Source: a phage. Taken from it: a stretch of DNA of 64,000 nt. Shown piece after piece: positions 1 to 64,000 of the stretch. The stretch lies in NCBI GenBank assembly GCA_019326865.1, contig GCA_019326865.1_4101.1. One strand, written 5' to 3'. Below the pieces are notes generated by a model. It had not been told where the DNA came from and did not search any database. It was given only the letters and a program-made list of their open reading frames with translations. Within the stretch, counting starts at the first letter, position 1, and each line of letters begins with the position of its first letter. The translations under genes were made by a program, and so were the position numbers.

Positions 1-210
1 CGTTTAGACTGGGATATCCTTAACAGAAAAGATGAGCAATCATATGCAAACTGGAGTTCAGATAAAGTACGCAATGAACGCACTAAAGAAGATACTAAAC
101 AGTTTATGGCACTAAGCAAACGATTATCATCACTGAATAGTGAAATTACAGGTCTTCAGAAAGAAATCATTTCGATTCTTCAGGATGAGATTAAGTCACT
201 ATATGAATAA
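1..210 (+). CDS. hypothetical protein, C-terminal fragment (5' end outside window)
   Basis: Reading frame open from base 1 to TAA 208-210; no start inside window. Confidence 0.4.
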   Translation, partial: RLDWDILNRKDEQSYANWSSDKVRNERTKEDTKQFMALSKRLSSLNSEITGLQKEIISILQDEIKSLYE

Positions 211-499
211 ACATGAAGTGATTCATTTTGAAGATAAGATCTATGTACCAAATAGTGATAGTACTGAAACATATTACCTAATCAATAAGATCATGGCTGG
301 AACAAATACTTGTTGTCGCCAACAGCCAGGAAAATATGAGTTCAGTCAGACTATTGGTTTTTACCGATGTGATATGTTAGAATCATTTACTATTGATAAG
401 TCTAAAGTTATTGACATTCTTGTACAGAATGGATATAATGAAGAACGCGTAAATGATACAGATTTACCAGTTTCAAAAATTGTTCTTTCTAATAATTAA
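203..499 (+). CDS. hypothetical protein
   Basis: 98-aa ORF; ATG 203 overlaps upstream stop; track ORF 140..499 trimmed to this in-frame ATG. Confidence 0.45.
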   Translation: MNKHEVIHFEDKIYVPNSDSTETYYLINKIMAGTNTCCRQQPGKYEFSQTIGFYRCDMLESFTIDKSKVIDILVQNGYNEERVNDTDLPVSKIVLSNN

Positions 500-616
500 A
501 CATTGGACAAGAACAAATATTGTGATATAATGTTTGTTATCGGCAGATATTAAAATGCAAACCATTCCTCAATGATGAGGGTTTTTTCATAAAAAAGAAA
601 TAAAAAGGGTATTAAA

Positions 617-826
617 ATGGCTAAAGAAATTACCGCACAAGTACTAGATATCACCGACTTTGATCGCACTGTGAACTACATTCAATTCCAGATTCATCAA
701 GCAGAAGAAGCTCTAGCAGTATTCCACGGTACTGGTGCAAGGCCAATCCGTTTTGCTCACTTAATTGCATGGAAGAAAAGTCTTCAAGAAGAGCTATCTG
801 AACTGCGTAAAGCAAATCGTAAGTAA
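617..826 (+). CDS. hypothetical protein
   Basis: 69-aa ORF, co-oriented gene string; no motif recognised. Confidence 0.45.
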   Translation: MAKEITAQVLDITDFDRTVNYIQFQIHQAEEALAVFHGTGARPIRFAHLIAWKKSLQEELSELRKANRK

Positions 827-892
827 TTTATCTTATCGCCTCATCATTTTTTGATGGGGCATTTTAATCATATAAAGTAAGAGGATTTATAA

Positions 893-1399
893 ATGAGTGT
901 TGAATATTGGTTTTTGTTTGTGTGTATTGGTACACTTGTATTAATCACAATTGGATTGATTTTCAATACCATGATTAGTGGAAGTAAGTACTTTAAGACA
1001 TTTCAACTTTTAATGTCTGCCATGCCATATAGTTCTGATGCAGAAAAAACAATTTCTCTAATTTTAGATAAGTTCGATGCAAATCTTTTAGTTGCTAAAA
1101 TTTCAGCATGTGATACAAATATTTCATTCTACTCTGTAGACACTGAACTAGATGGAATTGATACACAATACAAAAATCCAGCAGTTGCTGAAATTTTCAT
1201 TGGTTCAAAATATTATGCTTATGGTTATGTAAGAAAATATTATTCAGAAGCAAAAGCTGAGTTGACGAAGAAGCGACCATCAATAAAAACGTTAAAACGC
1301 ATCATTGCGTTGGAAGAATCACTTCGTGGTCAAACAAGCGTTAATGAGCCACCATCAGTGATCAAATCCAAAAAAAGTAATGTTGTGGAGTTGGAGTAA
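893..1399 (+). CDS. hypothetical membrane-anchored protein
   Basis: 168 aa; SD AAGAGGA upstream; N-terminal hydrophobic segment. Confidence 0.55.
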   Translation: MSVEYWFLFVCIGTLVLITIGLIFNTMISGSKYFKTFQLLMSAMPYSSDAEKTISLILDKFDANLLVAKISACDTNISFYSVDTELDGIDTQYKNPAVAEIFIGSKYYAYGYVRKYYSEAKAELTKKRPSIKTLKRIIALEESLRGQTSVNEPPSVIKSKKSNVVELE

Positions 1400-1689
1400 T
1401 GGAACCAGAAAAGTCAAGAAAAATTCTTATTGATGTTCAAACTAAATTATTAGATATTATGGAAATTATCAATGAGCTACCACAGGGTTATAAGTACAAA
1501 GTTCGTGAGATGTTATCTTGTGCCGAAACCGTTGTTTCTATGTACGATGATATTCAACATGGTATTATCCCTGATATTCTCAAAGATGACGTAAATATTA
1601 ACACTGAGGTTAAAGAAACTAAATTAGAATCAGAAACAGTATCTAATAAAAAAATTCTTGACCTTAGTGGTATAAAAATTAATATCTAA
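1399..1689 (+). CDS. hypothetical protein
   Basis: 96 aa; start overlaps upstream stop (TAATG). Confidence 0.5.
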   Translation: MEPEKSRKILIDVQTKLLDIMEIINELPQGYKYKVREMLSCAETVVSMYDDIQHGIIPDILKDDVNINTEVKETKLESETVSNKKILDLSGIKINI

Positions 1690-1711
1690 AAAACATCCAA
1701 TAGGAGAAGTA

Positions 1712-1861
1712 ATGAATAATCAAAAAATCGACTTAGTAGTAAAACTTCAAGAGATTCAAGCACTGGCTAAAGAACTTGATAACACACGTGCATCAGTAGT
1801 TGATTCACTATGTGCAACAATCCTGACTGTTTTTACAGATTACGAAAAGAAATCTGATTAA
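1712..1861 (+). CDS. small hypothetical protein (49 aa)
   Basis: SD TAGGAGAAG upstream of ATG 1712; followed by hairpin terminator; below track size cutoff. Confidence 0.35.
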   Translation: MNNQKIDLVVKLQEIQALAKELDNTRASVVDSLCATILTVFTDYEKKSD

Positions 1862-1876
1862 ACGTTACTTTGTAAA

Positions 1877-1904
1877 TACCCAGTTCTTGACTGGGTATTT
1901 TTTT
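1877..1904 (+). terminator. rho-independent terminator
   Basis: Hairpin TACCCAG-N7-CTGGGTA followed by T7 run. Confidence 0.6.
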
Positions 1905-1915
1905 AAGGAAATAAA

Positions 1916-2308
1916 ATGACTGAATCTGAACTACATGAAATAATAGATTTCATTTATGAAATGGTACAAGATAAAAATAACATCAATACAATTGCATCAG
2001 GCCCAAGACAAATTGGTAACCAAATAACATATTCTTTGTCCTTATGGTTACACCCGTGCATCAAGGTTGATTGTTTGTATTTCCGTCCTGATATTAATGC
2101 ATATTATTTTGTAAATCATGATGCATTAATGAAACCACATAATCGTCCTGTTGATGATAACTTTGTGACGCACCCATTTTACCTGGCTGATTCTGAAGAA
2201 GATGAGTTTCAAAAGAACACAACGTTAAGCCCAGGTGAAATTTGCATCCCTTATGAACTAAAAGATAAAATGATTTACATCACAGAAGTTATGAAAACAT
2301 GCTGGTAA
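1916..2308 (+). CDS. hypothetical protein
   Basis: 130-aa ORF, co-oriented; no motif recognised. Confidence 0.5.
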   Translation: MTESELHEIIDFIYEMVQDKNNINTIASGPRQIGNQITYSLSLWLHPCIKVDCLYFRPDINAYYFVNHDALMKPHNRPVDDNFVTHPFYLADSEEDEFQKNTTLSPGEICIPYELKDKMIYITEVMKTCW

Positions 2309-2355
2309 GTGCAATGAAACTCTGATATAATACTATGACTTACTAAGGAGAACAT

Positions 2356-2925
2356 ATGAACTTTATTAAATTCAACTCATCTGAGTTAGAAGCATACTTT
2401 AATACAAATAATAAATTTAATATTATTCTTAAAGACGGAACGGTTGTTATCGGAGTATCATTGCTTTCATTTGATGGCGAAAAACTCAAAACTGTTTATA
2501 AATTCACCAATCTTGATGGTGATTACTGGGATACGTCAGATGTATCTAAAATTTGCACACATTATGTATTTGAATCTATTGAAGTTGGTGATGGCTGGGC
2601 ATTGACCTGTAATGGTAATAAAGTATTTTCTGGTAACATATTTGGGGTAATTTCCAGTAAAGAAATCGTAGACCATCATCTTCATGTTCTCAATAATAAC
2701 GCCAACACTTATACACCTGATAATATCAAAATTCACGATATTGTAACATATACTGATTATAATGGTTTCAGACATAAAGCAATTGTAACTGAAGTTAAAA
2801 AACCAAAAAATTATTTCGACCACGGTTTAATTGAAGTATATATGGTAGGTGGCGAAAAACAATACTTTGATCATTTCACTTATACTGGTTGGGATAGATT
2901 CCTAACCGTTGTTGAGGAATACTAA
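2356..2925 (+). CDS. hypothetical protein
   Basis: 189 aa; SD TAAGGAGAA upstream. Confidence 0.55.
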   Translation: MNFIKFNSSELEAYFNTNNKFNIILKDGTVVIGVSLLSFDGEKLKTVYKFTNLDGDYWDTSDVSKICTHYVFESIEVGDGWALTCNGNKVFSGNIFGVISSKEIVDHHLHVLNNNANTYTPDNIKIHDIVTYTDYNGFRHKAIVTEVKKPKNYFDHGLIEVYMVGGEKQYFDHFTYTGWDRFLTVVEEY

Positions 2926-2926
2926 C

Positions 2927-3415
2927 ATGCCGATTCGTGGTGTCCCAGAACAATTAAGAGACGTATTAAAGCATATTGAAATTGGGACAAGAGAAGTGAA
3001 TTTTCGCCGCCATAACATATATTATTTGAAAATTTCTGAAATGAGTTCTATACAAATTATCATTGGTACATCCATTAAGATCGTCCGAGTACTTGATGGT
3101 AGTACTGATTTTGTTGAATATAATGTACTTACTAACAAAGTAATACACACATATAAATGGAGTGGGTATAAAACTATTAAGTATGAGTTTGATGTTGCTA
3201 GAACTGAAGAAGAACGATTTATGTTAAGTACTATCAATCCAGCAAACTACCCTGAACTTGATACATTTTTGCTAATTTTAAAACTGTATAATGAAGCAAA
3301 TGGGAAAGCTAAGGAGTATGATAGAATTATGTATGAACGTAAAAAAGAACGTGCTAAGAAAAGTTATGATCTTTATGATAGCCCATATGTAAAATATAAT
3401 AAGGGGAGAAAATGA
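2927..3415 (+). CDS. hypothetical protein
   Basis: ATG 1 nt after upstream stop; track ORF 2909..3415 trimmed. Confidence 0.5.
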   Translation: MPIRGVPEQLRDVLKHIEIGTREVNFRRHNIYYLKISEMSSIQIIIGTSIKIVRVLDGSTDFVEYNVLTNKVIHTYKWSGYKTIKYEFDVARTEEERFMLSTINPANYPELDTFLLILKLYNEANGKAKEYDRIMYERKKERAKKSYDLYDSPYVKYNKGRK

Positions 3416-3816
3416 ATAACGAAGTTCAAATTATCATAACTCCACCTATACAAAGTCTTGATGTATCTATTAGTGATTTTTTAGAAAAATATTATGAATG
3501 GTTTAATAATGATTCTACCATTTATGAACATTCATTACCAGATGGTTACGTTGAGCTTATAGAATTAAATTCAAAAACACTATACTTCTGTGTTGAATAC
3601 AATGATTATATGACAGATGAAGCATATCGCTTTCGTTGTACATTGTATCCGAATTATTTTTCAATAGGTTATAAAGACTACCAGTACTGCACCACTAACT
3701 ATAGTGTAGAGGAAGAATTTCAGTACAATTTACTTTATCCAGATTTAGATTATACTATTGCAGTACTGTTATCTAAAATTATGGATTTTTATAAAGGTAA
3801 ATACAGTGCAGCCTAA
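3412..3816 (+). CDS. hypothetical protein
   Basis: 134 aa; SD AAGGGGAGAA; ATGA stop/start overlap. Confidence 0.5.
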   Translation: MNNEVQIIITPPIQSLDVSISDFLEKYYEWFNNDSTIYEHSLPDGYVELIELNSKTLYFCVEYNDYMTDEAYRFRCTLYPNYFSIGYKDYQYCTTNYSVEEEFQYNLLYPDLDYTIAVLLSKIMDFYKGKYSAA

Positions 3817-3987
3817 AACATTTGACGAATGGTATCAAATGCATTACAATATAAATGCAGGTGATGTATACTTCTTTAAGTTGGAGTTGTTTTTATTGTT
3901 AAATGAACCCGAATCGTACTATAACAATATCATTCACTGTGATGATTTTAGTACATATTTTAGTATAGCCGTTATGGATATTAAGAG

Positions 3988-4507
<520 letters not shown>

Positions 4508-4508
4508 A

Positions 4509-4688
4509 ATGACACACAAAGAATGGATGTCCAAACAACATAAAGAACATGATTTCTTTGGGAATGGTATTCGTCAGGTACACTATGACATCTTAAGAGA
4601 TGAAAATCTTTTCAGGTCATATGTTTTGGATACCAGAAAACCCTGGTTTATATGCGAACTGGCATTTAGAAAAACAATCAAACAATGA
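4509..4688 (+). CDS. small protein, MTHxEW family (59 aa)
   Basis: Begins MTHKEWM; ATG 1 nt after upstream stop. Confidence 0.4.
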   Translation: MTHKEWMSKQHKEHDFFGNGIRQVHYDILRDENLFRSYVLDTRKPWFICELAFRKTIKQ

Positions 4689-4782
4689 ATATAGAAAATT
4701 GCGTTAGTGTATCTAAAGCACTTGCATAAATGATTAATTCATTATATAATGATTATCATTGGTTCTAAATGAGGATAATATT

Positions 4783-5055
4783 ATGCATTTTGAAAAATTC
4801 AACACAAGTCGTGACACACGCATTGATGTTCTTTATGAAACACAAGACTCAATTAGTATTCGTACACGTAGTGGTGATGTATATCATGACTGCACTATTG
4901 GTTGGAAACAGGGAAGAACACGTAGTGCAGAATTCGATAATTATCGCTTCTTCCAAGATGACACCACAATCTGGCCTGAAGATGTAGAAGATATTGCAAT
5001 CGAAGATGAACATAAAGATGAATTTATCAAATTTAATCCCCAAACCGAATCATAA
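4783..5055 (+). CDS. hypothetical protein
   Basis: SD GAGGAT before ATG 4783; track ORF 4759..5055 trimmed. Confidence 0.45.
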   Translation: MHFEKFNTSRDTRIDVLYETQDSISIRTRSGDVYHDCTIGWKQGRTRSAEFDNYRFFQDDTTIWPEDVEDIAIEDEHKDEFIKFNPQTES

Positions 5056-5098
5056 ATAATGGGACAGCACAAAAAGATGTGATATAATTATTAGTACT

Positions 5099-5170
5099 GA
5101 GGGGCTAGTTTAACGGATAAAACAGATTCCTTCTAAGAATCCAATCGGAGTTCGATTCTCCGGCCCTTTA
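5099..5170 (+). tRNA. tRNA-Arg (anticodon TCT)
   Basis: Cloverleaf: D-stem GTTT/AAAC, anticodon stem GATTC/GAATC with loop CTTCTAA, T-arm CGGAG-TTCGATT-CTCCG; acceptor with two G-U pairs. Confidence 0.7.
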
Positions 5171-5184
5171 TAAAATATAATATT

Positions 5185-5727
<543 letters not shown>

Positions 5728-5761
5728 TACAATTATATTCCATTAATTAAAAGGGAAAACC

Positions 5762-5926
5762 ATGACCCATGAAGAATGGTTAAGTGAACTAAAGTTCAGA
5801 TACTCCGGCATAGGTAATTGGCGAAAATATCATTGGGAGATTATATCAGACCCAGCAGAATACGATAAACTTATAAATCATGAAGTGTATCCGTGGTTCT
5901 TTATTGAAATAATGGTACGAATATGA
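5762..5926 (+). CDS. small protein, MTHxEW family (54 aa)
   Basis: Begins MTHEEWLSELKFRY; SD AAAGGGAAAA upstream. Confidence 0.45.
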   Translation: MTHEEWLSELKFRYSGIGNWRKYHWEIISDPAEYDKLINHEVYPWFFIEIMVRI

Positions 5927-6083
5927 CGCATGAAGAATGGATGAATGATATTAATTTTAGATATGCAGGTATTGGTAAATGGCTAAAGTATCATTGGGAA
6001 TTCATTTCAAAGTTGCATCTGTATGATAAACTTATCAACGACCCAGAATATAAAAAGTACTTAATTGAACTAATGGTAAGAAT

Positions 6084-6087
<4 letters not shown>
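5923..6087 (+). CDS. small protein, MTHxEW family (54 aa)
   Basis: Begins MTHEEWMNDINFRY; ATGA overlap with upstream stop. Confidence 0.45.
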
Positions 6088-6248
<161 letters not shown>

Positions 6249-6261
6249 TTAAAAAAAAAGC

Positions 6262-6699
<438 letters not shown>

Positions 6700-6708
6700 G
6701 TATTCAAT

Positions 6709-6782
<74 letters not shown>

Positions 6783-6840
6783 AAATTTAATAGGAGATGA
6801 TATGTTTAACGATGAACATCCAGATTTCTAAAAAAAGTTC

Positions 6841-6869
6841 TTGACCAAATAATTCAGAACTGATATCAT
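6841..6869 (+). promoter_or_regulatory. sigma70-type promoter, family A (variant)
   Basis: TTGACC-N17-TATCAT, spacer AAATAATTCAGAACTGA. Confidence 0.45.
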
Positions 6870-6901
6870 GTTTGTATATCAACAACAGAGGGTATATCGA
6901 A

Positions 6902-7141
6902 ATGGGTAAATATTTTGTGAGTTATAGTTATAATGTATCACGAAAAATTCCACGTGGTGACGGAATGGGATGGTCTTATGATGCATATACTTTAAATGAG
7001 TCATGTATCATCGAATTAAAAGAAAAAGACCTTGACATTCTAAAAATCAAACAATATATTCTTGATGTTGAATTGGCACATCGTACTGATATCTATCCAG
7101 ATGTAAATAACATCAGCATCTTAGTACTAACCAAAGTATAA
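6902..7141 (+). CDS. hypothetical protein
   Basis: Track ORF 6872..7141 trimmed to ATG 6902 downstream of promoter. Confidence 0.4.
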   Translation: MGKYFVSYSYNVSRKIPRGDGMGWSYDAYTLNESCIIELKEKDLDILKIKQYILDVELAHRTDIYPDVNNISILVLTKV

Positions 7142-7153
7142 GATAAAAGCACT

Positions 7154-7443
<290 letters not shown>

Positions 7444-7444
7444 T

Positions 7445-7537
<93 letters not shown>

Positions 7538-7554
7538 TTCACATGATATAGGGA

Positions 7555-7816
<262 letters not shown>

Positions 7817-7824
7817 GAATTTAA

Positions 7825-8226
7825 ATGAAAAAGAATGACTTGATCAAAATGCTTCAAGAAATTGACGGCAATCCAGAGATTGTTATTTGGAATGGATACG
7901 TCGATGATTATATGAACATCGAAAAAGGCTTGACTAAAATCACTCTAGTCAAAGAAACCGAACAGTTTCTTCAGGGTGCATTAGAGCACGAATGGTGTGA
8001 ACGTAACAATACATTCGACATTCCAGAAGACCAACGAACCAAGATTGCAGAACGTGCTAAAGAACTGCATAAGAAACGCGAATACGATTTCCAGAACCCA
8101 TATGTCACTGAAGACGAATTCAATCGCTGGTACGGTAAAAAGAAATTGACAAAGTATGTCCTTTCACCTAAACTACGTGGTAAGACTTCACTTGGTGTAT
8201 TCAACGCCGCAGACTTAAACTACTAG
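7825..8226 (+). CDS. hypothetical protein
   Basis: 133-aa ORF, co-oriented. Confidence 0.5.
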   Translation: MKKNDLIKMLQEIDGNPEIVIWNGYVDDYMNIEKGLTKITLVKETEQFLQGALEHEWCERNNTFDIPEDQRTKIAERAKELHKKREYDFQNPYVTEDEFNRWYGKKKLTKYVLSPKLRGKTSLGVFNAADLNY

Positions 8227-8238
8227 CGGGTATTATAA

Positions 8239-8503
<265 letters not shown>

Positions 8504-8547
8504 GATTCCCGATTCAGTAGTTTTAAAGCTGACCCGTATGTGCCTAT

Positions 8548-8589
<42 letters not shown>

Positions 8590-8590
8590 G

Positions 8591-8647
<57 letters not shown>

Positions 8648-8649
8648 TT

Positions 8650-8730
<81 letters not shown>

Positions 8731-8731
8731 G

Positions 8732-8782
<51 letters not shown>

Positions 8783-8799
8783 TACAACCGACAATGACT

Positions 8800-8874
<75 letters not shown>

Positions 8875-8926
8875 TGCCAAACAGCTTGAAGTACTTTGTA
8901 GTGCTGCACCTATGCCGACACTTGGC

Positions 8927-9027
<101 letters not shown>

Positions 9028-9039
9028 TATCTTACTTCT

Positions 9040-9129
<90 letters not shown>

Positions 9130-9135
9130 TACACT

Positions 9136-9561
9136 ATGACATACAACATTGTTAAAATGGTGAACTATGTATTAAAAAACAACGCATGGTCACTGCATGA
9201 TGTACAATTAGAAGATATTGGTGAAGTTAGAGTATTTTGCTATGATCCAGATTTGAATCAAACCACAGATTTGAGTAAATGTTTTAATATTTTTCTTGGT
9301 TATGAATTCAATAATCATTTTTATTCATTTGATGTGTATTTTGAAAAAGTTATATTCAGAAGTTATAAATGTGATAATGAAGATTATGATTATGATGATG
9401 AATCAATTGAATTGAATGTTAACGATATTGATACTGAAGAAAAATTCTTCCAGTACTGCCTCCTTAACGACACATTAGGATTAACATTTGAGGACATTAA
9501 AGCTATACTTAAAGTTCAAACGTTGATTCCAGAAGAGGTTCTAAATCCATTAAATGACTAG
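9136..9561 (+). CDS. hypothetical protein, FFQ-motif paralog family
   Basis: 141 aa; C-terminal EEKFFQYCLLNDTLGLTFEDI resembles neighbours. Confidence 0.5.
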   Translation: MTYNIVKMVNYVLKNNAWSLHDVQLEDIGEVRVFCYDPDLNQTTDLSKCFNIFLGYEFNNHFYSFDVYFEKVIFRSYKCDNEDYDYDDESIELNVNDIDTEEKFFQYCLLNDTLGLTFEDIKAILKVQTLIPEEVLNPLND

Positions 9562-9919
9562 TCTAATAGTACGTATAATGCAAGATGTTTGTAATAACCT
9601 TTATACAGGCAATTTTGACGATCCGAACATAAAAATATTATGTTATGATGGTTTTACAATGGTACATCCATCCTATTCAAATAATATCTACGTAGCATAT
9701 ACAGGTGAAAATCTATTATATCAATTTGATATATATAGTACAATGACAAAGATAATTTTGGATGCATCTAAACCAGCAATCTTTATTGCTTCTCATGATT
9801 ACAATTACACTGAAGAATCACTATTTCAGTACTCAATGATTAATGACATTGGTGGGTTGACATTGGATGAGGTTAATGCTATACTAGCTGTCTCACGTTT
9901 GGTTAAAACCCACAATTAG
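9554..9919 (+). CDS. hypothetical protein, FFQ-motif paralog family
   Basis: 121 aa; C-terminal EESLFQYSMINDIGGLTLDEV. Confidence 0.5.
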   Translation: MTSLIVRIMQDVCNNLYTGNFDDPNIKILCYDGFTMVHPSYSNNIYVAYTGENLLYQFDIYSTMTKIILDASKPAIFIASHDYNYTEESLFQYSMINDIGGLTLDEVNAILAVSRLVKTHN

Positions 9920-9928
9920 GAGATTCAT

Positions 9929-10120
9929 ATGTTCTGGAATTTATTATGCTTGTTTGGTCGTACATTGGTTCTTGCTATTATTCATACACCTGGTATTCGT
10001 AATTATGTTTCTTATGAATTTAAGAAAAATTATCACAACAATACTGAAGTTCGTACAACTAAGATGTGCAAAGACTTCAATGTAGATGTTCCACCATTCA
10101 AGAAGTACGAGGATGAATAA
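9929..10120 (+). CDS. hypothetical membrane protein
   Basis: 63 aa with N-terminal hydrophobic stretch. Confidence 0.4.
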   Translation: MFWNLLCLFGRTLVLAIIHTPGIRNYVSYEFKKNYHNNTEVRTTKMCKDFNVDVPPFKKYEDE

Positions 10121-10404
10121 TGGAATTCATTGTTGCACCTGATGAACTAAAAACATTCACGTTCCGAGACAATAACAATTATCCTTATACAAATCATTCA
10201 TTGAGTTCATTACATGTTATTTCAATCATTGCATCTGAATACAGGGATAATCCATGTATTGATTTTAAAACCACTGATGGCGAATATACATGGGTGATCC
10301 CAAAAGATAAATATAGTTATCAAGGGGCAGTAGAAATTCGTGACTCGATTCTAAAACAAATCGAAGATGGAAATACTCATCCTAAACTAAACACTCAGTA
10401 CTGA
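10120..10404 (+). CDS. hypothetical protein
   Basis: 94 aa; start overlaps upstream stop. Confidence 0.45.
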   Translation: MEFIVAPDELKTFTFRDNNNYPYTNHSLSSLHVISIIASEYRDNPCIDFKTTDGEYTWVIPKDKYSYQGAVEIRDSILKQIEDGNTHPKLNTQY

Positions 10405-10589
10405 AAATTTACCCTCTGATAGCTTTCAATCAGTACTGATTTTCTCCTTATGTATAGAAGCTATCACAATTACAATGATATTATTATCAATTCATTATAT
10501 TCTTTACCCTCCTAATAGTATCTAATATAAATTTATATAGATACTGTGATTTAGAAGTTGCATTTTAACTTCTTTCCTGTTATACTTAA

Positions 10590-10617
10590 GGCTGATTCGA
10601 TGAATCGGCCTTTTTTT
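10590..10617 (+). terminator. rho-independent terminator
   Basis: Hairpin GGCTGATTC-GAT-GAATCGGCC followed by T7. Confidence 0.6.
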
Positions 10618-10635
10618 CTTATATAGGGGAATATA

Positions 10636-11052
10636 ATGAATGATTTGTTTACTTTAATGGATAAGTATGTTGACATTGTATACCATCAAGTTTGTAATAA
10701 TACGTTTGAAACAAAAAACTCAATCAGAGATGGTAATTTTGTTGTTATAGTTGGATCATTTTTGAATGGATACACCGAGACATTATACAATAGTAATAAT
10801 ATTTTTATTTCAGTTCAGTCCAGACATACATCAGACTATTCTGTTAGCATTGATATTTGGGAAAATAATATAGAAATAGATATAACTGAATCTACTAATA
10901 TTTGTGTTGATGATTCATTTAATCAATTAACGGAAGAAATGTATTTGCAGTTGAATTTTTTATATAATCTTACCAATATCAGTTATGATACGTTAAGGAA
11001 AATATGTTTTCTTAGTGGGATGATACGTAATAATATGAATAAGGATGATTAG
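10636..11052 (+). CDS. hypothetical protein, FFQ-motif paralog family
   Basis: 138 aa; LTEEMYLQLNFLYNLTNISYDTL C-terminal region. Confidence 0.5.
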   Translation: MNDLFTLMDKYVDIVYHQVCNNTFETKNSIRDGNFVVIVGSFLNGYTETLYNSNNIFISVQSRHTSDYSVSIDIWENNIEIDITESTNICVDDSFNQLTEEMYLQLNFLYNLTNISYDTLRKICFLSGMIRNNMNKDD

Positions 11053-11473
11053 AATAATGATAAACATTCCACCTACTTCGCTAACATATCTAATTGAATG
11101 TGGTATAAAATTTTCCGAAGGAGATATCTCATCTTATACATCGGTTGATGGTTCTTACAAATTTTTATACCAATCTTATAAAAATAATTCTAAAGTTTCT
11201 TGTAGAGAGGCTGACAACATATTAATAGATGTTTCGTTACATAATGTTCCGAAATTTTATATTGATATCTTTGGTGATTCTTTAACAATTCGAACATATG
11301 ATTATTTTATTAATAAAGACCTCTTGAATCTTTCAATCGATCATGATACAATAGATTCAGAACTTTTCTTTCAACTTTCAACGGTTTCTGATTTACAGGG
11401 TTTAACTGTTGAGCAATTGAATGGTCTGTTTAAGATTTCAAGAAACATACGAAGCAGGAATAAAAATGTCTAA
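11045..11473 (+). CDS. hypothetical protein, FFQ-motif paralog family
   Basis: 142 aa; SELFFQLSTVSDLQGLTVEQL. Confidence 0.5.
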   Translation: MIRIMINIPPTSLTYLIECGIKFSEGDISSYTSVDGSYKFLYQSYKNNSKVSCREADNILIDVSLHNVPKFYIDIFGDSLTIRTYDYFINKDLLNLSIDHDTIDSELFFQLSTVSDLQGLTVEQLNGLFKISRNIRSRNKNV

Positions 11474-11879
11474 TATTTTAAATGAAAAAACAGTTGATAT
11501 TGTCATTGATGTACTAGAGAACAGTAATACATTTGAGAAGAAATATAGAACAGTGTACTTTGGTGAATATTGCTGGATACACTATATTTCAGAAAATTTA
11601 TTTATAATTCGTGTTGAAACGGATGATATTGGATTAACTATAAATGCATCTAATAAAAGTGGTAAGAAAATAACTATTATTTCCGATAAATCAAGTACAT
11701 CTTCTTTCTATGATAGAATTGATGATTGTGATCACTTCACGTCATCATTTTATGAGACAGAAGAAGAACATTTTATGGCTAGTACTGTTAAAGAATTACC
11801 TATTCCATTCAAATTGATGAAAGCGACAAGGGATTTTATCTTAAAATATAAAAAATCAGGAGTTTATAATGACATTTAA
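11466..11879 (+). CDS. hypothetical protein with C-terminal EEEHFMASTV motif
   Basis: Track ORF 11421..11879 trimmed to ATG 11466. Confidence 0.45.
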   Translation: MSNILNEKTVDIVIDVLENSNTFEKKYRTVYFGEYCWIHYISENLFIIRVETDDIGLTINASNKSGKKITIISDKSSTSSFYDRIDDCDHFTSSFYETEEEHFMASTVKELPIPFKLMKATRDFILKYKKSGVYNDI

Positions 11880-12318
11880 TGGTAATGTTTCTAAAGTGGG
11901 TTTAGTTTTTGAAAACTGTGAATTTGTTGAGATTGATGTAAATAATGTTTTATGGATGCATATTGCTGATGAAAAGACTCTTTGTAGCCGTTTTTCAAAT
12001 GGACTGACAATTAGTACTGGTATCGGTGAGTTTGGCATTGCATTACGTAGCAATACACCATCTGATTTCTTGGACAACTCCACATTGTTAGAACGTTTGA
12101 AAATGCGTGACGTGACACACGTTTATCTATATGATACTAACGGTGTTATTCAACGTTATGTAGTTGAATGGGCTGATTACAACCTTAATTGTCAATATTC
12201 CATAAACCAGCGTGTACAACTGACACCTGGTGGTAATATTGTGTTTGTTAGTTCAACTGGTAAATTAATCAGTGTAGATGATAAAAATATTGATTTGTTC
12301 ACTTTATATAATCAATAA
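11869..12318 (+). CDS. hypothetical protein
   Basis: 149-aa ORF, overlapping start with upstream gene. Confidence 0.5.
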   Translation: MTFNGNVSKVGLVFENCEFVEIDVNNVLWMHIADEKTLCSRFSNGLTISTGIGEFGIALRSNTPSDFLDNSTLLERLKMRDVTHVYLYDTNGVIQRYVVEWADYNLNCQYSINQRVQLTPGGNIVFVSSTGKLISVDDKNIDLFTLYNQ

Positions 12319-12351
12319 GATGATATTCTACATTTAGGTTGAGGGTAAAAA

Positions 12352-12717
12352 ATGATGAGCTTTATAACATTTACAATTATTTGTTGTATCACTATTATAA
12401 TTTGTCGTCTAATTCATGTATACTCATATCACAAAGCGTTGAGAATTGAGCAAGAGATTTATATTGAAAATCAACCAAAGAAAAAACCACCATCGCCTTA
12501 TGGATTGAAGCGTGAGATGCACTCTAAAAGTAAAGAGTGGGGGTATGCAATCACAAAACATGGTTACATTTATACAGCGAGTAATGGTTATTTTCAAATT
12601 CACCACAATTTAGATGTAGCTGTTAAGATTTTGTGGGAGATGGAGGATATTGGTGGTTATGAGCGTACTGAGTTTGAATTCATATCAAATGATACAGGAA
12701 CTTCACCAGAAGCATGA
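12352..12717 (+). CDS. hypothetical membrane-anchored protein
   Basis: 121 aa; SD GAGGG; N-terminal hydrophobic helix. Confidence 0.5.
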   Translation: MMSFITFTIICCITIIICRLIHVYSYHKALRIEQEIYIENQPKKKPPSPYGLKREMHSKSKEWGYAITKHGYIYTASNGYFQIHHNLDVAVKILWEMEDIGGYERTEFEFISNDTGTSPEA

Positions 12718-12833
12718 TATAATTATTGAAGGAAGTATACCGTATGTTAGAAGACTTCCAATTAAAAGCATTTATAATGAAGTTCTGTACAGATGAACAT
12801 CTTACTGGACGAGTAATACGTAAGGAGTTGTAA

Positions 12834-22949: not shown

Positions 22950-23314
22950 GCCTTGATACAACCCGTGCAACAGATTTATTCACTCGTCTGAATGATGAAG
23001 AATATCTTGCTGAAATAAAGTACAAGCTTGAAAAACTGGCTCGAAGTGCTGAAGTAATTGAAGTTAAAGGTCATTTACCAATGGATCAATTCCATACGTT
23101 CAAAGAAGATATGGTTTATTATCCAAATGAAATTTGGATTGAGTGGGAACATTGGACTAACAAAACTCTACGCATTGAAGGTTATTGTGTGAATTATGAA
23201 TCTGAACCTGGTGATGTTACAAAAACTCTCTCCATTTGGTGTACAAAAACACATGAACTAGTTGAGGTGAATTTGAATTATATGAAAGGTTTCCGTTGGG
23301 GTGATATTCAATGA
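22946..23314 (+). CDS. hypothetical protein
   Basis: 122-aa ORF. Confidence 0.5.
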   Translation: MSLDTTRATDLFTRLNDEEYLAEIKYKLEKLARSAEVIEVKGHLPMDQFHTFKEDMVYYPNEIWIEWEHWTNKTLRIEGYCVNYESEPGDVTKTLSIWCTKTHELVEVNLNYMKGFRWGDIQ

Positions 23315-23586
23315 TTAAAAAACTATTGACAGTTGTCTTTGTATTCTGTACAATGTTTCTTACAGCATGTAATGATGACGGCAGGTTTAGTGCAAAAGAC
23401 TTAGTTCGTCAGGATTGTACATTCACAGGTAAGTCTTTTATTAACGAGTATGAGGTATGTACACAACCAGGCCGTATCTGTGGTGCTTGGGAAAAACGAC
23501 AGGAGCGATTGTATGTATATGAATGCCCTGGACATCTCAACAAAGTAATAAGTACTCACAAACTTGTTTATGATAAGGTTGAATAA
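23311..23586 (+). CDS. putative lipoprotein
   Basis: Signal peptide with lipobox LTAC (MIKKLLTVVFVFCTMFLTACNDD). Confidence 0.55.
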   Translation: MIKKLLTVVFVFCTMFLTACNDDGRFSAKDLVRQDCTFTGKSFINEYEVCTQPGRICGAWEKRQERLYVYECPGHLNKVISTHKLVYDKVE

Positions 23587-23801
23587 TGACTACAAATGAA
23601 ATGATGCAGGTTATTTGGGATAAAGGTTGTGATATTAAAATCACTAGTACTGATGTTCGTGTGTTCAAAACTGAATACCTAGAGTACTTGGACCTTGATA
23701 CTTATAATAATATTGTAGCAATTGAACACAAAGGTGCAGTACTTGAAACTATTGATGTAGTTCTGAAGAAAGCAACAGACCTATTAGGTTCGTCAGTGTG
23801 A
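23586..23801 (+). CDS. hypothetical protein
   Basis: 71-aa ORF. Confidence 0.45.
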   Translation: MTTNEMMQVIWDKGCDIKITSTDVRVFKTEYLEYLDLDTYNNIVAIEHKGAVLETIDVVLKKATDLLGSSV

Positions 23802-23949
23802 ATAATAAAGAGTGGGAAGAATACCGAAAAAAATGCCGAGAGTTTGATAAAGAACTCACAGGTACAGTGAACGCGGTAATGTGGGTATCTGCAATTATTG
23901 CAGTACTTGGTTTGGGTGCTATTATTAATAAATTATTCTAAGGACTAAT

Positions 23950-24150
23950 ATGTTTACTTTATATCTTGCAGTAGCACTAACTAATGGTGAAATCACTCGC
24001 ACCGTTGGTGAAGGTGTATATAATACACCTGAGCAGTGTTACTCTGCGACTCATTGGCCTAGTGATGCTGGTGATAACACTCGCACTGAATACAAATGTA
24101 TGAAGGTTAAAGGTGACTTTGTAAATCTAAAGATTATTGAGACTAAGTAA
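23950..24150 (+). CDS. hypothetical secreted small protein
   Basis: 66 aa, hydrophobic N-terminus. Confidence 0.4.
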   Translation: MFTLYLAVALTNGEITRTVGEGVYNTPEQCYSATHWPSDAGDNTRTEYKCMKVKGDFVNLKIIETK

Positions 24151-24668
24151 TGGATATTAATGAGTTGTTGAACTTATTGTTTAATCGTGAACTCCGCGAT
24201 ACAAGAACAATTGAATATCAAGATGTGATACGTATTGAAACTGATTTTTGTTATGGTAAAACAACTCATGATCTTTTGAATCCATCTGGAAAACGCTATG
24301 CTGATGTTTGTTTTTCTGAAAGAAGTGATGGTTCAGAAATAACAAGTACTGAAATTGTGTTTTATGATAGATCCTCGGCTGGTTCGTATGAAATAGAACT
24401 TATATATTGTCCTTGTTCAGAAACACACAATAAACGTCAGATATTATATGATGTTTATTCACCTCCAGGTATTGCTGAATATTTTGTTATTGATTACAGT
24501 ACTGAAGAAAGTGTGTTTCAACAGAGCTTGATTTATAACTTCCAGTTGAATGATCCATTAGTACCGAAGATTTTCAAACTACTTGACACAATCGATGTTG
24601 AATTTGAATTTGTTATGTGCATTAGAACTTCCTTATTCAATGAATTTGTGGAACTTTTTAATATATGA
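24150..24668 (+). CDS. hypothetical protein, FFQ-motif family member
   Basis: 172 aa; TEESVFQQSLIYNFQLND resembles 9.1-11.5 kb paralogs. Confidence 0.5.
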   Translation: MDINELLNLLFNRELRDTRTIEYQDVIRIETDFCYGKTTHDLLNPSGKRYADVCFSERSDGSEITSTEIVFYDRSSAGSYEIELIYCPCSETHNKRQILYDVYSPPGIAEYFVIDYSTEESVFQQSLIYNFQLNDPLVPKIFKLLDTIDVEFEFVMCIRTSLFNEFVELFNI

Positions 24669-24886
24669 ATAGATACTATGTTGTGTATGAACACGTTTCT
24701 GAATTTAATAACATACGAGGTTATTCCAGAGTTGTCACAAAGATGGATGTATTCATACGTGCTCTTAGTGAAGTAGAGGCACTGTTTAAATTGTTTGATG
24801 AAATTACAAAGTATAACACACTCAAAACACACCGCTATGTGGAAACTGTACATAGCATTATGCTAACTGAAAGTGAGGAGGAATGA
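24665..24886 (+). CDS. hypothetical protein
   Basis: 73-aa ORF. Confidence 0.45.
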   Translation: MNRYYVVYEHVSEFNNIRGYSRVVTKMDVFIRALSEVEALFKLFDEITKYNTLKTHRYVETVHSIMLTESEEE

Positions 24887-24889
24887 TAA

Positions 24890-25108
24890 ATGAATTTATA
24901 TCTTGTTGAAGGATTGGTACAAGTCTATAAACCTGAAGGTGAAGGGCAACGTTTTTTGTATGTAGAAGATTTTAAGTATGTTGTAAAGGCATCTTGTCAA
25001 AGCGATGTTGAAATTCAAGTTCGAGAATCATTTCGTAATAAGAATGCAATTGGAAAATTCAAATATCAGCACTTACAATTCAAAGTATGGCCTAGCTTAA
25101 ATGACTAA
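24890..25108 (+). CDS. hypothetical protein
   Basis: 72-aa ORF. Confidence 0.45.
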   Translation: MNLYLVEGLVQVYKPEGEGQRFLYVEDFKYVVKASCQSDVEIQVRESFRNKNAIGKFKYQHLQFKVWPSLND

Positions 25109-25316
25109 GATGTGGTGGTGTCATGGTGTCTATAACGTGTATGTAAATGGTCAATATAAAATGTCTAGTACCTATGCTAGACGTGTCCATGCGAACAATA
25201 AAGTTGATGCTGCATGTGAGATTATTGAGTGGTATGCTGAGTTCAATACATTTGATTATATGTACGAAATAGTTACAATAAATGTTGTACAAATTGACAC
25301 GTCTCTGATACAATAA
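25101..25316 (+). CDS. hypothetical protein
   Basis: 71-aa ORF overlapping upstream stop. Confidence 0.4.
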   Translation: MTKMWWCHGVYNVYVNGQYKMSSTYARRVHANNKVDAACEIIEWYAEFNTFDYMYEIVTINVVQIDTSLIQ

Positions 25317-25347
25317 CTACATCAAAAAAACTGCAACTGAGGATACT

Positions 25348-26010
25348 ATGTTAGTAAATCTTAATTTCATCACTTCTCCTGATTGGGCATTACGTGGTGT
25401 TTCTTTGAACTTTAAAGAAACTAATTTCGACTACATTGGGGATTGTACTTTAGTTAATGCTACATTTGATCCTCATCATCCTTTTTGGGCTAAGATTCAT
25501 GATCCTAATGTAAACAATAGTGTATCTGTTATGACTATTGTACAGACGAAATATCCTGGCATTCTCGCAGGTGACCATCCTAAAGTTGCAATTAATCATT
25601 TCACTGATTATGATGTAGTAGATGAGTATCCAATGATTCATGAAGATGGAAGTTTATACACATCTGAAGACGTTCGTGCTATCTTTAATAGTACTGATGA
25701 TATTCTACCAAGTGGACGAGCACGTCCTAAGTCTTATCTTATGCATTCATCTTATGGTGTAGCAGATACGCTTGAGCAGATTATGAAGAAGTACAAGAAC
25801 CTAATTGAAGGTCCAGAAGAAGTTGTCATGTGCTATCATCCAGTACTGAAGTCTGAGCAACCAAAGGATGGTGGTTGGCGTTGGCATAAGAATGGTGATT
25901 ATATCGGTACGAAACGAAGTAAAGAACGTTTTGAGTACTTGTATGATGAGCCAGATGTTGATGTGGTTTTGTGTTATAATTTTATTAAGGTGAAAAAGAA
26001 ATGTATCTAG
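25348..26010 (+). CDS. hypothetical protein
   Basis: 220-aa ORF. Confidence 0.55.
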   Translation: MLVNLNFITSPDWALRGVSLNFKETNFDYIGDCTLVNATFDPHHPFWAKIHDPNVNNSVSVMTIVQTKYPGILAGDHPKVAINHFTDYDVVDEYPMIHEDGSLYTSEDVRAIFNSTDDILPSGRARPKSYLMHSSYGVADTLEQIMKKYKNLIEGPEEVVMCYHPVLKSEQPKDGGWRWHKNGDYIGTKRSKERFEYLYDEPDVDVVLCYNFIKVKKKCI

Positions 26011-26243
26011 TACTAAGTTTTGTTGTTGCACTATTGTTTATGTTTTACCCTACACTGGTAGCACTAGCTACAAGACGAACAGTTGGCGATATCACAACAG
26101 TATTCTTGTTAAACGTGGTTCTGGCACTAGTGTCTATTATAATCCCAGTAAACCCCAATGTTATTGACATGGTAACAGTATTTCTCTTTGTATTCAGTTA
26201 TCTTATTCTTATCGATGAAAAACCTGTTGACAAACAATCTTAG
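26001..26243 (+). CDS. small integral membrane protein
   Basis: 80 aa, two hydrophobic helices. Confidence 0.45.
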   Translation: MYLVLSFVVALLFMFYPTLVALATRRTVGDITTVFLLNVVLALVSIIIPVNPNVIDMVTVFLFVFSYLILIDEKPVDKQS

Positions 26244-26295
26244 TGCTGTATAATAGTTCTTGAAATGTAAAAACTTAAATATGAGGGTATAAAAT

Positions 26296-26616
26296 ATGTT
26301 ATCAGTATTGTTTTCAATTCCATCTTTAATTCTAATTTGGATTATTGTGTATGAATGTTTTATTGTAGATGATACGGAGAAAAAAGAATTCAATGAGTTA
26401 TTCATGCTTGATACGCCAGTTGTCCGCATTTTCTATTCTGTAGTTATCGTTTCAGTACTTGCATGGATTGTAAGTTTTATCTTTCCAATGGGTATGATCA
26501 TTAATGTGTTGAATTTGGTTGAAAACACTATTGCTATTCTATGGCTAATTAAAGCGTGGTATTCAGGAAATGTTAATATTTGGATTGATATTATTAAATC
26601 TAAATTTACAAAATAA
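26296..26616 (+). CDS. small integral membrane protein
   Basis: 106 aa; SD GAGGGTATAAAAT-ATG. Confidence 0.5.
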   Translation: MLSVLFSIPSLILIWIIVYECFIVDDTEKKEFNELFMLDTPVVRIFYSVVIVSVLAWIVSFIFPMGMIINVLNLVENTIAILWLIKAWYSGNVNIWIDIIKSKFTK

Positions 26617-26708
26617 GATGTAACAAGTAATAGTGAAACAACCTAGTTATTATTAAATACTTCTGTACATACATATAGTACAGAAGTATTTCTTAGTAGA
26701 GGTTTGTT

Positions 26709-27068
26709 ATGAATACTTATATAAAATTAATAGCACTTACTTGCTTGTTATTGTCTTTTTTTAGTTACGGTTCGTCATCTGAAACACAATGTCGTAGTAC
26801 TAATGGAACGATGTATTCATTAACTAACGATCCCGGAAATGGTAAAAATATTGTTATCAATGGTGAAACTTATCGTTTTAAAGTGCAAAGCATTATTGGT
26901 AATAAAAAGATAACGACTTATATTAATGATTCTGGGACACTTGCAAATGTTATATTAATTGTTAATCCAAAAACAGGTAGTGGTGATATCTATATAGTAA
27001 TTTATTTAGATTCAGCACAACAACGAGAATTAGATATAGATGAATTAAATCTTCATTGCAAAATATAG
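26709..27068 (+). CDS. hypothetical secreted protein
   Basis: Signal-peptide-like MNTYIKLIALTCLLLSFFSYGSS. Confidence 0.5.
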   Translation: MNTYIKLIALTCLLLSFFSYGSSSETQCRSTNGTMYSLTNDPGNGKNIVINGETYRFKVQSIIGNKKITTYINDSGTLANVILIVNPKTGSGDIYIVIYLDSAQQRELDIDELNLHCKI

Positions 27069-27078
27069 GGTATAAAAT

Positions 27079-27456
27079 ATGATAGATTCTATGGTAATTG
27101 GGTTGATAAGTATTCCATTTATTTTGTCTTTTATAATTTCCATATGCATGATTGTGTATTTTATATTTGCTGGAATGTATTTTGTTTTAACAAACAAGTA
27201 TATTTTCATTTCTAAGCTTGATTCAATATTTGCATGTGAAACTTTAGCTTACAACTTATGGATAATCTGCTCTAGTATTATGGGATTGACTTACCTTTTA
27301 TATAAATTTGATTTTATTAATGCAAATATTGTATATATTAGTGCTGGATTAGCATTATATCCTGCTACATGGTACTTGATTTATGTTGTGGACATATGGT
27401 ATAGTACTTACAAAGAATACCAGTGTAAAAAATCATCAAAAGTTGAGGGGAAATGA
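27079..27456 (+). CDS. small integral membrane protein
   Basis: 125 aa; same AGGGTATAAAAT-ATG initiation region as 26296. Confidence 0.5.
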   Translation: MIDSMVIGLISIPFILSFIISICMIVYFIFAGMYFVLTNKYIFISKLDSIFACETLAYNLWIICSSIMGLTYLLYKFDFINANIVYISAGLALYPATWYLIYVVDIWYSTYKEYQCKKSSKVEGK

Positions 27457-27809
27457 TTATGAAAATTATCTTGTTTTTTGTATCTATGTTATTATGCGGA
27501 TTTGTATATGCTGAACCACTCGAAGGCTTAGTTTGCACTGACGGACAAATCAAACATATCTATCAAGGTGATAGTTATGATCATGATATTGTTTATATTG
27601 ATGGTCAACAATATAACTTTGTTAAAGAGCATACTATTGGCGACATTAGCTTCAATGAGTTTTCAAACGATGAAGACCCTAACGCATTGGCATTTATGGA
27701 AGTTGATTTGTATGAAGATAGTAATGGTACACAATATGCTAAACTTGTTATGATGCGTCGTGGTGCTAAAGAAACAAGTTTCGGTGGTTTATGTAAATAT
27801 AAGGATTAA
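27453..27809 (+). CDS. hypothetical secreted protein
   Basis: Signal-peptide-like MIMKIILFFVSMLLCGFVYAE. Confidence 0.5.
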   Translation: MIMKIILFFVSMLLCGFVYAEPLEGLVCTDGQIKHIYQGDSYDHDIVYIDGQQYNFVKEHTIGDISFNEFSNDEDPNALAFMEVDLYEDSNGTQYAKLVMMRRGAKETSFGGLCKYKD

Positions 27810-27814
27810 TTATT

Positions 27815-28006
27815 ATGCTGATTTATCAATGTGATAATATTCGTGTTCTACAACATCCTTATCTTCAAATCTTTCATGTTCAGATGTTTATGGAAGGTGA
27901 TAATCCGAGAACTTATGAACGCACATATGATTATTTCACGGTCAAAGAGTGCGACAACATCGATGAAGTACGACGATTAGTACATGAACTCCAAAACAAA
28001 GGTTGA
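27815..28006 (+). CDS. hypothetical protein
   Basis: 63-aa ORF ending at terminator. Confidence 0.45.
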   Translation: MLIYQCDNIRVLQHPYLQIFHVQMFMEGDNPRTYERTYDYFTVKECDNIDEVRRLVHELQNKG

Positions 28007-28032
28007 CTTCGGTCAGCCTTTTTTGTTATAAT
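28001..28032 (+). promoter_or_regulatory. terminator-promoter cassette (GGTTGACT hairpin + T-run + TATAAT)
   Basis: GGTTGACTTCGGTCAGCC + T6, TTGACT in stem acts as -35 for TTATAAT ~17 nt downstream. Confidence 0.55.
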
Positions 28033-28060
28033 TATTTTATATTCTAATGGAGTTTAAATT

Positions 28061-28501
28061 ATGTTAGTATATCGTTTTGAACTTAAATTTAGTTACATTG
28101 AACCTTATTTGAAACCAGCAACAAATGTTGGTCCATTTGCACGGTATTCTTCAAAATACAGTACTAAAAATGGTTTTGACCGTTTGTATATGTCTACGCC
28201 TACTCAGTTCCAACCTGAACCAACTGATGATGGAATCTATTCAATCAAATATGGATGGGCATTTGGCTGTCAAAGTTTGAATGATTTGTTTCGGTTCTTT
28301 ACTATGGACTTGGGTAAATTACATCGTGCTGGGTTTGCTATTTCCGTATATGACGTACCTGATAATCATGTGGATATTGGTCGTAATCAGGTTCAGTACT
28401 ATTGCGGTAGTGCAATATTGGTTCGTATCATGTCAGTTAAGGATGCAAAGGTGGAGTACCGTCAAAGTAAAAGAGTAATACATGAGGTTCTATATGGATA
28501 A
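28061..28501 (+). CDS. hypothetical protein
   Basis: 146-aa ORF. Confidence 0.5.
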   Translation: MLVYRFELKFSYIEPYLKPATNVGPFARYSSKYSTKNGFDRLYMSTPTQFQPEPTDDGIYSIKYGWAFGCQSLNDLFRFFTMDLGKLHRAGFAISVYDVPDNHVDIGRNQVQYYCGSAILVRIMSVKDAKVEYRQSKRVIHEVLYG

Positions 28502-28838
28502 GACACAAATAGAATTGAAAAAATTTGTATCATTCTATCTACCAAATGATCCACGTAATTCACAAAAAGATTTTGAATATTATAATATCCTAAGTAAACA
28601 GTTAATGAGAAAGTTTCAACAGTGTTTAAGTATATTCAATACCGATGGTAGACGTAGATACCGAATCATTTCAATGAATGATGAAAACGCAAACTACTTT
28701 GATTATGATGTTGTTTTTAGAGCATATAATGATGACCGAATTAAATTAAATTATGAACAAATAATATTTGATCTAAGTGCTATATCTGTTATAATTACTC
28801 ACATCGCCGAGATTAATGGTTTTAAAGAGTGGTATTGA
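28494..28838 (+). CDS. hypothetical protein
   Basis: Track ORF 28482..28838 trimmed to ATG 28494. Confidence 0.45.
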   Translation: MDKTQIELKKFVSFYLPNDPRNSQKDFEYYNILSKQLMRKFQQCLSIFNTDGRRRYRIISMNDENANYFDYDVVFRAYNDDRIKLNYEQIIFDLSAISVIITHIAEINGFKEWY

Positions 28839-28852
28839 ATAGAGGACAATAT

Positions 28853-29119
28853 ATGAAGCTTAAATTGCAATATAATGGATTTACTTTACGTAATGATACT
28901 GAGTTTGTCAATCGTTCACCTGGTGCTGAACTTTTTTTGCGAGAGATGAACATTCCTTTCATTATCACTACTGTAGGGGATCGTGAAGTTTTACAATACG
29001 CAGAGCATCCTATTATTGATGTTCCTTGGTACTCTGAACATATGTACATGGATATGGCACGTCGCTACAACTGTAAGTTCATAGTAGAAGGTGATAAAAT
29101 TACAGTACAATTTAAATGA
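28853..29119 (+). CDS. hypothetical protein
   Basis: SD AGAGGA before ATG 28853. Confidence 0.45.
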   Translation: MKLKLQYNGFTLRNDTEFVNRSPGAELFLREMNIPFIITTVGDREVLQYAEHPIIDVPWYSEHMYMDMARRYNCKFIVEGDKITVQFK

Positions 29120-29260
29120 TGTGAATTGAAATGAACATTTAATCATCATTGCAAATGTAGAAATGGTGTACATGAAGTATAATATAAAAAGGGAAATCAT
29201 ATATGGCTTCCCCTTTTTCTTATTACGTACAATTAAGTACATATATTAATTGAGGAAATT

Positions 29261-29833
29261 ATGAATCGTAAAGGTCGTTTTAAGGTATCAAAGAAGAATA
29301 AGAGTTCTAGGTTTAAACCTATAGTGTTAACAGTTAAAGCTAAAGAAAAATTAACTGCACTTAGTAAAAAGATCATTTCATCTAAGATCAAAATATCATA
29401 TATAAATTCAGTAAAATATCAAAATGTCAAACCACGAGATCAACTTATTTCACTTATATTTAAACGTAATGATTTTGAGATATCAGTAGATGATTATAGA
29501 GCCTATAATGCTAGTTTCATTAATGTTACTTGTACTACAGAACTAACTGAATTAGAACATTTGTCATGTATAGTAAATCTCGATAAAGGTGTAGTGAAAT
29601 ACCACTTTGTACATTTTACTAATATTAATGATGGAACGGGTGTACAATCCAGAACTATAGTACCTACATGCGATGTGACTAAATTATCAAAGCTCAATGA
29701 TGAAGAATACTTTCAAGAAAGCATCGTAACTGAACATTTAGATAATATAATAGCTACTTACAAAGAATGTATATGGGTTTTGAATGCTATCAAGCCTAAA
29801 TTGTGTTTAATGAATATTGTTCGTGATTTATGA
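29261..29833 (+). CDS. hypothetical protein, basic N-terminus, C-terminal EEYFQESIV motif
   Basis: 190 aa; MNRKGRFKVSKKNKSSRFK N-terminus. Confidence 0.5.
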   Translation: MNRKGRFKVSKKNKSSRFKPIVLTVKAKEKLTALSKKIISSKIKISYINSVKYQNVKPRDQLISLIFKRNDFEISVDDYRAYNASFINVTCTTELTELEHLSCIVNLDKGVVKYHFVHFTNINDGTGVQSRTIVPTCDVTKLSKLNDEEYFQESIVTEHLDNIIATYKECIWVLNAIKPKLCLMNIVRDL

Positions 29834-29846
29834 ATGGGGAATTAAA

Positions 29847-30290
29847 ATGGGTTGGGTAAATGTAAATGCTATTGAACTTAACGAACAAGATATTTTTGCA
29901 TTTGTGAATTTGACCAATAATACAGTACTGAAAGGGCGTTTGTTCAGTGCGAGTGATGGATATAAATGGATCTCGTTGATGGATGATTGTGGTGTGATTT
30001 ATAATGTAATGCAATTGCCACAATGGGTATATAGTAATACTTCTGACGATGTTCTTGCCGCTGTTATGCGTGAGTTTGAAAAACTACCAGGTGGTGATAT
30101 GAAAAACAAAATTTTTAATGCAGAACGTCATAATTATACAGCACAGCAATTGGAATCACTTGCCATTGCTGCATATCAAGCTGCTATTAAGAAGCCAGAG
30201 TGTGTTATTCTTAAGTACGTCCCAGACTTAAAACTCACGTTGGAAGATATGGACGCATTCATTTTTACATCTGAACTGGACCAGTACTGA
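29847..30290 (+). CDS. hypothetical protein
   Basis: Track ORF 29817..30290 trimmed to ATG 29847. Confidence 0.45.
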   Translation: MGWVNVNAIELNEQDIFAFVNLTNNTVLKGRLFSASDGYKWISLMDDCGVIYNVMQLPQWVYSNTSDDVLAAVMREFEKLPGGDMKNKIFNAERHNYTAQQLESLAIAAYQAAIKKPECVILKYVPDLKLTLEDMDAFIFTSELDQY

Positions 30291-30404
30291 TTTAACTTTG
30301 GGACAAACTTTTCTATAATGATATAATTTCCTTGTCAGATTATTTAAATGACATGTTGAAGTATAAATATTATTGTAACGTTATCTCTTATAGGAGTTAT
30401 AAAA

Positions 30405-30788
30405 ATGGTTGATAAATGGAATAAGAAAGATCCATCCCATGATGTTGATATTTCTGGTCTAGATGATGCACATAAGCATAAGTATCTAGATTCACTAGGT
30501 CTTCTCAAACCGGACCAAAGTCTTGCACACGAACGCCCATCACGTGAAAAAGCATTCAGTCTAGAATCACTTGGTCATGAGCTAAATCGTGTGTTTGAAG
30601 AACACCCAATTTATGTACGTGATATTATTGAGAAACTTAAAGTAACTCCTAAAGAGCACTTTAAAGCAACTGTACATTCTGCATTCCGTGCATTGCATGA
30701 TTCTCTCAAGAAAACTCATAATCTTCGTAAAATTCATGATGAAATTGTGAATGCAATCGAAAGTGAAAAGCATAAGTTTAAGAAGTAA
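30405..30788 (+). CDS. hypothetical Lys-rich protein (KYLDSLGLL motif)
   Basis: 127 aa; SD TAGGAG; shares HKYLDSLGLLK motif with 32096 ORF. Confidence 0.5.
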   Translation: MVDKWNKKDPSHDVDISGLDDAHKHKYLDSLGLLKPDQSLAHERPSREKAFSLESLGHELNRVFEEHPIYVRDIIEKLKVTPKEHFKATVHSAFRALHDSLKKTHNLRKIHDEIVNAIESEKHKFKK

Positions 30789-30795
30789 TAGAAAT

Positions 30796-30822
30796 GGGGT
30801 TGACTTCGGTCGGCCTTTTTTT
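30796..30822 (+). terminator. rho-independent terminator (GGTTGACT-hairpin family)
   Basis: GGGGTTGACTTCGGTCGGCC + T7. Confidence 0.65.
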
Positions 30823-30867
30823 ATATAGTAAATATATGAAATAACAAAGATTCAGGGATTATATTTC

Positions 30868-32052
30868 ATGGCTAGTGGGATACGATTAACACAAGAAGAA
30901 GCTGAAAAATTAGTAGCGAATAGATGTTTAGAACAAAATTATACATATAAACCTTTCACTTATATTAACACTAAAACAATATTAGAACTTAAATGTGATA
31001 ACTTTGAACATGAAGAATGGAAATGTAAATTTAGTAAATTCATTTACAAAAGAACTGGGTGTCCAGAATGTAAAGGAAGAAATTCTTTAAAAGAAAAAAC
31101 AGCAAGAACTAAAGTTCATGAAATATGTGAATTAAAAGGATATACTTATGAACCATTTGATTTTAACGGTGCTATAGGAACAAAAATAATAATTCATTGT
31201 GGAGTTGACTCCCATAAACCACATGAAACTAATTATAATTCTTTAGTTAATAAGAAAAATGGATGTATTGAGTGTGGTGGAAAGTTAAAATTAACCCAAC
31301 AACAAGCAGAATTAAATGTAATTAACATATGTAATACTACTGGATATACTTATAAACCTTTTGAATATAAAAATAATAGAACTAAAATTACATTAAAATG
31401 TTGCAATCCAGACCATGATGAATTTAGTTTAAGTTATGATAAATTTGTATATCAAGGTAATGGGTGTGTAAAATGTGGAAATCAATCCACAGCTAGAAAA
31501 CTTTGTCTTTCACAAGATGAATCAATTAAAAGGCTTAATGAAATTTGTACATCTAAAGGATATACTTATAAACCATTTATATATAAAAATGTACATACAT
31601 TAATTACATTAAAATGTTCAGAATGTGAACATCCTGAATGGACAACTCGATATCAAAATATTGTTCAAAAGCAAAGAGGTTGTCCAAGTTGTAGTCGAGG
31701 TGGATATGACCCAAGTAAACCTGGTTATTTTTATATACATCGAGTTCTAGGTAATGGTAGGATATATTATAAATTTGGTATAACAAACAATTATATATAC
31801 AGATTTGAACAATATAATAAGAACTTATTTAGAACTGAAAAATATAAAACATATTACAGTACTGATGGTATTTTAATCAAAGAACTTGAATATTTTATTA
31901 AACATATGAGTGGCATAAAAAGAAAAGTTATTGATAAAATAAATTATTTGGACGGGTATACTGAAACAATCAATGAATCAGAATATGAAAAATTAATAAA
32001 AATAATTGAATCATATAATGTACAAGAACTTGATGTGAACAGTATTAAGTAG
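30868..32052 (+). CDS. GIY-YIG/T5orf172-like nuclease with four N-terminal Cys-containing repeats
   Basis: Four ~60-aa repeats each with YTYKPF and GCPEC/GCIECG/GCVKCG/GCPSC; C-terminal PGYFYIHRV...IYYKFGITNN...RFEQY. Confidence 0.5.
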   Translation: MASGIRLTQEEAEKLVANRCLEQNYTYKPFTYINTKTILELKCDNFEHEEWKCKFSKFIYKRTGCPECKGRNSLKEKTARTKVHEICELKGYTYEPFDFNGAIGTKIIIHCGVDSHKPHETNYNSLVNKKNGCIECGGKLKLTQQQAELNVINICNTTGYTYKPFEYKNNRTKITLKCCNPDHDEFSLSYDKFVYQGNGCVKCGNQSTARKLCLSQDESIKRLNEICTSKGYTYKPFIYKNVHTLITLKCSECEHPEWTTRYQNIVQKQRGCPSCSRGGYDPSKPGYFYIHRVLGNGRIYYKFGITNNYIYRFEQYNKNLFRTEKYKTYYSTDGILIKELEYFIKHMSGIKRKVIDKINYLDGYTETINESEYEKLIKIIESYNVQELDVNSIK

Positions 32053-32095
32053 TATAATAAATAATAATATATTATATGTTAAAGGAGGGCACACG

Positions 32096-33337
32096 ATGCC
32101 TAGTGATTATAATAATGGTGATATGAAGCACAGAAATGGTGCAATTGTTCAACATTCAAAACGCAAGTCGGAGTACCGCCCTGCTGGAAACTATCATAGT
32201 GGTAGAAAAATGAGTCGTAACCAAAGCACTGGTGCACAAGGTGTAGAAAATGCAAAGCCAGGTGAAGTAACAGATACTTCCAAAATGAATCAACATGAAA
32301 AATTAAAATACATGAATGCTTTGGGATTACTTAATGCTCATCAAAAAGAGCAACTAGCTGCAATGGATAAAGCACAAGAACGACCAGAAGCAGCAGAAGC
32401 CCCCGCACAATCAAAAGCGACTAACCCTGTCAAAGAACTGTCTGATAAGTTAGGTAAGATCTTTGCAAATAAACCCCAACTTATTCAAGGTATTGTCAAA
32501 GAATTGCAATCTGTACCTAAAGAAGAATTAAAAGTCAAAGCACAAGCTGTTCTGGATGCAATGAAAGGAAATACCAGTACTGAACCAACCGAAGTATTCA
32601 GTACTATTATGCGTGCACTGGAAGGTAAACAACAAGGTGAAGAACGTGGTGATGAAGTAAGTCTTGAACGTGTTCTTAAAACATTTGATAGTATTGGGAA
32701 AGAAGACCGTGTTAATGCACAACAGGTTAAAAATGTACTAGCAAAATTGGAAAACCGTCTAGAAGGTAAAGATGATAAGATTAAATTGGTATCCGATGCA
32801 GTTGAAAATGCACTTAAATCTTATGTACAAGGTGAAAAGAGTCGTTTTGTAACTGCTATGGATGCTGCATTCAATACTATGAAAAAGTACGAAGCGGATC
32901 ATGGAGAGAAGGTAACACGAGATGGTTATTTGATGCGTGATGATGAAGAAGGTGCAGTGGAACAGAATGATGTTCATTCTGACGAAGATATTGATGACAT
33001 GGAAGCAGAACTGTCACAGGACCGCCAAATGACTGAAAAATCTCACAATGAACTAAAGAAATTAATGCAGTGGGTTGCAGACGTAGGTGAAAAGGCGGGT
33101 GCTGACAAGAAGAGTATCAACCGAAACCTAAGTTGGATTAAAGATAAGGTTGGTAATAACGCTCGTAAACTACAAAAAGCATGGACTGATGTAGTGAATG
33201 GTGCAGTAGATATTGACGTTGAATCTGGTGAAGCATATGATTATGCATTGATTACACTTGATGATTCTTTTCGTGACTACGAAAAAGGAAACGTGACTCC
33301 TTGGGAAAAAGACATAATGAGCAAATACGGTAAATGA
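32096..33337 (+). CDS. hypothetical hydrophilic Lys/Glu-rich protein
   Basis: 413 aa; SD AAGGAGGG; EKLKYMNALGLLN motif shared with 30405 ORF; visibly higher GC than neighbours. Confidence 0.55.
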   Translation: MPSDYNNGDMKHRNGAIVQHSKRKSEYRPAGNYHSGRKMSRNQSTGAQGVENAKPGEVTDTSKMNQHEKLKYMNALGLLNAHQKEQLAAMDKAQERPEAAEAPAQSKATNPVKELSDKLGKIFANKPQLIQGIVKELQSVPKEELKVKAQAVLDAMKGNTSTEPTEVFSTIMRALEGKQQGEERGDEVSLERVLKTFDSIGKEDRVNAQQVKNVLAKLENRLEGKDDKIKLVSDAVENALKSYVQGEKSRFVTAMDAAFNTMKKYEADHGEKVTRDGYLMRDDEEGAVEQNDVHSDEDIDDMEAELSQDRQMTEKSHNELKKLMQWVADVGEKAGADKKSINRNLSWIKDKVGNNARKLQKAWTDVVNGAVDIDVESGEAYDYALITLDDSFRDYEKGNVTPWEKDIMSKYGK

Positions 33338-33346
33338 TAACAAAAA

Positions 33347-33370
33347 GGTTGACCTCGGTCAGCCTTTTTT
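33347..33370 (+). terminator. rho-independent terminator (GGTTGAC-hairpin family)
   Basis: GGTTGACCTCGGTCAGCC + T6. Confidence 0.65.
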
Positions 33371-33406
33371 GTTATCATAGCTTTCCTAACTACAAAGGAT
33401 GACGTG

Positions 33407-34048
33407 ATGACTAAGCAAGAAATATTCAAAACATTAATTGACATTTTACGTTCATCTAAAACTCGTTGTGCAATGGAGTTTGATATTCCTTACGCTGAAC
33501 GAGTCATCTTTCCACAAGTAAAAGAGGCAGGGCTTACTTTACTTGGTATGGGGATGTACTCTGTAGTAGTTGAACATAAAAACTATCCAGGTCGTGCATT
33601 TAAAGTAACCACGTCACGATGGGATGGTTTTCGTGCTTATGCAAAGTACTGTATTGATAACACAGGAACTAAGTTTCTTCCTGTAATATACAGTGCAAAC
33701 GAGCAAGGAAACTTTGGATGGTATGAGATGGATAAGTACTACCCTATCATTAAACAAAAAAACAATTATGATGACTTTGTTAGCACTAAAATTGGAGATT
33801 TGTATTCGTATGCACATGCTGGTCAGCACGTAACTTCAGTGAATGAACTGCGTGGAAATTCAGAAGAGATTGCAATTGCAACTGTTGTAGCTAACATAAT
33901 GAAAGAGTTTCATGGTCGTTTTGTACCAGACATTCATTCCAGTAATGTAATGATGGATAAAGATGGAAATTTATTCATCACTGACCCTATTTCGTGTGAT
34001 GTACGTCGAGAAATACCAATCACTGAAGAAGACCCAATTTTTTATTGA
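33407..34048 (+). CDS. putative atypical protein kinase-like protein
   Basis: Gly-rich loop LGMGMYSVVV, AFKV lysine strand, catalytic-loop-like DIHSSNVMMDKDG, ITDPI (DFG-like). Confidence 0.4.
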   Translation: MTKQEIFKTLIDILRSSKTRCAMEFDIPYAERVIFPQVKEAGLTLLGMGMYSVVVEHKNYPGRAFKVTTSRWDGFRAYAKYCIDNTGTKFLPVIYSANEQGNFGWYEMDKYYPIIKQKNNYDDFVSTKIGDLYSYAHAGQHVTSVNELRGNSEEIAIATVVANIMKEFHGRFVPDIHSSNVMMDKDGNLFITDPISCDVRREIPITEEDPIFY

Positions 34049-34111
34049 CAGAACTTGTGTTCTGGTGTATATTAAGTGAATTATAAACAAATTGTGACAC
34101 AGGATTAAATC

Positions 34112-34393
34112 ATGCGTTCATTTGAAAACTTAATAGGTAAACTTCTTTTATCTGAAATTAGTGAAGACGTTAAGGAATTATGCAAATCAAAAAGTTACAT
34201 TCATTTGGATGAACTGTTTGTTAAGTACGGAGAGATTAGTTTTAAATCATTATTTGTTTTTACTATGAAAGTACATAGTTTAAAGTACTTCGATTTAAGT
34301 TATAAAAATGGTCAACCAAATCTTTATCATATGTATTATCTCAAGAATATAGAAGAAGCTCATATCTTATTTTCTGAATATCTGAAGGTATAA
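34112..34393 (+). CDS. hypothetical protein
   Basis: 93-aa ORF. Confidence 0.45.
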   Translation: MRSFENLIGKLLLSEISEDVKELCKSKSYIHLDELFVKYGEISFKSLFVFTMKVHSLKYFDLSYKNGQPNLYHMYYLKNIEEAHILFSEYLKV

Positions 34394-34394
34394 A

Positions 34395-34733
34395 ATGGAA
34401 CAATATTTTGAATTAGTTAATAAAGTGTCATTCTATGTAGTGTCATTGATTTGGGTTTATTTCATGTTTTGCTACATTATTGCATTCTTCCGATATACTA
34501 CTTTATATGAACGTATCTATTATGATGCACCAATTTCATTCTTGGTGTTCTGTGCATGTACCTTGGGAATATTAGAAGTACTGATATGTGGATATAGTAC
34601 TGATGGATTAAATCTGGTATCGGTATTGACTGGGTTATCACTTGGTGTTATGATATCTTTCTTTCCAGTATGGTTGTTCTTTGAACTGATCCATCGCATT
34701 GATGTATGGCGTTCTAATATCCCTGAAAAATAA
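34395..34733 (+). CDS. small 3-TM membrane protein, family member
   Basis: Three hydrophobic helices, basic C-terminal tail ...RSNIPEK. Confidence 0.55.
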   Translation: MEQYFELVNKVSFYVVSLIWVYFMFCYIIAFFRYTTLYERIYYDAPISFLVFCACTLGILEVLICGYSTDGLNLVSVLTGLSLGVMISFFPVWLFFELIHRIDVWRSNIPEK

Positions 34734-34736
34734 GGA

Positions 34737-35084
34737 TTGATAATGATTTATTACACTAACGTGTTTGCCTATGCTGTTGCTTGCATTTACATTGTTTACT
34801 TCTTATTTGGTGGAGTGCTTTGCTTCTTTAAGTACAAAACACTGTTTAATAGGATGTATCCAAATCATCCTATTGTAGTTGTACTTTTGATTCTTTCTCT
34901 TTCCCAAATAATCGTTGAAACTACATTGGGTATCAGTAGTGTACATTATAGTTTTGGCACTATAGTAATTATTACTATGCTTATTGCATACATTTTAGTA
35001 CTTGGATATGGTATATTTGGTAATGTTGGAATGAAAATGTATCATCGAATTAAAACCTTACGTGATAATCTACCGGAGCGTTAA
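34737..35084 (+). CDS. small 3-TM membrane protein, family member
   Basis: Paralog; C-terminus ...LRDNLPER. Confidence 0.55.
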   Translation: MIMIYYTNVFAYAVACIYIVYFLFGGVLCFFKYKTLFNRMYPNHPIVVVLLILSLSQIIVETTLGISSVHYSFGTIVIITMLIAYILVLGYGIFGNVGMKMYHRIKTLRDNLPER

Positions 35085-35085
35085 G

Positions 35086-35430
35086 ATGTATAATTTAAAC
35101 CTAATCTCATATATTATAACAACCCTGTTTACATTTTATGTCTATGTTGGTATAATCCTACTGTACTTTAAATTTTATAAAGTGTTTAACCGTTTCTATC
35201 CTTCAATGGAGAATGAGTTCTTCTTTGTGTTGTACGTCTGCTACACGCTAATGGCTACTTGTTTCACTGTAGTTGATGGTATCATTGGTATTAAAGCAGA
35301 TGGACCAAATGGTAGTACGCTGGTTGCATTTATTCTTACCGGATTCTTGGCAACTTATATTACCTTCATTTCAACATGGTCAGTGGTTGAATTTCTCTTA
35401 CGACTACGAAAGAATATGCCGAATCGATAG
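35086..35430 (+). CDS. small 3-TM membrane protein, family member
   Basis: Paralog; C-terminus ...LRKNMPNR; ATG 35086 after SD GGAGCG. Confidence 0.55.
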   Translation: MYNLNLISYIITTLFTFYVYVGIILLYFKFYKVFNRFYPSMENEFFFVLYVCYTLMATCFTVVDGIIGIKADGPNGSTLVAFILTGFLATYITFISTWSVVEFLLRLRKNMPNR

Positions 35431-35439
35431 GAGACATAT

Positions 35440-35697
35440 ATGTTTGCATTGCGTAACAAAAACACTAAAGAATTATTATGTATTGATACAGTATGGGATT
35501 GTGCGGGTTCAACTACTGTTCTTGAAGAAGGTACTGGATATTGCGTGTTTGTTGTTCATGATAGGAATGAACTCGAATCATTGCTTGCTGAGTTTAATGC
35601 TGGTGGTAATCCTAACAGTACTAAATTCCCTGTGATTGTTAATCCTGCACCACCTGGTTCTTATGAAATTCTAACACTATGTGAGATGGATAAGTAA
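35440..35697 (+). CDS. hypothetical protein
   Basis: 85-aa ORF. Confidence 0.45.
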   Translation: MFALRNKNTKELLCIDTVWDCAGSTTVLEEGTGYCVFVVHDRNELESLLAEFNAGGNPNSTKFPVIVNPAPPGSYEILTLCEMDK

Positions 35698-36077
35698 TGC
35701 GTCAAATGTACAAAGTGACCGAGCTAAACAAGCGTCTAGTTAAACAATCAATGTTCGAGGATAAAGAGTCTTATTATAACTTTAAACGTGCTGTAGAGGC
35801 TGCTATCCACATTCAGAAGCTTAAAGAACGTGGTTGTATTATTTTGGAAAATGGATCGGAAGTTGTATCGGATGACTTTAGTGTAGCGTTTGATGTTTCA
35901 CCTGATGGGACGCTATCAATGCCCCGCTTAGGAACTGGAAACATGACTGTTTGGGTTGGCTTCACTATGGGTAATGTACCAGGCACAGTGTATGTAGATG
36001 ATATGGAGTTGAAAGAAAGCTTCAAAAACTTATCTTATCTTGAACCACAATACGCACATGAAATGAATTTATTTTGA
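35697..36077 (+). CDS. hypothetical protein
   Basis: 126 aa; TAATG overlap. Confidence 0.5.
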   Translation: MRQMYKVTELNKRLVKQSMFEDKESYYNFKRAVEAAIHIQKLKERGCIILENGSEVVSDDFSVAFDVSPDGTLSMPRLGTGNMTVWVGFTMGNVPGTVYVDDMELKESFKNLSYLEPQYAHEMNLF

Positions 36078-36078
36078 G

Positions 36079-36106
36079 TTGACAAACACATTCAGTACTG
36101 TATAAT
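36079..36106 (+). promoter_or_regulatory. sigma70-type promoter, family A, followed by stem-loop
   Basis: TTGACA-N16-TGTATAAT with TTCAGTACTG spacer; downstream hairpin GGGGATGA/TCATCCC. Confidence 0.6.
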
Positions 36107-36153
36107 GCTTATCAAGGGGATGAACTTCTCATCCCTACAATCGAGGAACGACC

Positions 36154-36708
36154 ATGATTACTTTTAAGAAAACTGCTAACCACATCCATGAAATCTACAT
36201 TAACGGTCACAAAGCTGGCCTTCTTCGTTTACTCAGCCATCATCCTGATGTTATTGTATCTGATAATGAACCCAAAGATTGGCGTGTCTTTTTCTTTGGG
36301 AAGTACAGTGATTTTCAAGTATCAAATCTGAAGAACATTCGTTCAGTATGCACGTTAACTGAAATTAAAGAAAAGTTAGTAAAAGCATTGAAAACTAATC
36401 CAGATGCAGTTCTTCCACCAGATAACTTTGTAGAGAAAGGTTATGCCTTAGCTCATTTCAAAGATGGCACTATTCAATCTATCAGCACTGCATATGAATA
36501 TCAATGGACTGAGTACTTCACTTATGGCTCCCGTGAAACTTTGATGGCTTCACGTAGTAAATTGGAAGAAGTAATAACTATTATAAATGAACGTGAACGT
36601 CATTTATATGATAAACCTGAAATGTGGAGTTCAAATTACATTGACCGTATTGACTATGTTATTATGACTCCAATCTTTGACACTGCTTACTATGATTCTT
36701 TGAAATAA
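36154..36708 (+). CDS. hypothetical protein
   Basis: 184 aa; SD GAGGAA. Confidence 0.55.
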   Translation: MITFKKTANHIHEIYINGHKAGLLRLLSHHPDVIVSDNEPKDWRVFFFGKYSDFQVSNLKNIRSVCTLTEIKEKLVKALKTNPDAVLPPDNFVEKGYALAHFKDGTIQSISTAYEYQWTEYFTYGSRETLMASRSKLEEVITIINERERHLYDKPEMWSSNYIDRIDYVIMTPIFDTAYYDSLK

Positions 36709-36719
36709 GGATAACTTAT

Positions 36720-36896
36720 ATGAAACTACGTACTCGTAATCGTTTGATGGATGCACTGTACCACGAACAATGTACAATGAATGATGTAAAGCGTCAGTTA
36801 ATGTATACATATCAGTTACCAGCCCGTGCTGCGAAACAACGTTCCAAAGAATTACTGAAAGAAGCTATCGAGTACTGGGAATCTGATTCGTACTAA
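36720..36896 (+). CDS. small hypothetical protein (58 aa)
   Basis: SD AAGGAT before ATG 36720; below track cutoff. Confidence 0.35.
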   Translation: MKLRTRNRLMDALYHEQCTMNDVKRQLMYTYQLPARAAKQRSKELLKEAIEYWESDSY

Positions 36897-36935
36897 TATT
36901 ACGTGATATGTCACGTTAATTAAGTGAGACTATAA

Positions 36936-37196
36936 ATGAAAATTTTATTAGTTCTAATACTACTAATACTACTAATTGTTTTACCATTTACTTTAGTATC
37001 TCCTGAACTTGCATGGAATGTGTTTGTGTACTTAGTATGTACTATTGCGGTAAATGGTATCTTGTTCTTAGTTCTATTCATAAATGGAATAGGACACGGG
37101 GGTGGGTGGACCAGTACTGCTGATATTGTACATAAAACCACTATGTCTTTATTTGTAGTGTGGAATTTATTCTGGACTTGGTTTGTGTTCTTCTAA
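36936..37196 (+). CDS. small integral membrane protein
   Basis: 86 aa, almost entirely hydrophobic. Confidence 0.45.
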   Translation: MKILLVLILLILLIVLPFTLVSPELAWNVFVYLVCTIAVNGILFLVLFINGIGHGGGWTSTADIVHKTTMSLFVVWNLFWTWFVFF

Positions 37197-37209
37197 ATGA
37201 AAAAAAAAT

Positions 37210-37581
37210 ATGAATATAGATTTGAAAGGTGCAACCAGAACTGTTATCCTCATTGGTGAATACGCTATCAAGATTCCAACCTTCAAAAGCTGGAAGTTAT
37301 TCTTAACGGGAATGATAGCTAACCTAAATGAACGTTCGTGGATGCAGTACTCCAATCGTAGTGACAGTAGTATCTGTCCTACGTTGTGGTCATCATGTAC
37401 TGGACTAATAACTGTACAGAAACGTTGTAAGCCAGTACAACATAGGGGTTTATTTTGGGTGGAGTTGTGTGCTTTAGCATTGAATTCTGAGTTAAGTATT
37501 GACTTCTTCTATTCAGATGCGAAGCCAGAAAACTTTGGGTATCTGGGTGGTAAGTTAGTTAAACTTGATTATGGAGATTAA
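37210..37581 (+). CDS. hypothetical protein
   Basis: 123-aa ORF. Confidence 0.45.
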   Translation: MNIDLKGATRTVILIGEYAIKIPTFKSWKLFLTGMIANLNERSWMQYSNRSDSSICPTLWSSCTGLITVQKRCKPVQHRGLFWVELCALALNSELSIDFFYSDAKPENFGYLGGKLVKLDYGD

Positions 37582-37582
37582 T

Positions 37583-37852
37583 ATGTACGCATTGTATAAT
37601 AAAGAAAAGAAACAATTTGCTAAGGTTGAAATTTCGATTGATACATTTGATATGTTGGAGTACTGTATTGTAACGGACCCATGTGCTAACTTGTATTACG
37701 TTCATGATGACGTATCAGTACTGCAACGATTGCTTGAGAGTTCAAAAAGTCAATGTCAGGGAATCCATGATGGTTCATCCTATGAAACTCCTGAGTGTTC
37801 ATATGGCTGTCTGGATGGATATGAGATTGTTAAGTTAGGGATCGTTGAATAA
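37583..37852 (+). CDS. hypothetical protein
   Basis: SD GGAG before ATG 37583; track start 37565 rejected. Confidence 0.45.
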   Translation: MYALYNKEKKQFAKVEISIDTFDMLEYCIVTDPCANLYYVHDDVSVLQRLLESSKSQCQGIHDGSSYETPECSYGCLDGYEIVKLGIVE

Positions 37853-37868
37853 AGAAAAGGGTTGACTT

Positions 37869-37901
37869 TAGTCAGCCCTTTTTTCTATAATCATTTCATC
37901 G
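37869..37901 (+). promoter_or_regulatory. terminator-promoter cassette (PeSL-like)
   Basis: GGGTTGACTTTAGTCAGCCC + T6 + CTATAAT, then conserved CATTTCATC leader and GGAAGGAT SD. Confidence 0.6.
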
Positions 37902-37919
37902 GAACGGAAGGATGTTGAA

Positions 37920-38402
37920 ATGAACTATTTAGATTTAATTAATACGTATGTCATCAGCCCATATCTTAACGATGAAAGTATCAAATGTGTAGTATCTGTT
38001 GATAATCATCCAAATGGTGCATTAGAACTATTCGGTGCAGGACAGATTAACAATCGTTGTGGGTATACTTTTGAGTACTTACCAGAAAGAGATGTATTTG
38101 GTTGTTATGACCACAAAATCAAAAAAGGTGCTATATGGGGTAATCACAAAGATATTGCACAATCTTCACTTTTCGAAGATCATAATGGATATATGTGGCG
38201 TTCTCTTGGTGCAGTCCTACTTGATATCGCCCGTAGATATAAAAAGCGTATAACTCTTACTTATACACATACAGTTGAATATAAAAATGAAGTACAAGTA
38301 GAAGATGAAGAATTTTTTAAAAGTATCCCGTACATTGAATTCAACTTCCAAAACGGGTATGCTATATATCCTGATGATTTTATTGGTGAAAAATATTTTT
38401 AA
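37920..38402 (+). CDS. hypothetical protein
   Basis: 160-aa ORF downstream of cassette. Confidence 0.55.
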   Translation: MNYLDLINTYVISPYLNDESIKCVVSVDNHPNGALELFGAGQINNRCGYTFEYLPERDVFGCYDHKIKKGAIWGNHKDIAQSSLFEDHNGYMWRSLGAVLLDIARRYKKRITLTYTHTVEYKNEVQVEDEEFFKSIPYIEFNFQNGYAIYPDDFIGEKYF

Positions 38403-38493
38403 AAAATATTTGAAAAGAAAAGAATAAGTGCTATAATTATTACATCAAGACAACAAACACTAACATGTAAACGCTACTAATTAGGAGACACAC

Positions 38494-38904
38494 ATGATTA
38501 ACAAACATTTCGCAGTTTCTAAAACAGTAACCATCGATAACGAATGGGAAATTACTATTCTTAATGATCCTGCTCGTGGGTTGCTTGCAGAGAATCTTGT
38601 ACAGAAATACATCGACTGTAAGTCTGAATTGATTATTCACGACCGTACCAAATTTCTTCTCATCAATGGCAAGAAGTGTAAAGTATTAGTATTCACGGAT
38701 AAAATGAGCCGTGCAGACATTATCACCAAATTGGTAAGTTCTTCACGTCACCGCCCAGGAGTTAACAAATCTATCGAAGAAGTTAAAGATATGAAGCCTG
38801 GTGATTTATTCATTATTGCGGGTTTTGATTCTAAAACAAGAGAAATGTACATTTCAGAAATGTACACTAATGCTGAAATGCGTAACAAATTCTTCTCTAA
38901 CTAA
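38494..38904 (+). CDS. hypothetical protein
   Basis: 136-aa ORF. Confidence 0.5.
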   Translation: MINKHFAVSKTVTIDNEWEITILNDPARGLLAENLVQKYIDCKSELIIHDRTKFLLINGKKCKVLVFTDKMSRADIITKLVSSSRHRPGVNKSIEEVKDMKPGDLFIIAGFDSKTREMYISEMYTNAEMRNKFFSN

Positions 38905-38935
38905 TCAACCTAATTATGTATTATACAAATCTATA

Positions 38936-40153
38936 ATGGATAAAAATATGATCTTCGAAACAGAAAAAACTTTACTTGAAACTTATACTTTAGAAAATCT
39001 TGTACAACTTAATCTGGCCCGTCCTGATATTCAACGAAACTGGCAATGGAAAAGTAATAATCAAAATAATCTTATAATTTCTATTCTAAAGAATTCACCA
39101 ATTGGACAATTTTTGGTATGGAATGAAACTTCTTCAAATACAATGTACATTACTGATGGACGCCATCGTTATACTGTAATTTCAAACTTCATTAATAATA
39201 AGTTCCCAGTAACAGTTAAAACCGAAAGTGGAACCAAAGATTATTATTATGGTTCTGACGATCCAATCGAAGAAGAAAACATTTCACTAAAACTTGGTGG
39301 TAAAAGTAAGACTTGGAATTTCTTATCAAAAGAAGAGCGTAATGCTTTTCGCAATAAAGAAGTATCAGTAACATTTGTTCATACAGATGATGCTGAGAAG
39401 ATTTCTGAAATGTTTATGGCTATCAACACTGCTTCATCTAATTTGTGTAAAGTAGACTTGCTGGTATGCAAGCACCACAAAAATGCATACATGAAACGTA
39501 TTGATAAACTATTTTCAATTGAGATTGAAAAAGATGACCAAATGGCAGTTCTAGTTAGCGATTTCTATCGTGCAATCGGACACTGTAATGTCAACGGTAA
39601 TTACGAGAAACATTTAGCTAAACTTAAAGCTAACCCAAAAGTTCAGAAGCGTGAATTTTTTGAGATGTATTTTATGGTACGAGCCTTCACCAAATTGTGT
39701 CGTGATGCTTTAAACGATACATTGAATTCATATCGTATGCCTAAGATGAATAAACAAATTGAAGATGCTATTATTAGTACTGAATCACTGAGTGAACAGC
39801 AAGCTAACGCCGATTTTGTTCAGTTCGTGAATGCAGTTCGTGAGATGAACCTTGTATCTCCAATAAAAGATTTACAAAAGTTTCAATTCATCCACGAAGA
39901 TATGAAGAATACCTTTAACAAGCGTCTTTTTTGTATCTTAATGGGATTATATTATGCTTACGGTACACGTTTACCATTGCATTTTCGTGATGTTTGGTGT
40001 GCCATTTATAATGAAATGTCAGAAAAAAGTACTGAACTACCAACAAACGGGACTGATAGTTCTTCTGCTATTGTAGCTGGTATCCAATTGATTGAACCGT
40101 ACTTTAGTTCAGCCTTTAATAATATTTCATTGAGTGCTCGCGTGGGAAAGTGA
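38936..40153 (+). CDS. DUF262 (ParB/Srx-like) domain protein
   Basis: N-terminal ...PDIQRNWQWK...LIISILKNSPIGQFLVW...YITDGRHRYTVI matches the DUF262 pattern (DGxxR); track start 38801 trimmed to ATG 38936. Confidence 0.55.
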   Translation: MDKNMIFETEKTLLETYTLENLVQLNLARPDIQRNWQWKSNNQNNLIISILKNSPIGQFLVWNETSSNTMYITDGRHRYTVISNFINNKFPVTVKTESGTKDYYYGSDDPIEEENISLKLGGKSKTWNFLSKEERNAFRNKEVSVTFVHTDDAEKISEMFMAINTASSNLCKVDLLVCKHHKNAYMKRIDKLFSIEIEKDDQMAVLVSDFYRAIGHCNVNGNYEKHLAKLKANPKVQKREFFEMYFMVRAFTKLCRDALNDTLNSYRMPKMNKQIEDAIISTESLSEQQANADFVQFVNAVREMNLVSPIKDLQKFQFIHEDMKNTFNKRLFCILMGLYYAYGTRLPLHFRDVWCAIYNEMSEKSTELPTNGTDSSSAIVAGIQLIEPYFSSAFNNISLSARVGK

Positions 40154-40362
40154 AAAATCGTGGAATACTAAATATTTCACAAAAACAATATATTTTGAAA
40201 AAATATCCCGTTTGTTATCTTTGTAAACAATTTATATTAGATACAGATAAACCACACTTTGATCATGTACAGTCATTGAAAAATGGTGGTAGTAATGACC
40301 TAGAAAATATTAGACCAACGCACCCCATTTGTAATTTACGCAAAGGTGCTAAAAGTATGTAG
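40150..40362 (+). CDS. HNH endonuclease (small, overlapping upstream gene)
   Basis: CYLCKQ...HFDHVQSLKNGGSNDLENIRPTHPICNLRKG; GTG start overlaps upstream stop. Confidence 0.65.
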   Translation: MKNRGILNISQKQYILKKYPVCYLCKQFILDTDKPHFDHVQSLKNGGSNDLENIRPTHPICNLRKGAKSM

Positions 40363-40411
40363 AATAAAGACTCCCATTGACTGGGAGTCTTGTTATATTA
40401 AAAGGATTTAT

Positions 40412-41248
40412 ATGAGTATTAAAAATAAATTAGATCAGTATTATACAAAACCAGAGTATGCTGTAGATTGTTATACTAAATCATTAGAATTAATTTCTGA
40501 ACGTATGGATATTAGTTCATCGTATTTTATGGAACCATGTGTCGGTACTGGTTCATTTTATCTACAATTTCCTGAAGAACGTCGTTTTGGTTGTGATATC
40601 GAACCAGTACATCTTGATGAAAATGTTATACATTCTGATTTTTTGCTTGAGTTCGGGATTAATGCAAGAAGTAAAGGTGAGCCAATAATTGTTATAAGTA
40701 ATCCACCATTTGGTAAGATTTCTTCTTTGGCTATCAAATTCTTTAATAAATGTGCATCTATGCCTGAAGTGAAATATATTTGTTTTATTGTACCTAAGAC
40801 ATTCCGTAAAGTTGCAACACAGAATAAACTAAACGAGATGTTCCATCTTGTTCTTGATGAAGATTCACCACATGATGCTTTTATTCTGCATGGCGAACCG
40901 CATCATGTACCATGTGTATTTCAGATATGGGAGCGTAGAGATGAAGTTCGTGAACAACACGAAATTAAAAATAAATCAAACTACTTCCAGTTTTGTACTA
41001 AGGATGAAGCGGATATTTACATTAAGCGTGTAGGAACTAAAGCTGGTGAGTATGCTGCACCTGGTAAAGAACACAAAGATGCAAGTATGTACTACATTAA
41101 AACTGATTATGTTGATGAAATTATTAGAATTTTGCAAAGTGAAGACTACATTGACGAGATTAAACGTATACGCAAAACCACCGCTGGTGTATTCTGTGTA
41201 TCTAAATCTGAACTTGTACTGAACATTGAAAAACGTTTGAATTTTTAA
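40412..41248 (+). CDS. gamma-class amino (N6-adenine or N4-cytosine) DNA methyltransferase
   Basis: Motif order X-I-IV: DQYYTKPE, EPCVGTGSF, ISNPPFG; track start 40346 trimmed to ATG 40412 after hairpin. Confidence 0.7.
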   Translation: MSIKNKLDQYYTKPEYAVDCYTKSLELISERMDISSSYFMEPCVGTGSFYLQFPEERRFGCDIEPVHLDENVIHSDFLLEFGINARSKGEPIIVISNPPFGKISSLAIKFFNKCASMPEVKYICFIVPKTFRKVATQNKLNEMFHLVLDEDSPHDAFILHGEPHHVPCVFQIWERRDEVREQHEIKNKSNYFQFCTKDEADIYIKRVGTKAGEYAAPGKEHKDASMYYIKTDYVDEIIRILQSEDYIDEIKRIRKTTAGVFCVSKSELVLNIEKRLNF

Positions 41249-41254
41249 AATACA

Positions 41255-41287
41255 GGGTTGACTTAGGTCAGCCCTTTTTGCTAAAAT
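41255..41287 (+). promoter_or_regulatory. terminator-promoter cassette (PeSL-like)
   Basis: GGGTTGACTTAGGTCAGCCC + T5 + TAAAAT, leader TCTTTCATC, SD GTGAGGAT. Confidence 0.6.
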
Positions 41288-41315
41288 TCTTTCATCGAAA
41301 CGTGAGGATGAATAC

Positions 41316-41831
41316 ATGACACGCATTAACTTAGTACACGTTAAAGAACTTGCAGACCAACATCTGATGGCTGAATATCGTGAACTACCACGTGTATTTG
41401 GTGCTGTACAAAAACACGTTCAAGCACGTAAGCGTGTACGTGATTTCAAAATTAACAGTACTTATCTGTTAGGTTCAGGTCATGTGACATTCTTTTACGA
41501 CAAGTTGCTGTACTTACAGAAGCGTCATATCGATATTGTCAACGAATGTTTGCGTCGTGGTATGAAGATTCAAAATACTGAAGTAAACGACATTAGCAGC
41601 TTCCCTGCTGAGTTTTGTAATGACTATGTACCATCGGAGTCAGAGATTGAAATGTCTCGTAAGCGTTTGATTGAGAAGCTTCAGATGAAGCCTACGTGGT
41701 ATAAGTTTACTGATGTTGAATGTCCACAGTACGTTACAGATATGCTGAACGTAAGTAGTAAGTTCGAATATAGTACGGCTATGTTAGACGAAATTGAAGA
41801 ACAAATCAAAGATGAAATGAATAATTATTAA
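41316..41831 (+). CDS. denV: pyrimidine-dimer DNA glycosylase (T4 endonuclease V homolog)
   Basis: [35 protein letters not shown]...RVRDFKI...[10 protein letters not shown] closely matches T4 DenV as recalled; ~35-aa C-terminal extension. Confidence 0.9.
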
Positions 41832-41869
41832 AGGAAAGGATTGACTTCGGTCACATAAAGGAACATAAC

Positions 41870-42064
41870 ATGTTATTAGTATATTCAAAGCGTTTCTGGA
41901 TTTCTTTTATTGTACTATCGCTAATCGGCTTCGGTGTGAGTATACTCTTTTCGTGGGATGAATTGGGCACATGGTATTATGAAGTCCCGTGGTACATGAA
42001 GATAGCTCCTTGTTACGCGGCATTGTTCGTATCATTCCTTATTGTTGTCTTCAGCGAGGATTAG
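41870..42064 (+). CDS. small membrane protein
   Basis: 64 aa, two hydrophobic helices. Confidence 0.45.
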   Translation: MLLVYSKRFWISFIVLSLIGFGVSILFSWDELGTWYYEVPWYMKIAPCYAALFVSFLIVVFSED

Positions 42065-42171
42065 TTGATGTAGTATGTTCTACATCAAAAGTATTTGGAT
42101 ATTTGAGATATAAACATTGACACATGTTCTATCTTTCTGTATTATGTACATCACCAAATGAGGAATACAAC

Positions 42172-42531
42172 ATGGCATCTTTAAGTGAAATCGCGGAATA
42201 CAATCCACTAACAATCTCAACAATTCAACGTACAAAAACTTTTTATTTCCGTCCTGTTGATGGATGGAAACGTGGAATGAATAGTGACTATCGAGTACTG
42301 GAAGATTCACTCATCGAGCGTATCAACTCTGAACTACAGAAGTATGAAGGTGTTAAAGTTGTACGTTCAACTTCTCGTTATTTTGAGTACTATATTGAGT
42401 CTTTAACAGTAAATGAAAACTCATCATCATCTGTGGATAACACTGATATTCTTCGTAATGCAGTTGGTCTGTTATGCAACATTGCAGAAGAAATGGGATT
42501 AACTATCACAACAATGAGTGAAATAGAATAA
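42172..42531 (+). CDS. hypothetical protein
   Basis: SD GAGGAA before ATG 42172; track start 42124 rejected. Confidence 0.5.
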   Translation: MASLSEIAEYNPLTISTIQRTKTFYFRPVDGWKRGMNSDYRVLEDSLIERINSELQKYEGVKVVRSTSRYFEYYIESLTVNENSSSSVDNTDILRNAVGLLCNIAEEMGLTITTMSEIE

Positions 42532-42538
42532 CAAAAAA

Positions 42539-42571
42539 GGGTTGACTTTAGTCAGCCCTTTTTGCTATAAT
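42539..42571 (+). promoter_or_regulatory. terminator-promoter cassette (PeSL-like)
   Basis: GGGTTGACTTTAGTCAGCCC + T5 + CTATAAT + CATTTCATC leader + GAGGAT SD. Confidence 0.6.
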
Positions 42572-42599
42572 CATTTCATCAACTGATGAGGATAACGAA

Positions 42600-43373
42600 A
42601 TGAACCGTACAGAGAAAGCACTCCAAATTGAAAAGAACTTCAACTCCATGATGGCAGCACTGGAATGTCTTCTTGATACACAAACTAACTCGATCAACTC
42701 GCTGATCGTTTCTGGTAAAGGTGGTGTTGGTAAAACTTACAATGTTGACCAACGGTTACAGAAAGCTGATGACAACTTTGAAATCGACTACAAGAAAATC
42801 AGTGGTAAAGTAACTACTGTAGGTCTGTACGAAGCACTGTATCGTTCACGTCATGCTGCTTCAGTACTGTTACTTGACGACGTTGATATCTTCTCTGATG
42901 AAACGAATATTGATTTGCTTAAAGCTGTATTGGATACTTCTGAGAAGCGTGTAGTGTCTTATGCTACATCTGCGAAGTACCTGGAACAGCAGGGTATCCC
43001 TAAACAGTTTGAATTCCGTGGTAAAGTAATCTTTCTGACTAACAAAAATCTGTCACAGATTGCTAAAGGTAAAAGCAGTTTAGCACCACACATTGATGCA
43101 CTGATTACTCGTAGTATCTTTGTTGACCTGCAACTGTTCACCAACGAAGAAGTTATGATTCACATTGAGAATATCATGAACAAAACTAACATCCTTGAGA
43201 ACAATGGTGTTAACAAAAATGGTTGTAAAGCAATTTTGAACTGGATGTTGAGTAATGAAGATCGTCTGCGTTCACCTTCACTGCGTATGCCAGTACTGAT
43301 CGCTGGACTGTATAATAAATTCCCATATGATTGGGAGTCAATGGCAGAGAATATGTTCCTTGAGAAAAATTGA
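42600..43373 (+). CDS. P-loop NTPase with deviant Walker A (ParA/MinD-like?)
   Basis: SGKGGVGKT Walker A and hhhhDDVD Walker-B-like LLLDDVDI. Confidence 0.4.
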   Translation: MNRTEKALQIEKNFNSMMAALECLLDTQTNSINSLIVSGKGGVGKTYNVDQRLQKADDNFEIDYKKISGKVTTVGLYEALYRSRHAASVLLLDDVDIFSDETNIDLLKAVLDTSEKRVVSYATSAKYLEQQGIPKQFEFRGKVIFLTNKNLSQIAKGKSSLAPHIDALITRSIFVDLQLFTNEEVMIHIENIMNKTNILENNGVNKNGCKAILNWMLSNEDRLRSPSLRMPVLIAGLYNKFPYDWESMAENMFLEKN

Positions 43374-43429
43374 TCACGAGCATTAACCGAACTAACAATG
43401 TGTAGTATTTAATTTACTGGAGACACCCA

Positions 43430-43771
43430 ATGTGTGAGTTTTTTGAATCTAATATAATGCTTGGTATTACATTGATATACATGTATGTATTCTTGTTTTA
43501 TCATTCAATTGTAATTAGTCTTTGGTATTTTAAAAGGAAAATGGTTTTTAAATTATATTCATATGATAATGTATTCTTAGTTATATATAGTATCATACAA
43601 GGTGGGTTTGTTCTATTTGGTATTATGACGTATGTGATTTATAGATTACAAATTGATAACACACCATACATTACACAATATGTTGTGTTTTCAGGACTAA
43701 TCGTATGGTTATTGGTGTGTATAATTTATTTTATAATTAAAGCTCGTGATAAAATTAAAGGGGATTTCTAA
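43430..43771 (+). CDS. small 3-TM membrane protein, family member
   Basis: 113 aa; three hydrophobic helices; C-terminus ...KIKGDF. Confidence 0.55.
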   Translation: MCEFFESNIMLGITLIYMYVFLFYHSIVISLWYFKRKMVFKLYSYDNVFLVIYSIIQGGFVLFGIMTYVIYRLQIDNTPYITQYVVFSGLIVWLLVCIIYFIIKARDKIKGDF

Positions 43772-44109
43772 TGTTAGAATTTTTTAAATCAGATGTGATG
43801 CTTAGTATTACATTGATTTATATGTTTGGTTTTTTATTTTATCATCTACTAGTTGTAGTTCTATGGTATTTTAAAAAGAAAATAGTTTTCAAACTGTATC
43901 CACCTAGTAACATTTTATTGTTTCTTTACACACTTATTCAAGGTATGTTTGTTATTATTGGTGTTATCACACACTTAATCTATTGTTATAATCCACATTT
44001 AAAATCAATAACACAATATATTGTTTTCTTTGGGTTGTTCATTTGGTTAATTATATACTTAATTGAACTCATTATTCATAGTAGAGAAAAAATTCGTGGA
44101 GACTTCTAA
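43771..44109 (+). CDS. small 3-TM membrane protein, family member
   Basis: Close paralog of 43430 ORF (MLEFFKSDVMLSITLIYMFGFLFYH...). Confidence 0.55.
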   Translation: MLEFFKSDVMLSITLIYMFGFLFYHLLVVVLWYFKKKIVFKLYPPSNILLFLYTLIQGMFVIIGVITHLIYCYNPHLKSITQYIVFFGLFIWLIIYLIELIIHSREKIRGDF

Positions 44110-44456
44110 TGTTTGAAGCTTATCTTGATTTTTTAAGAAATAGTCCAGTTGCACATTCACTTGCAGGAATTATACTAACAACTTATATCACATTTTGGGG
44201 AGTTATGTTTCTAGGATGGTATTTTAAACGACAATTCTATAAACGTAATGGCGAACATTTTATGAATTCTGTCATTAATCAATCGTTGTTTGCATCAACA
44301 TTTATAGCATCTATTTTAGCCATACTCACAGGAAAGGTTCTGCCAGCGTATTCAGTAACTTACGGAACACTTTGGATGATATGTTTAACTTTTATATTGA
44401 CCATTAAAATTTGTTGTGTTATGATTGAACTTCGAAATAAGATACCGGAGGAATGA
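44109..44456 (+). CDS. small 3-TM membrane protein, family member
   Basis: C-terminus ...ELRNKIPEE; TAATG overlap. Confidence 0.5.
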   Translation: MFEAYLDFLRNSPVAHSLAGIILTTYITFWGVMFLGWYFKRQFYKRNGEHFMNSVINQSLFASTFIASILAILTGKVLPAYSVTYGTLWMICLTFILTIKICCVMIELRNKIPEE

Positions 44457-44791
44457 TGGAGTATTTTATTGATTTACTGCCGTGGTATATGAAAGTGAGT
44501 ATTTTATACTATATTATTAGTACTGGATTCTACTTCCTGATGTGGTTTTTTAAACGACCAATTTCAGTGTACATTGCTAATAACATGCTGCAATTAAAAT
44601 TACACGCATGGTTTTTTATGGCGATGTTTATGCCTATTATTCACTACTCAATGATTAGTATAGGTTTACGTTCTAATGGTGAACCAATTGTATTAGTATT
44701 CTATTGGGGTTCAACTATAGTATATTTCGGTTTGCTATTGTTCCCCATCATTCATAAATTACGTGCTAAAGTTCCTGATGCGAGGTATTAA
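44453..44791 (+). CDS. small 3-TM membrane protein, family member
   Basis: C-terminus ...KLRAKVPDARY; ATGA overlap. Confidence 0.5.
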   Translation: MMEYFIDLLPWYMKVSILYYIISTGFYFLMWFFKRPISVYIANNMLQLKLHAWFFMAMFMPIIHYSMISIGLRSNGEPIVLVFYWGSTIVYFGLLLFPIIHKLRAKVPDARY

Positions 44792-45105
44792 TGGATATCG
44801 TAACATTGATCTACACGTTGTATTCATTCTATTTCATTATGTGTTGGGTTGGATTTTTATTTGTACTCAAGATGTTTGATTATGTTGAAAAACAGATAAA
44901 AGATTTTTGTATTCCTTTTATCGGTTCAACCATTATTAGTGTTTCTTGTGTTTATTTTTTAGTGTTTGATCCACCAGATAACACTGCGATGATTGACTTC
45001 ATGTTACTACCAACCACTGTAATTTTTTTATGTAGTCTGATGCCACCTATTAGTCGTGGATTAACTGAATTTAGACGCAAACAAAAGCGTAAAAGAGGGA
45101 TGTAA
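44791..45105 (+). CDS. small 3-TM membrane protein, family member
   Basis: C-terminus ...RRKQKRKRGM. Confidence 0.5.
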   Translation: MDIVTLIYTLYSFYFIMCWVGFLFVLKMFDYVEKQIKDFCIPFIGSTIISVSCVYFLVFDPPDNTAMIDFMLLPTTVIFLCSLMPPISRGLTEFRRKQKRKRGM

Positions 45106-45473
45106 TGGAAATTGCTCTTATTATCTTAACTGCTATGCTGTTTATTAGTACATTGGTTATAATTGGCAAATTCTTTTGTGTATCATTTTTAGAAACGGTA
45201 TACGATGAAATTGCTGATGATTATGAATTACACGCCGGATTTTTCATTACGTATTGGCTTAGTTTATTTTGTCTAGTCATTGTTTGGATTTTACATATCT
45301 TTAAATGGGGTATGGTGGACGGTGATCCTATCATGGCAATTATTGTTCTAGTGTTTGGTATCCTAGGTGGTGCAGTACATAATATGATGGTTATTTGGCA
45401 AACTGTTCAATGTGTATTGGTTCCTTATTTCGAAAAAATGCACAGTACAATTAAAAAACGTAAACGAGGTTAG
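45105..45473 (+). CDS. small 3-TM membrane protein, family member
   Basis: C-terminus ...KKRKRG. Confidence 0.5.
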   Translation: MEIALIILTAMLFISTLVIIGKFFCVSFLETVYDEIADDYELHAGFFITYWLSLFCLVIVWILHIFKWGMVDGDPIMAIIVLVFGILGGAVHNMMVIWQTVQCVLVPYFEKMHSTIKKRKRG

Positions 45474-45474
45474 T

Positions 45475-45837
45475 ATGAACGGGATTGAATTATCTTTCAT
45501 TGGTCAAATACTAGTAATGGTGAATACTTTCTTTTTCTCACTTATTGCATTAATGTGCATTGGAAAGTATTTTCATAAACAACCATTCTCAAATTTATAT
45601 GATGTAATAAAAAAGAAATATAGTCCTGCACATAGTGTACTTATTTGCAGTTTCAATTTTGGTTTTGTTGTATTAATAATTGGATTGTTAACATCAACGT
45701 CAAATGTAATGATCTTCGGTCTTATGATCTGTTCATTGGTATTAGCAGTAATTGTATGTTGTTTAGTACTGCACCTTGTAGTACTATTATATATAAAGCT
45801 CGTTGAAATCCATCAACGTTTAGGTATGAGGAAATAA
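45475..45837 (+). CDS. small 3-TM membrane protein, family member
   Basis: ATG 45475 1 nt after upstream stop; track start 45412 rejected. Confidence 0.5.
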   Translation: MNGIELSFIGQILVMVNTFFFSLIALMCIGKYFHKQPFSNLYDVIKKKYSPAHSVLICSFNFGFVVLIIGLLTSTSNVMIFGLMICSLVLAVIVCCLVLHLVVLLYIKLVEIHQRLGMRK

Positions 45838-45838
45838 T

Positions 45839-46210
45839 ATGAGTTACCGTGAGATATTTTCCATTATTTCAATTATTATGTTCAGTGCTGGGACATTGGT
45901 GTGGGTATTATATTTTTTCTGTGTATCACCAGTGTATAATATGTTATGTAATATTAAATCAAGTTCTGGATATATGACTTTTATGATCTTTATGGGATAT
46001 TATTGTCTAAGCATTTTAGGTGTTGTTTTGGTTGTTATATTTGATGTAGGGCCAAATAAGGATGGTCTGAAAATGTATGAGTTAATAACTATGTTTGGGT
46101 GTATGATACCAACTGCACTAATGTTTGTAGCTATTGGTGCTGGATGTATAAAGTTATACAATTATTTAAAATCCATTCATCATTCCATTCATAATAAACG
46201 TATGTCATAA
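45839..46210 (+). CDS. small 3-TM membrane protein, family member
   Basis: C-terminus ...IHNKRMS. Confidence 0.5.
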   Translation: MSYREIFSIISIIMFSAGTLVWVLYFFCVSPVYNMLCNIKSSSGYMTFMIFMGYYCLSILGVVLVVIFDVGPNKDGLKMYELITMFGCMIPTALMFVAIGAGCIKLYNYLKSIHHSIHNKRMS

Positions 46211-46251
46211 TAAAAATCCAGTACTGAATAGTACTGGACTAATAAGGAGTT

Positions 46252-46902
46252 ATGATGAAATCAAAATTAGGTTTGTTTTATGGAAACTACTTCATTAAAC
46301 AGCGTAAATTCATAAAAAAATACTTCTCCACAGAGAAATCTAGTCCTATAATTTTTAAAAGACCAAAATATAATTTTTACTTAGCAGGTGCTAAACAGTC
46401 TAAGAAATTCATTACATTTTTAAATAAAAACAAAATTAAAGCTTCTTATGTTGAAACTAGAAAGAACTCATCGATAATTCCTGGTGATTTCATTGAATAC
46501 GGATGTTTCAATATTAAGTACAATGATAGCACATACTGTATGGATATTGATTGCAATACATCAAATCTTTTTAACATTGTAATAAATCCATCGAAACAAT
46601 ATAATGTTTATGGTGATTCAATTATCAAATTAATAAAAAACAAAGATTGGTTTGATTTTGAAATAAATGTTTTAGATGAAAATTATGATGAAGTTCCAGT
46701 TAACCCTGAAATATGTGATATATTAAACAGTTTAAAAGGTAGTAGCTACAATATACCATCTGATTTAATGTTTCAGTACTCTTTAATACATAAAGATATT
46801 GAACATTATATTGTGTGTGCTAAAATCTTGAATTATCTGTATGATGAATTTAAAATGAGTTCTAAAATAACAGCATATACTCTTTATAATATTTCTATAT
46901 AA
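46252..46902 (+). CDS. hypothetical protein
   Basis: 216-aa ORF, convergent with RCC1-like array. Confidence 0.5.
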   Translation: MMKSKLGLFYGNYFIKQRKFIKKYFSTEKSSPIIFKRPKYNFYLAGAKQSKKFITFLNKNKIKASYVETRKNSSIIPGDFIEYGCFNIKYNDSTYCMDIDCNTSNLFNIVINPSKQYNVYGDSIIKLIKNKDWFDFEINVLDENYDEVPVNPEICDILNSLKGSSYNIPSDLMFQYSLIHKDIEHYIVCAKILNYLYDEFKMSSKITAYTLYNISI

Positions 46903-46916
46903 TTTAAAATATTAAA

Positions 46917-46952
46917 GCCAGTACGAGAGCACTGGCTTTAATATTATTTTTT
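46917..46952. terminator. bidirectional terminator between convergent genes
   Basis: Hairpin GCCAGT-ACGAGAGC-ACTGGC flanked by A-run and T-run. Confidence 0.55.
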
Positions 46953-48089
46953 CCAAGGAAGTAACGAAGTTGGAATCTTGATAGGTATATTTGATGCAAC
47001 AACATCAGGAAAATTTGCATCTCCACAAACATACAAATTATCGATTTCGTCTATCAATAATGTATAGTTGTAACTTCTACAAAAACCACTTAAGACTCTT
47101 CCCTCTAATGCAGATAAATTCATTTCAGTGAATTGAGTGATATATGTTTCATTTGAACCAACACCACATTGACCATTAGCATTTATACCACAAGTAAGCA
47201 ATTTATTATTGTTTTGAATTACACATGATGGTCCAGCAAGGTTCGTACCTAGTTCACCTACAACATTAACTTCACCTTTTAATGATAAATTTGGGATCAC
47301 TGTACTCATTGGGACTCGAGATGTATTTCCGACACCTGCTTGCCCTGAGCCATTAGTGGATGCTACTTTAACAGTACCGTCATTAAGAAAAATATAAGAT
47401 GTTTCGATTGTATTAACTGCTTGAGTAGCTGATGTTATTGACGTATCCTGTTTGAATTTAAGTACATTTGTCGTTGTTGAACCAGAGATAAATGTAGCAC
47501 CTGCGTACCAATATGTTCCATCCTGGAGTACTAAACCAGTACTTCTAATTGAACACCCAGCACTTCGAACATTTTCTATATGACTATATGTAAAGGTTGA
47601 TACGATTGAAGATTCACCATTACCGAACACCCCACCAGTACCTGCACCACAGAAAAACCATTTACCGTTTTTCAAAAATACACGCATACAAGCAGAAATA
47701 ACCACACTATCAATATCACTTGCAGTTACACCAAAATCGGTAAATAAATGAGTTATATCAATCCAATTACCACCAGTATTTGATGGGAGATGTGGAATTA
47801 CAACTCTAGTCCCTGTGTACCAGATTGTATCATCATCTTTAATAACAAGCGTACCTTGAACACCACCCCAATACCTGGTTACATTAGTATTAACAAGTGT
47901 CCACTCATTAGATGATTCCGTTGAGCCATTACCACCTTGACCATATGATGATGAACCGCACCAGTATAAATTGCCATTTTTATTTAAATAAAATTTTGCA
48001 TCAGCCGAGCATTGTAATCTGTATTTGAATACGGTTTTTGGTGCTGGTGCAATATTTGCATACTTAATCATTCTTCCAAAAGGTAACAT
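46944..48089 (-). CDS. RCC1-like beta-propeller repeat protein, paralog 1
   Basis: N-terminus MLPFGRMIKYAN; blade-like motifs LYWCGSSSYGQGGNG, LLTCGINANGQCGVGSNE. Confidence 0.6.
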   Translation of the reverse strand: MLPFGRMIKYANIAPAPKTVFKYRLQCSADAKFYLNKNGNLYWCGSSSYGQGGNGSTESSNEWTLVNTNVTRYWGGVQGTLVIKDDDTIWYTGTRVVIPHLPSNTGGNWIDITHLFTDFGVTASDIDSVVISACMRVFLKNGKWFFCGAGTGGVFGNGESSIVSTFTYSHIENVRSAGCSIRSTGLVLQDGTYWYAGATFISGSTTTNVLKFKQDTSITSATQAVNTIETSYIFLNDGTVKVASTNGSGQAGVGNTSRVPMSTVIPNLSLKGEVNVVGELGTNLAGPSCVIQNNNKLLTCGINANGQCGVGSNETYITQFTEMNLSALEGRVLSGFCRSYNYTLLIDEIDNLYVCGDANFPDVVASNIPIKIPTSLLPWKK

Positions 48090-48162
48090 AATTTCTCTCC
48101 TTCATTCATTATACTGTATTTAACCCAATTAAGAAAAGCCAGTATCAAGTACTGGTATTTTA

Positions 48163-49512
48163 TTATTGTAATGGAATTTCAGTGAGTGTTTTATATGTAC
48201 TTCCGTTATACACCCCTCTCCAATATACTTTACCATCAGTACTAACCACTAATAATCCATATGTTGTAAACCCAAGAGTACCACCAACATACATAGCATC
48301 TTTGATTCTAATACCAATGTCTTCATATGTAAATGACGCGACTGCACCCGCTTGCCATGAAGGACTAGCGTAGTAATCACTATAAACACCATGTGCTTTA
48401 TATATTGATGTTGTTCCTGGTTCAAAAATTACAGTTCCACAGTAGTTCATTCGTATTTTAGTACTGGATGAAGTTGGTACATTTATACCTACGTCATCTT
48501 TTATCCCTGTGGTTAGGACGTTAAAACCACCCGCCACACGGTTGACGTCATTCGCACCGATTAAATACATACCAACGTTGTAGCCCATATAAAACACACT
48601 AGAGCTTCCATTCCAGAAAGAAAAACCACCACCATTCCCACAGCGATATAGTTGTGAATTTGAGCAGTACATCATACCTTCGTTTGTCGCATCAAATTCA
48701 TCTGCTTTTCCTATTGTAGCTACTGTAGTCCAAGTTTTAATTACTTGGTTTGTACTAGCTGGTGTTTGTATACCATATCGTATATTATACCCTTTACCGA
48801 CTATTGTACCATCTTCTAATTTGGCATAAAGTACAGGTCTATTACCAACAAAATACATATTATTGTGTGACATGTCTATTGTGCATCTTAATGAAACTAC
48901 TTTTTGTTTCAATTGATTATCTTTAGTAAAAGAAGTAAAGTAGTAATCTGATGTTGAGTTGTTTATTAAACCTTGTATTGACAACCCCATATACCAGATT
49001 TCTCCATTACTGTTCAATGCTGCCAAAATACAACTATATTTTGAAGTATATGCTGGGGTTACTGATGTTGCTGGTCCTTTATCATATCCACCACAGAATA
49101 CCATCTCCACAACTTCACCCACGTTAGCAAAATAAGAAGATACATTGATAAAACCATTTGTTATAAAAGGTGCTGTATTTATACTTGAATGTGTGAATAT
49201 CCCATTTGCATATACACCACAAAAATGATATGAACCATCATTATCTTGGACTATTATTCCATTTGATAGTAACCAAAAATTGTTTACATTTTTTCTTACT
49301 AATTCGATTCCTGCCCCATTAGTTGGCGTTATACCAAAAGAAACATATTTTGTTTGACCAATTCCATATAAATTTCCATTTGATGCTAATATTGCACCAA
49401 ACCAATTACCACCACCATTCTTGTTATGACCCATACCTATAGAATCAAATTTCTTAACAGTAGGAGCTTGTACTTTGTTCCCATAATTCACCATTCTTCC
49501 AAAAGGTAACAT
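48163..49512 (-). CDS. RCC1-like beta-propeller repeat protein, paralog 2
   Basis: N-terminus MLPFGRMVNYGN; G/S/T/N-rich repeats. Confidence 0.55.
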   Translation of the reverse strand: MLPFGRMVNYGNKVQAPTVKKFDSIGMGHNKNGGGNWFGAILASNGNLYGIGQTKYVSFGITPTNGAGIELVRKNVNNFWLLSNGIIVQDNDGSYHFCGVYANGIFTHSSINTAPFITNGFINVSSYFANVGEVVEMVFCGGYDKGPATSVTPAYTSKYSCILAALNSNGEIWYMGLSIQGLINNSTSDYYFTSFTKDNQLKQKVVSLRCTIDMSHNNMYFVGNRPVLYAKLEDGTIVGKGYNIRYGIQTPASTNQVIKTWTTVATIGKADEFDATNEGMMYCSNSQLYRCGNGGGFSFWNGSSSVFYMGYNVGMYLIGANDVNRVAGGFNVLTTGIKDDVGINVPTSSSTKIRMNYCGTVIFEPGTTSIYKAHGVYSDYYASPSWQAGAVASFTYEDIGIRIKDAMYVGGTLGFTTYGLLVVSTDGKVYWRGVYNGSTYKTLTEIPLQ

Positions 49513-49584
49513 ATTTCCCTCCTTTATTCATTATACTATATTTAATACTAAAAGAAAAAGCCAGTATCAAGTACTGGCATTATG

Positions 49585-50694
49585 TCATTTTGGTAAATTA
49601 ATTTTAGTAAAGGCTGCAACATCCTCGATTGCACCAGGAATTGCGTAATACGATCCAGTACTATATACATCTCCGTCTTTGGTTAATATTGATGTTAAAC
49701 CATCACTAAAAAGAACATCCCTAATCTCACTAACTTCAACGGGTAATTGTAAATTAGTAGCACTATATATTGCACCAGTTTGAGAATTGTTTAATCCCAA
49801 ACCACGGTTCGCCCCAACACCCTTCTGATATGTACTAGTAATTACCATTTGTGTAGCAGTATTTAAGGCAGGTGAATTCGTCATAAACAACGGTGAACTA
49901 TTAGGCAAAGTACTTGCAGGAACTGCACGAAATGTAGTTGTATCTGAACTAAGAAAGTTTGGCGTTTGACCACATACGAAATATGATGTACCATTATAGT
50001 AATTAAATGCATTACCACCAATGACTGCATCGATTACACCAGAGCTACGTAATCCCCACGTGTTAATTTGTGTTCGGTTCCCCGTGCCATGCTGACCCCT
50101 GTCATTCCACCCAGAACTATATAACTTATTATCTAATGTAATATACATACTGTCATTTGCATTCGTCATTACTTTACGCACATTAGTAGCACATTGAGTT
50201 AATGTGTAAATTGATGATGAACCAATACCTAAAGCACCACGATATCCATTAGCTCCTGCACCATAGAGTACTGAACTAGTGCTAAGTACAAATATTAAAC
50301 CATACGAACATACAATATTAGCAATTTCACTCACTGGTATAGCACTGGTAAACCAATTAGTTCTTTCAACTAATACTGTGCTGTAAGAAGTAGTTGTAGA
50401 CGATGTGAACCAATATGTTTCCCCTGATGTCCATATAGTATTATCATTTTTAATAATAACAAGTGCACGATCACCTACGAAAAAATTAGAAACATCTGCA
50501 CTTACTAATATCCATGAAGATACCGTGTTTTTATTACCATTTCCAGATTCACCACCTTGATTTCTACCTATGTAATATAAATCATGTGAATCAGTTAATA
50601 AGAATTGACCCTGTGTAGATGCACCAACTTTAATTATATTTTTAGGACCAGGTACAATATTCCCATAATCAAACATTCTTACAAAAGGTAACAT
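49585..50694 (-). CDS. RCC1-like beta-propeller repeat protein, paralog 3
   Basis: Start set to MLPFVRMFDYGN after SD GGAG; motifs YYIGRNQGGESGNG, YSSGWNDRGQHGTGN. Confidence 0.6.
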   Translation of the reverse strand: MLPFVRMFDYGNIVPGPKNIIKVGASTQGQFLLTDSHDLYYIGRNQGGESGNGNKNTVSSWILVSADVSNFFVGDRALVIIKNDNTIWTSGETYWFTSSTTTSYSTVLVERTNWFTSAIPVSEIANIVCSYGLIFVLSTSSVLYGAGANGYRGALGIGSSSIYTLTQCATNVRKVMTNANDSMYITLDNKLYSSGWNDRGQHGTGNRTQINTWGLRSSGVIDAVIGGNAFNYYNGTSYFVCGQTPNFLSSDTTTFRAVPASTLPNSSPLFMTNSPALNTATQMVITSTYQKGVGANRGLGLNNSQTGAIYSATNLQLPVEVSEIRDVLFSDGLTSILTKDGDVYSTGSYYAIPGAIEDVAAFTKINLPK

Positions 50695-50768
50695 AACTAA
50701 AATCTCCATATAATAATTATAATGTATTTACAAAAAAATACCAGTACGTATTTCAGTACTGGTATCAT

Positions 50769-51950
50769 TTATGGTAAAATGATAGATTGTAACGAACTCA
50801 TACCCAATGCTGGAACACTAGCCTGTGGTGCTGGAGAATTCAATTTTGGTGATGAAACCGCATATGACATTCCTGAACCCAAATCTGGATCAAAAACTAC
50901 AGCACAATAATTCCCACTATATATAAGTCCATTCTTGTATCCTTGTGCACTTTGAATGCATTTCGTGAACGTACCAATATCTGTCGTGGCATTTATTAAG
51001 TTCCTCCCACGATAACCGCAGGTGTATATGAAATTATCATCGCCTATGTACATACTAGAATCCCCAGAAGAACTACATAGATACGACATATAAGCACGCA
51101 TGTTTTTAGGAGCAACTGACAATGTACCTGCATAGAATTTATTATTCGAACCCGTAATATCACCATCACCCAATGCACCAAAACTTCCCCAGCCAGTACC
51201 GTAATATCTCTTATCACTCAAAAATATAATACAGTTGTTATTACACATCTTGATTTGATATATCAATGAAGGATCAACCCCAGGGAATGATTCAGTGAAT
51301 GTTAGAACAGCCGGATCAGTACTAGCATTACATTGATGATATGTATTAGTACCAGCGGACAAGATTGTTCCATTAGCTAACAGAATTCTCGCAGTACCAG
51401 TACCAGCAGTACAAGCAACTGCACTTCCTGCACTTCCGGTGTATATTTGTCTGAAAGTAAAGAAACCAACAGTTTTACTTCCCTGCCCACTCCAACCAGT
51501 ATTATCAACTCCACACGCCCATACTGAACCATCTTGCATGATCATCATTACACCAAAGCGTTCTATTGAAATATAAACAATCTTCGTTGTATCAACTGCA
51601 CTAAATCTAGAAGTTATATCAGTCCATACCTTAACACTTACCGCCGTCGCACTGGAAGTAGGATCTTCACCAGCTATCATTATCCTCCCATTGTTAGTAA
51701 GATACATTGTCTGACTATAACCAGTACTACAAAACTTAACACTATCAGTCTCTGGAACTTTTAACCACTCGTTGTAACGTGTTACGTTAGTGTTATTACC
51801 TAACTGATAATAGTTATTCATCCCAGATACATATAACACACCATCCTTTATTAAACTATAAGTCGCACTATAGTCACTACAGGTATAACGTGTACCCACA
51901 GGTCGCTCAACGACGTTCCCGTACTTAACCATTCTCCCAAAAGGTAACAT
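50769..51950 (-). CDS. RCC1-like beta-propeller repeat protein, paralog 4
   Basis: N-terminus MLPFGRMVKYGN; YVSGMNNYYQLGNNTN. Confidence 0.6.
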   Translation of the reverse strand: MLPFGRMVKYGNVVERPVGTRYTCSDYSATYSLIKDGVLYVSGMNNYYQLGNNTNVTRYNEWLKVPETDSVKFCSTGYSQTMYLTNNGRIMIAGEDPTSSATAVSVKVWTDITSRFSAVDTTKIVYISIERFGVMMIMQDGSVWACGVDNTGWSGQGSKTVGFFTFRQIYTGSAGSAVACTAGTGTARILLANGTILSAGTNTYHQCNASTDPAVLTFTESFPGVDPSLIYQIKMCNNNCIIFLSDKRYYGTGWGSFGALGDGDITGSNNKFYAGTLSVAPKNMRAYMSYLCSSSGDSSMYIGDDNFIYTCGYRGRNLINATTDIGTFTKCIQSAQGYKNGLIYSGNYCAVVFDPDLGSGMSYAVSSPKLNSPAPQASVPALGMSSLQSIILP

Positions 51951-52023
51951 ATTTTCCTCCTTTATTCATTATACTATATTTAATACAAAAAGAAATGCCA
52001 GTATCAAGTACTGGCATATTAAT

Positions 52024-53172
52024 TCATTGTATAAATGACATATCTACTTCTGTATAATTAAGAACGTTCTGTCCAGAAATACCACCCATTACTACTATTG
52101 CAAGGCCACAATAATATAATTTTCCAGTATCCGTAAGTATAAGTGATCCAGATGGACTGCGTACCAAATCACACGAACTATTAAAAGAAGTATAAGAAGG
52201 AGTATAGGAGTACTGATTATTATTATTACCAACACCTAATTGCCCAAACCCATTCGATCCAGAAGCATATAGAACTTCATCTGCTTTGACAATATGTGAT
52301 GCCATGTTACCAACACAAGTATATAGAGTATAAACTCCTGAACTCAATAATGTCGGAGTTTTATATTGTATATCTGTAGATGTAGAAGTACCACCTGTAC
52401 CAAATTCGTTCCCATATTGTGCACCGAACTGTTTACCACAAGCGTACAAATTATTATCCGATTTGATAAAAAATGTACTCTGATAACTTACATTAAAATC
52501 TATAACATCCGAAGAAATCATCGTCACCCCAGTAATAGAAGTTTGATTACCCGTGCCCAACTGGTAGTAATAGTTAAAACCACAACCCCATAAAGTATTA
52601 TCTTCTCGCAAATAAATGTTACCAACTGCCTTTTTAACCGAAGTTATAGTATCTACTCTTTTGAATGTGTTAAAAGAATTAATGTTTGTACCATCACCAA
52701 ATGATGATATGTTCGATATATTGTTAACTCCACAACAATACAATGTACCATCTTTTGTTATCAAATTCACCTTCATATCATAAAAACTACTCATGTATTT
52801 TATATCAGAAACATTAACACCACTTGATGTTATCCACGTAGTACAGTCCGTCCACAAAGTTTTTCTATCAGTTACACCAGTGAATGCCTTCGTGTTACCA
52901 GTGATAAAAACTTTTCCAGTACCTTTCTCTTCATACAATTGACAATCACTACTGTTATCTTCCAATAGAACTCGTTTAACATTCTCCGCACAAAGAATAA
53001 ATTTACTCGATGCTACACCTGTACCAGTACCCCAATTCGTCGCAGAAGATGCATACAACTTATCAGTATAAGTATCATGAAGATACATAGAATCACTGGA
53101 ATATATTTTAAAACGCCCTTCTTTCTCAGGTATAATATTCCCGTACTTAACCATTCTCCCAAAAGGTAACAT
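52024..53172 (-). CDS. RCC1-like beta-propeller repeat protein, paralog 5
   Basis: N-terminus MLPFGRMVKYGN; LWGCGFNYYYQLGTGNQTS, YASGSNGFGQLGVGNN. Confidence 0.65.
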   Translation of the reverse strand: MLPFGRMVKYGNIIPEKEGRFKIYSSDSMYLHDTYTDKLYASSATNWGTGTGVASSKFILCAENVKRVLLEDNSSDCQLYEEKGTGKVFITGNTKAFTGVTDRKTLWTDCTTWITSSGVNVSDIKYMSSFYDMKVNLITKDGTLYCCGVNNISNISSFGDGTNINSFNTFKRVDTITSVKKAVGNIYLREDNTLWGCGFNYYYQLGTGNQTSITGVTMISSDVIDFNVSYQSTFFIKSDNNLYACGKQFGAQYGNEFGTGGTSTSTDIQYKTPTLLSSGVYTLYTCVGNMASHIVKADEVLYASGSNGFGQLGVGNNNNQYSYTPSYTSFNSSCDLVRSPSGSLILTDTGKLYYCGLAIVVMGGISGQNVLNYTEVDMSFIQ

Positions 53173-53214
53173 ATCCCCTCCTTATTCATTATATCATATT
53201 TACCCAAAAAACAC

Positions 53215-53243
53215 TTGACACCCTTTCAGTACTGTTGTACGAT
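53215..53243 (+). promoter_or_regulatory. sigma70-type promoter for small-ORF array (diverges from RCC1 array)
   Basis: TTGACA-N17-TACGAT, spacer CCCTTTCAGTACTGTTG. Confidence 0.5.
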
Positions 53244-53268
53244 AGAAGGAATATTAGGAGAACTACAC

Positions 53269-53496
53269 ATGACAAATACCCTTAAGTACTACCTCAATAC
53301 TCTGCCCGACCTAGAGTACGGGAAGTTTCTCGCAGATAGTTCGTGGCTGATTGAGCTAAAAACACATAACAGCCCTGGATGCACCCTTATGATGAACAAT
53401 GCAATTGATACCCTTATAGTGAGTATTTTACATAGCAATATCTACGAGGATAACAATAAACAATTAACAAAAATCTTAGTACTGCTATCTCTATGA
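53269..53496 (+). CDS. micro-protein array member (75 aa)
   Basis: SD AGGAG before ATG 53269; KYYLNTLPD ... LVLLSL. Confidence 0.5.
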   Translation: MTNTLKYYLNTLPDLEYGKFLADSSWLIELKTHNSPGCTLMMNNAIDTLIVSILHSNIYEDNNKQLTKILVLLSL

Positions 53497-53705
53497 ACAC
53501 TATGAGCACTGAACAGTTCTACATCAATGCACTACCAACTAAAAGTCTTCAAGAAAGCTTACTGTATACACAAAAGAATTTTAAAAACTTCAAACGTTGC
53601 CCTAAACTACTGAACTCGTACAGGAATAATATTATAAGAAATGTTTTACAAGGAGAAGAAAGTATGCAATACTATCACATCCTTATCCTTATATTGGAGT
53701 ACTAA
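53493..53705 (+). CDS. micro-protein array member (70 aa)
   Basis: EQFYINALP ... ILILILEY; ATGA overlap. Confidence 0.5.
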   Translation: MNTMSTEQFYINALPTKSLQESLLYTQKNFKNFKRCPKLLNSYRNNIIRNVLQGEESMQYYHILILILEY

Positions 53706-53706
53706 T

Positions 53707-53916
53707 ATGAATACTGAACATAAAGAATTCTACACCAAATACCTCAGTAACGAAGAACAATTGTTTCTAAGAAGTGTATCACCTGTAAGTACCAATACTC
53801 AATTCGGTAGAGATTGCTTTAATAATTGTATACGTAGTACCCTAGAAGCTATCGAATACAATAACAAAAATATTATGTACTCAGGTTTAATAGGACTAAT
53901 ATTCTTCTATGAATAA
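53707..53916 (+). CDS. micro-protein array member (69 aa)
   Basis: MNTEHKEFYTKYL; TAAtATG junction. Confidence 0.55.
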   Translation: MNTEHKEFYTKYLSNEEQLFLRSVSPVSTNTQFGRDCFNNCIRSTLEAIEYNNKNIMYSGLIGLIFFYE

Positions 53917-54103
53917 TCATAAAGATTTCTATGGTAGTAAACTACACAAACATGAACAGCTATCATTCTCTTTAGCACCACCTATGAGAAAGGATAATCT
54001 ATATTATAATTACGATTTCAGGATGGCGACACGTTATGCAATAGAACATCAGTTCCCTGAAACTAAGTACCGCTCTATCCTGAACCTCATCTTTAAGTTC
54101 TAA
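53909..54103 (+). CDS. micro-protein array member (64 aa)
   Basis: MNNHKDFYGSKL ... LNLIFKF. Confidence 0.55.
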   Translation: MNNHKDFYGSKLHKHEQLSFSLAPPMRKDNLYYNYDFRMATRYAIEHQFPETKYRSILNLIFKF

Positions 54104-54150
54104 AAACCGCACCAGGGTCCGAGTACTTTAACATAGTAAGGCTAATTACA

Positions 54151-54336
54151 ATGAATCACATAAGCTACTACTACCAACAACTATCCGACAGAGACAAGTA
54201 CAGCCACAATTCCCATGTATGGTACTACAAACGCGGCAGTATAAGAGACAAACAACATTACTTCTGTATTTCTATTAAAGAAGCACTAACAACTAAGTAC
54301 ACGTACAGAGCAGTACTTAAACTAATCTCTATCTAA
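54151..54336 (+). CDS. micro-protein array member (61 aa)
   Basis: MNHISYYYQQL ... LKLISI. Confidence 0.5.
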   Translation: MNHISYYYQQLSDRDKYSHNSHVWYYKRGSIRDKQHYFCISIKEALTTKYTYRAVLKLISI

Positions 54337-54344
54337 GGAATACT

Positions 54345-54524
54345 ATGCAAGAATTCTATATAGAACATATAACCATAAAAGACCGTTTCATGTACGACAC
54401 CTTCGTGAAATACTACAAACTGGGAACAAAAAGTACTAAAAATATTAATCTCAATAGCTGCATACACCAAGCACTAACAAAAGATAATCCCTTCAGGGAA
54501 ATCCTCGCTCTCGCATCTGTATAA
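54345..54524 (+). CDS. micro-protein array member (59 aa)
   Basis: MQEFYIEHI ... ILALASV; below track cutoff. Confidence 0.45.
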   Translation: MQEFYIEHITIKDRFMYDTFVKYYKLGTKSTKNINLNSCIHQALTKDNPFREILALASV

Positions 54525-54534
54525 AGGAAACCAA

Positions 54535-55194
54535 ATGAAACTTAATCAACACAGCAAACAATACCTTAAACACTTTAAGTACCTCAACAGTATTCAAGCA
54601 GAATCTTTTACACCAGCATATACGTATCACCCAAATGTACTAAAGAAACGAAATAAAAAGAAAAAATCCAGAAATGTTCTCGTATCTAAGAACCTCAAAT
54701 CGTACTTGAAGAAAAATAATATAGCTCTTGCTTTTATTAATATCTATAATACTGATTTAAAAGTATTGAGTACTAATACCAGCACAAAAGCACTAAAGAA
54801 TGCATCTATCTATATACACATGGATAATATCCCGTGCACTATAATTCTATCTTCCGGGAATGTATACTTCTTCGGGAATTGTAATAGCACCCATGATATC
54901 AGTACTGCACAATTCCAAATCGGAGATATGTACTGCATGGGTTCAGAAAAAATACACGATAACATGCACTTCTTCCAAAAGCAACGTACTAACGAAACTG
55001 ATACAGTACTGCAATTCCTCAAAGAATTACAAAACAAAGAATTATCCGAGGAAGAAGAATTCATGTACAGTACTGTAATCGATAATCCAGGACTCTATAA
55101 AAACGCGTACAAACTAACAAAACATGTACAGGAACTTATCAGTACTGATAAGAAATTCCATCACCTCATTACGTATATTTCAAACTATGTATAA
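54535..55194 (+). CDS. hypothetical protein inside micro-protein array, C-terminal EEEFMYSTV motif
   Basis: 219 aa; basic N-terminal region. Confidence 0.5.
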   Translation: MKLNQHSKQYLKHFKYLNSIQAESFTPAYTYHPNVLKKRNKKKKSRNVLVSKNLKSYLKKNNIALAFINIYNTDLKVLSTNTSTKALKNASIYIHMDNIPCTIILSSGNVYFFGNCNSTHDISTAQFQIGDMYCMGSEKIHDNMHFFQKQRTNETDTVLQFLKELQNKELSEEEEFMYSTVIDNPGLYKNAYKLTKHVQELISTDKKFHHLITYISNYV

Positions 55195-55369
55195 AGAATT
55201 CTACAAAGATAAAATCCCAATGCATCTACAACACCATATACCAAACGTTGCATTGGGCATAAAAGATCACGCAAAGATAATGTTCCAACAATGTACTAAG
55301 TACACGCTCATATACGATGATAATCCATATATGCTGTACTACGTAGTAATGCTAACATTCAGGTACTAA
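55187..55369 (+). CDS. micro-protein array member (60 aa)
   Basis: MYKEFYKDKIP ... VMLTFRY; track start 55124 trimmed. Confidence 0.55.
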   Translation: MYKEFYKDKIPMHLQHHIPNVALGIKDHAKIMFQQCTKYTLIYDDNPYMLYYVVMLTFRY

Positions 55370-55370
55370 T

Positions 55371-55550
55371 ATGCACAAATATAAAGAATTCTACCTCTCG
55401 TACCTTAATTCCGATATAGTAACATCCAATACCTTCAGTACTAAAATTATCTATAATGAAGTAATGAAAGAATGTATTAAAGGTGCTATTAACCCTAAAG
55501 ATACGTATGACTTGTACTATGCAGTACTAACCCTTGTTTTCACGAAATAA
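55371..55550 (+). CDS. micro-protein array member (59 aa)
   Basis: MHKYKEFYLSYL ... LTLVFTK; TAAtATG junction. Confidence 0.5.
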   Translation: MHKYKEFYLSYLNSDIVTSNTFSTKIIYNEVMKECIKGAINPKDTYDLYYAVLTLVFTK

Positions 55551-55558
55551 CACATAAT

Positions 55559-55747
55559 ATGAATAACCACAAAGAATACTACATACAATTTCTCCCCAGT
55601 ATTTTTGAACACTACGCCAGATATAAAGTCCCCCTGGATAACGATTTGGCAGTACTGGGATTCAATCACTGCATAGAACGAAGTATAGAAAATAGTAATA
55701 GCTATGAACAATTATATAACACTATCCTACTTATATTCAGGTACTAA
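55559..55747 (+). CDS. micro-protein array member (62 aa)
   Basis: MNNHKEYYIQFLP ... LLIFRY. Confidence 0.55.
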   Translation: MNNHKEYYIQFLPSIFEHYARYKVPLDNDLAVLGFNHCIERSIENSNSYEQLYNTILLIFRY

Positions 55748-55748
55748 T

Positions 55749-55937
55749 ATGCACAAAGAATACTACGCAAAATATTTCCCAATGTATCTCAGAACTAATC
55801 TATTAGATAAACCTCGCGATATCAATGCACAAAACGATAAAGTGTACTTTATTATGTGCACTAAAGCATGTATACTAGATCATGACAGCTACCATCGAGT
55901 ACTGTATCATACACTGTACCTAGCTTTCGTATTCTAA
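55749..55937 (+). CDS. micro-protein array member (62 aa)
   Basis: MHKEYYAKYFP ... LYLAFVF; TAAtATG junction. Confidence 0.55.
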   Translation: MHKEYYAKYFPMYLRTNLLDKPRDINAQNDKVYFIMCTKACILDHDSYHRVLYHTLYLAFVF

Positions 55938-55946
55938 GAGAACAAT

Positions 55947-56132
55947 ATGCATAAAGAATTCTACTTAAGCCATCTGGATCTAAACTCCCAAATGCTTATA
56001 CCACTAATCCCAATAGATATCAAGGATAAGAAAAATACCGAACAATTCATTTACCATACACAGTGTGCGATCACCCCAAATTACATTCCATATGAATTGT
56101 ACTACATTCTCGCCCTAATATATAGGTACTAA
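55947..56132 (+). CDS. micro-protein array member (61 aa)
   Basis: MHKEFYLSHL ... LALIYRY. Confidence 0.55.
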   Translation: MHKEFYLSHLDLNSQMLIPLIPIDIKDKKNTEQFIYHTQCAITPNYIPYELYYILALIYRY

Positions 56133-56133
56133 T

Positions 56134-56319
56134 ATGCATAGAGAATACTACACACAATTTGTTAAAGGGAACTACAAACATGCCGTACCCAGAACCCCTT
56201 TAAATTCTCATGACCCAAGTACTATATTCCTGTTTAATGACGCAATACGTACAGTACTCAATACTAAAGATGAACAAGTGCAGTACGTATTCTTACTTTT
56301 ACTTATATACAGACACTAA
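56134..56319 (+). CDS. micro-protein array member (61 aa)
   Basis: MHREYYTQFV ... LLLLIYRH; TAAtATG junction. Confidence 0.55.
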   Translation: MHREYYTQFVKGNYKHAVPRTPLNSHDPSTIFLFNDAIRTVLNTKDEQVQYVFLLLLIYRH

Positions 56320-56342
56320 CTAATATACAGACACTAACTAAT

Positions 56343-56525
56343 ATGAATAAAGAACATAAAGACTTCTACATAAGAAAACTAACATTCGTCCCCGTAAGAA
56401 TATACAAAGAATGCGACCCAAGATTATACCTATGGCACTTCAATGAGTGCATAAAAGATTCTATATACCCTAAGAACTATAAAGAACAATTGTGCTCAGT
56501 ACTAACACTAGTACTATCATATTAA
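56343..56525 (+). CDS. micro-protein array member (60 aa)
   Basis: MNKEHKDFYIRKL ... LTLVLSY; preceded by 18-bp tandem duplication. Confidence 0.55.
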   Translation: MNKEHKDFYIRKLTFVPVRIYKECDPRLYLWHFNECIKDSIYPKNYKEQLCSVLTLVLSY

Positions 56526-56538
56526 TAGAGATAATACT

Positions 56539-56730
56539 ATGTATAAAGAGTACTATATAAGTAAACTCAAAGAGAATGAACAAGCATGGATTAAATCTAT
56601 AATAGCACTTGCATTTAATAGATATGCATTTAACAGATGCACAGAGATTGCTATAGAACCTTGTCCTATTAAAGAGAAGGCACAGTACAATCAGTACTAC
56701 TATATGTTAATGCTTATATATAGAAAGTAA
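56539..56730 (+). CDS. micro-protein array member (63 aa)
   Basis: MYKEYYISKL ... MLMLIYRK. Confidence 0.55.
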   Translation: MYKEYYISKLKENEQAWIKSIIALAFNRYAFNRCTEIAIEPCPIKEKAQYNQYYYMLMLIYRK

Positions 56731-57124
56731 TTCAACATAGAGACAGGGGAAGCTCCGCAGGGTAAGCATTGGACAGGCTTTAACATATGTTATATATGTT
56801 AAAATTCAGCCTGGACAAATGCGATCACTAGGATTCTCCCCAGGCTAAACCCCGTAATCATATATAAACATTTAAGTAATCATTTATAATCATTGTGGTG
56901 ATCAGTAGTGATTAGTATTGAGTACTAGAGTGTAATAGAGTACAGGAATGTGCACGTTTAATCAAGAACGTAGCAGTACTGATATGCCACTAAGTAGGCA
57001 GAGGAAGTCTGCCGTACTTTGTAGTTTCCAAGCTCCTTTTCCATTTTGCAAATTACATCAAATGTAATCAAAAGTAATCACGTAATGATTAGTACTGAAA
57101 TATTAGTTTCATCTTTTTTCAAAT

Positions 57125-57200
57125 ACCTTTTTACCCTTCGGGATAAATGTATTTTTATCCATTTACCTTTGGGGTAAAATCCCATTACCCCTTGAGGCTC
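57125..57200. repeat. three degenerate ~15-bp direct repeats
   Basis: TACCCTTCGGGATA / TACCTTTGGGGTAA / TACCCCTTGAGGCT in ORF-free DNA. Confidence 0.5.
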
Positions 57201-57386
57201 CAGCAAAAAGTTGGAAAGTACTCCATCGTAAATATGGATCGTAAAAATTTTGGAGTACCTATGAAATAAAAGTTGGATCTTCGAAAGTTGAAATTTACGT
57301 TGGGACATTGATGTTTTTTGGGATATAATGAGTTTTGTAGTGATGAAGTTTGTACGATTACAGTACTGAATAATGAAAGAAAGCTA

Positions 57387-57414
57387 TTGACATTATGATT
57401 CAGTACTGTATAAT
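57387..57414 (+). promoter_or_regulatory. sigma70-type promoter, family A, with no ORF downstream
   Basis: TTGACA-N16-TGTATAAT with TTCAGTACTG spacer; nearest downstream ORF of 60 aa or more is 1.3 kb away. Confidence 0.5.
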
Positions 57415-57785
57415 GTTCTACATAGAGAGATGAGTTGCCGCAAACAATTCATTCACTCTACCTCCTGTCGTGAGACAGTACAGAAAAGATAGTTCCTCCT
57501 ATGCGTGGTACATCTTTTTATAACCTCTTTTTTCGTAATATAAACAGTACTGGTATTAACAGAATGGTATCAGTACTGACTTTAATCTAATACATTATGC
57601 CACCAGCACAAGCTGGTGGATTCCCTCTAACAGTATTCAGTACTACATGATAGTCTTCATCCTCCTAGGGTAACATAGTGAGGGCTATTGTGGGAGTACT
57701 GAATACTCCTTTCAAAAGATAGAATAATGGTATAGTACCGACGGATTTTGGGCGTAGTTACCCTGGGTGGATTTTGGACGTAGAT

Positions 57786-57932
57786 ATGTCTAGCCCTCCA
57801 GAAGTCTGGAAGTAAAGATGGCTATCCATCTAGACGGCTAAACGGATAGATTTCTAGATGGCTGTATGGCTAGACGTTTGGATGGCTAAACGGCTAGATG
57901 GTTACACGTCTGGAAGTATAGACGGCTAAATC
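57786..57932. repeat. iteron-like cluster of short direct repeats
   Basis: GGCTAAACGG x2, GTCTGGAAGTA x2, GATGGCT x3, TAGACGG x2, TAGATGG x2 within ~150 bp. Confidence 0.55.
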
Positions 57933-58619
57933 AAAATTTTTATTTTGTTTTTCCAATAGTTCCCCTACCGCGTGAGGATATTTTTCCCCGCAGTATCTGG
58001 AGTTAGATTTTTCTGAATCTGGAATCATTATCTAATAAACTGGGGGCAATGTCAACCGCCTGGATGAATATTTTTAAAAATAATCTAGTACTGAATTTTG
58101 GGCGTAACTATGCACCCGGTGGGCTTGAGTCTTTCTCGACTTGATGAAACTATTATACAGTACTAGAAAAATAAAGCAATACCCTAAACGCAAAAAATTT
58201 AATTAATTTGCTTGCTATCCTGGGCCGTACTATGGTACTATTAGTTCAGTACTGAGAAAGTGCTTTAACCTGCTAGGGTGCGGGAGTGTATCCTTTTTAA
58301 ATTATATGAATTTTGGACGCAATCCCGCACCCTGTGGGTTAGTGCCTTGTGTCCGGCTTATGTAGTAATTATACGCTTTTTCAGTACTGAGTCAATAGCT
58401 AAAAACAAAAATAATTGAAAATAATTTAACGCGTTTAAACGGCCCGTAAAGCCCTGGAGTGATTGGAATGGTACAAATGTATAGCTTAGGTGTATTAATG
58501 CGTTAGAATGCGTCTGAGGCCGTTTTACGGGGTGTAGTGGTGATTTGGTTGATTCAGTACTGAATGATAGTATTCCTATATAGAAAGAAAACTATTTTAA
58601 AAGTACATGTAGAAAGTAC

Positions 58620-58647
58620 TTGCAAAGTATTGGGAAAGGTGTAGAAT
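58620..58647 (+). promoter_or_regulatory. promoter, family B (TTGCAA-N16-TAGAAT) + 5' hairpin
   Basis: Followed by TTTTACATCGAG and hairpin AGCGGGAA-CAC-TTCCCGCT (58661-58679). Confidence 0.55.
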
Positions 58648-58702
58648 GTTTTACATCGAGAGCGGGAACACTTCCCGCTGCACATAAAGAGAGATTAAAA
58701 CG

Positions 58703-59065
58703 ATGGCTACTCAAATCAATAAAATTATTGCTAACCTGGTTAACTTCCGCGACGAGATGAAAGGTCTTCCGGCTGAAACGGTAAAAATTCACATTTCAGC
58801 TTATCGGGAACTTATTGCAATGTTACCGCTTAAGCGTGAACAATACGCCGCTACCGTGATGCTTGATGCGATGATCCATGAGATGATCGCCAGTGATTTA
58901 ACGATGGTTTATCAGTACATGGGCGAAAATTTCGCGGTGTCTGGTAAGCCAGTACCAGGGATGGCAACTACTGAGGAATTGCACGGTTTAAATTTAAAAC
59001 AAGATGCATGGGATAATATGCCTCGTTTCCTGGTATGGGCTGACAGTGGCAAAATTTACAAATAA
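58703..59065 (+). CDS. hypothetical protein
   Basis: 120 aa; higher-GC codon usage typical of the 58.6-64 kb block. Confidence 0.55.
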   Translation: MATQINKIIANLVNFRDEMKGLPAETVKIHISAYRELIAMLPLKREQYAATVMLDAMIHEMIASDLTMVYQYMGENFAVSGKPVPGMATTEELHGLNLKQDAWDNMPRFLVWADSGKIYK

Positions 59066-59079
59066 GTTTAATAAAGTAC

Positions 59080-59107
59080 TTGCATACTAAGTTAAAACAA
59101 GTATAAT
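59080..59107 (+). promoter_or_regulatory. promoter, family B (TTGCAT-N16-TATAAT) + 5' hairpins
   Basis: Followed by hairpins GGGAAGTTT/AAACTTCCC and AGGGGAA-TAG-TTCCCC. Confidence 0.55.
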
Positions 59108-59186
59108 ACTTTCTATCAGGTGCAACGGGAAGTTTTTAAACTTCCCTATAGGGGAATAGTTCCCCACTATATAAGAGGATTAAAAA

Positions 59187-59426
59187 ATGGCTAAATCAAA
59201 AATGTTCTTAGGTCACAAAAACAAAACTCATTGGAATGTAAGCCTTTGGATTAATAACGATGAGTCATTGTACCGGTTGGCCCAGGACTTTATTGCCGCC
59301 AACACTAATCGCAATGATGCGGCCCGTCATATGATGTTATTTTTAGAACAGACTGGACAAGATAAAACACCGGACGGATTCAAATATAGCACTACTGCGA
59401 TCCGTGCGGCGATGGTTGGAATGTAA
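59187..59426 (+). CDS. hypothetical protein, 79-aa paralog A
   Basis: SD AGAGGAT; KNKTHWNVSLWINNDESLYR ... PDGFKYSTTAIRAAMVGM; paralog of 61223 ORF. Confidence 0.6.
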   Translation: MAKSKMFLGHKNKTHWNVSLWINNDESLYRLAQDFIAANTNRNDAARHMMLFLEQTGQDKTPDGFKYSTTAIRAAMVGM

Positions 59427-59511
59427 TAGAATTTATTTAAAGTACTATCGCAAAAAATGATAGTACTTTATAATAGTGTTTTATTCATACACCAACGATA
59501 AGGGCAACAGC

Positions 59512-59778
59512 ATGAATATTAAGTATTTTGCGACGCGTGAACAAGCTCGGAAGGCGGCGAAAGTGGAAGGTGCAACGTTTAAAGATATGGGCATACAATC
59601 GGAACGTGGTAAACGTTGGGCCATTGTAAAGCGTAGTACAGCCAGATCATTACAGTACTGGTTATCAGCTTTAAAAAGTCCTGATAGTGTATCGCGTCGA
59701 GTGGTAGAAATAAAGCTCGACCGTAAGGGGAATCGTGTTACCGTGTACCGTACTAAAAAGATTGCAGTACTTGAATAA
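59512..59778 (+). CDS. hypothetical basic protein
   Basis: Track ORF 59476..59778 trimmed to ATG 59512. Confidence 0.45.
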   Translation: MNIKYFATREQARKAAKVEGATFKDMGIQSERGKRWAIVKRSTARSLQYWLSALKSPDSVSRRVVEIKLDRKGNRVTVYRTKKIAVLE

Positions 59779-59784
59779 AAGTAC

Positions 59785-59812
59785 TTGCAAAGTAAGTTAA
59801 AAGGCGTATAAT
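59785..59812 (+). promoter_or_regulatory. promoter, family B (TTGCAA-N16-TATAAT) + 5' hairpin
   Basis: Hairpin GTGGGGAA-TAC-TTCCCCAC at 59825-59843. Confidence 0.55.
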
Positions 59813-59862
59813 ACTTTCTATCAGGTGGGGAATACTTCCCCACTACATAAGAGGATTTAAAA

Positions 59863-60093
59863 ATGGCTACCATGTACATGACCGAAGTTAAAACCGTAAA
59901 AGATACTACCACAAATAAAACTACTTACTTACAGCGGATCTGTGGTGTATGGCAACGTATTAGTAAAGTAAAGTACTTTAAATTAACATCATATGCCAAT
60001 CGTTCGGATTCATTCAGTACTGAAATAAAAGGTAATAAAGTACACCAATACGGCACTTATTATTATTATAGCCTGGACGCGATTGCAGTATAA
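59863..60093 (+). CDS. hypothetical protein
   Basis: 76 aa; SD GAGGAT. Confidence 0.5.
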   Translation: MATMYMTEVKTVKDTTTNKTTYLQRICGVWQRISKVKYFKLTSYANRSDSFSTEIKGNKVHQYGTYYYYSLDAIAV

Positions 60094-60340
60094 GCAGTTT
60101 ACAAATCTTTACAATTGCCGGTATTGACTTAAAATGTCAGTACTGGCATAATGTATCTATTGAAACGAACAATTTGGCCCACGGGGTGCGGGAGTGTATC
60201 TATAGAAAAAGTAGTTTAGTACAGTTACAATTGTGCACCCGGTGGGTTAGCTGTTGTCATGGGGTATATTATGCCAGTACTTGATAATGCTGTCAATACC
60301 TTTTTACTATTCAGTACTGAAAACTATTTGATAAAAAGTA

Positions 60341-60368
60341 CTTGCAAACTATGTTTAAAGGCGTATAA
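60341..60368 (+). promoter_or_regulatory. promoter, family B (TTGCAA-N16-TATAAT) + 5' hairpin
   Basis: Followed by TTTTACATCAGG and imperfect hairpin ACGGGGAAC...CTTCCCGT; no ORF before next promoter. Confidence 0.5.
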
Positions 60369-60458
60369 TGTTTTACATCAGGACGGGGAACGAAATAAGT
60401 AACTTCCCGTTAAGTAGCCCAGGAGTAAGGCATACGAAAAACTCCCCTGATAAAATAG

Positions 60459-60487
60459 TTTGACAATTGTTTTTAAAAGCGTATAAT
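60459..60487 (+). promoter_or_regulatory. sigma70-type promoter (TTGACA-N17-TATAAT)
   Basis: Upstream of ORF 60520. Confidence 0.5.
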
Positions 60488-60519
60488 ACTTACATCAACT
60501 ACTTAATGAGGGTTACAAA

Positions 60520-61131
60520 ATGAAAACTATCACTACTACTACTTATGTTATGGATTTTTCTGAATTAAACGCAGAACAAAAAACGTCAGCTATCGAACTG
60601 GTTCGGGAACGTGAAAAAAACTTAAACGACGATTATTTTTCTGAAAGTGAAATTGAATACTATAAAGAAACAGTACTACCGGAATATGGCATTAATGAAG
60701 CTGAAATACAATTCAGTGGTTTTTGGTCGCAGGGTGACGGTGCATCAATTAGTACTGACCACGTTGACGCAGTGAAGTTTTTACGTAAGGTAAGAGCATT
60801 AACTAAGTATCGCTCAATCCGTCACCTGCTGAATGAAGATGATTTGGCGATGAGTGTAAAGCGTTCTCACTCCCGCTACTCACATGAGAACACTGTAAGC
60901 GGGTACATTGAATCGGCTTACACTGATTTAACCGCAAAACAAGAAACGTTAGTTAATGGGCTTGAGGAACTGCTCACTGATACTATTCGTGAATTGTCAC
61001 GCAAGTTATACCGTGATTTAGAGAATGCATATGAGGATCAATTCACTACTGAAAACATCGTATCACTGATTGAGGGTAACGAATATCAATTCAATGTTAT
61101 TGATGGCGTAGTAGAATCAATTGCATATTAA
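60520..61131 (+). CDS. hypothetical protein
   Basis: 203 aa; SD GAGGGT. Confidence 0.55.
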   Translation: MKTITTTTYVMDFSELNAEQKTSAIELVREREKNLNDDYFSESEIEYYKETVLPEYGINEAEIQFSGFWSQGDGASISTDHVDAVKFLRKVRALTKYRSIRHLLNEDDLAMSVKRSHSRYSHENTVSGYIESAYTDLTAKQETLVNGLEELLTDTIRELSRKLYRDLENAYEDQFTTENIVSLIEGNEYQFNVIDGVVESIAY

Positions 61132-61138
61132 AAAGTAC

Positions 61139-61166
61139 TTGCAAACTAAGTTTAAAAGCGTATAAT
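61139..61166 (+). promoter_or_regulatory. promoter, family B (TTGCAA-N16-TATAAT) + 5' hairpin
   Basis: Hairpin GCGGGGGAA-TGG-TTCCCCTGC at 61180-61200. Confidence 0.55.
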
Positions 61167-61222
61167 ACTTTATATCGAGGCGGGGGAATGGTTCCCCTGC
61201 TCAAACAAACGAGGATTTAAAA

Positions 61223-61462
61223 ATGGCTAGTACTAAAACTTACAACGGACACAAAAACAAAACTCATTGGAATGTTTCATTGTGGATTAATAACGATGAA
61301 TCATTATACCGGATTGCTCAAAATTGCATCGCTCAAAGTAAAACGAAAGATATTGCAGCGGAATTTATGTACCGCAGATTAAAAGCCAACGGTACTACTA
61401 CAACGCCGGACGGATTCAAGTATAGCACTACGGCGATCCGTGCTGCAATGGTTGGAATGTAA
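61223..61462 (+). CDS. hypothetical protein, 79-aa paralog B
   Basis: SD GAGGAT; same KNKTHWNVSLWINNDESLYR and PDGFKYSTTAIRAAMVGM blocks as 59187 ORF. Confidence 0.6.
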   Translation: MASTKTYNGHKNKTHWNVSLWINNDESLYRIAQNCIAQSKTKDIAAEFMYRRLKANGTTTTPDGFKYSTTAIRAAMVGM

Positions 61463-61518
61463 CATTCAGTACTGAATCAATGGCGGGTGTGGTTCCCGCC
61501 TTTACTGAGGATTATCTA

Positions 61519-61800
61519 ATGAGTAAAGTAATTAACTATACAGTACTAAGCAAGTCATTATCTATTAGCCAGTGCACCGATGGTTTTTGGCTGTACGATG
61601 AAACGCGTGGCATGAATTTAGCTATGCAGGAGAAAACTGCTGATGCGGCATATCTTAAAGCACTGGAATACTACCAGAAGCGTTTAACGGAAGTAGAAAA
61701 CGATTATAATAACCTTAAAGCGAAAGTGGATAATTTCGTTGGTCAATTCGTTGACGATGACGAGGGGCACTACTGCGACCGTTGTGGATCTTACAGTTAA
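61519..61800 (+). CDS. hypothetical protein
   Basis: SD GAGGAT before ATG 61519; track start 61480 rejected. Confidence 0.45.
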   Translation: MSKVINYTVLSKSLSISQCTDGFWLYDETRGMNLAMQEKTADAAYLKALEYYQKRLTEVENDYNNLKAKVDNFVGQFVDDDEGHYCDRCGSYS

Positions 61801-61817
61801 GTACTAAGGATTATATA

Positions 61818-62021
61818 ATGAGTGATTTAATTGAACGTATCAAAGAGCTTGAAGAAAAAGAATTGCAGTTGATCGGTTTACAGAATAAAATCTATCATGA
61901 TTTGGGGAGTTTTATCAATGCGTGGGATAATGGCGATCCTGATGCGTTACCTGCTAACCGCCAGGCAATGATCAATGATGTGCGTGGTGTCTTTGAGTAT
62001 GTTTTAAAGCAATTAAATTAA
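61818..62021 (+). CDS. hypothetical protein
   Basis: SD AAGGAT before ATG 61818. Confidence 0.45.
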   Translation: MSDLIERIKELEEKELQLIGLQNKIYHDLGSFINAWDNGDPDALPANRQAMINDVRGVFEYVLKQLN

Positions 62022-62031
62022 AAAAAAGTAC

Positions 62032-62059
62032 TTGCAATTAGTTTTTAGTACTGTATAAT
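62032..62059 (+). promoter_or_regulatory. promoter, family B (TTGCAA-N16-TGTATAAT) + 5' hairpin
   Basis: Hairpin AGGGGAGAA-ATG-GTTCTCCCT at 62070-62090. Confidence 0.55.
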
Positions 62060-62109
62060 GTTTTACATAGAGGGGAGAAATGGTTCTCCCTGGTAATGAG
62101 GAAAATACA

Positions 62110-62331
62110 ATGGCTAATATCACTACTCTTTCTCAACTGGAAGCACTGGTTAAATCTATGCGGGAACATGCCGACAAAATCGGCGTAAAAGATCCAGCCG
62201 TTTGCTTCTGCGACGAAATGAATGATGATACATTGGTAATAGCAGAAGTTCAGGACGTTTCTAACTATTCATCGCGTTACACTGGCGGCGTAGCAAATAA
62301 AGGTGACTTCTGTTTATACCTTACCAAATAA
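62110..62331 (+). CDS. hypothetical protein
   Basis: SD GAGGAAAA before ATG 62110; first ATG lies inside 5' hairpin and was rejected. Confidence 0.5.
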   Translation: MANITTLSQLEALVKSMREHADKIGVKDPAVCFCDEMNDDTLVIAEVQDVSNYSSRYTGGVANKGDFCLYLTK

Positions 62332-62336
62332 CAACG

Positions 62337-62366
62337 CGGGGAGATAATAACTCCCCGTTACTTTTT
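62337..62366 (+). terminator. rho-independent terminator
   Basis: CGGGGAG-ATAATAA-CTCCCCG followed by T-run. Confidence 0.55.
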
Positions 62367-62499
62367 CAGTACTGAATAATTTAATAGACGGATCTATGCA
62401 CCCAGTGGGTTAGTGACTGTTTCGTCTTTATGTAGTAATTATGCCAGTACTGGATGCACTTGTCAACAACTATTTTTCAAATACTTTTTATTAAAATAC

Positions 62500-62527
62500 T
62501 TGCAATTAGTTTTTAAACGCGTATAAT
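62500..62527 (+). promoter_or_regulatory. promoter, family B (TTGCAA-N16-TATAAT) + 5' hairpin
   Basis: Hairpin GGGGGAGCGGTTCCCC at 62538-62553. Confidence 0.55.
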
Positions 62528-62574
62528 GTTTTGCATAGGGGGAGCGGTTCCCCTGGTAACTAAGGAATAAGAAA

Positions 62575-62811
62575 ATGGTCGAACAAATCAAATCAACGTC
62601 TTCGAATGTAACGGGAACGGTAGCACACTTTACTTGTGATGAATCGCGGGGCGTTCCCTATTGTGCTGTACATGTAAACACTGAGGGTAACTACTGGTTT
62701 ACGGTTTACGGATCATATTCATTTGGACGGCCAGGGCATCAAAAAATTCTGGATAAAGTACAACCAACGGGTAAAAATATCACTGCCGAAATGTTTTATA
62801 AAAACAAATAA
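62575..62811 (+). CDS. hypothetical protein
   Basis: 78-aa ORF. Confidence 0.5.
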   Translation: MVEQIKSTSSNVTGTVAHFTCDESRGVPYCAVHVNTEGNYWFTVYGSYSFGRPGHQKILDKVQPTGKNITAEMFYKNK

Positions 62812-62828
62812 AAGTACTTGATAATAGT

Positions 62829-62856
62829 TTGACTATGTATTACAGTACTGTATAAT
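62829..62856 (+). promoter_or_regulatory. promoter (TTGACT-N16-TGTATAAT) + 5' hairpin
   Basis: Spacer contains TACAGTACTG; hairpin AGGGGCGAA-TAG-TTTGCCCCT. Confidence 0.5.
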
Positions 62857-62905
62857 AGATACATAAGGGGCGAATAGTTTGCCCCTAGTACAAAGGGGAA
62901 ACATT

Positions 62906-63136
62906 ATGCCAGGCCGAATAGTTTTACTTAACGCTGGAAGTACTACACAACTCCTTAACGCCGTGTATTATGATATTGAAACGAGCGTCAATCTTATCAG
63001 TACTGTAGTATTGTTGGACACTGGAAAGGTCGCAAATGATAAAGCGATTGCAGGTATACTAACGGATCTTAAACCAGGTTGCAGTACTCCAATAACTTTA
63101 AATGATAAAGTGTTTAATATTTTACTAACTGATTAA
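62906..63136 (+). CDS. hypothetical protein
   Basis: SD AAGGGGAAA before ATG 62906. Confidence 0.5.
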   Translation: MPGRIVLLNAGSTTQLLNAVYYDIETSVNLISTVVLLDTGKVANDKAIAGILTDLKPGCSTPITLNDKVFNILLTD

Positions 63137-63142
63137 GTACAT

Positions 63143-63170
63143 AGCCCACCTGGTGGGCTTTTTTGTTTTT
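63143..63170 (+). terminator. rho-independent terminator
   Basis: AGCCCACC/GGTGGGCT hairpin + T-run. Confidence 0.7.
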
Positions 63171-63208
63171 GTAGTACTGCATACTTTGAAAATAGTTTTA
63201 AAAAAGTA

Positions 63209-63237
63209 GTTGACATTACCGCAAAAAGGCGTAGAAT
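63209..63237 (+). promoter_or_regulatory. sigma70-type promoter (TTGACA-N17-TAGAAT)
   Basis: Followed by TTACATCAAG leader. Confidence 0.5.
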
Positions 63238-63360
63238 GTATTACATCAAGACGGGGAGCACTAAGTAGACCGCCAGTAAGTCGAACGAAAAACTGGACAC
63301 GTCGAGAAAACTTTGATACACTAACTAACATAAACTAAACTTTAATTGAGGATTTATAAA

Positions 63361-63843
63361 ATGGCTAATGTAAAATCATTTCTGAAAGCACTGATTTCTA
63401 ACGATACTGCTATTGCTGCTGAATTGCTGGCGGATCTGGATAGCGATACCATGAAAGCGGTACGCAACAATTTTAACATTGCGTACAGTGAAGCTAAAGA
63501 ACTGCAAGCCAAAAAGATAGCAGAACTGGAAGAACAGAAAAAAGCCCGTGAAGAAGAATTACAAGCAACAATTGAAAGTATTCAGGCGGCGGTTGCAGGG
63601 TTGGATCTGGAAGTAGTTATTGAAATGGCACATAAAGCCCTGGCAGTTAAGTACGGTGAAGATAAGCCAGTATCTAAACCTAAAAAATGGATTCAGGAAC
63701 GCGTAACGGTTGTTCTTGATAATGGCGAGGAACATTTAATTCCCGTGCGTGGTAACTGCATTGCGGTAGTTCTGGATGCTATCAAAGAAAGCGGATTGAC
63801 TCGCGAGGAATGGATCGAAGCTCACCGCAAGATTGAAGCATAA
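63361..63843 (+). CDS. hypothetical protein
   Basis: SD GAGGAT before ATG 63361. Confidence 0.55.
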   Translation: MANVKSFLKALISNDTAIAAELLADLDSDTMKAVRNNFNIAYSEAKELQAKKIAELEEQKKAREEELQATIESIQAAVAGLDLEVVIEMAHKALAVKYGEDKPVSKPKKWIQERVTVVLDNGEEHLIPVRGNCIAVVLDAIKESGLTREEWIEAHRKIEA

Positions 63844-63864
63844 CAATTAAAGTACTGAATCACT

Positions 63865-63892
63865 AGCCCACTTCTTATAGTGGGCTTTTTTG
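63865..63892 (+). terminator. rho-independent terminator
   Basis: AGCCCACT-TCTTAT-AGTGGGCT + T6. Confidence 0.7.
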
Positions 63893-64000
63893 TGTTTATC
63901 GTTTACCAGTCCACTAGCACCGCCTAGAATCGATTCTAACGCATTAAACTGGTCGCCCTAGCTGGTGGCATTAATGCCGTTAGAACGCGATTGAGGACGT

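Follow-up and report, generated by a model that had tools for sequence, protein, structure and literature searches.

The window, by which we mean the whole 64,000-nucleotide stretch analyzed here, comes from an Asteriusvirus, a 121Q/PBECO4-like jumbo phage of E. coli. It carries two clusters of small membrane-protein genes on the + strand, the A array of eight back-to-back genes (43430-46210) and the B cluster of three (34395-35430). After start codon revision, the eleven proteins measure 104-123 aa each. These genes and the features around them are listed below.

34045..34073, + strand: sigma-70-like promoter of the p93-B1-B2-B3 unit, TTGACA-17-TATATT, 11/12 in the consensus scan
34112..34393, + strand: p93, soluble, 93 aa, phrog_37917; always precedes the B cluster
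34395..34733, + strand: B1, 112 aa, subgroup I, FFRY ... WRSNIPEK
34743..35084, + strand: B2, 113 aa, subgroup I, FFKYK ... LRDNLPER
35086..35430, + strand: B3, 114 aa, subgroup I, YFKFYK ... LRKNMPNR
42542..42571, + strand: sigma-70-like promoter of the ATPase-array unit, TTGACT-18-TATAAT with TG, 11/12 in the consensus scan
42600..43373, + strand: stand-alone AAA+ ATPase, 257 aa, phrog_1250; conserved upstream neighbor, not a family member
43430..43771, + strand: A1, 113 aa, type T1, lineage-specific duplicate, subgroup I, phrog_19454
43771..44109, + strand: A2, 112 aa, type T1, subgroup I, tail KIRGDF
44109..44456, + strand: A3, 115 aa, type T2, subgroup I, WYFKR ... LRNKIPEE
44453..44791, + strand: A4, 112 aa, type T3, subgroup I, WFFKRP ... 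LRAKVPDARY
44791..45105, + strand: A5, 104 aa, type T4, subgroup II, tail FRRKQKRKRGM
45105..45473, + strand: A6, 122 aa, type T5, subgroup II, GKFFCV ... MHSTIKKRKRG
45475..45837, + strand: A7, 120 aa, type T6, subgroup II, GKYFHK ... IHQRLGMRK, start revised
45839..46210, + strand: A8, 123 aa, type T7, subgroup II, YFFCV ... IHHSIHNKRMS
46252..46902, + strand: soluble protein without assigned function, 216 aa, phrog_34359; last gene of the array unit
46908..46945, + strand: strong stem-loop terminator, a 15-bp stem followed by a T run, which separates the unit from convergent RCC1-like genes

An earlier sequence-only reading had located the eleven ORFs at these coordinates, all on the + strand, and the N-termini and tails that it quoted were correct. 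Its size range of 104-141 aa holds at the lower end. However, the ORF taken to encode 141 aa (GTG 45412) runs into the 3′ end of A6, and because of its orthologues and the position of its Shine-Dalgarno sequence, we placed the start of A7 at ATG 45475, which gives 120 aa. The starts of B2 and B3 are most likely ATG 34743 and ATG 35086, respectively. Of the seven junctions within the A array, five show the overlapping stop and start codons that had been described (1 or 4 nt), and at the other two a single nucleotide separates the genes. The codons for each conserved C-terminus also serve as the ribosome-binding site of the next gene, holding its Shine-Dalgarno sequence, and translation of the genes would therefore be coupled. 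Tight gene packing is common throughout the window. A 42-aa peptide embedded in related arrays was sought in the window and is not present.

All eleven proteins contain three hydrophobic segments (Kyte-Doolittle, 19-residue window), consistent with the topology first read from the sequence. The AlphaFold2 model of A1 (mean pLDDT 76) has long helices at residues 8-33, 48-73 and 78-107. The net charge per protein is −0.63 at the N-terminus, +0.71 in loop 1, −0.87 in loop 2 and +2.61 in the tail; this pattern agrees with the positive-inside rule and predicts an N-out/C-in topology. The alignment, the Kyte-Doolittle segments and the AlphaFold2 helices place the three TM helices in register, and the proteins share two motifs, a post-TM1 [WK][FY]F[KC] motif that carries an invariant Phe and a conserved basic C-terminal tail, L..[RH].[KN][IL][PK][ED][KR]. 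In an alignment of 62 sequences, Phe occupies column 41 in 62/62, and R or H occupies column 156 in 61/62.

Pairwise identity between types is just ~20-25%, and pairwise E-values are often weak, as would be seen if the similarity were purely compositional and the genes were unrelated small hydrophobic or spurious ORFs of an AT-rich genome. We regard this explanation as hardly credible and rejected it on the strength of the leave-one-out scores, the family HMM, the motifs and dN/dS. In a leave-one-type-out HMM test, in which each profile was built without the protein's own orthologues but took its column layout from an alignment in which the left-out sequences were present, each of the eleven scored 19.1-45.4 bits (A3 45.4, B3 44.3, A8 40.1, B1 39.8, A6 32.8 and A5 29.8 among them) and was thus detectable by a profile from the other types only. 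The maximum was 5.7 bits for reversed sequences, 13.7 for 200 shuffles and 7.5 for the other multi-TM ORFs of the window; the members scored 15-30 bits above the controls. The family HMM picked exactly the 11 genes out of 190 window ORFs and did not match the small multi-TM ORFs at 16487, 16906, 26001, 26296 and 36936, which we had considered as candidate members. Profile-profile comparison gave E<0.01 in 17/45 type pairs, compared with 0/45 for reversed controls; hhalign assigned T2-T3 a probability of 96% (E 2.8e-9), T5-T7 64% and T5-T6 57%. The invariant Phe and the common motifs lie at fixed positions, orthologues occur in >35 phage genomes with dN/dS well under 1, and the matches of a deep search are all full-length (100-127 aa). 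From topology, alignment and HMM tests, the eleven copies form one small three-TM membrane-protein family, as had been proposed.

This family was previously undescribed. Sequence searches of Pfam, NCBIfam and the PDB gave no meaningful family match, and a Foldseek search of the A1 model against BFVD and the PDB returned nothing at E<1. The PADLOC defense models gave a single chance-level match (PycTM, E 0.035) in 1/11 members, which does not qualify the family as one of these systems. The literature searched held no description of the family and no early transcription data for Asteriusvirus. In PHROGs, window proteins are full-length members of groups 19454, 19046, 27396, 33258, 26405, 27618 and 19285 (E 1e-45 to 1e-67), and PHROG 16874 ("membrane protein") is a weak match only. 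The matched groups are orthologue groups of individual types, so that in PHROGs the family is broken up into at least seven seemingly unrelated groups without known function, and A7 has no PHROG at all; the unity of the superfamily, its shared motifs, its two subgroups and its ordered array are not recorded there.

The A array consists of seven ancient paralogue types (T1-T7) plus one recent duplication. The latter is A1/A2, already read as close duplicates and 53% identical; we rejected recent tandem duplication as the origin of the whole array. The order T1-T7 is fixed, with one-to-one orthologues at 26-66% identity in the window clade, JNE01/Turkey5 and phage A4. Type T3 (gene A4) is the best conserved between lineages (53-66%), and the A2 orthologues in JNE01 and phage A4 are 41-44% identical. 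The family genes have dN/dS values of 0.06-0.40, which indicates purifying selection; A1 has 0.20-0.22 and is absent from PBECO4. Type T4 (gene A5) is duplicated in JNE01/Turkey5 and split in 121Q, and another type is nearly deleted in SD-1_S14, which suggests that individual members are dispensable. The assemblies of the SD phages may be error-prone.

Related jumbo phages have between 2 and about 11 copies, and the copy-number variation that the sequence-only reading had marked as worth seeking is thus present. The A array has 4 members in a Salmonella 7t3-like phage, 6-7 in L017, 7 in PBECO4 and phage A4, 8 in the window phage and JNE01 and 9-10 in L010 and L014, and the B cluster has 1-3 across relatives. 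Erwinia phage Hallingskeid and L013 have 2 copies each, in neither case with the ATPase. More distant arrays differ in order and subgroup composition, the order in L017 being interleaved, and both subgroups I and II occur in every array examined. A search of 1.84 billion representative proteins returned just 31 family clusters. The family is narrow in range, restricted to this giant-phage group and expanded within it. Jumbo phages devote much coding capacity to small genes of unassigned function; here, about 3.8 kb of one such genome encodes a single, strongly diversified inner-membrane family under purifying selection, and its ordered, coupled array has expanded within one phage lineage from roughly 4 members to roughly 10.

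The main rival to the reading that we favor below is that T1-T7 are subunits of one hetero-oligomeric inner-membrane assembly, such as a channel, a scaffold or an anchoring platform. The AAA+ ATPase may serve this assembly, and translational coupling would supply equal subunit amounts. The fixed order and one-to-one orthology in three lineages, stop and start codons that overlap or abut throughout, and the presence of both subgroups in each array are consistent with this view, and the cytoplasmic motifs common to all members could be a docking surface. Additionally, in all lineages down to an ATPase identity of ~69%, the array lies behind the ATPase gene. However, the array is absent beside the more distant ATPase homologue of L021, and the ATPase and array have incongruent, uncoupled histories: compared with JNE01, the ATPase is 96% identical and the array 30-53%, and compared with 121Q, the ATPase is 58% identical and the array 77-95%. 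Such incongruence is unexpected for tightly co-adapted partners. The model of the ATPase is excellent, but its fold is that of a generic AAA+ protein (MCM, MoxR, Cdc6, sigma-54 activators), no membrane-targeting feature was found in it, and it resembles generic or DNA-related AAA+ proteins. With a generic fold and a history uncoupled from the array, the ATPase yielded no mechanism, and we set it aside as a functional clue. The change from 4 to ~10 members between lineages, the interleaved order in L017 and the extra copies located elsewhere without the ATPase (the B cluster and the pairs in L013 and Hallingskeid) also argue against a fixed assembly, and tight packing is not special to these genes. 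We therefore consider one hetero-oligomeric assembly unlikely. Its more specific form, an early-assembled complex of ~21 TM helices, possibly remodelled or loaded by the ATPase and acting as a channel or as an anchoring platform for replication or assembly, seems quite unlikely; if true, it would add a new membrane machine encoded by a virus, here a jumbo phage that forms no nucleus.

Both arrays are probably expressed early. Each lies behind a sigma-70-like promoter, called as a consensus match only; with 43 promoter-like sites compared with 33.9 ± 5.7 expected, the region shows no significant enrichment of such sites. No T4-late-type TATAAATA motif was found near the arrays, and a T7 gp0.7-like kinase adjoins the B cluster. 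The UE-S1 annotation also places a terminator at the equivalent of 46908..46945. A region of short ORFs in the related phage CBB, presumed to serve early host takeover, is marked by RpoD-like promoters (PMC5259590).

This setting bears on whether the proteins are holins, antiholins or lysis-timing regulators, which we judged very improbable. Class I holins are lambda S-type proteins with three TM segments, an N-out/C-in topology and a charged C-terminus. The family resembles lambda S105 and P22 gp13 in this generic architecture, with ~100-125 aa (about 95-130 aa in the class), three TM segments, a charged tail and an N-out/C-in topology that is predicted from charge bias only. However, it has no sequence relationship to them: the holin families in Pfam (E<=1), PHROGs and NCBIfam gave no match, and a dual-start motif of the lambda S kind was not found. 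It also differs in its eleven copies, in its host-type promoters in a presumed early region and in its distance from the endolysin. No lysis genes were found within the two operons, and promoters and gene positions do not indicate late expression or linkage to lysis genes. We know of no precedent for eleven co-expressed holins, which would probably be lethal early in infection. The SAR-type endolysin known from this phage group lies about 300 genes away; in 121Q, it is gp532, compared with gp224-232 for the array (PMC5259590). Since the sigma-70-like promoters, the lack of nearby TATAAATA motifs, the T7-type kinase neighbor and the distant SAR endolysin favor early, non-lysis roles, the suggestion of lysis regulators, which the sequence-only reading had made beside superinfection exclusion and immunity-like proteins, is disfavored.

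Overall, we tentatively favor a reading that is possible but falls somewhat short of probable, namely that the proteins are early, diversified inner-membrane guards or host-takeover effectors that act independently. The arrays would be co-transcribed from host-type (early) promoters, and each paralogue would enter the cytoplasmic membrane of the infected cell, alone or in homo-oligomers. The constant part, a scaffold facing the cytoplasm, may comprise TM1 with its juxtamembrane [WK][FY]F[KC] motif as well as the basic tail, and the more variable TM2, periplasmic loop and TM3 may bind a particular membrane target through helix-helix contacts. As guards, the proteins could block the DNA entry of superinfecting phages or neutralize pore-forming or depolarizing attacks by abortive-infection effectors or colicins; as takeover effectors, they could inhibit host membrane proteins. 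The three-TM family with its charge pattern, purifying selection, the sigma-70-like promoters, the kinase neighbor, copy-number variation, the altered order and subgroup composition of distant arrays, divergence of TM2 and TM3 and apparent dispensability are in keeping with this proposal. Among orthologues, identity is 28-32% in TM2, loop 2 and TM3, compared with 48% in the N-terminus, TM1 and tail; the quicker divergence of TM2 and TM3 may reflect merely loose constraint on lipid-facing helices. On the other side, no homology or structural match links the family to any characterized exclusion, immunity or takeover protein, and fixed order and one-to-one orthology fit the non-redundant parts of a machine equally well. 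If the guard proposal is true, the arrays would be a compact natural library of intramembrane binders, and these might target phage entry routes, pore-forming toxins or defense effectors. The clear motifs (the invariant Phe and the conserved tail) and the simple genetic layout make the family easily tested in E. coli.

The functional analogy that we favor is with Imm and Sp of phage T4, small early inner-membrane proteins of a large virulent coliphage. Imm has 83 aa and two TM segments, and Sp has one TM segment. Both are single genes outside any array, in contrast to the eleven-copy family described here, and the family matched neither protein in Pfam, nor Imm in PHROGs. Colicin E1/Ia-type immunity proteins (~110 aa, three TM segments) are similar to the family in size and TM number, and they recognize the incoming pore-former through intramembrane helix-helix contact; orphan immunity genes, too, accumulate in bacteria as tandem arrays. 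However, the reported topology of ImmE1/Iia is the opposite, with a cytoplasmic N-terminus, and no colicin immunity family matched in Pfam (E<=1) or NCBIfam (E<=0.1). These immunity proteins are bacterial or plasmid-borne rather than products of phage early genes.

Positions 43000-47000 of the window are 94.6% identical to Escherichia phage UE-S1 and 87-90% identical to 121Q, PBECO4, G17 and about 30 further Asteriusvirus jumbo phages (310-386 kb), and the genes analyzed here are labelled 'hypothetical protein' in all deposited genomes. The relevant features are as follows.

33404-34048, T7 gp0.7-like protein kinase gene, 214 aa (phrog_15752, 2e-88)
34045, promoter TTGACA-17-TATATT (consensus match), start of the B-cluster unit
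34112-34393, +, p93, gene of a 93-aa soluble protein
34395-35430, +, B cluster, genes B1-B3
42542-42571, sigma-70-like promoter TTGACT-18-TATAAT with an extended -10 TG (consensus match)
42600-43373, AAA+ ATPase gene, 257 aa, followed by a 56-nt spacer (43374-43429)
43430-46210, +, A array, genes A1-A8
46908-46945, strong terminator, facing five convergent RCC1-like genes
46944-53172, -, five tandem paralogous RCC1-like beta-propeller genes, 374-449 aa, convergent to the array

ORF calling recovered the eight A and three B ORFs described in the sequence-only reading, and the sequences quoted there match. Its length range of 104-141 aa was too wide: A7 as called from GTG 45412 (141 aa) overlaps A6 by 62 nt, 121Q carries a 363-nt gene at this position, and GAGG precedes ATG 45475. 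Therefore, we assigned A7 120 aa from ATG 45475. For B2 and B3, the most probable starts are ATG 34743 and ATG 35086. The overlapping stop and start codons reported for the A array were found at five of the seven junctions, the last two being spaced by +1 nt (in order, -1, -1, -4, -1, -1, +1 and +1 nt); the p93/B1/B2/B3 junctions are +1, +9 and +1 nt. A GGAG/GAGG-type motif precedes every A and B start, and these Shine-Dalgarno motifs can be read directly inside the final codons of the gene before (GGA GAC = G-D; CCG GAG GAA = P-E-E; AGA GGG = R-G). Therefore, the tail conservation noted earlier partly reflects a dual coding constraint.

It is firmly established that the A and B genes are real and belong to a single family of proteins with three TM helices. 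By pairwise BLAST, a clear relationship shows only among B1-B3 (23-25% identity, full length) and between A1 and A2 (53%), which are indeed close duplicates as first proposed. We then compared paralogue types (T1 for A1 and A2, T2-T7 for A3-A8) with hhalign, using per-type orthologue profiles from 121Q, PBECO4, JNE01 and phage A4. The probabilities were 96% for T2-T3, 95% for B1-B2, 89% for B2-B3, 64% for T5-T7, 57% for T5-T6 and 39% for T1-T2, and other pairs were linked weakly; many of the alignments kept the register, some of them over nearly the whole length, and E<0.01 was reached by 17 of 45 pairs versus 0 of 45 reversed-profile controls. In a leave-out test on an alignment of 62 members, each window protein was dropped together with all its matches at E<1e-3 and then scored against an HMM rebuilt from the rest. 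The eleven proteins scored 19.1-45.4 bits, on a column layout made with all sequences included, versus at most 5.7 bits for reversed sequences, 13.7 for 200 shuffles and 7.5 for seven further small ORFs of the window with several TM segments. The full family HMM retrieved exactly the eleven A and B genes from 190 window ORFs; the small multi-TM ORFs at 16487-16906, 16906-17331, 26001-26243, 26296-26616 and 36936-37196 (all +) are non-members (E>2). The profile comparison and the HMM tests bear out the proposal of eleven copies of one family. A compositional artefact as the source of the similarity is excluded.

The family hallmarks are an invariant Phe in [IV][LG][WK][FY]F[KC], where TM1 meets the cytoplasm, a D-G within loop 2 and a C-terminal L-x-x-[LFI]-[RH]-x-[KN]-[IL]-[PKR]-[ED]-[KR]. 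Subgroup I (A1-A4, B1-B3) carries W[FY]FK[RK]P ... R-x-K-[IL]-P-[ED], and subgroup II (A5-A8) carries GKFFCV-like ... H-x-x-I-x-x-KR-G. The three hydrophobic helices claimed for each protein appeared as exactly three segments in all eleven in a Kyte-Doolittle scan (19-residue window). The AlphaFold2 model of A1, computed with the eleven paralogues as its alignment (mean pLDDT 75.9), has three long helices that span residues 8-33, 48-73 and 78-107, along with a short juxtamembrane one. Net charge per protein over the 62 family members is -0.63 at the N-terminus, +0.71 in loop 1, -0.87 in loop 2 and +2.61 in the C-tail; by the positive-inside rule, the N-terminus and loop 2 are therefore predicted to be periplasmic, and loop 1 and the tail cytoplasmic.

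Sequence searches of Pfam, NCBIfam, PADLOC and PDB gave no match for the family, and Foldseek gave none for the A1 model. PHROGs splits the members over at least seven separate function-unassigned families, with A7 in none. Among 1.84 billion representative proteins, only 31 clusters matched the family profile at E<=1e-3, all of 56-127 aa and nearly all aligned over their full length. A word-indexed search covering 5.8 billion sequences gave 21 clusters, each closely orthologous to genes of the window itself. These matches and the contexts of the divergent ones indicate that the family occurs solely in Rak2-like jumbo phages of enterobacteria, with an expansion in Asteriusvirus. Both the narrow phylogenetic range and the variation in copy number, which the sequence-only reading had proposed to look for, are firmly established. 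In metagenomic contigs L010, L014 (324 kb) and L017, an ATPase 72-86% identical to that of the window precedes 6-10 members, which share at most 30% identity with the window's and are interleaved in order in L017. In L019, a Salmonella 7t3/SE_PL-like phage, and contig L020, the ATPase is 69-70% identical and about four members follow; L019 also carries a single B-like copy, located a few kilobases upstream beyond a T7-type kinase gene. Erwinia phage Hallingskeid and contig L013 carry two tandem copies without the ATPase, and L021 has a more distant ATPase homologue without an array. Several related phages encode, within or just after their arrays (L010 1516-1644; L014 11125-11259; L017 1817-1945; L019 7781-7909), a conserved soluble peptide of 42-44 aa (MKPEQWIIDDMR...WYVKVLNSKE; phrog_27942) that is absent from the window.

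The A array is, as firmly established, ordered, ancient and translationally coupled. The divergent Asteriusvirus phages JNE01, Turkey5 and A4 have a syntenic array with one-to-one orthologues in the order T1 to T7 at 26-66% identity. Only the window/UE-S1/121Q clade has the T1 duplication (A1/A2), as PBECO4 carries one T1 copy; JNE01 and Turkey5 have T4 duplicated instead. The B cluster, always preceded by p93, has three copies in the window, PBECO4 and JNE01 (the last interrupted by an unrelated gene for a soluble protein) and one in phage A4. With dN/dS at 0.06-0.40 against close relatives (Nei-Gojobori) for all eleven genes, and similar values for flanking genes, all eleven are functional and under purifying selection. 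Single members may be dispensable: 121Q has its T4-type gene broken into two ORFs (L002 3146-3461, gp228/229), and in Salmonella phage SD-1_S14 (L022 1835-1924) the T2-type gene is reduced to a 30-codon remnant, beside a fragmentary ATPase. Sequencing or assembly error is another possible source.

The ATPase (AlphaFold2 pLDDT 92.9, excellent) is 100% identical in amino acids to that of UE-S1 and 96% to that of JNE01, but 58% to those of 121Q, PBECO4 and phage A4, an allele mosaic. The array genes show the reverse relationships. These incongruent histories point to a recombination breakpoint in the spacer before A1. The conserved ATPase-array adjacency is notable; the data speak against the ATPase and the membrane proteins being tightly co-adapted. 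The main rival reading, in which the family members build one hetero-oligomeric complex, draws on the fixed gene order and one-to-one orthology; given the copy-number variation, the copies without an ATPase and the uncoupled ATPase history, we consider it rather improbable. A DenV-like pyrimidine-dimer DNA glycosylase is encoded at 41316-41831, two genes upstream of the ATPase (Pfam Pyr_excise, 1e-14).

The A unit runs from its promoter through the ATPase gene, spacer and A1-A8 to the gene of a 216-aa soluble protein, and the B promoter lies just downstream of the kinase gene. The T4-late-type octamer TATAAATA is depleted across the window (3 found versus 14.4 +/- 4.1 expected), consistent with an early or accessory region transcribed nearly all from the + strand, and the window scan found none near either array. 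In the related phage CBB, late promoters are reported to resemble TATAAATA, and RpoD-like promoters to cluster in a short-ORF region that was taken as the early host-takeover region (PMC5259590). Phages of this group have a SAR-type endolysin (121Q gp532; PMC5259590), whereas the A array corresponds to 121Q gp224-232. Together, these points make early, non-lysis expression the most economical inference, resting on consensus matches. Lysis regulators had been among the functions first suggested, and the generic architecture of class I holins fits these proteins; however, the sequence-based membership test failed and the context lacks holin features, so that a lysis role is very unlikely.

The other suggestion, superinfection exclusion or immunity-like proteins, comes closer to our preferred but tentative reading of a battery of early inner-membrane effectors, with a constant scaffold and variable specificity regions, directed at different targets. 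T4 Imm and colicin E1/Ia immunity proteins are likewise small and similar in architecture, but sequence-based membership failed for both. Orthologue identity is 48% in the N-terminus, TM1 and tail and 28-32% in TM2, loop 2 and TM3. We speculate that the constant scaffold would face the cytoplasm, that the variable specificity regions would lie in the membrane and the periplasm, and that each member would act on a different membrane target: the entry of superinfecting phages, attacks by pore formation or depolarisation, or membrane proteins of the host. The remaining probability lies with functions beyond an effector battery, a complex, lysis or an artefact.

Other observations concern the neighbourhood. 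The product of 33404-34048, upstream of the B operon, belongs to the T7 gp0.7-type protein kinase/host-transcription inhibitor family, a host-takeover gene. The ATPase-array-RCC1 arrangement is found again in distant relatives. The window holds further paralogous gene sets at 9136-9561/9554-9919/11045-11473, 30405-30788/32096-33337 and 59187-59426/61223-61462, the last pair being 67% identical.

Follow-up and report, generated by a model that had tools for sequence, protein, structure and literature searches.

A conserved N-terminal peptide on diverged RCC1-like propellers of an Asteriusvirus phage as a probable virion-docking signal

Main finding

Five consecutive minus-strand ORFs (g1 to g5, positions 46944-53172) were found in the window, the 64 kb of phage DNA that were analysed out of a genome of ~350 kb. 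The encoded proteins are diverged, with pairwise identities of 20-27% over their whole length, and share a 12-residue N-terminal tag. We consider it probable, at roughly 60%, that this tag is a clade-wide virion-docking peptide carried by interchangeable modules, which probably bind the host surface and are shuffled via a repeat that includes the tag codons. In sister phages, unrelated virion proteins begin with the same peptide, so the tag is probably an address label.

The original prediction placed the DNA in a T4-type genome. By its sequence the window is instead part of an Asteriusvirus, a giant (jumbo) E. coli phage of the 121Q/PBECO4/phAPEC6 type, Rak2-like. That 121Q, PBECO4 and phAPEC6 carry several RCC1-like genes, and that products of these genes are detected in virions, has been published (PMC5259590, PMC7247149); the paralog array itself is therefore known, and the earlier statement that it could not be tied to a described phage system does not hold. 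In the literature searched we found no description of the shared N-terminal tag, of its occurrence on bodies other than RCC1, or of shuffling bounded by the cassettes.

The gene array and the predicted folds

The genes g1 (52024-53172, 382 aa, 41.8 kDa, pI 5.5), g2 (50769-51950, 393 aa), g3 (49585-50694, 369 aa), g4 (48163-49512, 449 aa) and g5 (46944-48089, 381 aa) all lie on the minus strand. The mechanically called ORF of g3 begins 15 nt further upstream, at 50709 (MEILVMLPF), but the conserved MLPF start is its second ATG, and the N-terminal identity survives this start assignment. A long palindrome at 46908-46945, predicted to fold into a bidirectional terminator-like hairpin (RNA fold -22.9 kcal/mol, z = -9.2), separates the end of the array from convergent plus-strand genes. 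Small genes of an early type adjoin the array.

As proposed earlier, the bodies are rich in Gly, Ser, Thr, Asn and Tyr (43-47% of each protein); their pI values range from 5.5 to 8.5. All five belong to the family of Rak2-like RCC1-like proteins (phrog_4219; 121Q_234-248, PBECO4, phAPEC6 gp549-551 and others, GAP32_001), with E-values of 1.3e-111, 1.1e-45, 7.8e-103, 1.3e-14 and 5.6e-96 for g1 to g5, respectively, and every alignment begins at profile position 419 of 867. In g1 to g3 the repeat models RCC1 (PF00415) and RCC1_2 (PF13540) score above their cut-offs, whereas the best RCC1 repeat of g5, at 20.9 bits, falls just short of the cut-off of 22 bits. The whole-domain model of Pfam, WD40_RLD (PF25390), is matched by four of the five proteins (E 1e-16 to 3e-22), all of them under its curated cut-off (58-80 bits, cut-off 150). 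The Pfam scan gave no match for g4, but hhalign aligns it over its full length with the profile of the family (99.7%, E 3e-26).

For g1 the AlphaFold2 model (pLDDT 92.1, pTM 0.89) is all-beta, and Foldseek relates it to UVR8 (E 3.7e-19, TM 0.74) and also to HERC2, RPGR and RCC1; we confidently predict an RCC1-like seven-bladed beta-propeller. The model of g4 is of lower confidence (pLDDT 65, pTM 0.72) and a region of ~110 aa could not be modelled, yet the top matches are all RCC1-like domains (HERC2 RCC1-like domain, E 3e-10), which weakly suggests the same fold. The family scans point to RCC1-like propellers for g2, g3 and g5 as well. The propeller fold that had been proposed for the array is thus borne out by structure prediction for g1 and, less firmly, for g4.

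Relatives of g1 to g5 have already been annotated as "regulator of chromosome condensation" or "DNA condensation" proteins; g1 is 92-100% identical to its annotated orthologs, and 96.9% to phAPEC6 gp549. Eukaryotic RCC1 binds Ran and the nucleosome via a basic N-terminal tail and a switchback loop, and to our knowledge the host of this phage has neither Ran nor nucleosomes. The likeness to RCC1 in sequence is restricted to the generic propeller repeats. The name is best taken to denote the fold and nothing more, and the published suggestion of a role in DNA condensation is not supported by either the pI or the fold context.

The N-terminal tag

The tag common to g1-g5 reads MLPF[G/V]RM[V/I/F][K/N/D]Y[G/A]N. 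In the alignment of the five copies 8 of its 12 columns are invariant, versus 12 in the remaining ~370, and a six-frame search of the 64 kb revealed no further tag besides these five. It is encoded by 36 nt on the minus strand at 53137-53172 in g1 (MLPFGRMVKYGN), 51915-51950 in g2, 50659-50694 in g3, 49477-49512 in g4 and 48054-48089 in g5. In the model of g1 the residues 1-15 have a pLDDT below 50, against an average above 90 for the propeller, which places the tag outside the fold, as a free peptide of predicted disorder.

The clade-wide consensus is M-[L/I]-P-F-x-R-[M/I/L]-hydrophobic-x-Y-G-N, and conservation was evaluated over 32 tag-bearing proteins from five phages. M1, P3 and F4 are invariant in all 32, followed by Y10 (28/32), N12 (26/32), and G11 and R6 (25/32 each). 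The codons used for these residues vary: P3 is encoded by CCA (16), CCT (13) or CCG (3), Y10 by TAC (17) or TAT (11), and G11 by GGG (11), GGA (9) or GGT (5); in 31 of the 32 genes the second codon is TTA or ATA. The tag thus keeps its residues but not its synonymous codons, as is also seen for the tag codons of the array, and the comparison of these sequences indicates that selection on the tag acts at the protein level, across four or more genera. In phages of Yersinia, Erwinia and Pectobacterium the tag has been kept although the genes are only 8-12 nt apart and no cassette is present. Within Asteriusvirus, where the cassettes share 88-95% DNA identity, recombination or gene conversion in the repeat could maintain part of the nucleotide conservation.

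Intergenic cassettes and gene turnover

Each Asteriusvirus unit is delimited by a repeat of ~105 nt, comprising a terminator hairpin, the element TAAATAnnnTATAAT, a Shine-Dalgarno sequence and the 36 tag nt. Most Asteriusvirus copies of this repeat, tag codons included, share 82-95% DNA identity, and no DNA similarity is detectable among the bodies of g1-g5. Repeat families D1-D3 are found among the repeats of the array. The original prediction had assigned a complete cassette to every copy, which stands only in part. The core TAAATAnnnTATAAT is indeed exact upstream of all five genes, with only one further site in the window, but the hairpin CCAGTACTTGATACTGG is exact only upstream of g2, g4 and g5, takes the variant form CCAGTACTGAAATACGTACTGG upstream of g3, and no significant hairpin was detected upstream of g1 (z = 0.23). 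The element AATATAGTATAATGAAT occurs in just two exact copies; it has one mismatch before g5, two before g1, and is diverged before g3.

All cassettes lie on the minus strand. Between g1 and g2 (51951-52017) a hairpin (51995-52017) and a T-run are followed by TAAATATAGTATAAT (51968-51982) and AAGGAGG; the g3/g4 cassette (49513-49578) has the same promoter-like sequence (TAAATATAGTATAAT, 49530-49544) and AAGGAGG behind a hairpin at 49560-49578. The diverged g2/g3 cassette (50695-50766) combines a hairpin at 50737-50766 (-16 kcal/mol) with TAAATACATTATAAT (50716-50730) and GGAG, and the g4/g5 cassette (48090-48155) a hairpin at 48139-48155 with TAAATACAGTATAAT (48108-48122) and AAGGAGA. The element upstream of g1, without a hairpin (53173-53202), consists of the promoter-like TAAATATGATATAAT (53188-53202) and AAGGAGG. 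The cassette hairpins (delta-G -6.6 to -16 kcal/mol, z = -2.8 to -6.4) resemble terminators of the preceding gene; in the search for terminator-like sites 12 were found versus 4.2 expected. The promoter element lacks a -35 box and is unlike the five canonical early promoters (TTGACA-17-TATAAT) of the window, so that a non-early promoter class is plausible. Sigma-70-type sites showed no excess over chance (64 found versus 59 expected).

The repeat also delimits the differences from the related phage UE-S1. Orthologs of g2 (98.5% DNA identity), g3 and g5 (95% DNA identity) are present there as UES1_210, UES1_209 and UES1_204, respectively. UES1_211 is missing from the window, and the two blocks that flank it, 99.4% and 98.5% identical between the phages, overlap by exactly the 36 tag nt (deletion junction 51916-51951). 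In place of UES1_205-208 the window has g4, and here one breakpoint lies in the tag and the other in the hairpin: the homology to UE-S1 stops at 49478, inside the tag codons of g4, and restarts at 48160. No counterpart of g4 exists in the UE-S1 array, and a 93% match is found in phage A4. Gain, loss and replacement relative to UE-S1 thus break inside the repeats. The comparison of copy number and turnover that had been suggested gives 3 to 13 copies among relatives.

Tag-bearing proteins in related phages and in virions

In related genera the tag heads at least four types of body: RCC1 propellers, Kelch propellers (PF24681, E 6.5e-30), ConA/Laminin_G_3-like proteins (phrog_6011) and a glycine-rich protein (phrog_4474). 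A 245-aa body without an assigned fold and RCC1-Kelch fusion proteins carry it as well. Different body types are often neighbours within one array, and in phage CBB the tag is found on several unrelated folds at three separate loci. The ConA-like body is also present in unrelated phages, where the alignment begins only at residue 10-22, past the tag.

Tag-bearing proteins have been detected in purified virions in four independent published proteomes. In phAPEC6, mass spectrometry identified gp549 (the g1 ortholog) and gp551, i.e. 2 of the 11 RCC1-like proteins, and GAP32_001 was likewise detected in virions. For CBB the detected proteins are CBB_536, 537, 548, 549, 551, 552 and 553, or 7 of the 10 tag-bearers found in that phage, with sequence coverage up to 51%; here 548-554 were matched to gene numbers by annotation, and the tag pair 536/537 by its position beside an HNH gene and one "structural protein" annotation. 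JP4_577 and JP4_581 were detected by one peptide each. The abundance of the RCC1-like members is low, and the signal could stem from sticky lectin-like proteins that co-purify with virions. That the propellers form the tail hairs themselves was ruled out, because CBB has tail hairs but no RCC1 genes.

The proposal that a conserved tag sits on diversified, virion-targeted modules thus receives strong indirect support, from the predicted disorder of the tag, the protein-level selection, the several folds and the four virion proteomes. We propose that the locus encodes a hyperplastic set of ligand-binding modules, here RCC1-like propellers, which stand alone and are probably monomeric, and that their disordered N-terminal peptide of 12-14 residues would be the virion-incorporation (docking) signal of the Rak2-like jumbo phages. 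It would be the tag rather than the body that mediates incorporation, by insertion, plausibly as an amphipathic beta-strand, into a socket that a structural protein offers to all tag-bearers. This would leave the variable body displayed on the outside, where it would bind most likely a host-surface glycan or protein. In Asteriusvirus the ~105-bp repeat would allow every gene to be expressed independently and not early, and it supplies the homology for deletion, insertion and replacement of units between close relatives. A bolder version, to which we give somewhat less than even odds, is that the tag is a universal 12-residue plug by which small binding modules of five or more unrelated folds (RCC1 propeller, Kelch propeller, ConA/LamG lectin-like, glycine-rich and one without an assigned fold) are mounted non-covalently on a common socket, so that the virion would bear a combinatorial coat of adhesins, reshuffled rapidly via the repeat. 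If so, the tag could serve as a ready-made display tag for the engineering of Rak2-like jumbo phages.

Alternative explanations

A conserved N-terminal peptide on virion proteins might also be a capsid-targeting signal (CTS) as in the internal proteins of T4, with the cargo entering the prohead core, sharing the head with the packaged DNA and then being injected into the host, where it would serve in anti-defence or in organising DNA. T4-type prohead-protease cleavage takes place after Glu, and no such conserved site is found here: Glu occupies tag position 9 in 6 of the 32 proteins, and neither the rest of the tag nor the residues directly behind it hold a conserved one. The window's proteins are virion-associated and their array is hyperplastic, as are the T4 internal-protein loci; the T-even internal proteins are moreover highly diverse, with only the CTS conserved (PMC3012670). 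The authors of the phAPEC6 study proposed a DNA-ordering role in the capsid, the "DNA condensation protein" annotation implies the same, and phrog_6011 is classed under "head and packaging". However, a pI of 5.5-8.5 is not basic, bodies in the form of 25-49-kDa propellers and lectin-like folds are typical of extracellular binding proteins, RCC1-like propellers are located on tail fibres in other phages, and the similarity to RCC1 covers only generic propeller repeats. Capsid targeting is therefore considered unlikely.

Two further explanations are rated slightly lower still, and about equally. The N-terminal identity could be a by-product at the DNA or RNA level, i.e. the coding end of a recombination and regulatory repeat whose uniformity is due to gene conversion or to the demands of translation initiation, and would then have no function at the protein level. 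The high identity of the repeat, tag codons included, next to bodies without detectable DNA similarity, the recombination junctions inside it and the near-uniform codon 2 would all fit, but in four or more genera the tag has kept its amino acids despite variable third codon positions, also where the intergenic cassette is absent, and it persists on several unrelated folds at the three CBB loci. Alternatively, the proteins could have an intracellular, non-structural role, such as binding host proteins, with the tag as a shared handle that a phage chaperone, assembly factor or degradation system would recognise and the detection in virions as carry-over. Propellers of the RCC1-like and Kelch types serve quite generally as platforms for protein interaction, as discussed by the authors of the CBB study, and both the low abundance of the RCC1-like members and the early-type genes next to the array agree with such a role; it is opposed by the seven independent detections in CBB at up to 51% coverage, by the recurrence of detection in four independent proteomes and by a cassette promoter that differs from the early promoters of the window.

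Comparison with known systems

Docking by means of a short peptide, our preferred explanation, has a close parallel in the RBP2 proteins of the Klebsiella phages KP32, K11 and KP34, in which a conserved N-terminal peptide of ~29 aa is needed for virion incorporation, can be transplanted onto foreign bodies and binds the T4gp10-like branching domain of RBP1 (PMC13352976). There, too, a short conserved peptide heads otherwise unrelated virion proteins, and the mechanism proposed here is the same. The tag of 12-14 aa is nevertheless unrelated in sequence to the KP32gp38 peptide, and the RBP2 bodies are trimeric depolymerase tailspikes, one per phage, whereas the bodies here are small propellers and lectin-like modules, of which a genome offers 5-13 or more alternatives. 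Classical receptor-binding proteins are trimeric in general, unlike the small, single-domain bodies of the tag-bearers, a point that counts against our explanation.

The CTS-bearing internal proteins of T4 are similar in that a highly diverse set, encoded in plastic regions, has only an N-terminal address of ~10 residues in common (PMC3012670); in contrast to them, the present tag is followed by no conserved Glu cleavage site, and its proteins are neither small nor basic and have folds typical of binding modules. For the cassettes the closest counterpart is the PeSL of T4-type phages, where composite terminator-hairpin and promoter repeats flank non-essential genes, and recombination between the repeats inserts, deletes or replaces genes among nearly identical phages (PMC2839356). 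Both have a stem-loop terminator beside a promoter-like element, repeated in a hyperplastic region, and here the breakpoints relative to UE-S1 (51916-51951, 49478 and 48160) lie at the repeat. The PeSL, however, carries a strong sigma-70 early promoter with -35 and -10 boxes, whereas the present cassette lacks a -35 box and is unlike the phage's own early promoters; its repeat also reaches 36 nt into the coding sequence and belongs to another phage clade.

Finally, the T7-type tail fibres of the Pseudomonas phages Ppr_SeaP1, Littlefix and PollyC have the propeller fold in common with the array proteins, with detectable similarity (28% over 160 aa). Ppr_SeaP1 gp12, at the position of T7 gp17, combines RCC1 repeats with a weak match to the Phage_T7_tail N-domain (E 1e-4, 22.4 bits, cut-off 25.2), and among the fold matches in BFVD are the "tail fiber protein" of Littlefix and a T7-tail-fibre-N protein of PollyC. 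In these fibres the propeller forms the distal part of an attachment protein of the virion, the position that we also propose for the modules here, and it is covalently fused to a fibre of ~400 aa with a T7 N-terminal adaptor, where the proteins described here have only the 12-residue tag.

Five tandem proteins with a common N-terminal peptide

ORF calling recovered all five of the predicted tandem minus-strand genes: g1 (52024-53172), g2 (50769-51950), g3 (49585-50694), g4 (48163-49512) and g5 (46944-48089). Each starts with the proposed tag, MLPF[G/V]RM..Y[G/A]N, one form of which reads MLPFGRMVKYGNIAPAPK; in g3 this needs the second ATG, the mechanical ORF starting 15 nt upstream at 50709. 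The alignment suggested for separating tag from body gave eight invariant columns among the first 12, against 20-27% identity overall, and a six-frame search found the tag once in each of g1-g5 and nowhere else in the window. The bodies are indeed rich in G, S, T, N and Y (43-47% of each protein); masses are 40-49 kDa and pI values 5.5-8.5. In the closely related phage UE-S1 (locus L001) the public annotation begins UES1_208 (13876-15000) within the tag, at Met7, and UES1_209 (12660-13784) at an ATG 15 nt upstream; the conserved MLPF start is present in both.

The original prediction of RCC1-like propeller bodies holds for g1, on a confident model, and for g4, on a weaker one, while g2, g3 and g5 are RCC1-like as judged from Pfam and PHROG matches. 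RCC1-like domain matches were obtained for four of the five proteins (E 1e-16 to 3e-22, under the whole-domain cut-off), RCC1 repeat matches above the cut-offs for g1-g3, and matches to phrog_4219 ('regulator of chromosome condensation') for all five. The AlphaFold2 model of g1 (43-sequence alignment; pLDDT 92.1, pTM 0.89) matches the solved seven-bladed RCC1-like propellers, UVR8 best (E 3.7e-19, TM 0.74), then HERC2, RPGR and RCC1. The outlier is g4, which had no match in the Pfam scan; it aligns over its full length with the family profile (hhalign 99.7%), and its model (pLDDT 65, residues ~295-407 unmodelled) has only RCC1-like domains among its top structural matches. Residues 1-15 of the g1 model have pLDDT values below 50, and on this model the tag is predicted to be a free peptide outside the propeller. 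The idea that the tag closes the propeller as a 'velcro' strand was rejected, since the tag is disordered in the g1 model and also occurs on non-propeller folds.

The phage had been taken for a T4-type phage and the array for one without a described counterpart. Both statements have to be revised: the window matches the Asteriusvirus jumbo coliphages (121Q, PBECO4, phAPEC6, UE-S1 and others, 348-386 kb), and multi-copy RCC1-like genes have already been published (PMC5259590, PMC7247149). The RCC1-like paralog array is a known feature, with 13 copies in 121Q and 6 in PBECO4 (PMC5259590) and eleven in phAPEC6 (PMC7247149). Public annotation calls these genes 'regulator of chromosome condensation' or 'putative DNA condensation protein'. 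In the 121Q array (L006) the tag ORFs from 3628 and 2339 (minus strand) are truncated to 68 and 269 aa and look like decaying units.

The cassette and its promoter class

A terminator-like hairpin with a CCAGTA...TACTGG stem lies 3' of each of g1-g4; the window contains five such hairpins, against 0.01 expected by chance. The cassette hairpins have fold energies of -6.6 to -16 kcal/mol (z -2.8 to -6.4), and downstream of g5 there is a long hairpin of bidirectional type (-22.9 kcal/mol). The element TAAATAnnnTATAAT is found upstream of all five genes and once elsewhere in the 64 kb, and a strong Shine-Dalgarno sequence lies 5-9 nt before each ATG. The claim that every copy has the same cassette stands for these two elements but not for the hairpin, which is lacking upstream of g1, nor for g3, whose version has diverged. 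Outside the array, between plus-strand genes, a hairpin at 46218-46237 shares its CCAGTACT...AGTACTGG stem with the array terminators; this motif may mark terminators throughout the genome.

The promoter scan found no -35 element in the cassette and sigma-70-type sites at chance level in the region, so no -35/-10 promoter is claimed for it. Canonical promoters occur on the plus strand, where the sequence TACTGTATAATG recurs five times (0.03 occurrences expected by chance), at 6279-6290, 22286-22297, 36096-36107, 57404-57415 and 62049-62060, each within a strong promoter with an A-tract UP-like element, TTGACA, a 17-nt spacer and TATAAT. These are probably the phage early promoters for small plus-strand genes. 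Since they look different, the cassette would belong to another promoter class. Its TAAATA core resembles the late motif ATAAATA reported for CBB and GAP32 (PMC5259590), and a late or middle timing would fit incorporation into the virion.

Remodelling at the repeat

Turnover of the locus among relatives, originally suggested as a check, was found in the comparison with UE-S1, with the breaks in the repeat. Identity to UE-S1 is 99.4% over window 53400-51916 and 98.5% over window 51951-49478; the two blocks overlap by precisely the 36 tag nucleotides, and the window lacks UES1_211, the gene located between them in UE-S1. Homology ends at 49478, where the g4 tag ends, and restarts at 48160 (the hairpin before g5), which implies that UES1_205-208 have been replaced by g4, itself matched at 93% in phage A4. 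Of the seven proteins that differ most between fEgEco12 and Ecwhy_1, phages of the same species, two belong to this RCC1-like family. At such remodelling sites the repeat behaves similarly to the PeSL cassettes of T4-type phages (PMC2839356), but unlike in these the promoter is not early sigma-70 and the repeat reaches into the coding sequence. In other genera the tag genes are 8-12 nt apart and lack cassettes; the tag is thus clade-wide, but the cassette is specific to Asteriusvirus.

The tag across genera and folds

The Asteriusvirus tag, MLPF[G/A]RM[V/I]KYGN, has counterparts in GAP32 (MLPFSRIIQYGN), Erwinia phage Hallingskeid (MIPFARMIQYGN) and Yersinia phage fHe-Yen9-03 (MLPFPVIVKYGN and MLPFPIISNTN). 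It is attached to several other bodies. Kelch propellers with the tag are Hallingskeid CDS0073 (PF24681, E 6.5e-30) and CBB_550, 552 and 554. ConA/Laminin_G_3-like proteins with the tag (phrog_6011, annotated 'virion structural protein') are GAP32_002, Hallingskeid CDS0082 and CBB_548, 549, 551 and 553. Two further tandem tag ORFs at a CBB locus (L011) are ConA-like in appearance, and were equated with CBB_536/537 by their position beside an HNH gene, without a profile match. In unrelated phages homology to the ConA-like body starts past residue 10-22, i.e. without the tag. The tag also heads a glycine-rich protein of 245 aa, represented by UES1_207 and an ortholog in 121Q (phrog_4474); neither Pfam nor PDB searches gave UES1_207 a meaningful match, and a proposed similarity to the T2/S16 gp38 adhesin was found unsupported on the same searches.

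With a back-translated tag pattern, matches in IMG/VR were confined to Rak2-like contigs of 348-378 kb, and metagenomes yielded 19 stretches, including arrays of 6-7 units. In metagenomic relatives the tag is also found on a 245-aa body of unassigned fold. Two metagenome ORFs of 667-690 aa (L013:6413-8416 and L019:11752-13824, both minus strand) appear to be tagged RCC1-Kelch-like fusions, the propeller order being judged by eye. Loci L023 and L027 were rejected as chance pattern matches, with no ORF behind either. A 40-aa N-terminal profile searched against a collection of 5.8 billion proteins retrieved only three fragments of 31-45 aa and no new body types.

Proposed function of the tag

Published proteomes of purified particles from four phages (CBB, phAPEC6, GAP32 and JP4) together include tag-bearing proteins of three folds. 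By ESI-MS/MS, 7 of the 10 located tag-bearers of CBB were identified in virions (CBB_536, 537, 548, 549, 551, 552 and 553, the first two assigned by position), with 2-8 unique peptides and coverage of up to 51%. GAP32_001 was found in virions (PMC5259590), the phAPEC6 virion proteome includes gp549 and gp551 (PMC7247149), gp549 being the ortholog of g1 (96.9% identity), and the JP4 proteome adds two tag-bearing copies with one peptide each. The low-abundance RCC1-like members may be carry-over.

On the best-supported reading, the tag would dock the protein on the virion, and the variable body would serve as a swappable binding module. With L2, F4, R6, V8 and Y10 alternating (i/i+2) ahead of G-N, the tag may form an amphipathic strand able to extend a sheet of the partner. 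Among tested systems the nearest precedent comes from KP32-type Klebsiella phages, whose RBP2 has a conserved N-terminal peptide that is essential for incorporation and transplantable (PMC13352976). A purely DNA-level origin of the N-terminal identity is contradicted by the conservation of the tag across genera while its codons vary. In a codon alignment of 32 tag-bearers M1, P3 and F4 are invariant and R6, Y10, G11 and N12 are each kept in 25-28, whereas synonymous codons vary freely; this points to selection at the peptide level, not the DNA level.

The main rival to virion docking is a head-targeting signal, for which the CTS of T4 provides the precedent (PMC3012670); ordering of DNA in the head is also the sole published suggestion on the function of the RCC1-like array (phAPEC6, PMC7247149). 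A CTS-like signal is weakened by the near-neutral pI and by the lack of a conserved Glu cleavage site of the T4-type protease after the tag in the 32 tag-bearers. We favour an external, adhesin-like role of the docked proteins because all body types are binding folds (propellers and ConA-like lectin-type domains), because the literature records ConA-like and Laminin G3 domains for jumbo-phage fibres and virion components (PMC7824862), and because some Pseudomonas phages have RCC1-like propellers distal on T7-type tail fibres. In Pseudomonas phage Ppr_SeaP1, gp12 (L034:2651-5353; 900 aa, annotated 'outer membrane protein') occupies the position of T7 gp17 and has a weak match to the T7 tail-fibre N-terminal domain (E 1e-4, below the cut-off), with RCC1 repeats after it; gp12 is thus probably a tail fibre that bears an RCC1-like propeller.

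The original interpretation, modules docking on one partner, largely points in the right direction, yet is unproven. A cross-fold N-terminal tag and a shuffling cassette that includes it appear to lack a description in the papers searched, and are a variant of known principles. The proteins, named for a eukaryotic chromatin regulator, are among the most variable between near-identical jumbo coliphages, which have been proposed for therapy. Should the tag prove to be a docking peptide, the array and the Kelch/ConA-like arrays of the sister genera would be a candidate accessory determinant of host range or adhesion, and might account in part for the 'hairy' or decorated virions of phAPEC6 and CBB. 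The tag would then also provide a 12-residue handle for the display of foreign domains on a 350-kb phage. Two principles, the short conserved N-terminal address (KP32 RBP2, T4 CTS) and the shuffling of genes by cassettes (T4 PeSLs), would be extended to a new clade and to probably monomeric modules of propeller or lectin-like type.

Neighbouring genes

The ~217-aa plus-strand ORFs that flank the array (46252-46902 and 54535-55194) were considered as paralogs and rejected: blastp found nothing, and they belong to different PHROGs. Divergent from g1 are five plus-strand ORFs of 61-93 aa (53215-54336), in a region where GC skew is negative throughout despite their orientation; the one tested (53215-53496) had no match in the PHROG scan. 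Four tandem small plus-strand ORFs (44791-46210; 104-141 aa), membrane-protein-like and with basic KRKRG-type C-termini, are convergent on the array. A run of 'putative membrane proteins' (CBB_540-546) adjoins the tag array of CBB at the corresponding position, so the layout is syntenic. Further away, an HNH/endonuclease-like ORF (phrog_681, phrog_559) lies directly upstream of a 'virion structural protein' (phrog_20398) at 30868-33337 on the plus strand; in CBB, likewise, the HNH gene CBB_535 abuts the tag-bearing structural genes CBB_536/537.

Follow-up and report, generated by a model that had tools for sequence, protein, structure and literature searches.

The window analysed here is a 64,000-nucleotide stretch of phage DNA (GCA_019326865.1, contig GCA_019326865.1_4101.1). 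Its source is a jumbo phage of E. coli in the genus Asteriusvirus (121Q/PBECO4/UE-S1 group), and the T4-type context assumed in a first-pass annotation was therefore wrong. Between 53269 and 56730 on the plus strand, 14 consecutive small open reading frames (ORFs) of 59-75 aa lie in one block with a single 219-aa ORF, which bears out the succession of small genes that the annotation had described. An RCC1-like gene (52024-53172, minus strand) adjoins this array and is divergently transcribed. The features of the block are:

53215..53243, plus strand: sigma-70-like promoter, TTGACA-N6-CAGTACTG-TTG-TACGAT, 17-nt spacer (consensus scan, 10/12 match)
53269..53496, plus strand: m01, 75 aa; opens the operon; strong Shine-Dalgarno sequence AGGAG (dG -7.3); leave-one-out E 3.4
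53493..53705, plus strand: m02, 70 aa; start overlaps the m01 stop (ATGA); no Shine-Dalgarno sequence; leave-one-out E 0.45
53707..53916, plus strand: m03, 69 aa; TAC-TAA-T-ATG junction; leave-one-out E 9.5e-11; phrog_11711 E 9.4e-13
53909..54103, plus strand: m04, 64 aa; 8-nt overlap with m03; leave-one-out E 2.8e-6; phrog_11711 match
54151..54336, plus strand: m05, 61 aa; divergent subfamily, homologous to m06; dN/dS 0.14
54345..54524, plus strand: m06, 59 aa; divergent, links m05 to the core; leave-one-out E 1.1e-3; no match to phrog_11711
54535..55194, plus strand: 219-aa basic protein, phrog_29152 (E 1.9e-112); pI 9.4; lysine-rich KKRNKKKKSR
55187..55369, plus strand: m07, 60 aa; overlaps the 219-aa ORF by 8 nt; no Shine-Dalgarno sequence; E 7.8e-11; phrog_11711 E 2.6e-22
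55371..55550, plus strand: m08, 59 aa; TAA-T-ATG junction; leave-one-out E 1.3e-9; phrog_11711 match
55559..55747, plus strand: m09, 62 aa; firm member; leave-one-out E 6e-14; structure modelled; 5' end is a recombination breakpoint; no Shine-Dalgarno sequence
55749..55937, plus strand: m10, 62 aa; TAA-T-ATG junction; leave-one-out E 6.8e-6; phrog_11711 match
55947..56132, plus strand: m11, 61 aa; firm member; leave-one-out E 5.6e-10; phrog_11711 E 8.4e-12
56134..56319, plus strand: m12, 61 aa; TAA-T-ATG junction; leave-one-out E 6e-9; phrog_11711 E 2.9e-9
56306..56341, plus strand: 18-nt tandem duplication, TATACAGACACTAACTAA x2, spanning the m12 stop (direct sequence comparison)
56343..56525, plus strand: m13, 60 aa; firm member; no Shine-Dalgarno sequence; leave-one-out E 5.3e-9
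56539..56730, plus strand: m14, 63 aa; last array gene; leave-one-out E 3e-11; phrog_11711 E 2.7e-20
56746..56842, plus strand: strong RNA hairpin directly past the last stop; MFE -39.2 kcal/mol, z = -3.6; 0/200 shuffles fold equally well

The spacers from m01 to m07, including the 219-aa ORF, measure -4, +1, -8, +47, +8, +10, and -8 nt, and those from m07 to m14 measure +1, +8, +1, +9, +1, +23, and +13 nt; three junctions are overlaps, and 12 out of 14 are spaced by 13 nt or less. The exact TAC-TAA-T-ATG junction, which had been reported as frequent, does exist, but at only four of the 14 junctions. Three starts overlap the preceding gene, four begin 1 nt past a stop, and m02, m07, m09, and m13 have zero Shine-Dalgarno complementarity. 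Because of these overlaps, 1-nt spacers, and four members without complementarity, translational coupling of the array, as proposed earlier, is plausible from the sequence. Ten phages (DNA identity 80-98%) keep the ORFs intact, with order and frame unchanged, and the small ORFs are separate in all ten, which speaks against one larger, frameshifted gene in related genomes. The micro-protein family in one operon is genuine, though diverged: a tight single-strand block with one conserved promoter upstream. The 219-aa ORF sits at the same place within the array in ten phages, has genus-restricted homologues, a dN/dS of 0.41, and a poor AF2 model (pLDDT 43), and is unrelated to the small family, as previously noted (hhalign probability 0.1%).

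A promoter diverging from the RCC1-like array had been predicted, and we confirm a promoter-like site at 53215-53243 that is kept in nine Asteriusvirus phages. Across these phages the -35 hexamer is invariant, CAGTACTG is nearly invariant, and the TTGACA-17-TAC(G/T/A)AT promoter is conserved together with an AAGGAG Shine-Dalgarno sequence. CAGTACTG lies in the spacer of this promoter and of at least seven further consensus sigma-70 promoters of the window, where the promoter class TTGACA-N4-10-CAGTACTG, of which the array promoter is a variant, occurs five times versus 0.01 expected; AGTACT is approximately 8-fold over-represented and preferentially conserved. The -10 hexamer of the window (TACGAT) is weak, and the number of sites in the promoter scan as a whole was not above that of shuffled sequence; the case for early timing is therefore built on conservation and analogy. 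Phage CBB, a relative, has a cluster of RpoD-like promoters in a region of short hypothetical ORFs that its authors view as early host-takeover genes (PMC5259590). A literature search found no Asteriusvirus transcriptome. The array is probably transcribed early by the host sigma-70 polymerase. The hairpin at the other end of the array is not a canonical intrinsic terminator because it is without a U-tract; it could define where the operon ends on its 3' side or protect the transcript.

Leave-one-out HMM searches recovered ten of the 14 proteins as firm family members (m03, m04, and m07-m14; E = 7e-6 to 6e-14), and phrog_11711, an independent external PHROG profile of unknown function, matched the identical set. 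The remaining four scored 1e-3 (m06), 0.07 (m05), 0.45 (m02), and 3.4 (m01). Profile-profile comparison (hhalign) aligned m02 to the core family over its full length (E 1.3e-3), m05 to the core (E 2.6e-3), and m05 to m06 (E 5e-7, probability 92%), tying these three weakly to the family as putative distant relatives. For m01, the alignment to the core covered the first 15 residues only (E 0.13) and that to m02 was weak (E 7.6e-3); its kinship to the family is not demonstrable. A count of 14 members was thus overstated, with ten firm, three weak, and one unproven. The motifs assigned to the family likewise hold in part: the exact M(N/H/Y)KE(F/Y)Y start is found in four members, while m12 (MHREYY) is one residue off and another five have a K-E/D-F/Y-Y core after 2-4 additional residues; eight members contain the xxC(I/T)x motif in their central part, and five have the (I/F)(Y/F)R(Y/H/K) ending. 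Searches that included Pfam, NCBIfam, and structure comparisons matched the array proteins to no characterised family or fold.

The AF2 model of m09 contains four helices (pLDDT 91.7), and the family fold is confidently predicted to be a four-helix bundle; structural searches with this model gave no informative match. The members share a hydrophobic scaffold, consisting of an N-terminal K-E-F/Y-Y helix, a central F-N-x-C-I helix, and a hydrophobic C-terminal helix, and diverge chiefly in helix 2, the loops, and net charge, with surfaces that are unconserved among paralogues. GRAVY is negative in 13 of the 14, no stretch is hydrophobic over a transmembrane length, and the pI ranges from 5.3 to 9.6 (nine basic members, five acidic or near-neutral at 5.3-6.2).

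The family is confined to Asteriusvirus: an exhaustive search of 1.84 billion proteins returned 28 cluster representatives, and all 22 that were new relative to a first search had an array member of the ten phages as best match (15 out of 22 at ≥85% identity). Copy number varies from 14 to 21 per phage, and the array members of the ten phages fall into 41 orthologue clusters of conserved order. When the H|O and O|I junctions of UE-S1 are joined across an identical 29-nt stretch, they yield the H|I junction of the window; the breakpoint relative to UE-S1 (55555-55585) covers the 4 nt before the m09 start codon and its first ~27 nt. That adjacent genes share this identical stretch at their 5' ends, and that one indel breakpoint falls within it, points to unequal homologous recombination. 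The array thus evolves by gene birth and death, with whole units gained or lost through such exchange between near-identical 5' ends, which accounts for the 14-21 copies in conserved order in related phages. Large DNA viruses are known to adapt to host defences through accordion-like changes of gene families (PMC13359090).

Orthologue dN/dS ranged from 0.14 to 0.55 (pooled 0.35; coarse, pooled pairwise Nei-Gojobori estimates), within or slightly over the range of neighbouring genes (0.07-0.58), and therefore argues for real, constrained proteins. By region, the conserved motifs had the lowest ratios (0.22-0.36), and the highest (0.54-0.61) came from helix 2 with its loop. With no protein region above 0.61, the description of the family as diversifying is not borne out; these ratios place the orthologues under purifying to relaxed selection, and the diversity therefore reflects old paralogue divergence, with gene gain and loss, rather than ongoing positive selection. 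An arms-race arsenal might be expected to show a signal of positive selection, and none was seen in this coarse test.

In the published virion proteome of the related phage phAPEC6, RCC1-like proteins are present and array proteins absent (PMC7247149), suggesting by analogy that the array products are absent from virions in this phage too. The same proteome did detect a 4.7-kDa protein (PMC7247149). A 7-kDa protein missed in virion mass spectrometry is weak negative evidence.

We tentatively favour, at somewhat less than an even chance, an early, non-structural, accordion-like family of small intracellular binders that would serve as a host-takeover or anti-defence repertoire. Such a role, among those proposed in the first-pass annotation, is the most plausible one we infer; the observation made there is partly confirmed and its interpretation partly supported. 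The block is a lineage-specific multigene family of ~60-aa proteins, predicted to be soluble and four-helical, and is arranged as one tightly packed operon. Host sigma-70 RNA polymerase would transcribe it early from 53215-53243, and translation would enter at the strong m01 Shine-Dalgarno sequence and then pass from gene to gene, with termination-reinitiation at the overlaps, the 1-nt spacers, and the genes without their own Shine-Dalgarno sequence. The products would be non-structural intracellular binders made at the onset of infection, and each paralogue would probably engage a different host, host-defence, or competitor protein.

T4-type phages carry a hyperplastic internal-protein (IP) locus, and the T4 capsid-targeting sequence is MKTYQEFIAE. 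The M-x-K-E-F/Y-Y N-terminal motif of the array members recalls this sequence, copy number is variable, and the array adjoins genes encoding the virion-associated RCC1-like proteins, as would fit packaged and ejected internal proteins in which the motif is a capsid-targeting signal and the variable remainder an anti-restriction cargo injected with the DNA. We nevertheless consider this very unlikely, given that conservation extends beyond the N-terminus to the central motif and the C-terminal helix, that the whole chain is confidently predicted as one bundle, that the member sequences contain no consistent (L/I)-x-E protease site past the motif, that the phAPEC6 virion proteome includes none of the array proteins, and that the promoter is sigma-70-like, not the T4-type late TATAAATA, and diverges from the virion genes. 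The first-pass annotation had also suggested partner modules for the neighbouring propellers; in this reading the small proteins would be adaptors or partners, each pairing with one RCC1-like beta-propeller. The array does lie immediately beside a multi-copy RCC1-like array, in divergent orientation, and both families are expanded in this genus (PMC7247149). However, the RCC1-like proteins are in phAPEC6 virions, where the small proteins went undetected, and Eneladusvirus fHe-Yen9-04 and Mimasvirus GAP32 have RCC1-like arrays with no ~60-aa array in the fetched flanks, and the family-wide searches recovered the small proteins only from Asteriusvirus. Moreover, the bordering propeller gene varies by phage (e.g. 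PBECO4 versus the window) and the kind of promoter suggests expression at another time, making a partnership highly improbable.

Small DNA-binding regulators or nucleoid-type proteins acting on phage or host DNA, perhaps through the AGTACT/CAGTACTG palindrome, would agree with the position of CAGTACTG in promoter spacers, the abundance and conservation of AGTACT, the nine basic members, and a ~60-aa helical size like that of Cro-type repressors. We find this quite unlikely, since no helix-turn-helix or other DNA-binding family was matched in Pfam or NCBIfam, five members have a pI of 5.3-6.2, surfaces are unconserved among paralogues, and one palindrome needs no 14-21 distinct binders. Weapons or immunity in phage-phage competition, acting by superinfection exclusion or against co-infecting phages or satellites, would fit equally well with an early-type promoter and non-structural products and with the genus restriction and varying copy number, and host and phage targets are inseparable in the present data. 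Most of the superinfection-exclusion proteins that have been characterised, T4 Imm and Sp among them, are membrane proteins. The array proteins, by contrast, are soluble, and we regard this explanation as unlikely. Finally, the ORFs are very small and without known homologues, and four out of 14 fail the family tests, as might be expected of chance AT-rich products or decaying duplicates. This non-functional reading is close to refuted by the intact ORFs, whose order and frame are kept across ten phages (80-98% DNA identity), by the constraint on every member, including m01 (dN/dS 0.34), by the confident fold prediction, and by the conserved promoter and Shine-Dalgarno sequence.

More than 30 genomes already have these genes annotated, as 'hypothetical', but an array had not been described. 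At the m12 stop, the 18-nt TATACAGACACTAACTAA unit is present in two copies in the window, in contrast to a single copy in 121Q.

The block at 53269-56730 holds, as the first-pass annotation described, 14 small plus-strand open reading frames (m01-m14; 59-75 aa, with starts set at the ATG that matches the family start) and one larger ORF of 219 aa. The small ORFs begin 96 nt beyond position 53172, where the minus-strand run of RCC1-like beta-propeller genes ends, so that the two sets are indeed divergent.

Features of the array.
53215-53243, plus strand: sigma-70-like promoter upstream of m01 (TTGACA-17 nt-TACGAT), followed by AGGAG and then ATG
53269-53496, plus strand: array ORF m01
53493-53705, plus strand: array ORF m02
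53707-53916, plus strand: array ORF m03
53909-54103, plus strand: array ORF m04
54151-54336, plus strand: array ORF m05
54345-54524, plus strand: array ORF m06
54535-55194, plus strand: 219-aa ORF (phrog_29152), between m06 and m07
55187-55369, plus strand: array ORF m07
55371-55550, plus strand: array ORF m08
55559-55747, plus strand: array ORF m09
55749-55937, plus strand: array ORF m10
55947-56132, plus strand: array ORF m11
56134-56319, plus strand: array ORF m12
56306-56341, m12/m13 junction: 18-nt tandem duplication, single-copy in 121Q
56343-56525, plus strand: array ORF m13
56539-56730, plus strand: array ORF m14

The spacers at the 14 junctions measure -4, +1, -8, +47, +8, +10, -8, +1, +8, +1, +9, +1, +23 and +13 nt. 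The junction TAC-TAA-T-ATG, earlier said to occur at many of them, is present as described and is found at exactly 4 of the 14. GC skew is strongly negative (-0.22) over the plus-strand array (52000-56000) and positive in the window's other plus-strand gene regions; the negative skew probably follows from the composition of the proteins, for which Tyr, Asn, His and Thr codons are frequent and GNN codons scarce.

The array proteins share a mean pairwise identity of 21% (range 8-39%). Leave-one-out profile HMMs recovered m03, m04 and m07-m14 at E = 7e-6 to 6e-14, and the remaining ORFs at 1e-3 (m06), 0.07 (m05), 0.45 (m02) and 3.4 (m01). The same 10 of 14 have a full-length match to the 62-position profile phrog_11711 of PHROGs v4 (E 3e-9 to 4.4e-26), to which m01, m02, m05 and m06 had no match at E <= 0.1. 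Comparing orthologue alignments by hhalign, we found that m02 aligned with the core over its full length (E 1.3e-3), that m05 also aligned with the core (2.6e-3), that m05 and m06 are clear homologues (probability 92%, E 5e-7), and that m01 matched the core over its first 15 residues only (E 0.13) and m02 weakly (7.6e-3). From these scores we therefore recognize ten firm members, three distant members and one unproven member. The single paralogous family of 14 that had been proposed thus stands for ten ORFs, and the profile-profile comparison that was to check it adds the weaker links of m02 and m05 to the core and the strong one between m05 and m06. The 219-aa ORF, whose N- and C-terminal sequences suggested a family member with an insertion, is unrelated to the small proteins (hhalign probability 0.1%). 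The family HMM found no extra copy in any frame of the window's other 60 kb. A single larger, frameshifted gene was seen in none of the relatives; all 10 phages keep separate intact ORFs.

To place the array, we searched nucleotide and protein databases. A megablast of 53000-57000 returned 36 records, each of a jumbo phage of Escherichia or Salmonella about 310-385 kb long; they are 80-98% identical to the window, with no identical record. The relatives studied in detail all belong to Asteriusvirus (121Q, PBECO4, SP27, UE-S1, phAPEC6 and others), with fEgEco12 closely related to the genus; the T4-type setting assumed in the first-pass annotation is thus replaced by that of the Asteriusvirus jumbo phages. 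Compared with complete E. coli genomes and with plasmids, the window had no match, so that neither lysogeny nor plasmid carriage was indicated. Among 5.8 billion proteins, a word-indexed search gave 33 matches, all close relatives of the window's own members, and an exhaustive HMMER search of 1.84 billion representatives at 50% identity gave 28 matches of 57-69 aa with one exception, a lone repetitive protein of 3829 aa that we regard as spurious. For the 22 representatives that were new relative to the first search, the best match was an array member of the ten phages, at >= 85% identity in 15 of 22, and tblastn of two of the weakest-scoring representatives found Asteriusvirus phages only (JNE01, Turkey5, A4 and CMSTMSU among them). 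As judged from these searches, the family is confined to one phage genus. The array is annotated ORF by ORF in 121Q (gp249-gp265), A4, SP27 and fEgEco12, and more than 30 deposited genomes, 121Q, PBECO4, SP27, phAPEC6 and UE-S1 among them, carry its ORFs under the label 'hypothetical protein'. What was already known is therefore the individual ORFs as unannotated singletons and the core family as phrog_11711, of unknown function; among searchable papers we found none on the array, its tandem structure, copy-number variation, fold or promoter. Homologues of the 219-aa ORF also lie on NCBI contigs of 126-359 kb labelled 'Escherichia coli' (P0057, P0066, P0071 and P0074). These contigs are evidently genomes of jumbo phages that came out of bacterial sequencing projects, as complete E. 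coli genomes and plasmids contain no copy of the gene.

The AlphaFold2 model of m09, built on a 19-sequence family alignment, has a mean pLDDT of 91.7 and consists of four helices (residues 3-9, 14-20, 29-44 and 48-60), with K-E-F/Y-Y in helix 1, F-N-x-C-I in helix 3 and L-x-L-I-F/Y-R-Y in helix 4. In this model, what had been described as a hydrophobic C-terminal 'tail' forms helix 4 of the bundle and is not a membrane anchor. GRAVY values run from -0.83 to +0.07 and are negative in 13 of the 14 members, as expected of soluble proteins; tyrosine makes up 5-15% of residues, and pI ranges from 5.3 to 9.6. Judging from GRAVY and from the length of the hydrophobic C-terminal stretch (~10-12 residues, against at least ~18 needed for a transmembrane segment), we rejected membrane or secreted micro-proteins. 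Searches of all 14 members against Pfam and NCBIfam, and of seven members and the 219-aa ORF against PADLOC, gave sub-threshold noise only; PADLOC is a weak test for this array because it contains defence rather than anti-defence proteins. Neither the family profile nor that of the 219-aa ORF had a meaningful match among PDB sequences, and the family and fold searches revealed no homology to any characterized antagonist of host defences. Regulators of the Cro/CI type were likewise set aside, with no helix-turn-helix domain recognizable by profile or fold. The AlphaFold2 model of the 219-aa ORF reached a pLDDT of only 43 and gave no clue to function.

The family had been called diversifying, and dN/dS had been suggested as a check. 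By pairwise Nei-Gojobori estimates, each window member compared with its orthologues gave 0.14-0.55 (pooled 0.35), against 0.07-0.58 for neighbouring genes and 0.41 for the 219-aa ORF. When 524 orthologue pairs were mapped to common family coordinates, the ratio was lowest over the conserved motifs (0.22-0.36) and highest over helix 2 and its loop (0.54-0.61). With these estimates, per gene and per protein region, never approaching 1, the array proteins are constrained, and the diversity among members reflects old paralogue divergence with no detectable ongoing positive selection.

The number of members varies between phages; we counted them by running the family HMM over the homologous locus of ten phages.

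Family members per phage.
Window, UE-S1 and JNE01: 14 members each
A4: 15 members
121Q: 16 members
PBECO4: 17 members
SP27, CMSTMSU and fEgEco12: 19 members each
BF17: 21 members

In all 10 phages the members lie at one locus and on one strand, split by an ORF of ~220 aa. Clustering at 55% identity gave 41 orthologue groups in conserved order. Specifically, with letters for orthologue groups and a slash for the larger ORF, the order is A B C D E F / G H I J K L M N in the window, compared to A B C D E P f P o F / G H O I J K L M N in SP27. The gene set of the window (A-N, without O, P, Q, f and o) is unlike that of all nine other phages compared. We read the evolution of the array as birth and death rather than concerted. 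At the H/I junction of the window, the upstream part is identical to the H/O junction of UE-S1 and the downstream part follows its O/I junction; the switch point lies within 29 nt, TAATATGAATAACCACAAAGAATACTACA, that the starts of O and I share without a mismatch. Such a switch is the signature of unequal homologous recombination. A second indel, between the window and SP27, likewise falls at gene boundaries. The array thus behaves as a genomic accordion does, with a copy number that varies among close genomes and units gained or lost by recombination between homologous repeats.

Expression signals are also conserved. Across nine phages, the -35 of the promoter upstream of m01 is invariant, the palindrome CAGTACTG in its spacer is nearly invariant, the -10 reads TAC(T/A/G)AT, and the following AAGGAG is invariant. 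Inside the array, a scan found promoter-like sites to be no commoner than in shuffled sequence. Shine-Dalgarno complementarity is strong only for m01, m03, m06 and the 219-aa ORF, moderate where the upstream gene ends in ...AGG-TAC-TAA, and absent in m02, m07, m09 and m13; two of these four overlap the gene before them. This pattern, taken with the overlaps, makes translational coupling plausible. Directly 3' of the last stop codon lies a strong hairpin (-39 kcal/mol, z = -3.6) without a U-tract. On the other side of the promoter, the minus-strand reading of 53173-53214, upstream of the RCC1-like gene, contains ATATGATATAATGAATAAGGAGG, which is conserved in nine phages and presents an extended -10-like TGATATAAT near that gene's Shine-Dalgarno site, with no obvious -35; this site may be a divergent promoter of late or middle type.

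The small proteins had also been proposed as candidate partner modules for the adjacent RCC1-like propeller proteins, to be checked by co-variation in related phages. The RCC1-like run comprises at least four genes (46947-53172, minus strand; Pfam RCC1 and RCC1_2), and the orthologue next to the array differs between phages. RCC1-like arrays are also found in Eneladusvirus and Mimasvirus by tblastn, from which counts of RCC1 paralogues per genome are unreliable, and the flanks fetched there carry no ~60-aa array. The virion proteome of phAPEC6 separates the two sets as well: gp003-010, gp549 and gp551, RCC1-like proteins termed 'DNA condensation' proteins, are in it and no array product is, though a 4.7-kDa protein was detected (PMC7247149); for proteins of ~7 kDa this absence is a weak negative. 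The presence of RCC1-like proteins in virions, as seen by mass spectrometry, hints at a structural or DNA-organizing role for them. Together, the absence of array proteins from phAPEC6 virions and the occurrence of RCC1-like arrays elsewhere speak against two ideas, a role as propeller partners and one as packaged internal proteins. The latter idea draws on the T4 IP locus, which, like the array, encodes variable tandem small proteins with a short N-terminal motif in common. T4 IP proteins have only a cleavable targeting peptide in common, and they are late and packaged. In contrast, conservation in the array spans the whole fold, the promoter is sigma-70-like, and the 14 sequences carry no cleavage motif, with no consistent prohead-protease site (L/I-x-E) after K-E-F/Y-Y. 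We therefore consider T4-type internal proteins unlikely, also in view of the phAPEC6 virion proteome (PMC7247149; a weak negative at ~7 kDa).

The array is a lineage-specific tandem expansion in a jumbo phage, and expansions of this sort have precedents. Bacillus phage G encodes about 35 zinc-ribbon copies (PMC7824862) and phAPEC6 encodes 11 RCC1-like proteins (PMC7247149), likewise small domains multiplied within one jumbo-phage lineage; the array differs from these in its fold, which has no recognizable relatives, and in that its copies are strictly tandem in one operon. In CBB, a Rak2-like relative, RpoD-like promoters crowd into one region, made up of short hypothetical ORFs that the authors regard as genes for early host takeover (PMC5259590). 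This region (CBB_390-546) and the SPO1 host-takeover module (PMC6873191) resemble the array in placing very small ORFs of unknown function, presumed to be early, behind host-sigma-type promoters; those clusters consist mostly of unrelated genes, whereas the array consists of 10-20 paralogues of one fold. The multigene families of poxviruses and ASFV offer a further parallel, with tandem paralogues in a large DNA virus, a copy number that varies among relatives, and recombination between units. ASFV carries the multigene families MGF110, MGF360 and MGF505, and amplification of poxvirus K3L was reportedly described by Elde et al. in 2012 as a 'genomic accordion'. The array has no sequence or fold relationship to these families, and its anti-host role is a proposal only. 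Moreover, its paralogues are old (about 21% mean identity) and its orthologues conserved, which points to long-term birth and death and not to rapid recent amplification.

There is good support for the anatomy of the array, for its evolution and for its likely regulation. From one conserved promoter of early type, a set of paralogous four-helix micro-proteins would be expressed polycistronically, probably with translational coupling; the proteins are genus-specific and probably non-structural, and their set grows and shrinks by recombination at the conserved ends of genes. With a conserved scaffold and a variable helix 2, loops and charge, such proteins, if made at the start of infection, could form a repertoire of binders against host, defence or competitor proteins. 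Taken whole, this explanation of an early family aimed at host takeover or anti-defence has, in our judgement, slightly less than an even chance of being right. Its structural and evolutionary part we consider very likely. The functional part, the binder repertoire, has its analogue in the multigene families and accordions of large eukaryotic DNA viruses, with which large phages have been compared (PMC13359090), and we advance it tentatively, as somewhat likelier to be wrong than right. A stronger version would make the array a phage counterpart of the poxvirus and ASFV families: a new four-helix scaffold in 14-21 early variants, each neutralizing a different host defence or hub protein, with recombination at gene ends tuning host range among E. 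coli and Salmonella strains. We regard this version as unlikely, although worth stating. Jumbo phages, in which more than 80% of genes lack a known function, are therapy candidates. Against that background, the array is compact and open to experiment: it offers 14-21 related micro-proteins that probably appear as soon as infection begins, a confidently predicted fold that matches nothing known, and natural variants, with members gained or lost, in more than 30 sequenced phages. Should its products be host-takeover or anti-defence binders, they would provide a ready panel of small inhibitors of E. coli proteins and a clear prokaryotic case of accordion-style multigene-family evolution; if not, the array would still be a record of a phage operon whose copy number changes through recombination at the conserved ends of its genes.

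For the regulation of these phages, three other features of the window, namely the AGTACT motif, the CAGTACTG promoter class and a 2-kb gene-free stretch, may prove no less informative. About 22 copies of the palindrome AGTACT are expected in 64 kb and 184 are present (8-fold), most densely at 54000-63000; CAGTACTG occurs 48 times and TTCAGTACTGAA 7 times. Across five relatives, AGTACT is conserved in 82-92% of aligned sites, compared to 54-68% when all hexamers are counted and 55-75% when only those of equal base composition are. Selection thus seems to act on the motif itself, both in coding and in non-coding DNA. A binding site and a modification site are both possibilities. In addition, TTGACA-N4-10-CAGTACTG is found 5 times against 0.01 expected, and the arrangement TTGAC(A/T)-N8-CAGTACTG-(0-1 nt)-TATAAT is found at seven window positions besides the array promoter.

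Positions of the CAGTACTG promoter class.
6671-6700, plus strand: near-consensus sigma-70 hexamers
22269-22296, plus strand: near-consensus sigma-70 hexamers
36079-36106, plus strand: near-consensus sigma-70 hexamers
57387-57414, plus strand: perfect TTGACA-16-TATAAT, inside the gene-free stretch
60124-60153, plus strand: near-consensus sigma-70 hexamers
62829-62856, plus strand: near-consensus sigma-70 hexamers
62466-62437, minus strand: near-consensus sigma-70 hexamers

These are probably the early promoters of the phage, possibly with a built-in operator; our literature search found no paper on the CAGTACTG motif or on Asteriusvirus transcriptomes. The small family or the basic 219-aa protein might act through the conserved and over-represented AGTACT/CAGTACTG motif of these early-type promoters.

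The gene-free stretch, about 2 kb 3' of the array (56731-58702), lacks any conserved ORF although nine relatives have it at 80-87% identity, and its equivalent is unannotated in 121Q, A4, SP27, PBECO4 and BF17. It carries many TTCAGTACTGA palindromes and other repeats, including GAATTTTGGGCGTA at 57743, 57769, 58093 and 58307, and a hairpin flanked by CAGTACTG (57545-57578). It has no Rfam match and may represent non-coding RNAs, or a replication or regulatory region. Within it, a short-period degenerate repeat of GGCTA/GACGG/GATGG units at 57818-57929, with copies 8, 16 and 24 nt apart, resembles an iteron or protein-binding array. Over the whole window, GCGC is absent from all 64 kb against about 51 occurrences expected from base composition, and the counts of GATC, TCGA and CTAG are each roughly half of expectation, which looks like restriction-site avoidance. 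Finally, ARAGORN placed a tRNA-Ser with anticodon ACT at 7192-7283 (plus strand), within a cluster of seven tRNA genes at 4194-9119; because an A34 serine anticodon is unusual, this may be a mis-call or a modified tRNA.

Follow-up and report, generated by a model that had tools for sequence, protein, structure and literature searches.

A gene-free segment in an Asteriusvirus genome

Judged by its sequence, the 64-kb stretch of DNA analysed here (the window) belongs to an Asteriusvirus, a jumbo coliphage of the 121Q/PBECO4/G17 type; a 3.5-kb query matched Asteriusvirus genomes with 88-92% identity. Between positions 56731 and 58702 lies a repeat-dense segment of ~2 kb in which the initial annotation had seen no credible open reading frame (ORF), and this was confirmed. 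The longest ORF of the gap, with 76 aa (57078-57308, minus strand), gave no match in PHROG and Pfam searches, whereas the flanking genes do match PHROG families. The homologous ~1.9 kb of phage G17 is likewise annotated without genes; its chance ORFs are not those found here, so that the ORFs of the gap are not conserved in G17, and the indels that distinguish relatives in the gap have lengths that are not multiples of three, such as a 31-bp insertion in this phage at ~57143-57173. ARAGORN detected neither tRNA nor tmRNA in the gap. Searching the whole 64 kb against Rfam at gathering thresholds returned tRNAs elsewhere and nothing in the gap, and relaxing the search to E <= 10 on 56400-59000 returned noise only. 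The features of the segment are, from left to right:

56746-56841, plus strand: long, imperfect hairpin immediately following the last ORF of the unique region (ORF end at 56730; alignment A1 columns 43-157)
56854-56895, plus strand: 10-bp-period repeats of GTAATCAT type (TRF period 10), on the unique side, ~100-140 bp before the end
56993-57013, plus strand: start of the direct terminal repeat (DTR) and predicted physical end, cut between 56992 and 56993, placed by identity with relatives' record ends
57057-57098, plus strand: 10-bp-period repeats GTAATCA AAA GTAATCA CGTAATGATTAG, on the DTR side, +65 to +105 from the end
57125-57203, plus strand: TTACCC-type short repeats and hairpins, with the 31-bp insertion of this phage
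57244-57288, plus strand: conserved block AAAATTTTGGAGTACC...GATCTTCGAAAGT, invariant in Asteriusvirus
57387-57414, plus strand: consensus sigma-70 promoter, TCAGTACTG abutting the -10 element, no ORF after it
57421-57730, plus strand: predicted structured non-coding RNA of ~200-310 nt, with six hairpins and three CCUCC motifs
57745-57780, plus strand: two ATTTTGGRCGTAG motifs immediately before the array
57784-57927, no strand assigned: tandem 8-bp array, consensus AGAYGKCT, 14 contiguous units (57816-57927) and two more in register (57784, 57800)
57949-57974, plus strand: conserved post-array block TTTTCCAATAGTTCCCCTACCGCGTG, from the alignment of relatives
58027-58055, minus strand: promoter-like site TTGACA-17-GATAAT (11/12, consensus match only), pointing to the array and the chromosome end
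58092-58179, minus strand: repeat element copy ATTTTGGGCG..GCACCCGGTGGGC (plus-strand letters), repeat families D10 and D18
58209-58395, no strand assigned: inverted-repeat module with arms AGGGTGCGGGA (58275-58285) and TCCCGCACCCT (58323-58333)
58620-58702, plus strand: promoter AAAGTACTTGCAA-16-TAGAAT and 5' leader hairpin (58661-58679) of the first DTR gene, whose ATG is at 58703

The probable chromosome end and its flanking repeats

A packaging or terminal region had been among the functions first proposed for the segment, and the comparison with relatives supports it, as the DTR boundary at 56993 is exactly identical to termini determined in related phages. The G17 record terminates at the homologue of 56993, as the reverse complement, in ...GGCAGACTTCCTCTGCCTACT, while the records of fEgEco12 and vB_Ec-M-J open at the equivalent position (AGTAGGCAGAGGAAGTCTGCC / AGTAGGCAGAGGAAGTCTGCCGTAC). 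At the right copy in fEgEco12, the junction between unique region and DTR reads ...CCCACTA directly followed by AGTAGGC, as in this phage. Both copies of the ~21-kb DTR are visible in G17, whose record closes with a second copy of positions 1-20,668, their features recurring at 350,150-370,817; the 64-kb stretch alone cannot show both. The termini of these relatives were established by PhageTerm and restriction digests for fEgEco12 (PMC13070987), by PhageTerm for Sharanji, with a DTR of 20,668 bp (PMC11895373), and by read coverage for G17 (PMC6563267). Searching IMG/VR with the exact terminus sequence returned the 121Q genome itself only. By homology, the physical end of the chromosome in this phage is placed at 56993, the start of a ~21-kb DTR. 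Because the DTR starts there, the gap consists of a 262-bp tail of the unique region and a 1.71-kb non-coding DTR leader. In the virion, a chromosome end would be formed by one copy of the sequence from 56993 rightwards, and the 64-kb stretch shows the other context, the unique region followed by the DTR.

Several elements surround this position. The hexamer GAAGTC at 57004-57009 occupies +12 to +17 from the end and is found at the same offset at the record starts of CBB and Serratia phage BF. A terminus hairpin, GGCAGA-GGAAG-TCTGCC, spans 56997-57013, and the alignment of relatives shows that it is not kept in phage A4. The long hairpin at 56746-56841 folds with -39.2 kcal/mol (z = -3.3), its outer stem being conserved and its apical part variable among relatives. 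On the unique side, GTAATCA occurs at 56854 and 56876; on the DTR side, vB_Ec-M-J carries one additional 10-bp unit (alignment A1 columns 439-448). In pac sites of the pacL/pacR type, as in SPP1, repeats bound by the small terminase stand on both sides of the cut. The 10-bp-period GTAATCA repeats at -140 to -100 and +65 to +105 might be repeats of this kind, with a significance that is weak because the motif is not enriched window-wide (23 copies in 64 kb). In concatemeric DNA, the terminase would cut between 56992 and 56993, possibly guided by the end-proximal GAAGTC at +12 and by the 10-bp repeats that flank this position. Further inside, the TACCCTTCGGG-type repeats previously noted at 57125-57200 are present, and relatives carry there a TTTACCC-TTCG-GGGTAAA hairpin and a further TTACCCC copy. 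The conserved block at 57244-57288 can also be made out in Mimasvirus CBB and Eneladusvirus BF, about as far from the end as here.

Transcription signals and the 8-bp array

The promoter at 57387, described from the start as having nothing coding behind it, matches the consensus at 12/12 positions (TTGACA-16-TATAAT). It is invariant in eight relatives, and a promoter also occupies the equivalent place in CBB and BF. The RNA predicted downstream has a minimum free energy of -100 kcal/mol against -66.7 kcal/mol for shuffled sequences (z = -6.5). The structure is retained in an alignment fold of five sequences, with many G.U pairs and four pairs changed on both sides, although the covariation support from these four compensated pairs is modest because the diversity of the relatives is low. 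The G.U-rich helices work on the plus strand only, and the hairpin at 57600-57619 inside the RNA is annotated as a terminator in G17. Host sigma-70 RNA polymerase would use this perfect promoter, ~400 bp from the end and pointing inwards, before the non-coding RNA, which is a candidate for the first transcript of infection.

The inner part of the leader contains further putative transcription signals. The element at 58092-58179 follows a TATAAT on the minus strand (58157-58152), the -35 of which (TTGCTT) is weak. In the inverted-repeat module at 58209-58395, the arms have on their flanks a promoter on the minus strand (58395-58368, TTGACT-16-TATAAT) and a weak promoter-like site on the plus strand. 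This module recurs at 60124-60296 and 62378-62466, and also in CBB, BF, Yen9-04, and Klebsiella phages of Alcyoneusvirus. Both recurrent motifs reported in the initial annotation are well above expectation: ATTTTGGRCG has five matches in the 64 kb where 0.16 would be expected, four of them at 57745-58319, and the CACCCNGTGGG-type elements have seven against 0.57, including the copies at 60.2 and 62.4 kb. The promoter and leader at 58620-58702 open a series of 8-9 near-identical early promoter/leader cassettes that extends from 58.6 to 63.3 kb (repeat families D1, D2, and D12). These cassettes would express the small, host-takeover-type genes of the DTR.

These signals could also be read as chiefly a cluster of small regulatory RNAs, formed by the RNA behind 57387 and RNAs from the modules, with the nearby chromosome end being incidental. 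The z-score of the fold and the strand-specific G.U helices are in line with such a cluster, as are the sigma-70-like promoters found 25-35 nt before each GCACCCNGTGGG element, in both orientations, and the conservation of the modules in four Rak2-like genera. However, the predicted RNA matches no Rfam family even at E <= 10, most candidate ends are without clear terminators, and neither the exact placement of the DTR boundary nor the array would be explained. We regard the RNA cluster as a possible but doubtful main function; it is compatible with the segment being a terminal region and not opposed to it.

The iteron-like repeats initially placed at 57786-57932 are real and have a period of 8 bp (TRF periods 16 and 24; repeat spacings 8, 16, and 24). 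CBB and BF carry ATTTTGGGTGTA just before the array, in the same place, and the copy number varies among relatives in steps of 8 bp. In E. coli, the operators of the methionine regulon bound by the repressor MetJ are tandem 8-bp metboxes with the consensus AGACGTCT (PMC4239095, PMC3228920), recognised as at least two adjacent 8-mers that each reach at least one quarter of the consensus score and together at least the consensus score (PMC3228920). Scored with the published matrix, the array comprises 14 adjacent boxes with a total of 98.4 bits (threshold 12.58) and is the only qualifying run in the 64 kb, the maximum in shuffled windows being 23.6 bits. Every unit passes the matrix threshold, which only 1% of all 8-mers do. 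A correlation of r = 0.88 links the base frequencies of the array to those of real metboxes, and it is confined to a single register; at position 6, G is present in 56% of the units, against T in 87% of real metboxes. The units thus look like binding sites for the host methionine repressor, binding itself being a prediction. Like MetJ operators, the array is built of contiguous 8-bp units in one register with the same spectrum of allowed and forbidden bases. Unlike them, the phage arrays have 14-28 boxes instead of 2-5, their units are asymmetric, often with G at position 6, and they do not stand at a methionine gene: no methionine/SAM gene promoter lies near the array, the nearest promoter-like sites being ~370 bp to its left and ~95 bp to its right. 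The repressor TrpR also binds at 8-bp spacing, via CTAG. It was set aside on the ground that the bases flanking CTAG are unlike those of trp operators.

Similar arrays were found in the non-coding terminal regions of T5-like and PGT2-like phages. Besides Rak2-like jumbo phages, the lineages that bear them are PGT2/phiKT-like podoviruses and the T5-like phages that infect Vibrio, Aeromonas, and Providencia. The arrays of the T5-like phages stand beside perfect SOS and DnaA boxes and are followed by a sequence related to the post-array block, CCCTCCTGCGCC. The hosts belong nearly all to bacterial orders that have MetJ, the exception being that of one array-bearing phage, Xanthomonas phage XbC2, whose listed host comes from an order reported to be without it. 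The array is not universal in Rak2-like phages, since none lies within 3 kb on either side of the homologous module in K64-1, a related Klebsiella jumbo phage whose host has MetJ. Such arrays do not look copied from an E. coli host, because that of Aeromonas phage AhSzq-1, a relative of the present one, had no BLAST match in 5,426 complete E. coli genomes. In IMG/VR, a strict three-box pattern was found in six contigs only, which carry no host data and are therefore uninformative. A literature search on MetJ or metboxes together with phages or terminal repeats returned nothing relevant, and a preprint on T5 (Davison, bioRxiv 10.1101/866236) makes no mention of MetJ, Fur, or LexA.

The 14-16 boxes would be bound cooperatively by a protein of the ribbon-helix-helix type, most likely host MetJ with SAM, and the bound array would act as a nucleoprotein block that separates the rightward promoter from the leftward promoter-like site. 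That the arrays are genuine high-occupancy MetJ platforms, placed beside chromosome ends by several unrelated lineages of terminal-repeat phages, is a tentative proposal drawn from matrix scores and genome comparison, to which we give somewhat less than even weight. If true, phage chromosome ends would carry a toolkit of host-regulator sites, and the array could brake or ratchet DNA entry, insulate end-proximal transcription, or titrate MetJ and so de-repress methionine/SAM synthesis.

Conservation and comparison with terminal regions of other phages

The GC content of the gap is 0.375, against 0.327 in the bulk of the 64 kb and 0.335 in the adjacent small ORFs, and that of the downstream genes is 0.387. 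The initial annotation was thus right about GC-richer DNA downstream, while the different codon choice it described was borne out in part only: the two ORF blocks that flank the gap have the same GC3 of 0.37 (0.23 further upstream), and what changes at third positions is the balance of C and G. The GC skew switches from -0.19 to +0.11 at ~56.7 kb, and the cumulative skew has its minimum at ~56.5-57 kb.

A skew minimum, a strong promoter with no gene behind it, tandem repeats, and the T4-type replisome carried by Rak2-like phages (PMC5259590) are features that would also suit a replication origin, in which the promoter at 57387 would make a primer RNA (an R-loop, as in T4 oriF/oriG) or the repeats would act as initiator-bound iterons. 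However, the skew flips where one block of genes gives way to another, the negative-skew block consisting partly of minus-strand genes, and the repeats are contiguous units resembling a repressor operator instead of helically phased iterons of 17-22 bp. No initiator gene adjoins the region, and consensus scans of 56400-59000 for DnaA, LexA, Fur, and IHF sites found none; for DnaA, this interval contains neither TTWTNCACA nor TTATCCACA with up to one mismatch. The T5 region, to which this one may be analogous, is not the origin (Davison, bioRxiv 10.1101/866236). An origin is therefore less likely than a terminal region, and we consider it improbable.

The changes in GC and skew could also mark a recombination seam, or a junk spacer, between modules of different ancestry, with repeats that arose by slippage and have no function. 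This earlier proposal keeps a weak basis in that the segment does hold the junction between unique region and DTR, where ~150 bp to the left of the end, outside the repeat, vary by indels among relatives; the copy number of the array also differs between them. Against this, the leader is conserved across Asteriusvirus, with long invariant stretches in eight genomes, and in outline also in Mimasvirus and Eneladusvirus, the order of its elements recurring in CBB (in which the DTR start is annotated) and Serratia phage BF. These other genera are reported to share ~25-30% nucleotide identity with Asteriusvirus (PMC13070987 Table 2). The leader is not a patchwork, because element order is conserved across three genera, and divergence among the array units stays inside the narrow set of 8-mers permitted by the MetJ matrix. 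A seam or junk spacer seems very improbable, even more so than an origin.

In our judgement, the segment is quite probably a conserved non-coding terminal control region of the Asteriusvirus chromosome. Such a region would bring together signals for forming the end, for early transcription by host polymerase and, probably, for controlling how the DNA enters. Reports of long terminal repeats in jumbo phages are now numerous, but the literature searched contained no description of what lies at their boundaries. A nucleotide-exact end with conserved neighbouring signals constitutes a candidate packaging site, and a further testable prediction is that a host metabolic repressor binds beside the chromosome ends in three phage families. 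Should MetJ indeed bind there, the methionine/SAM status of the host would be linked to the earliest steps of infection, and Davison's idea of DnaA boxes in the T5 injection stop would extend to more host-factor sites.

Other phages with terminal repeats offer points of comparison. In SPO1, the terminal redundancy holds a host-takeover module, and the present DTR is similar in being a long terminal repeat full of small early genes, each behind a strong host-type promoter. Unlike here, the host of SPO1 is Gram-positive, and the sequences are unrelated; we know of no SPO1 equivalent of the 8-bp array. The left end of T7-type phages, as described by Dunn and Studier in 1983 and in the DNA-entry work of Molineux, reportedly has a terminal repeat, short repeat arrays, and strong host-polymerase promoters within the first kilobase. 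The leader resembles it in the succession of end, short repeats, inward strong sigma-70 promoter a few hundred bp in, and co-oriented early genes, and in the T7-like phage PGT2 the same 8-bp array lies 40-110 bp in from the left end. The repeat measures ~21 kb here, against ~0.2 kb in T7.

In T5, the untranslated "Repeat Region 3" of the left terminal repeat is the region of the injection stop signal (Wang 2005 annotation, AY587007; Davison, bioRxiv 10.1101/866236). Both regions are kilobase-sized, ORF-free tangles of conserved direct and inverted repeats that straddle the boundary of a long terminal repeat, that of T5 measuring 1.2 kb with 270 bp in unique DNA and the present one 1.97 kb with 262 bp on the unique side. 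They differ in that the T5 region follows the pre-early operon and occupies the inner end of the left repeat, whereas this one precedes co-oriented early genes, and the paired DnaA boxes (IRD'-spacer-IRC') and the SOS-box-like palindrome of T5 are absent here. T5 itself is without the 8-bp array, whereas T5-like phages of Vibrio, Aeromonas, and Providencia have the same kind of array in that region. By analogy, the role of the segment would parallel those of the untranslated region of the T5 terminal repeat and of the T7 left end.

Position of the chromosome end

The segment between 56731 and 58702 (hereafter the gap) contains no convincing ORF, as the initial annotation had proposed; the longest, of 76 aa, was without a PHROG or Pfam match, and the genes flanking the gap on either side do match PHROG families. 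The homologous 1.9 kb in the annotation of phage G17 is also empty, bar one predicted terminator, its chance ORFs are not those of the window, and the lengths of indels between relatives in the gap are not divisible by three. The 3.5 kb around the gap showed 88-92% identity to Asteriusvirus genomes (121Q, PBECO4, G17, SP27, fEgEco12, and others), which are 350-kb "Rak2-like" jumbo coliphages. Seven tRNA genes lie at 4-9 kb of the window, and plus-strand ORFs fill the rest, except for five minus-strand genes at 46.9-53.2 kb. ARAGORN predicted a tRNA-Ser with the unusual anticodon ACT (normally GCT) at 7192-7283, where Rfam also places a tRNA (49.9 bits).

The downstream sequence is GC-richer, as had been claimed (0.327 in the bulk, 0.335 in the adjacent small ORFs, 0.375 in the gap, and 0.387 beyond), and GC skew changes from -0.19 to +0.11 at the gap start. 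The accompanying claim of a different codon choice was only partly right, GC3 being equal in the ORF blocks on both sides. Between 53215 and 56730 lies a tight row of plus-strand ORFs of ~60 aa, which match a PHROG family and are also annotated in relatives. Its AT skew is +0.18 and its GC skew -0.19; the latter has the sign opposite to that seen in other plus-strand genes of the window and the value seen in the adjoining minus-strand block.

Direct terminal repeats (DTRs) of ~20-22 kb have been published for phages of the Asteriusvirus/Rak2-like group, including CBB (coverage and PFGE; PMC5259590), G17 (coverage; PMC6563267), Sharanji (20,668 bp, PhageTerm; PMC11895373), and fEgEco12 (20,993 bp, PhageTerm, confirmed by restriction digests; PMC13070987). 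The G17 record repeats the features of 1-20,668 at its opposite end and terminates in ...GGCAGACTTCCTCTGCCTACT, the reverse complement of window 56993-57013. Both fEgEco12 and vB_Ec-M-J, the latter annotated "Direct Terminal Repeats 1-21525", have records that open with AGTAGGCAGAGGAAGTCTGCCGTACTTTGTAG, identical to the window from 56993, and the right-hand copy of fEgEco12 has the junction ...CCCACTA/AGTAGGC, the same as in the window. Because these ends, starts, and junction coincide there, position 56993 is, by sequence identity, the predicted first base of the DTR. Among the candidates of the initial annotation, a packaging or terminal region thus agrees with a DTR boundary inside the gap, located by identity with the termini of relatives.

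Features of the gap and adjacent DNA
56731-56992: tail of the unique region, 262 bp
56993-58702: non-coding leader of the DTR, 1,710 bp
57387, rightward: promoter, 12/12 consensus positions
57600-57619: hairpin in the predicted RNA
57784-57927: tandem 8-bp array
58055, leftward: promoter-like site
58603-63255: eight to nine early cassettes

Conservation of the leader and its predicted RNA

In a nucleotide alignment of eight Asteriusvirus genomes, the leader holds long invariant stretches, among them the chromosome end, the block AAAATTTTGGAGTACC...GATCTTCGAAAGT, promoter 57387, and the array together with what follows it, and the ~150 bp immediately outside the repeat show many indels. Variation within the region is greatest in this flank, on the unique side of the cut site; in fEgEco12 (locus positions 2140-2240, alignment columns 300-360) the flank carries three additional copies of ATTCAGTACTG just outside the repeat, absent from the window. 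Two more records, Pectobacterium phage CBB (genus Mimasvirus, position 1 being the annotated repeat start) and Serratia phage BF (genus Eneladusvirus), start with the same element order, for which Yersinia phage fHe-Yen9-04 is also cited.

Order of leader elements in CBB and BF
1: end, with GAAGTC at +12 to +17, the offset identical to that of the window
2: TTTTGGAGTACC block
3: sigma-70 promoter with no ORF behind it
4: ATTTTGGGTGTA
5: 8-bp array, 670-810 bp from the end
6: TTTCCATTAGYTCCCCTTCCGCG
7: inverted-repeat module CCCACAGGGTGCGG...CCGCACCCTGTGGG between facing promoter-like sites
8: first early promoter, of AAAGTACTTGCAA/TTGAC type

Judged from this conservation, the leader appears to be a conserved functional region, not spacer. 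The rival reading of a functionless seam is contradicted by the same conservation.

The 310 nt after promoter 57387 fold at -100 kcal/mol, compared with -66.7 kcal/mol for shuffled controls (z = -6.5), and the six hairpins are retained when five distinct sequences are aligned. The pairs include many G.U, whose counterparts on the opposite strand would be mismatched A.C, and several one-sided A-U to G-U switches; both sides changed in four pairs. The hairpin at 57600-57619 corresponds to the "terminator" of the G17 annotators, but is without a U-tract. Its form is CCACCAGC-ACAA-GCTGGTGG (alignment columns 1024-1043), and among relatives the loop is ACAA or its reverse complement TTGT, as though inverted; phage A4 has a compensated stem (TTACCA...TGGTGA). 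Three CCUCC motifs occur in the predicted RNA and CU-rich stretches at the same place in CBB and BF, any importance of which is speculation. The predicted RNA matched no Rfam family. A pure small-RNA locus would be compatible with the terminal-repeat explanation, not opposed to it.

The repeats listed in the initial annotation were all found, above chance expectation: ATTTTGGRCG with 5 matches (0.16 expected), CACCCNGTGGG with 7 (0.57 expected), including the copies at 60.2 and 62.4 kb, and the iteron-like repeats as an array of 8-bp period at 57786-57932. A sigma-70-like -10 element precedes every GCACCCNGTGGG element by 25-35 nt, whichever way the latter is oriented, and copies of GCACCCNGTGGG are often paired as a facing inverted repeat (58275-58285 with 58323-58333; 60178-60246), with one copy at 62399. 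The module is kept in CBB, BF, Yen9-04, and Klebsiella Alcyoneusvirus phages, and its elements may be short RNA genes or leader hairpins. ATTTTGGRCG accompanies these elements and also stands immediately 5' of the array.

Beyond the leader, the DTR consists of small genes in series, each with a near-identical strong promoter and 5' hairpin, laid out as A-tract, AAAGTACTTGCAA, 16 nt, TATAAT, ACATC, GGGGAAnnnTTCCCC-type 5' hairpin, and ribosome-binding site. The promoter and leader at 58610-58700 are ~80% identical to intergenic DNA of unrelated ~150-kb coliphages (Phapecoctavirus, Justusliebigvirus). One small gene is present in two copies (59175-59426 and 61211-61462; 79 aa, DUF7249/phrog_871), with 79-91% DNA identity and a spacing of 2,036 bp. 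The palindrome AGTACT (extended consensus TCAGTACTGA) is by far the most over-represented 6-bp palindrome of the whole window, with 184 copies against ~22 expected (8.5-fold), densest at 54-64 kb and enriched in coding (2.4 per kb) and intergenic DNA (5.1 per kb). It adjoins the -35 (AAAGTACTTGCAA) or -10 (CAGTACTGTATAAT) in many promoters and stands out just as much in the leaders of CBB and BF; in Aeromonas phage AhSzq-1, it replaces the core of the T5 DRD repeats.

The 8-bp array and its counterparts at other phage ends

The first seven units of the array, in register, are AGATGGCT ATCCATCT AGACGGCT AAACGGAT AGATTTCT AGATGGCT GTATGGCT, and the last seven AGACGTTT GGATGGCT AAACGGCT AGATGGTT ACACGTCT GGAAGTAT AGACGGCT. 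Operators of MetJ are tandem 8-bp "metboxes" with the consensus AGACGTCT (PMC4239095). Scoring with the published information matrix and thresholds (PMC3228920, Table 3) gave exactly one qualifying run in 64 kb, of 14 adjacent boxes and 98.4 bits against a threshold of 12.58 bits, with two more good boxes just upstream in the same register; shuffled windows reached a maximum of 23.6 bits, and the per-box threshold is passed by 1% of all 8-mers. Base frequencies of 82 units from six phages correlated with those of real metboxes in the array register (r = 0.88) and not in the other seven (r -0.31 to 0.03), a comparison that is partly circular, the units having been chosen by the same matrix, with few excluded since the arrays are contiguous. 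The bases most penalised by the matrix are absent from these units, and the main deviation is at position 6, which is G in 56% of units and T in 87% of real operators. Array length among aligned relatives changes by 8-bp steps. The "iterons" therefore look like a MetJ operator, and binding is predicted. An origin of replication in the gap, another candidate of the initial annotation, is less likely, its usual hallmarks being absent.

BLAST searches with the gap and with arrays of other phages as queries gave array matches confined to unannotated, non-coding DNA.

Phages with arrays
Rak2-like genera (CBB, BF, Erwinia pEa_SNUABM phages, fHe-Yen9 phages): 40-810 bp from record starts
T5-like Demerecviridae of Vibrio, Aeromonas, and Providencia
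T7-like PGT2, PSK2, and phiKT: in PGT2, 40-110 bp from the left end
A Pseudoalteromonas phage

MetJ matrix scores were 62 bits for fHe-Yen9-04 (9 boxes), 56 for PGT2 (9), 112 for Vibrio phage Pontus (15), and 221 for AhSzq-1 (28). In Providencia phage PR1, the pre-early terminator is followed by a perfect SOS box (CTGTATATCTATACAG), two perfect DnaA boxes (TGTGGATAA), and nine near-consensus metboxes (GGACGTCT AAACGTCT ... AGACGTCC), ~770 bp short of where the left terminal repeat is annotated to end. No 8-bp array was detected by the matrix scan in T5 itself, nor was one found near the homologous module of Klebsiella phage K64-1.

Hosts of the array-bearing phages belong to Enterobacterales, Vibrionales, Aeromonadales, and Alteromonadales, which are reported as MetJ-bearing orders; this match is suggestive, not proof, as the database is dominated by phages of those same orders. 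The missing array of K64-1 is a further caveat. Xanthomonas phage XbC2 (OP292654.1; a 368-kb jumbo phage listed with a Xanthomonas host) has a metbox-like array at 695-764, ~700 bp from the record start, and Xanthomonadales are reported to be without MetJ and to use a different regulator. Either its natural host differs or this case counts against the MetJ reading.

Proposed working and comparison with T5 and T7

The analysis shows the end position, gene absence, conservation, promoter sequences, predicted RNA structure, and operator-like array grammar, and the following working is proposed around them. Concatemers would be cut by terminase between 56992 and 56993, guided by GAAGTC at +12 and by 10-bp repeats on both sides. 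After ejection, host polymerase would initiate at 57387 and in the early cassettes further downstream, all of them directed away from the end. A cooperative protein array, most likely MetJ-SAM, would form on 57784-57927, with the rightward promoter on one side and the leftward promoter-like site at 58055 on the other, and may act as a brake or ratchet on DNA entry, insulate transcription, or soak up MetJ.

For close relatives, earlier publications already describe the DTR and where it begins. Within the literature searched, no description was found of how the non-coding leader is built, of its conservation among Rak2-like genera, of the predicted RNA, or of a metbox-like array common to Asteriusvirus, T5-like, and T7-like phages, nor any paper connecting metboxes to phage ends. 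One component of the gap region could be new biology.

In T5 (AY587007.1 9000-10800), "palindrome D" TACTGTATAAATATACAGTA (locus positions 331-350) is a perfect SOS (LexA) box, and the DRC repeats AAATGAGAATCATTATC (470-640) agree with the Fur-box consensus at 15/19 positions, counted by eye; DnaA boxes are the only ones mentioned in Davison's analysis of T5. The AATGAGAATCATT motif of the DRC repeats also occurs in the loop of the inverted-repeat module of BF and fHe-Yen9-04. The PR1 metboxes occupy the position of T5 "Repeat Region 3", a proposed injection stop signal, and the gap region as a whole is classed with the terminal-repeat control regions of T5 and T7 type.
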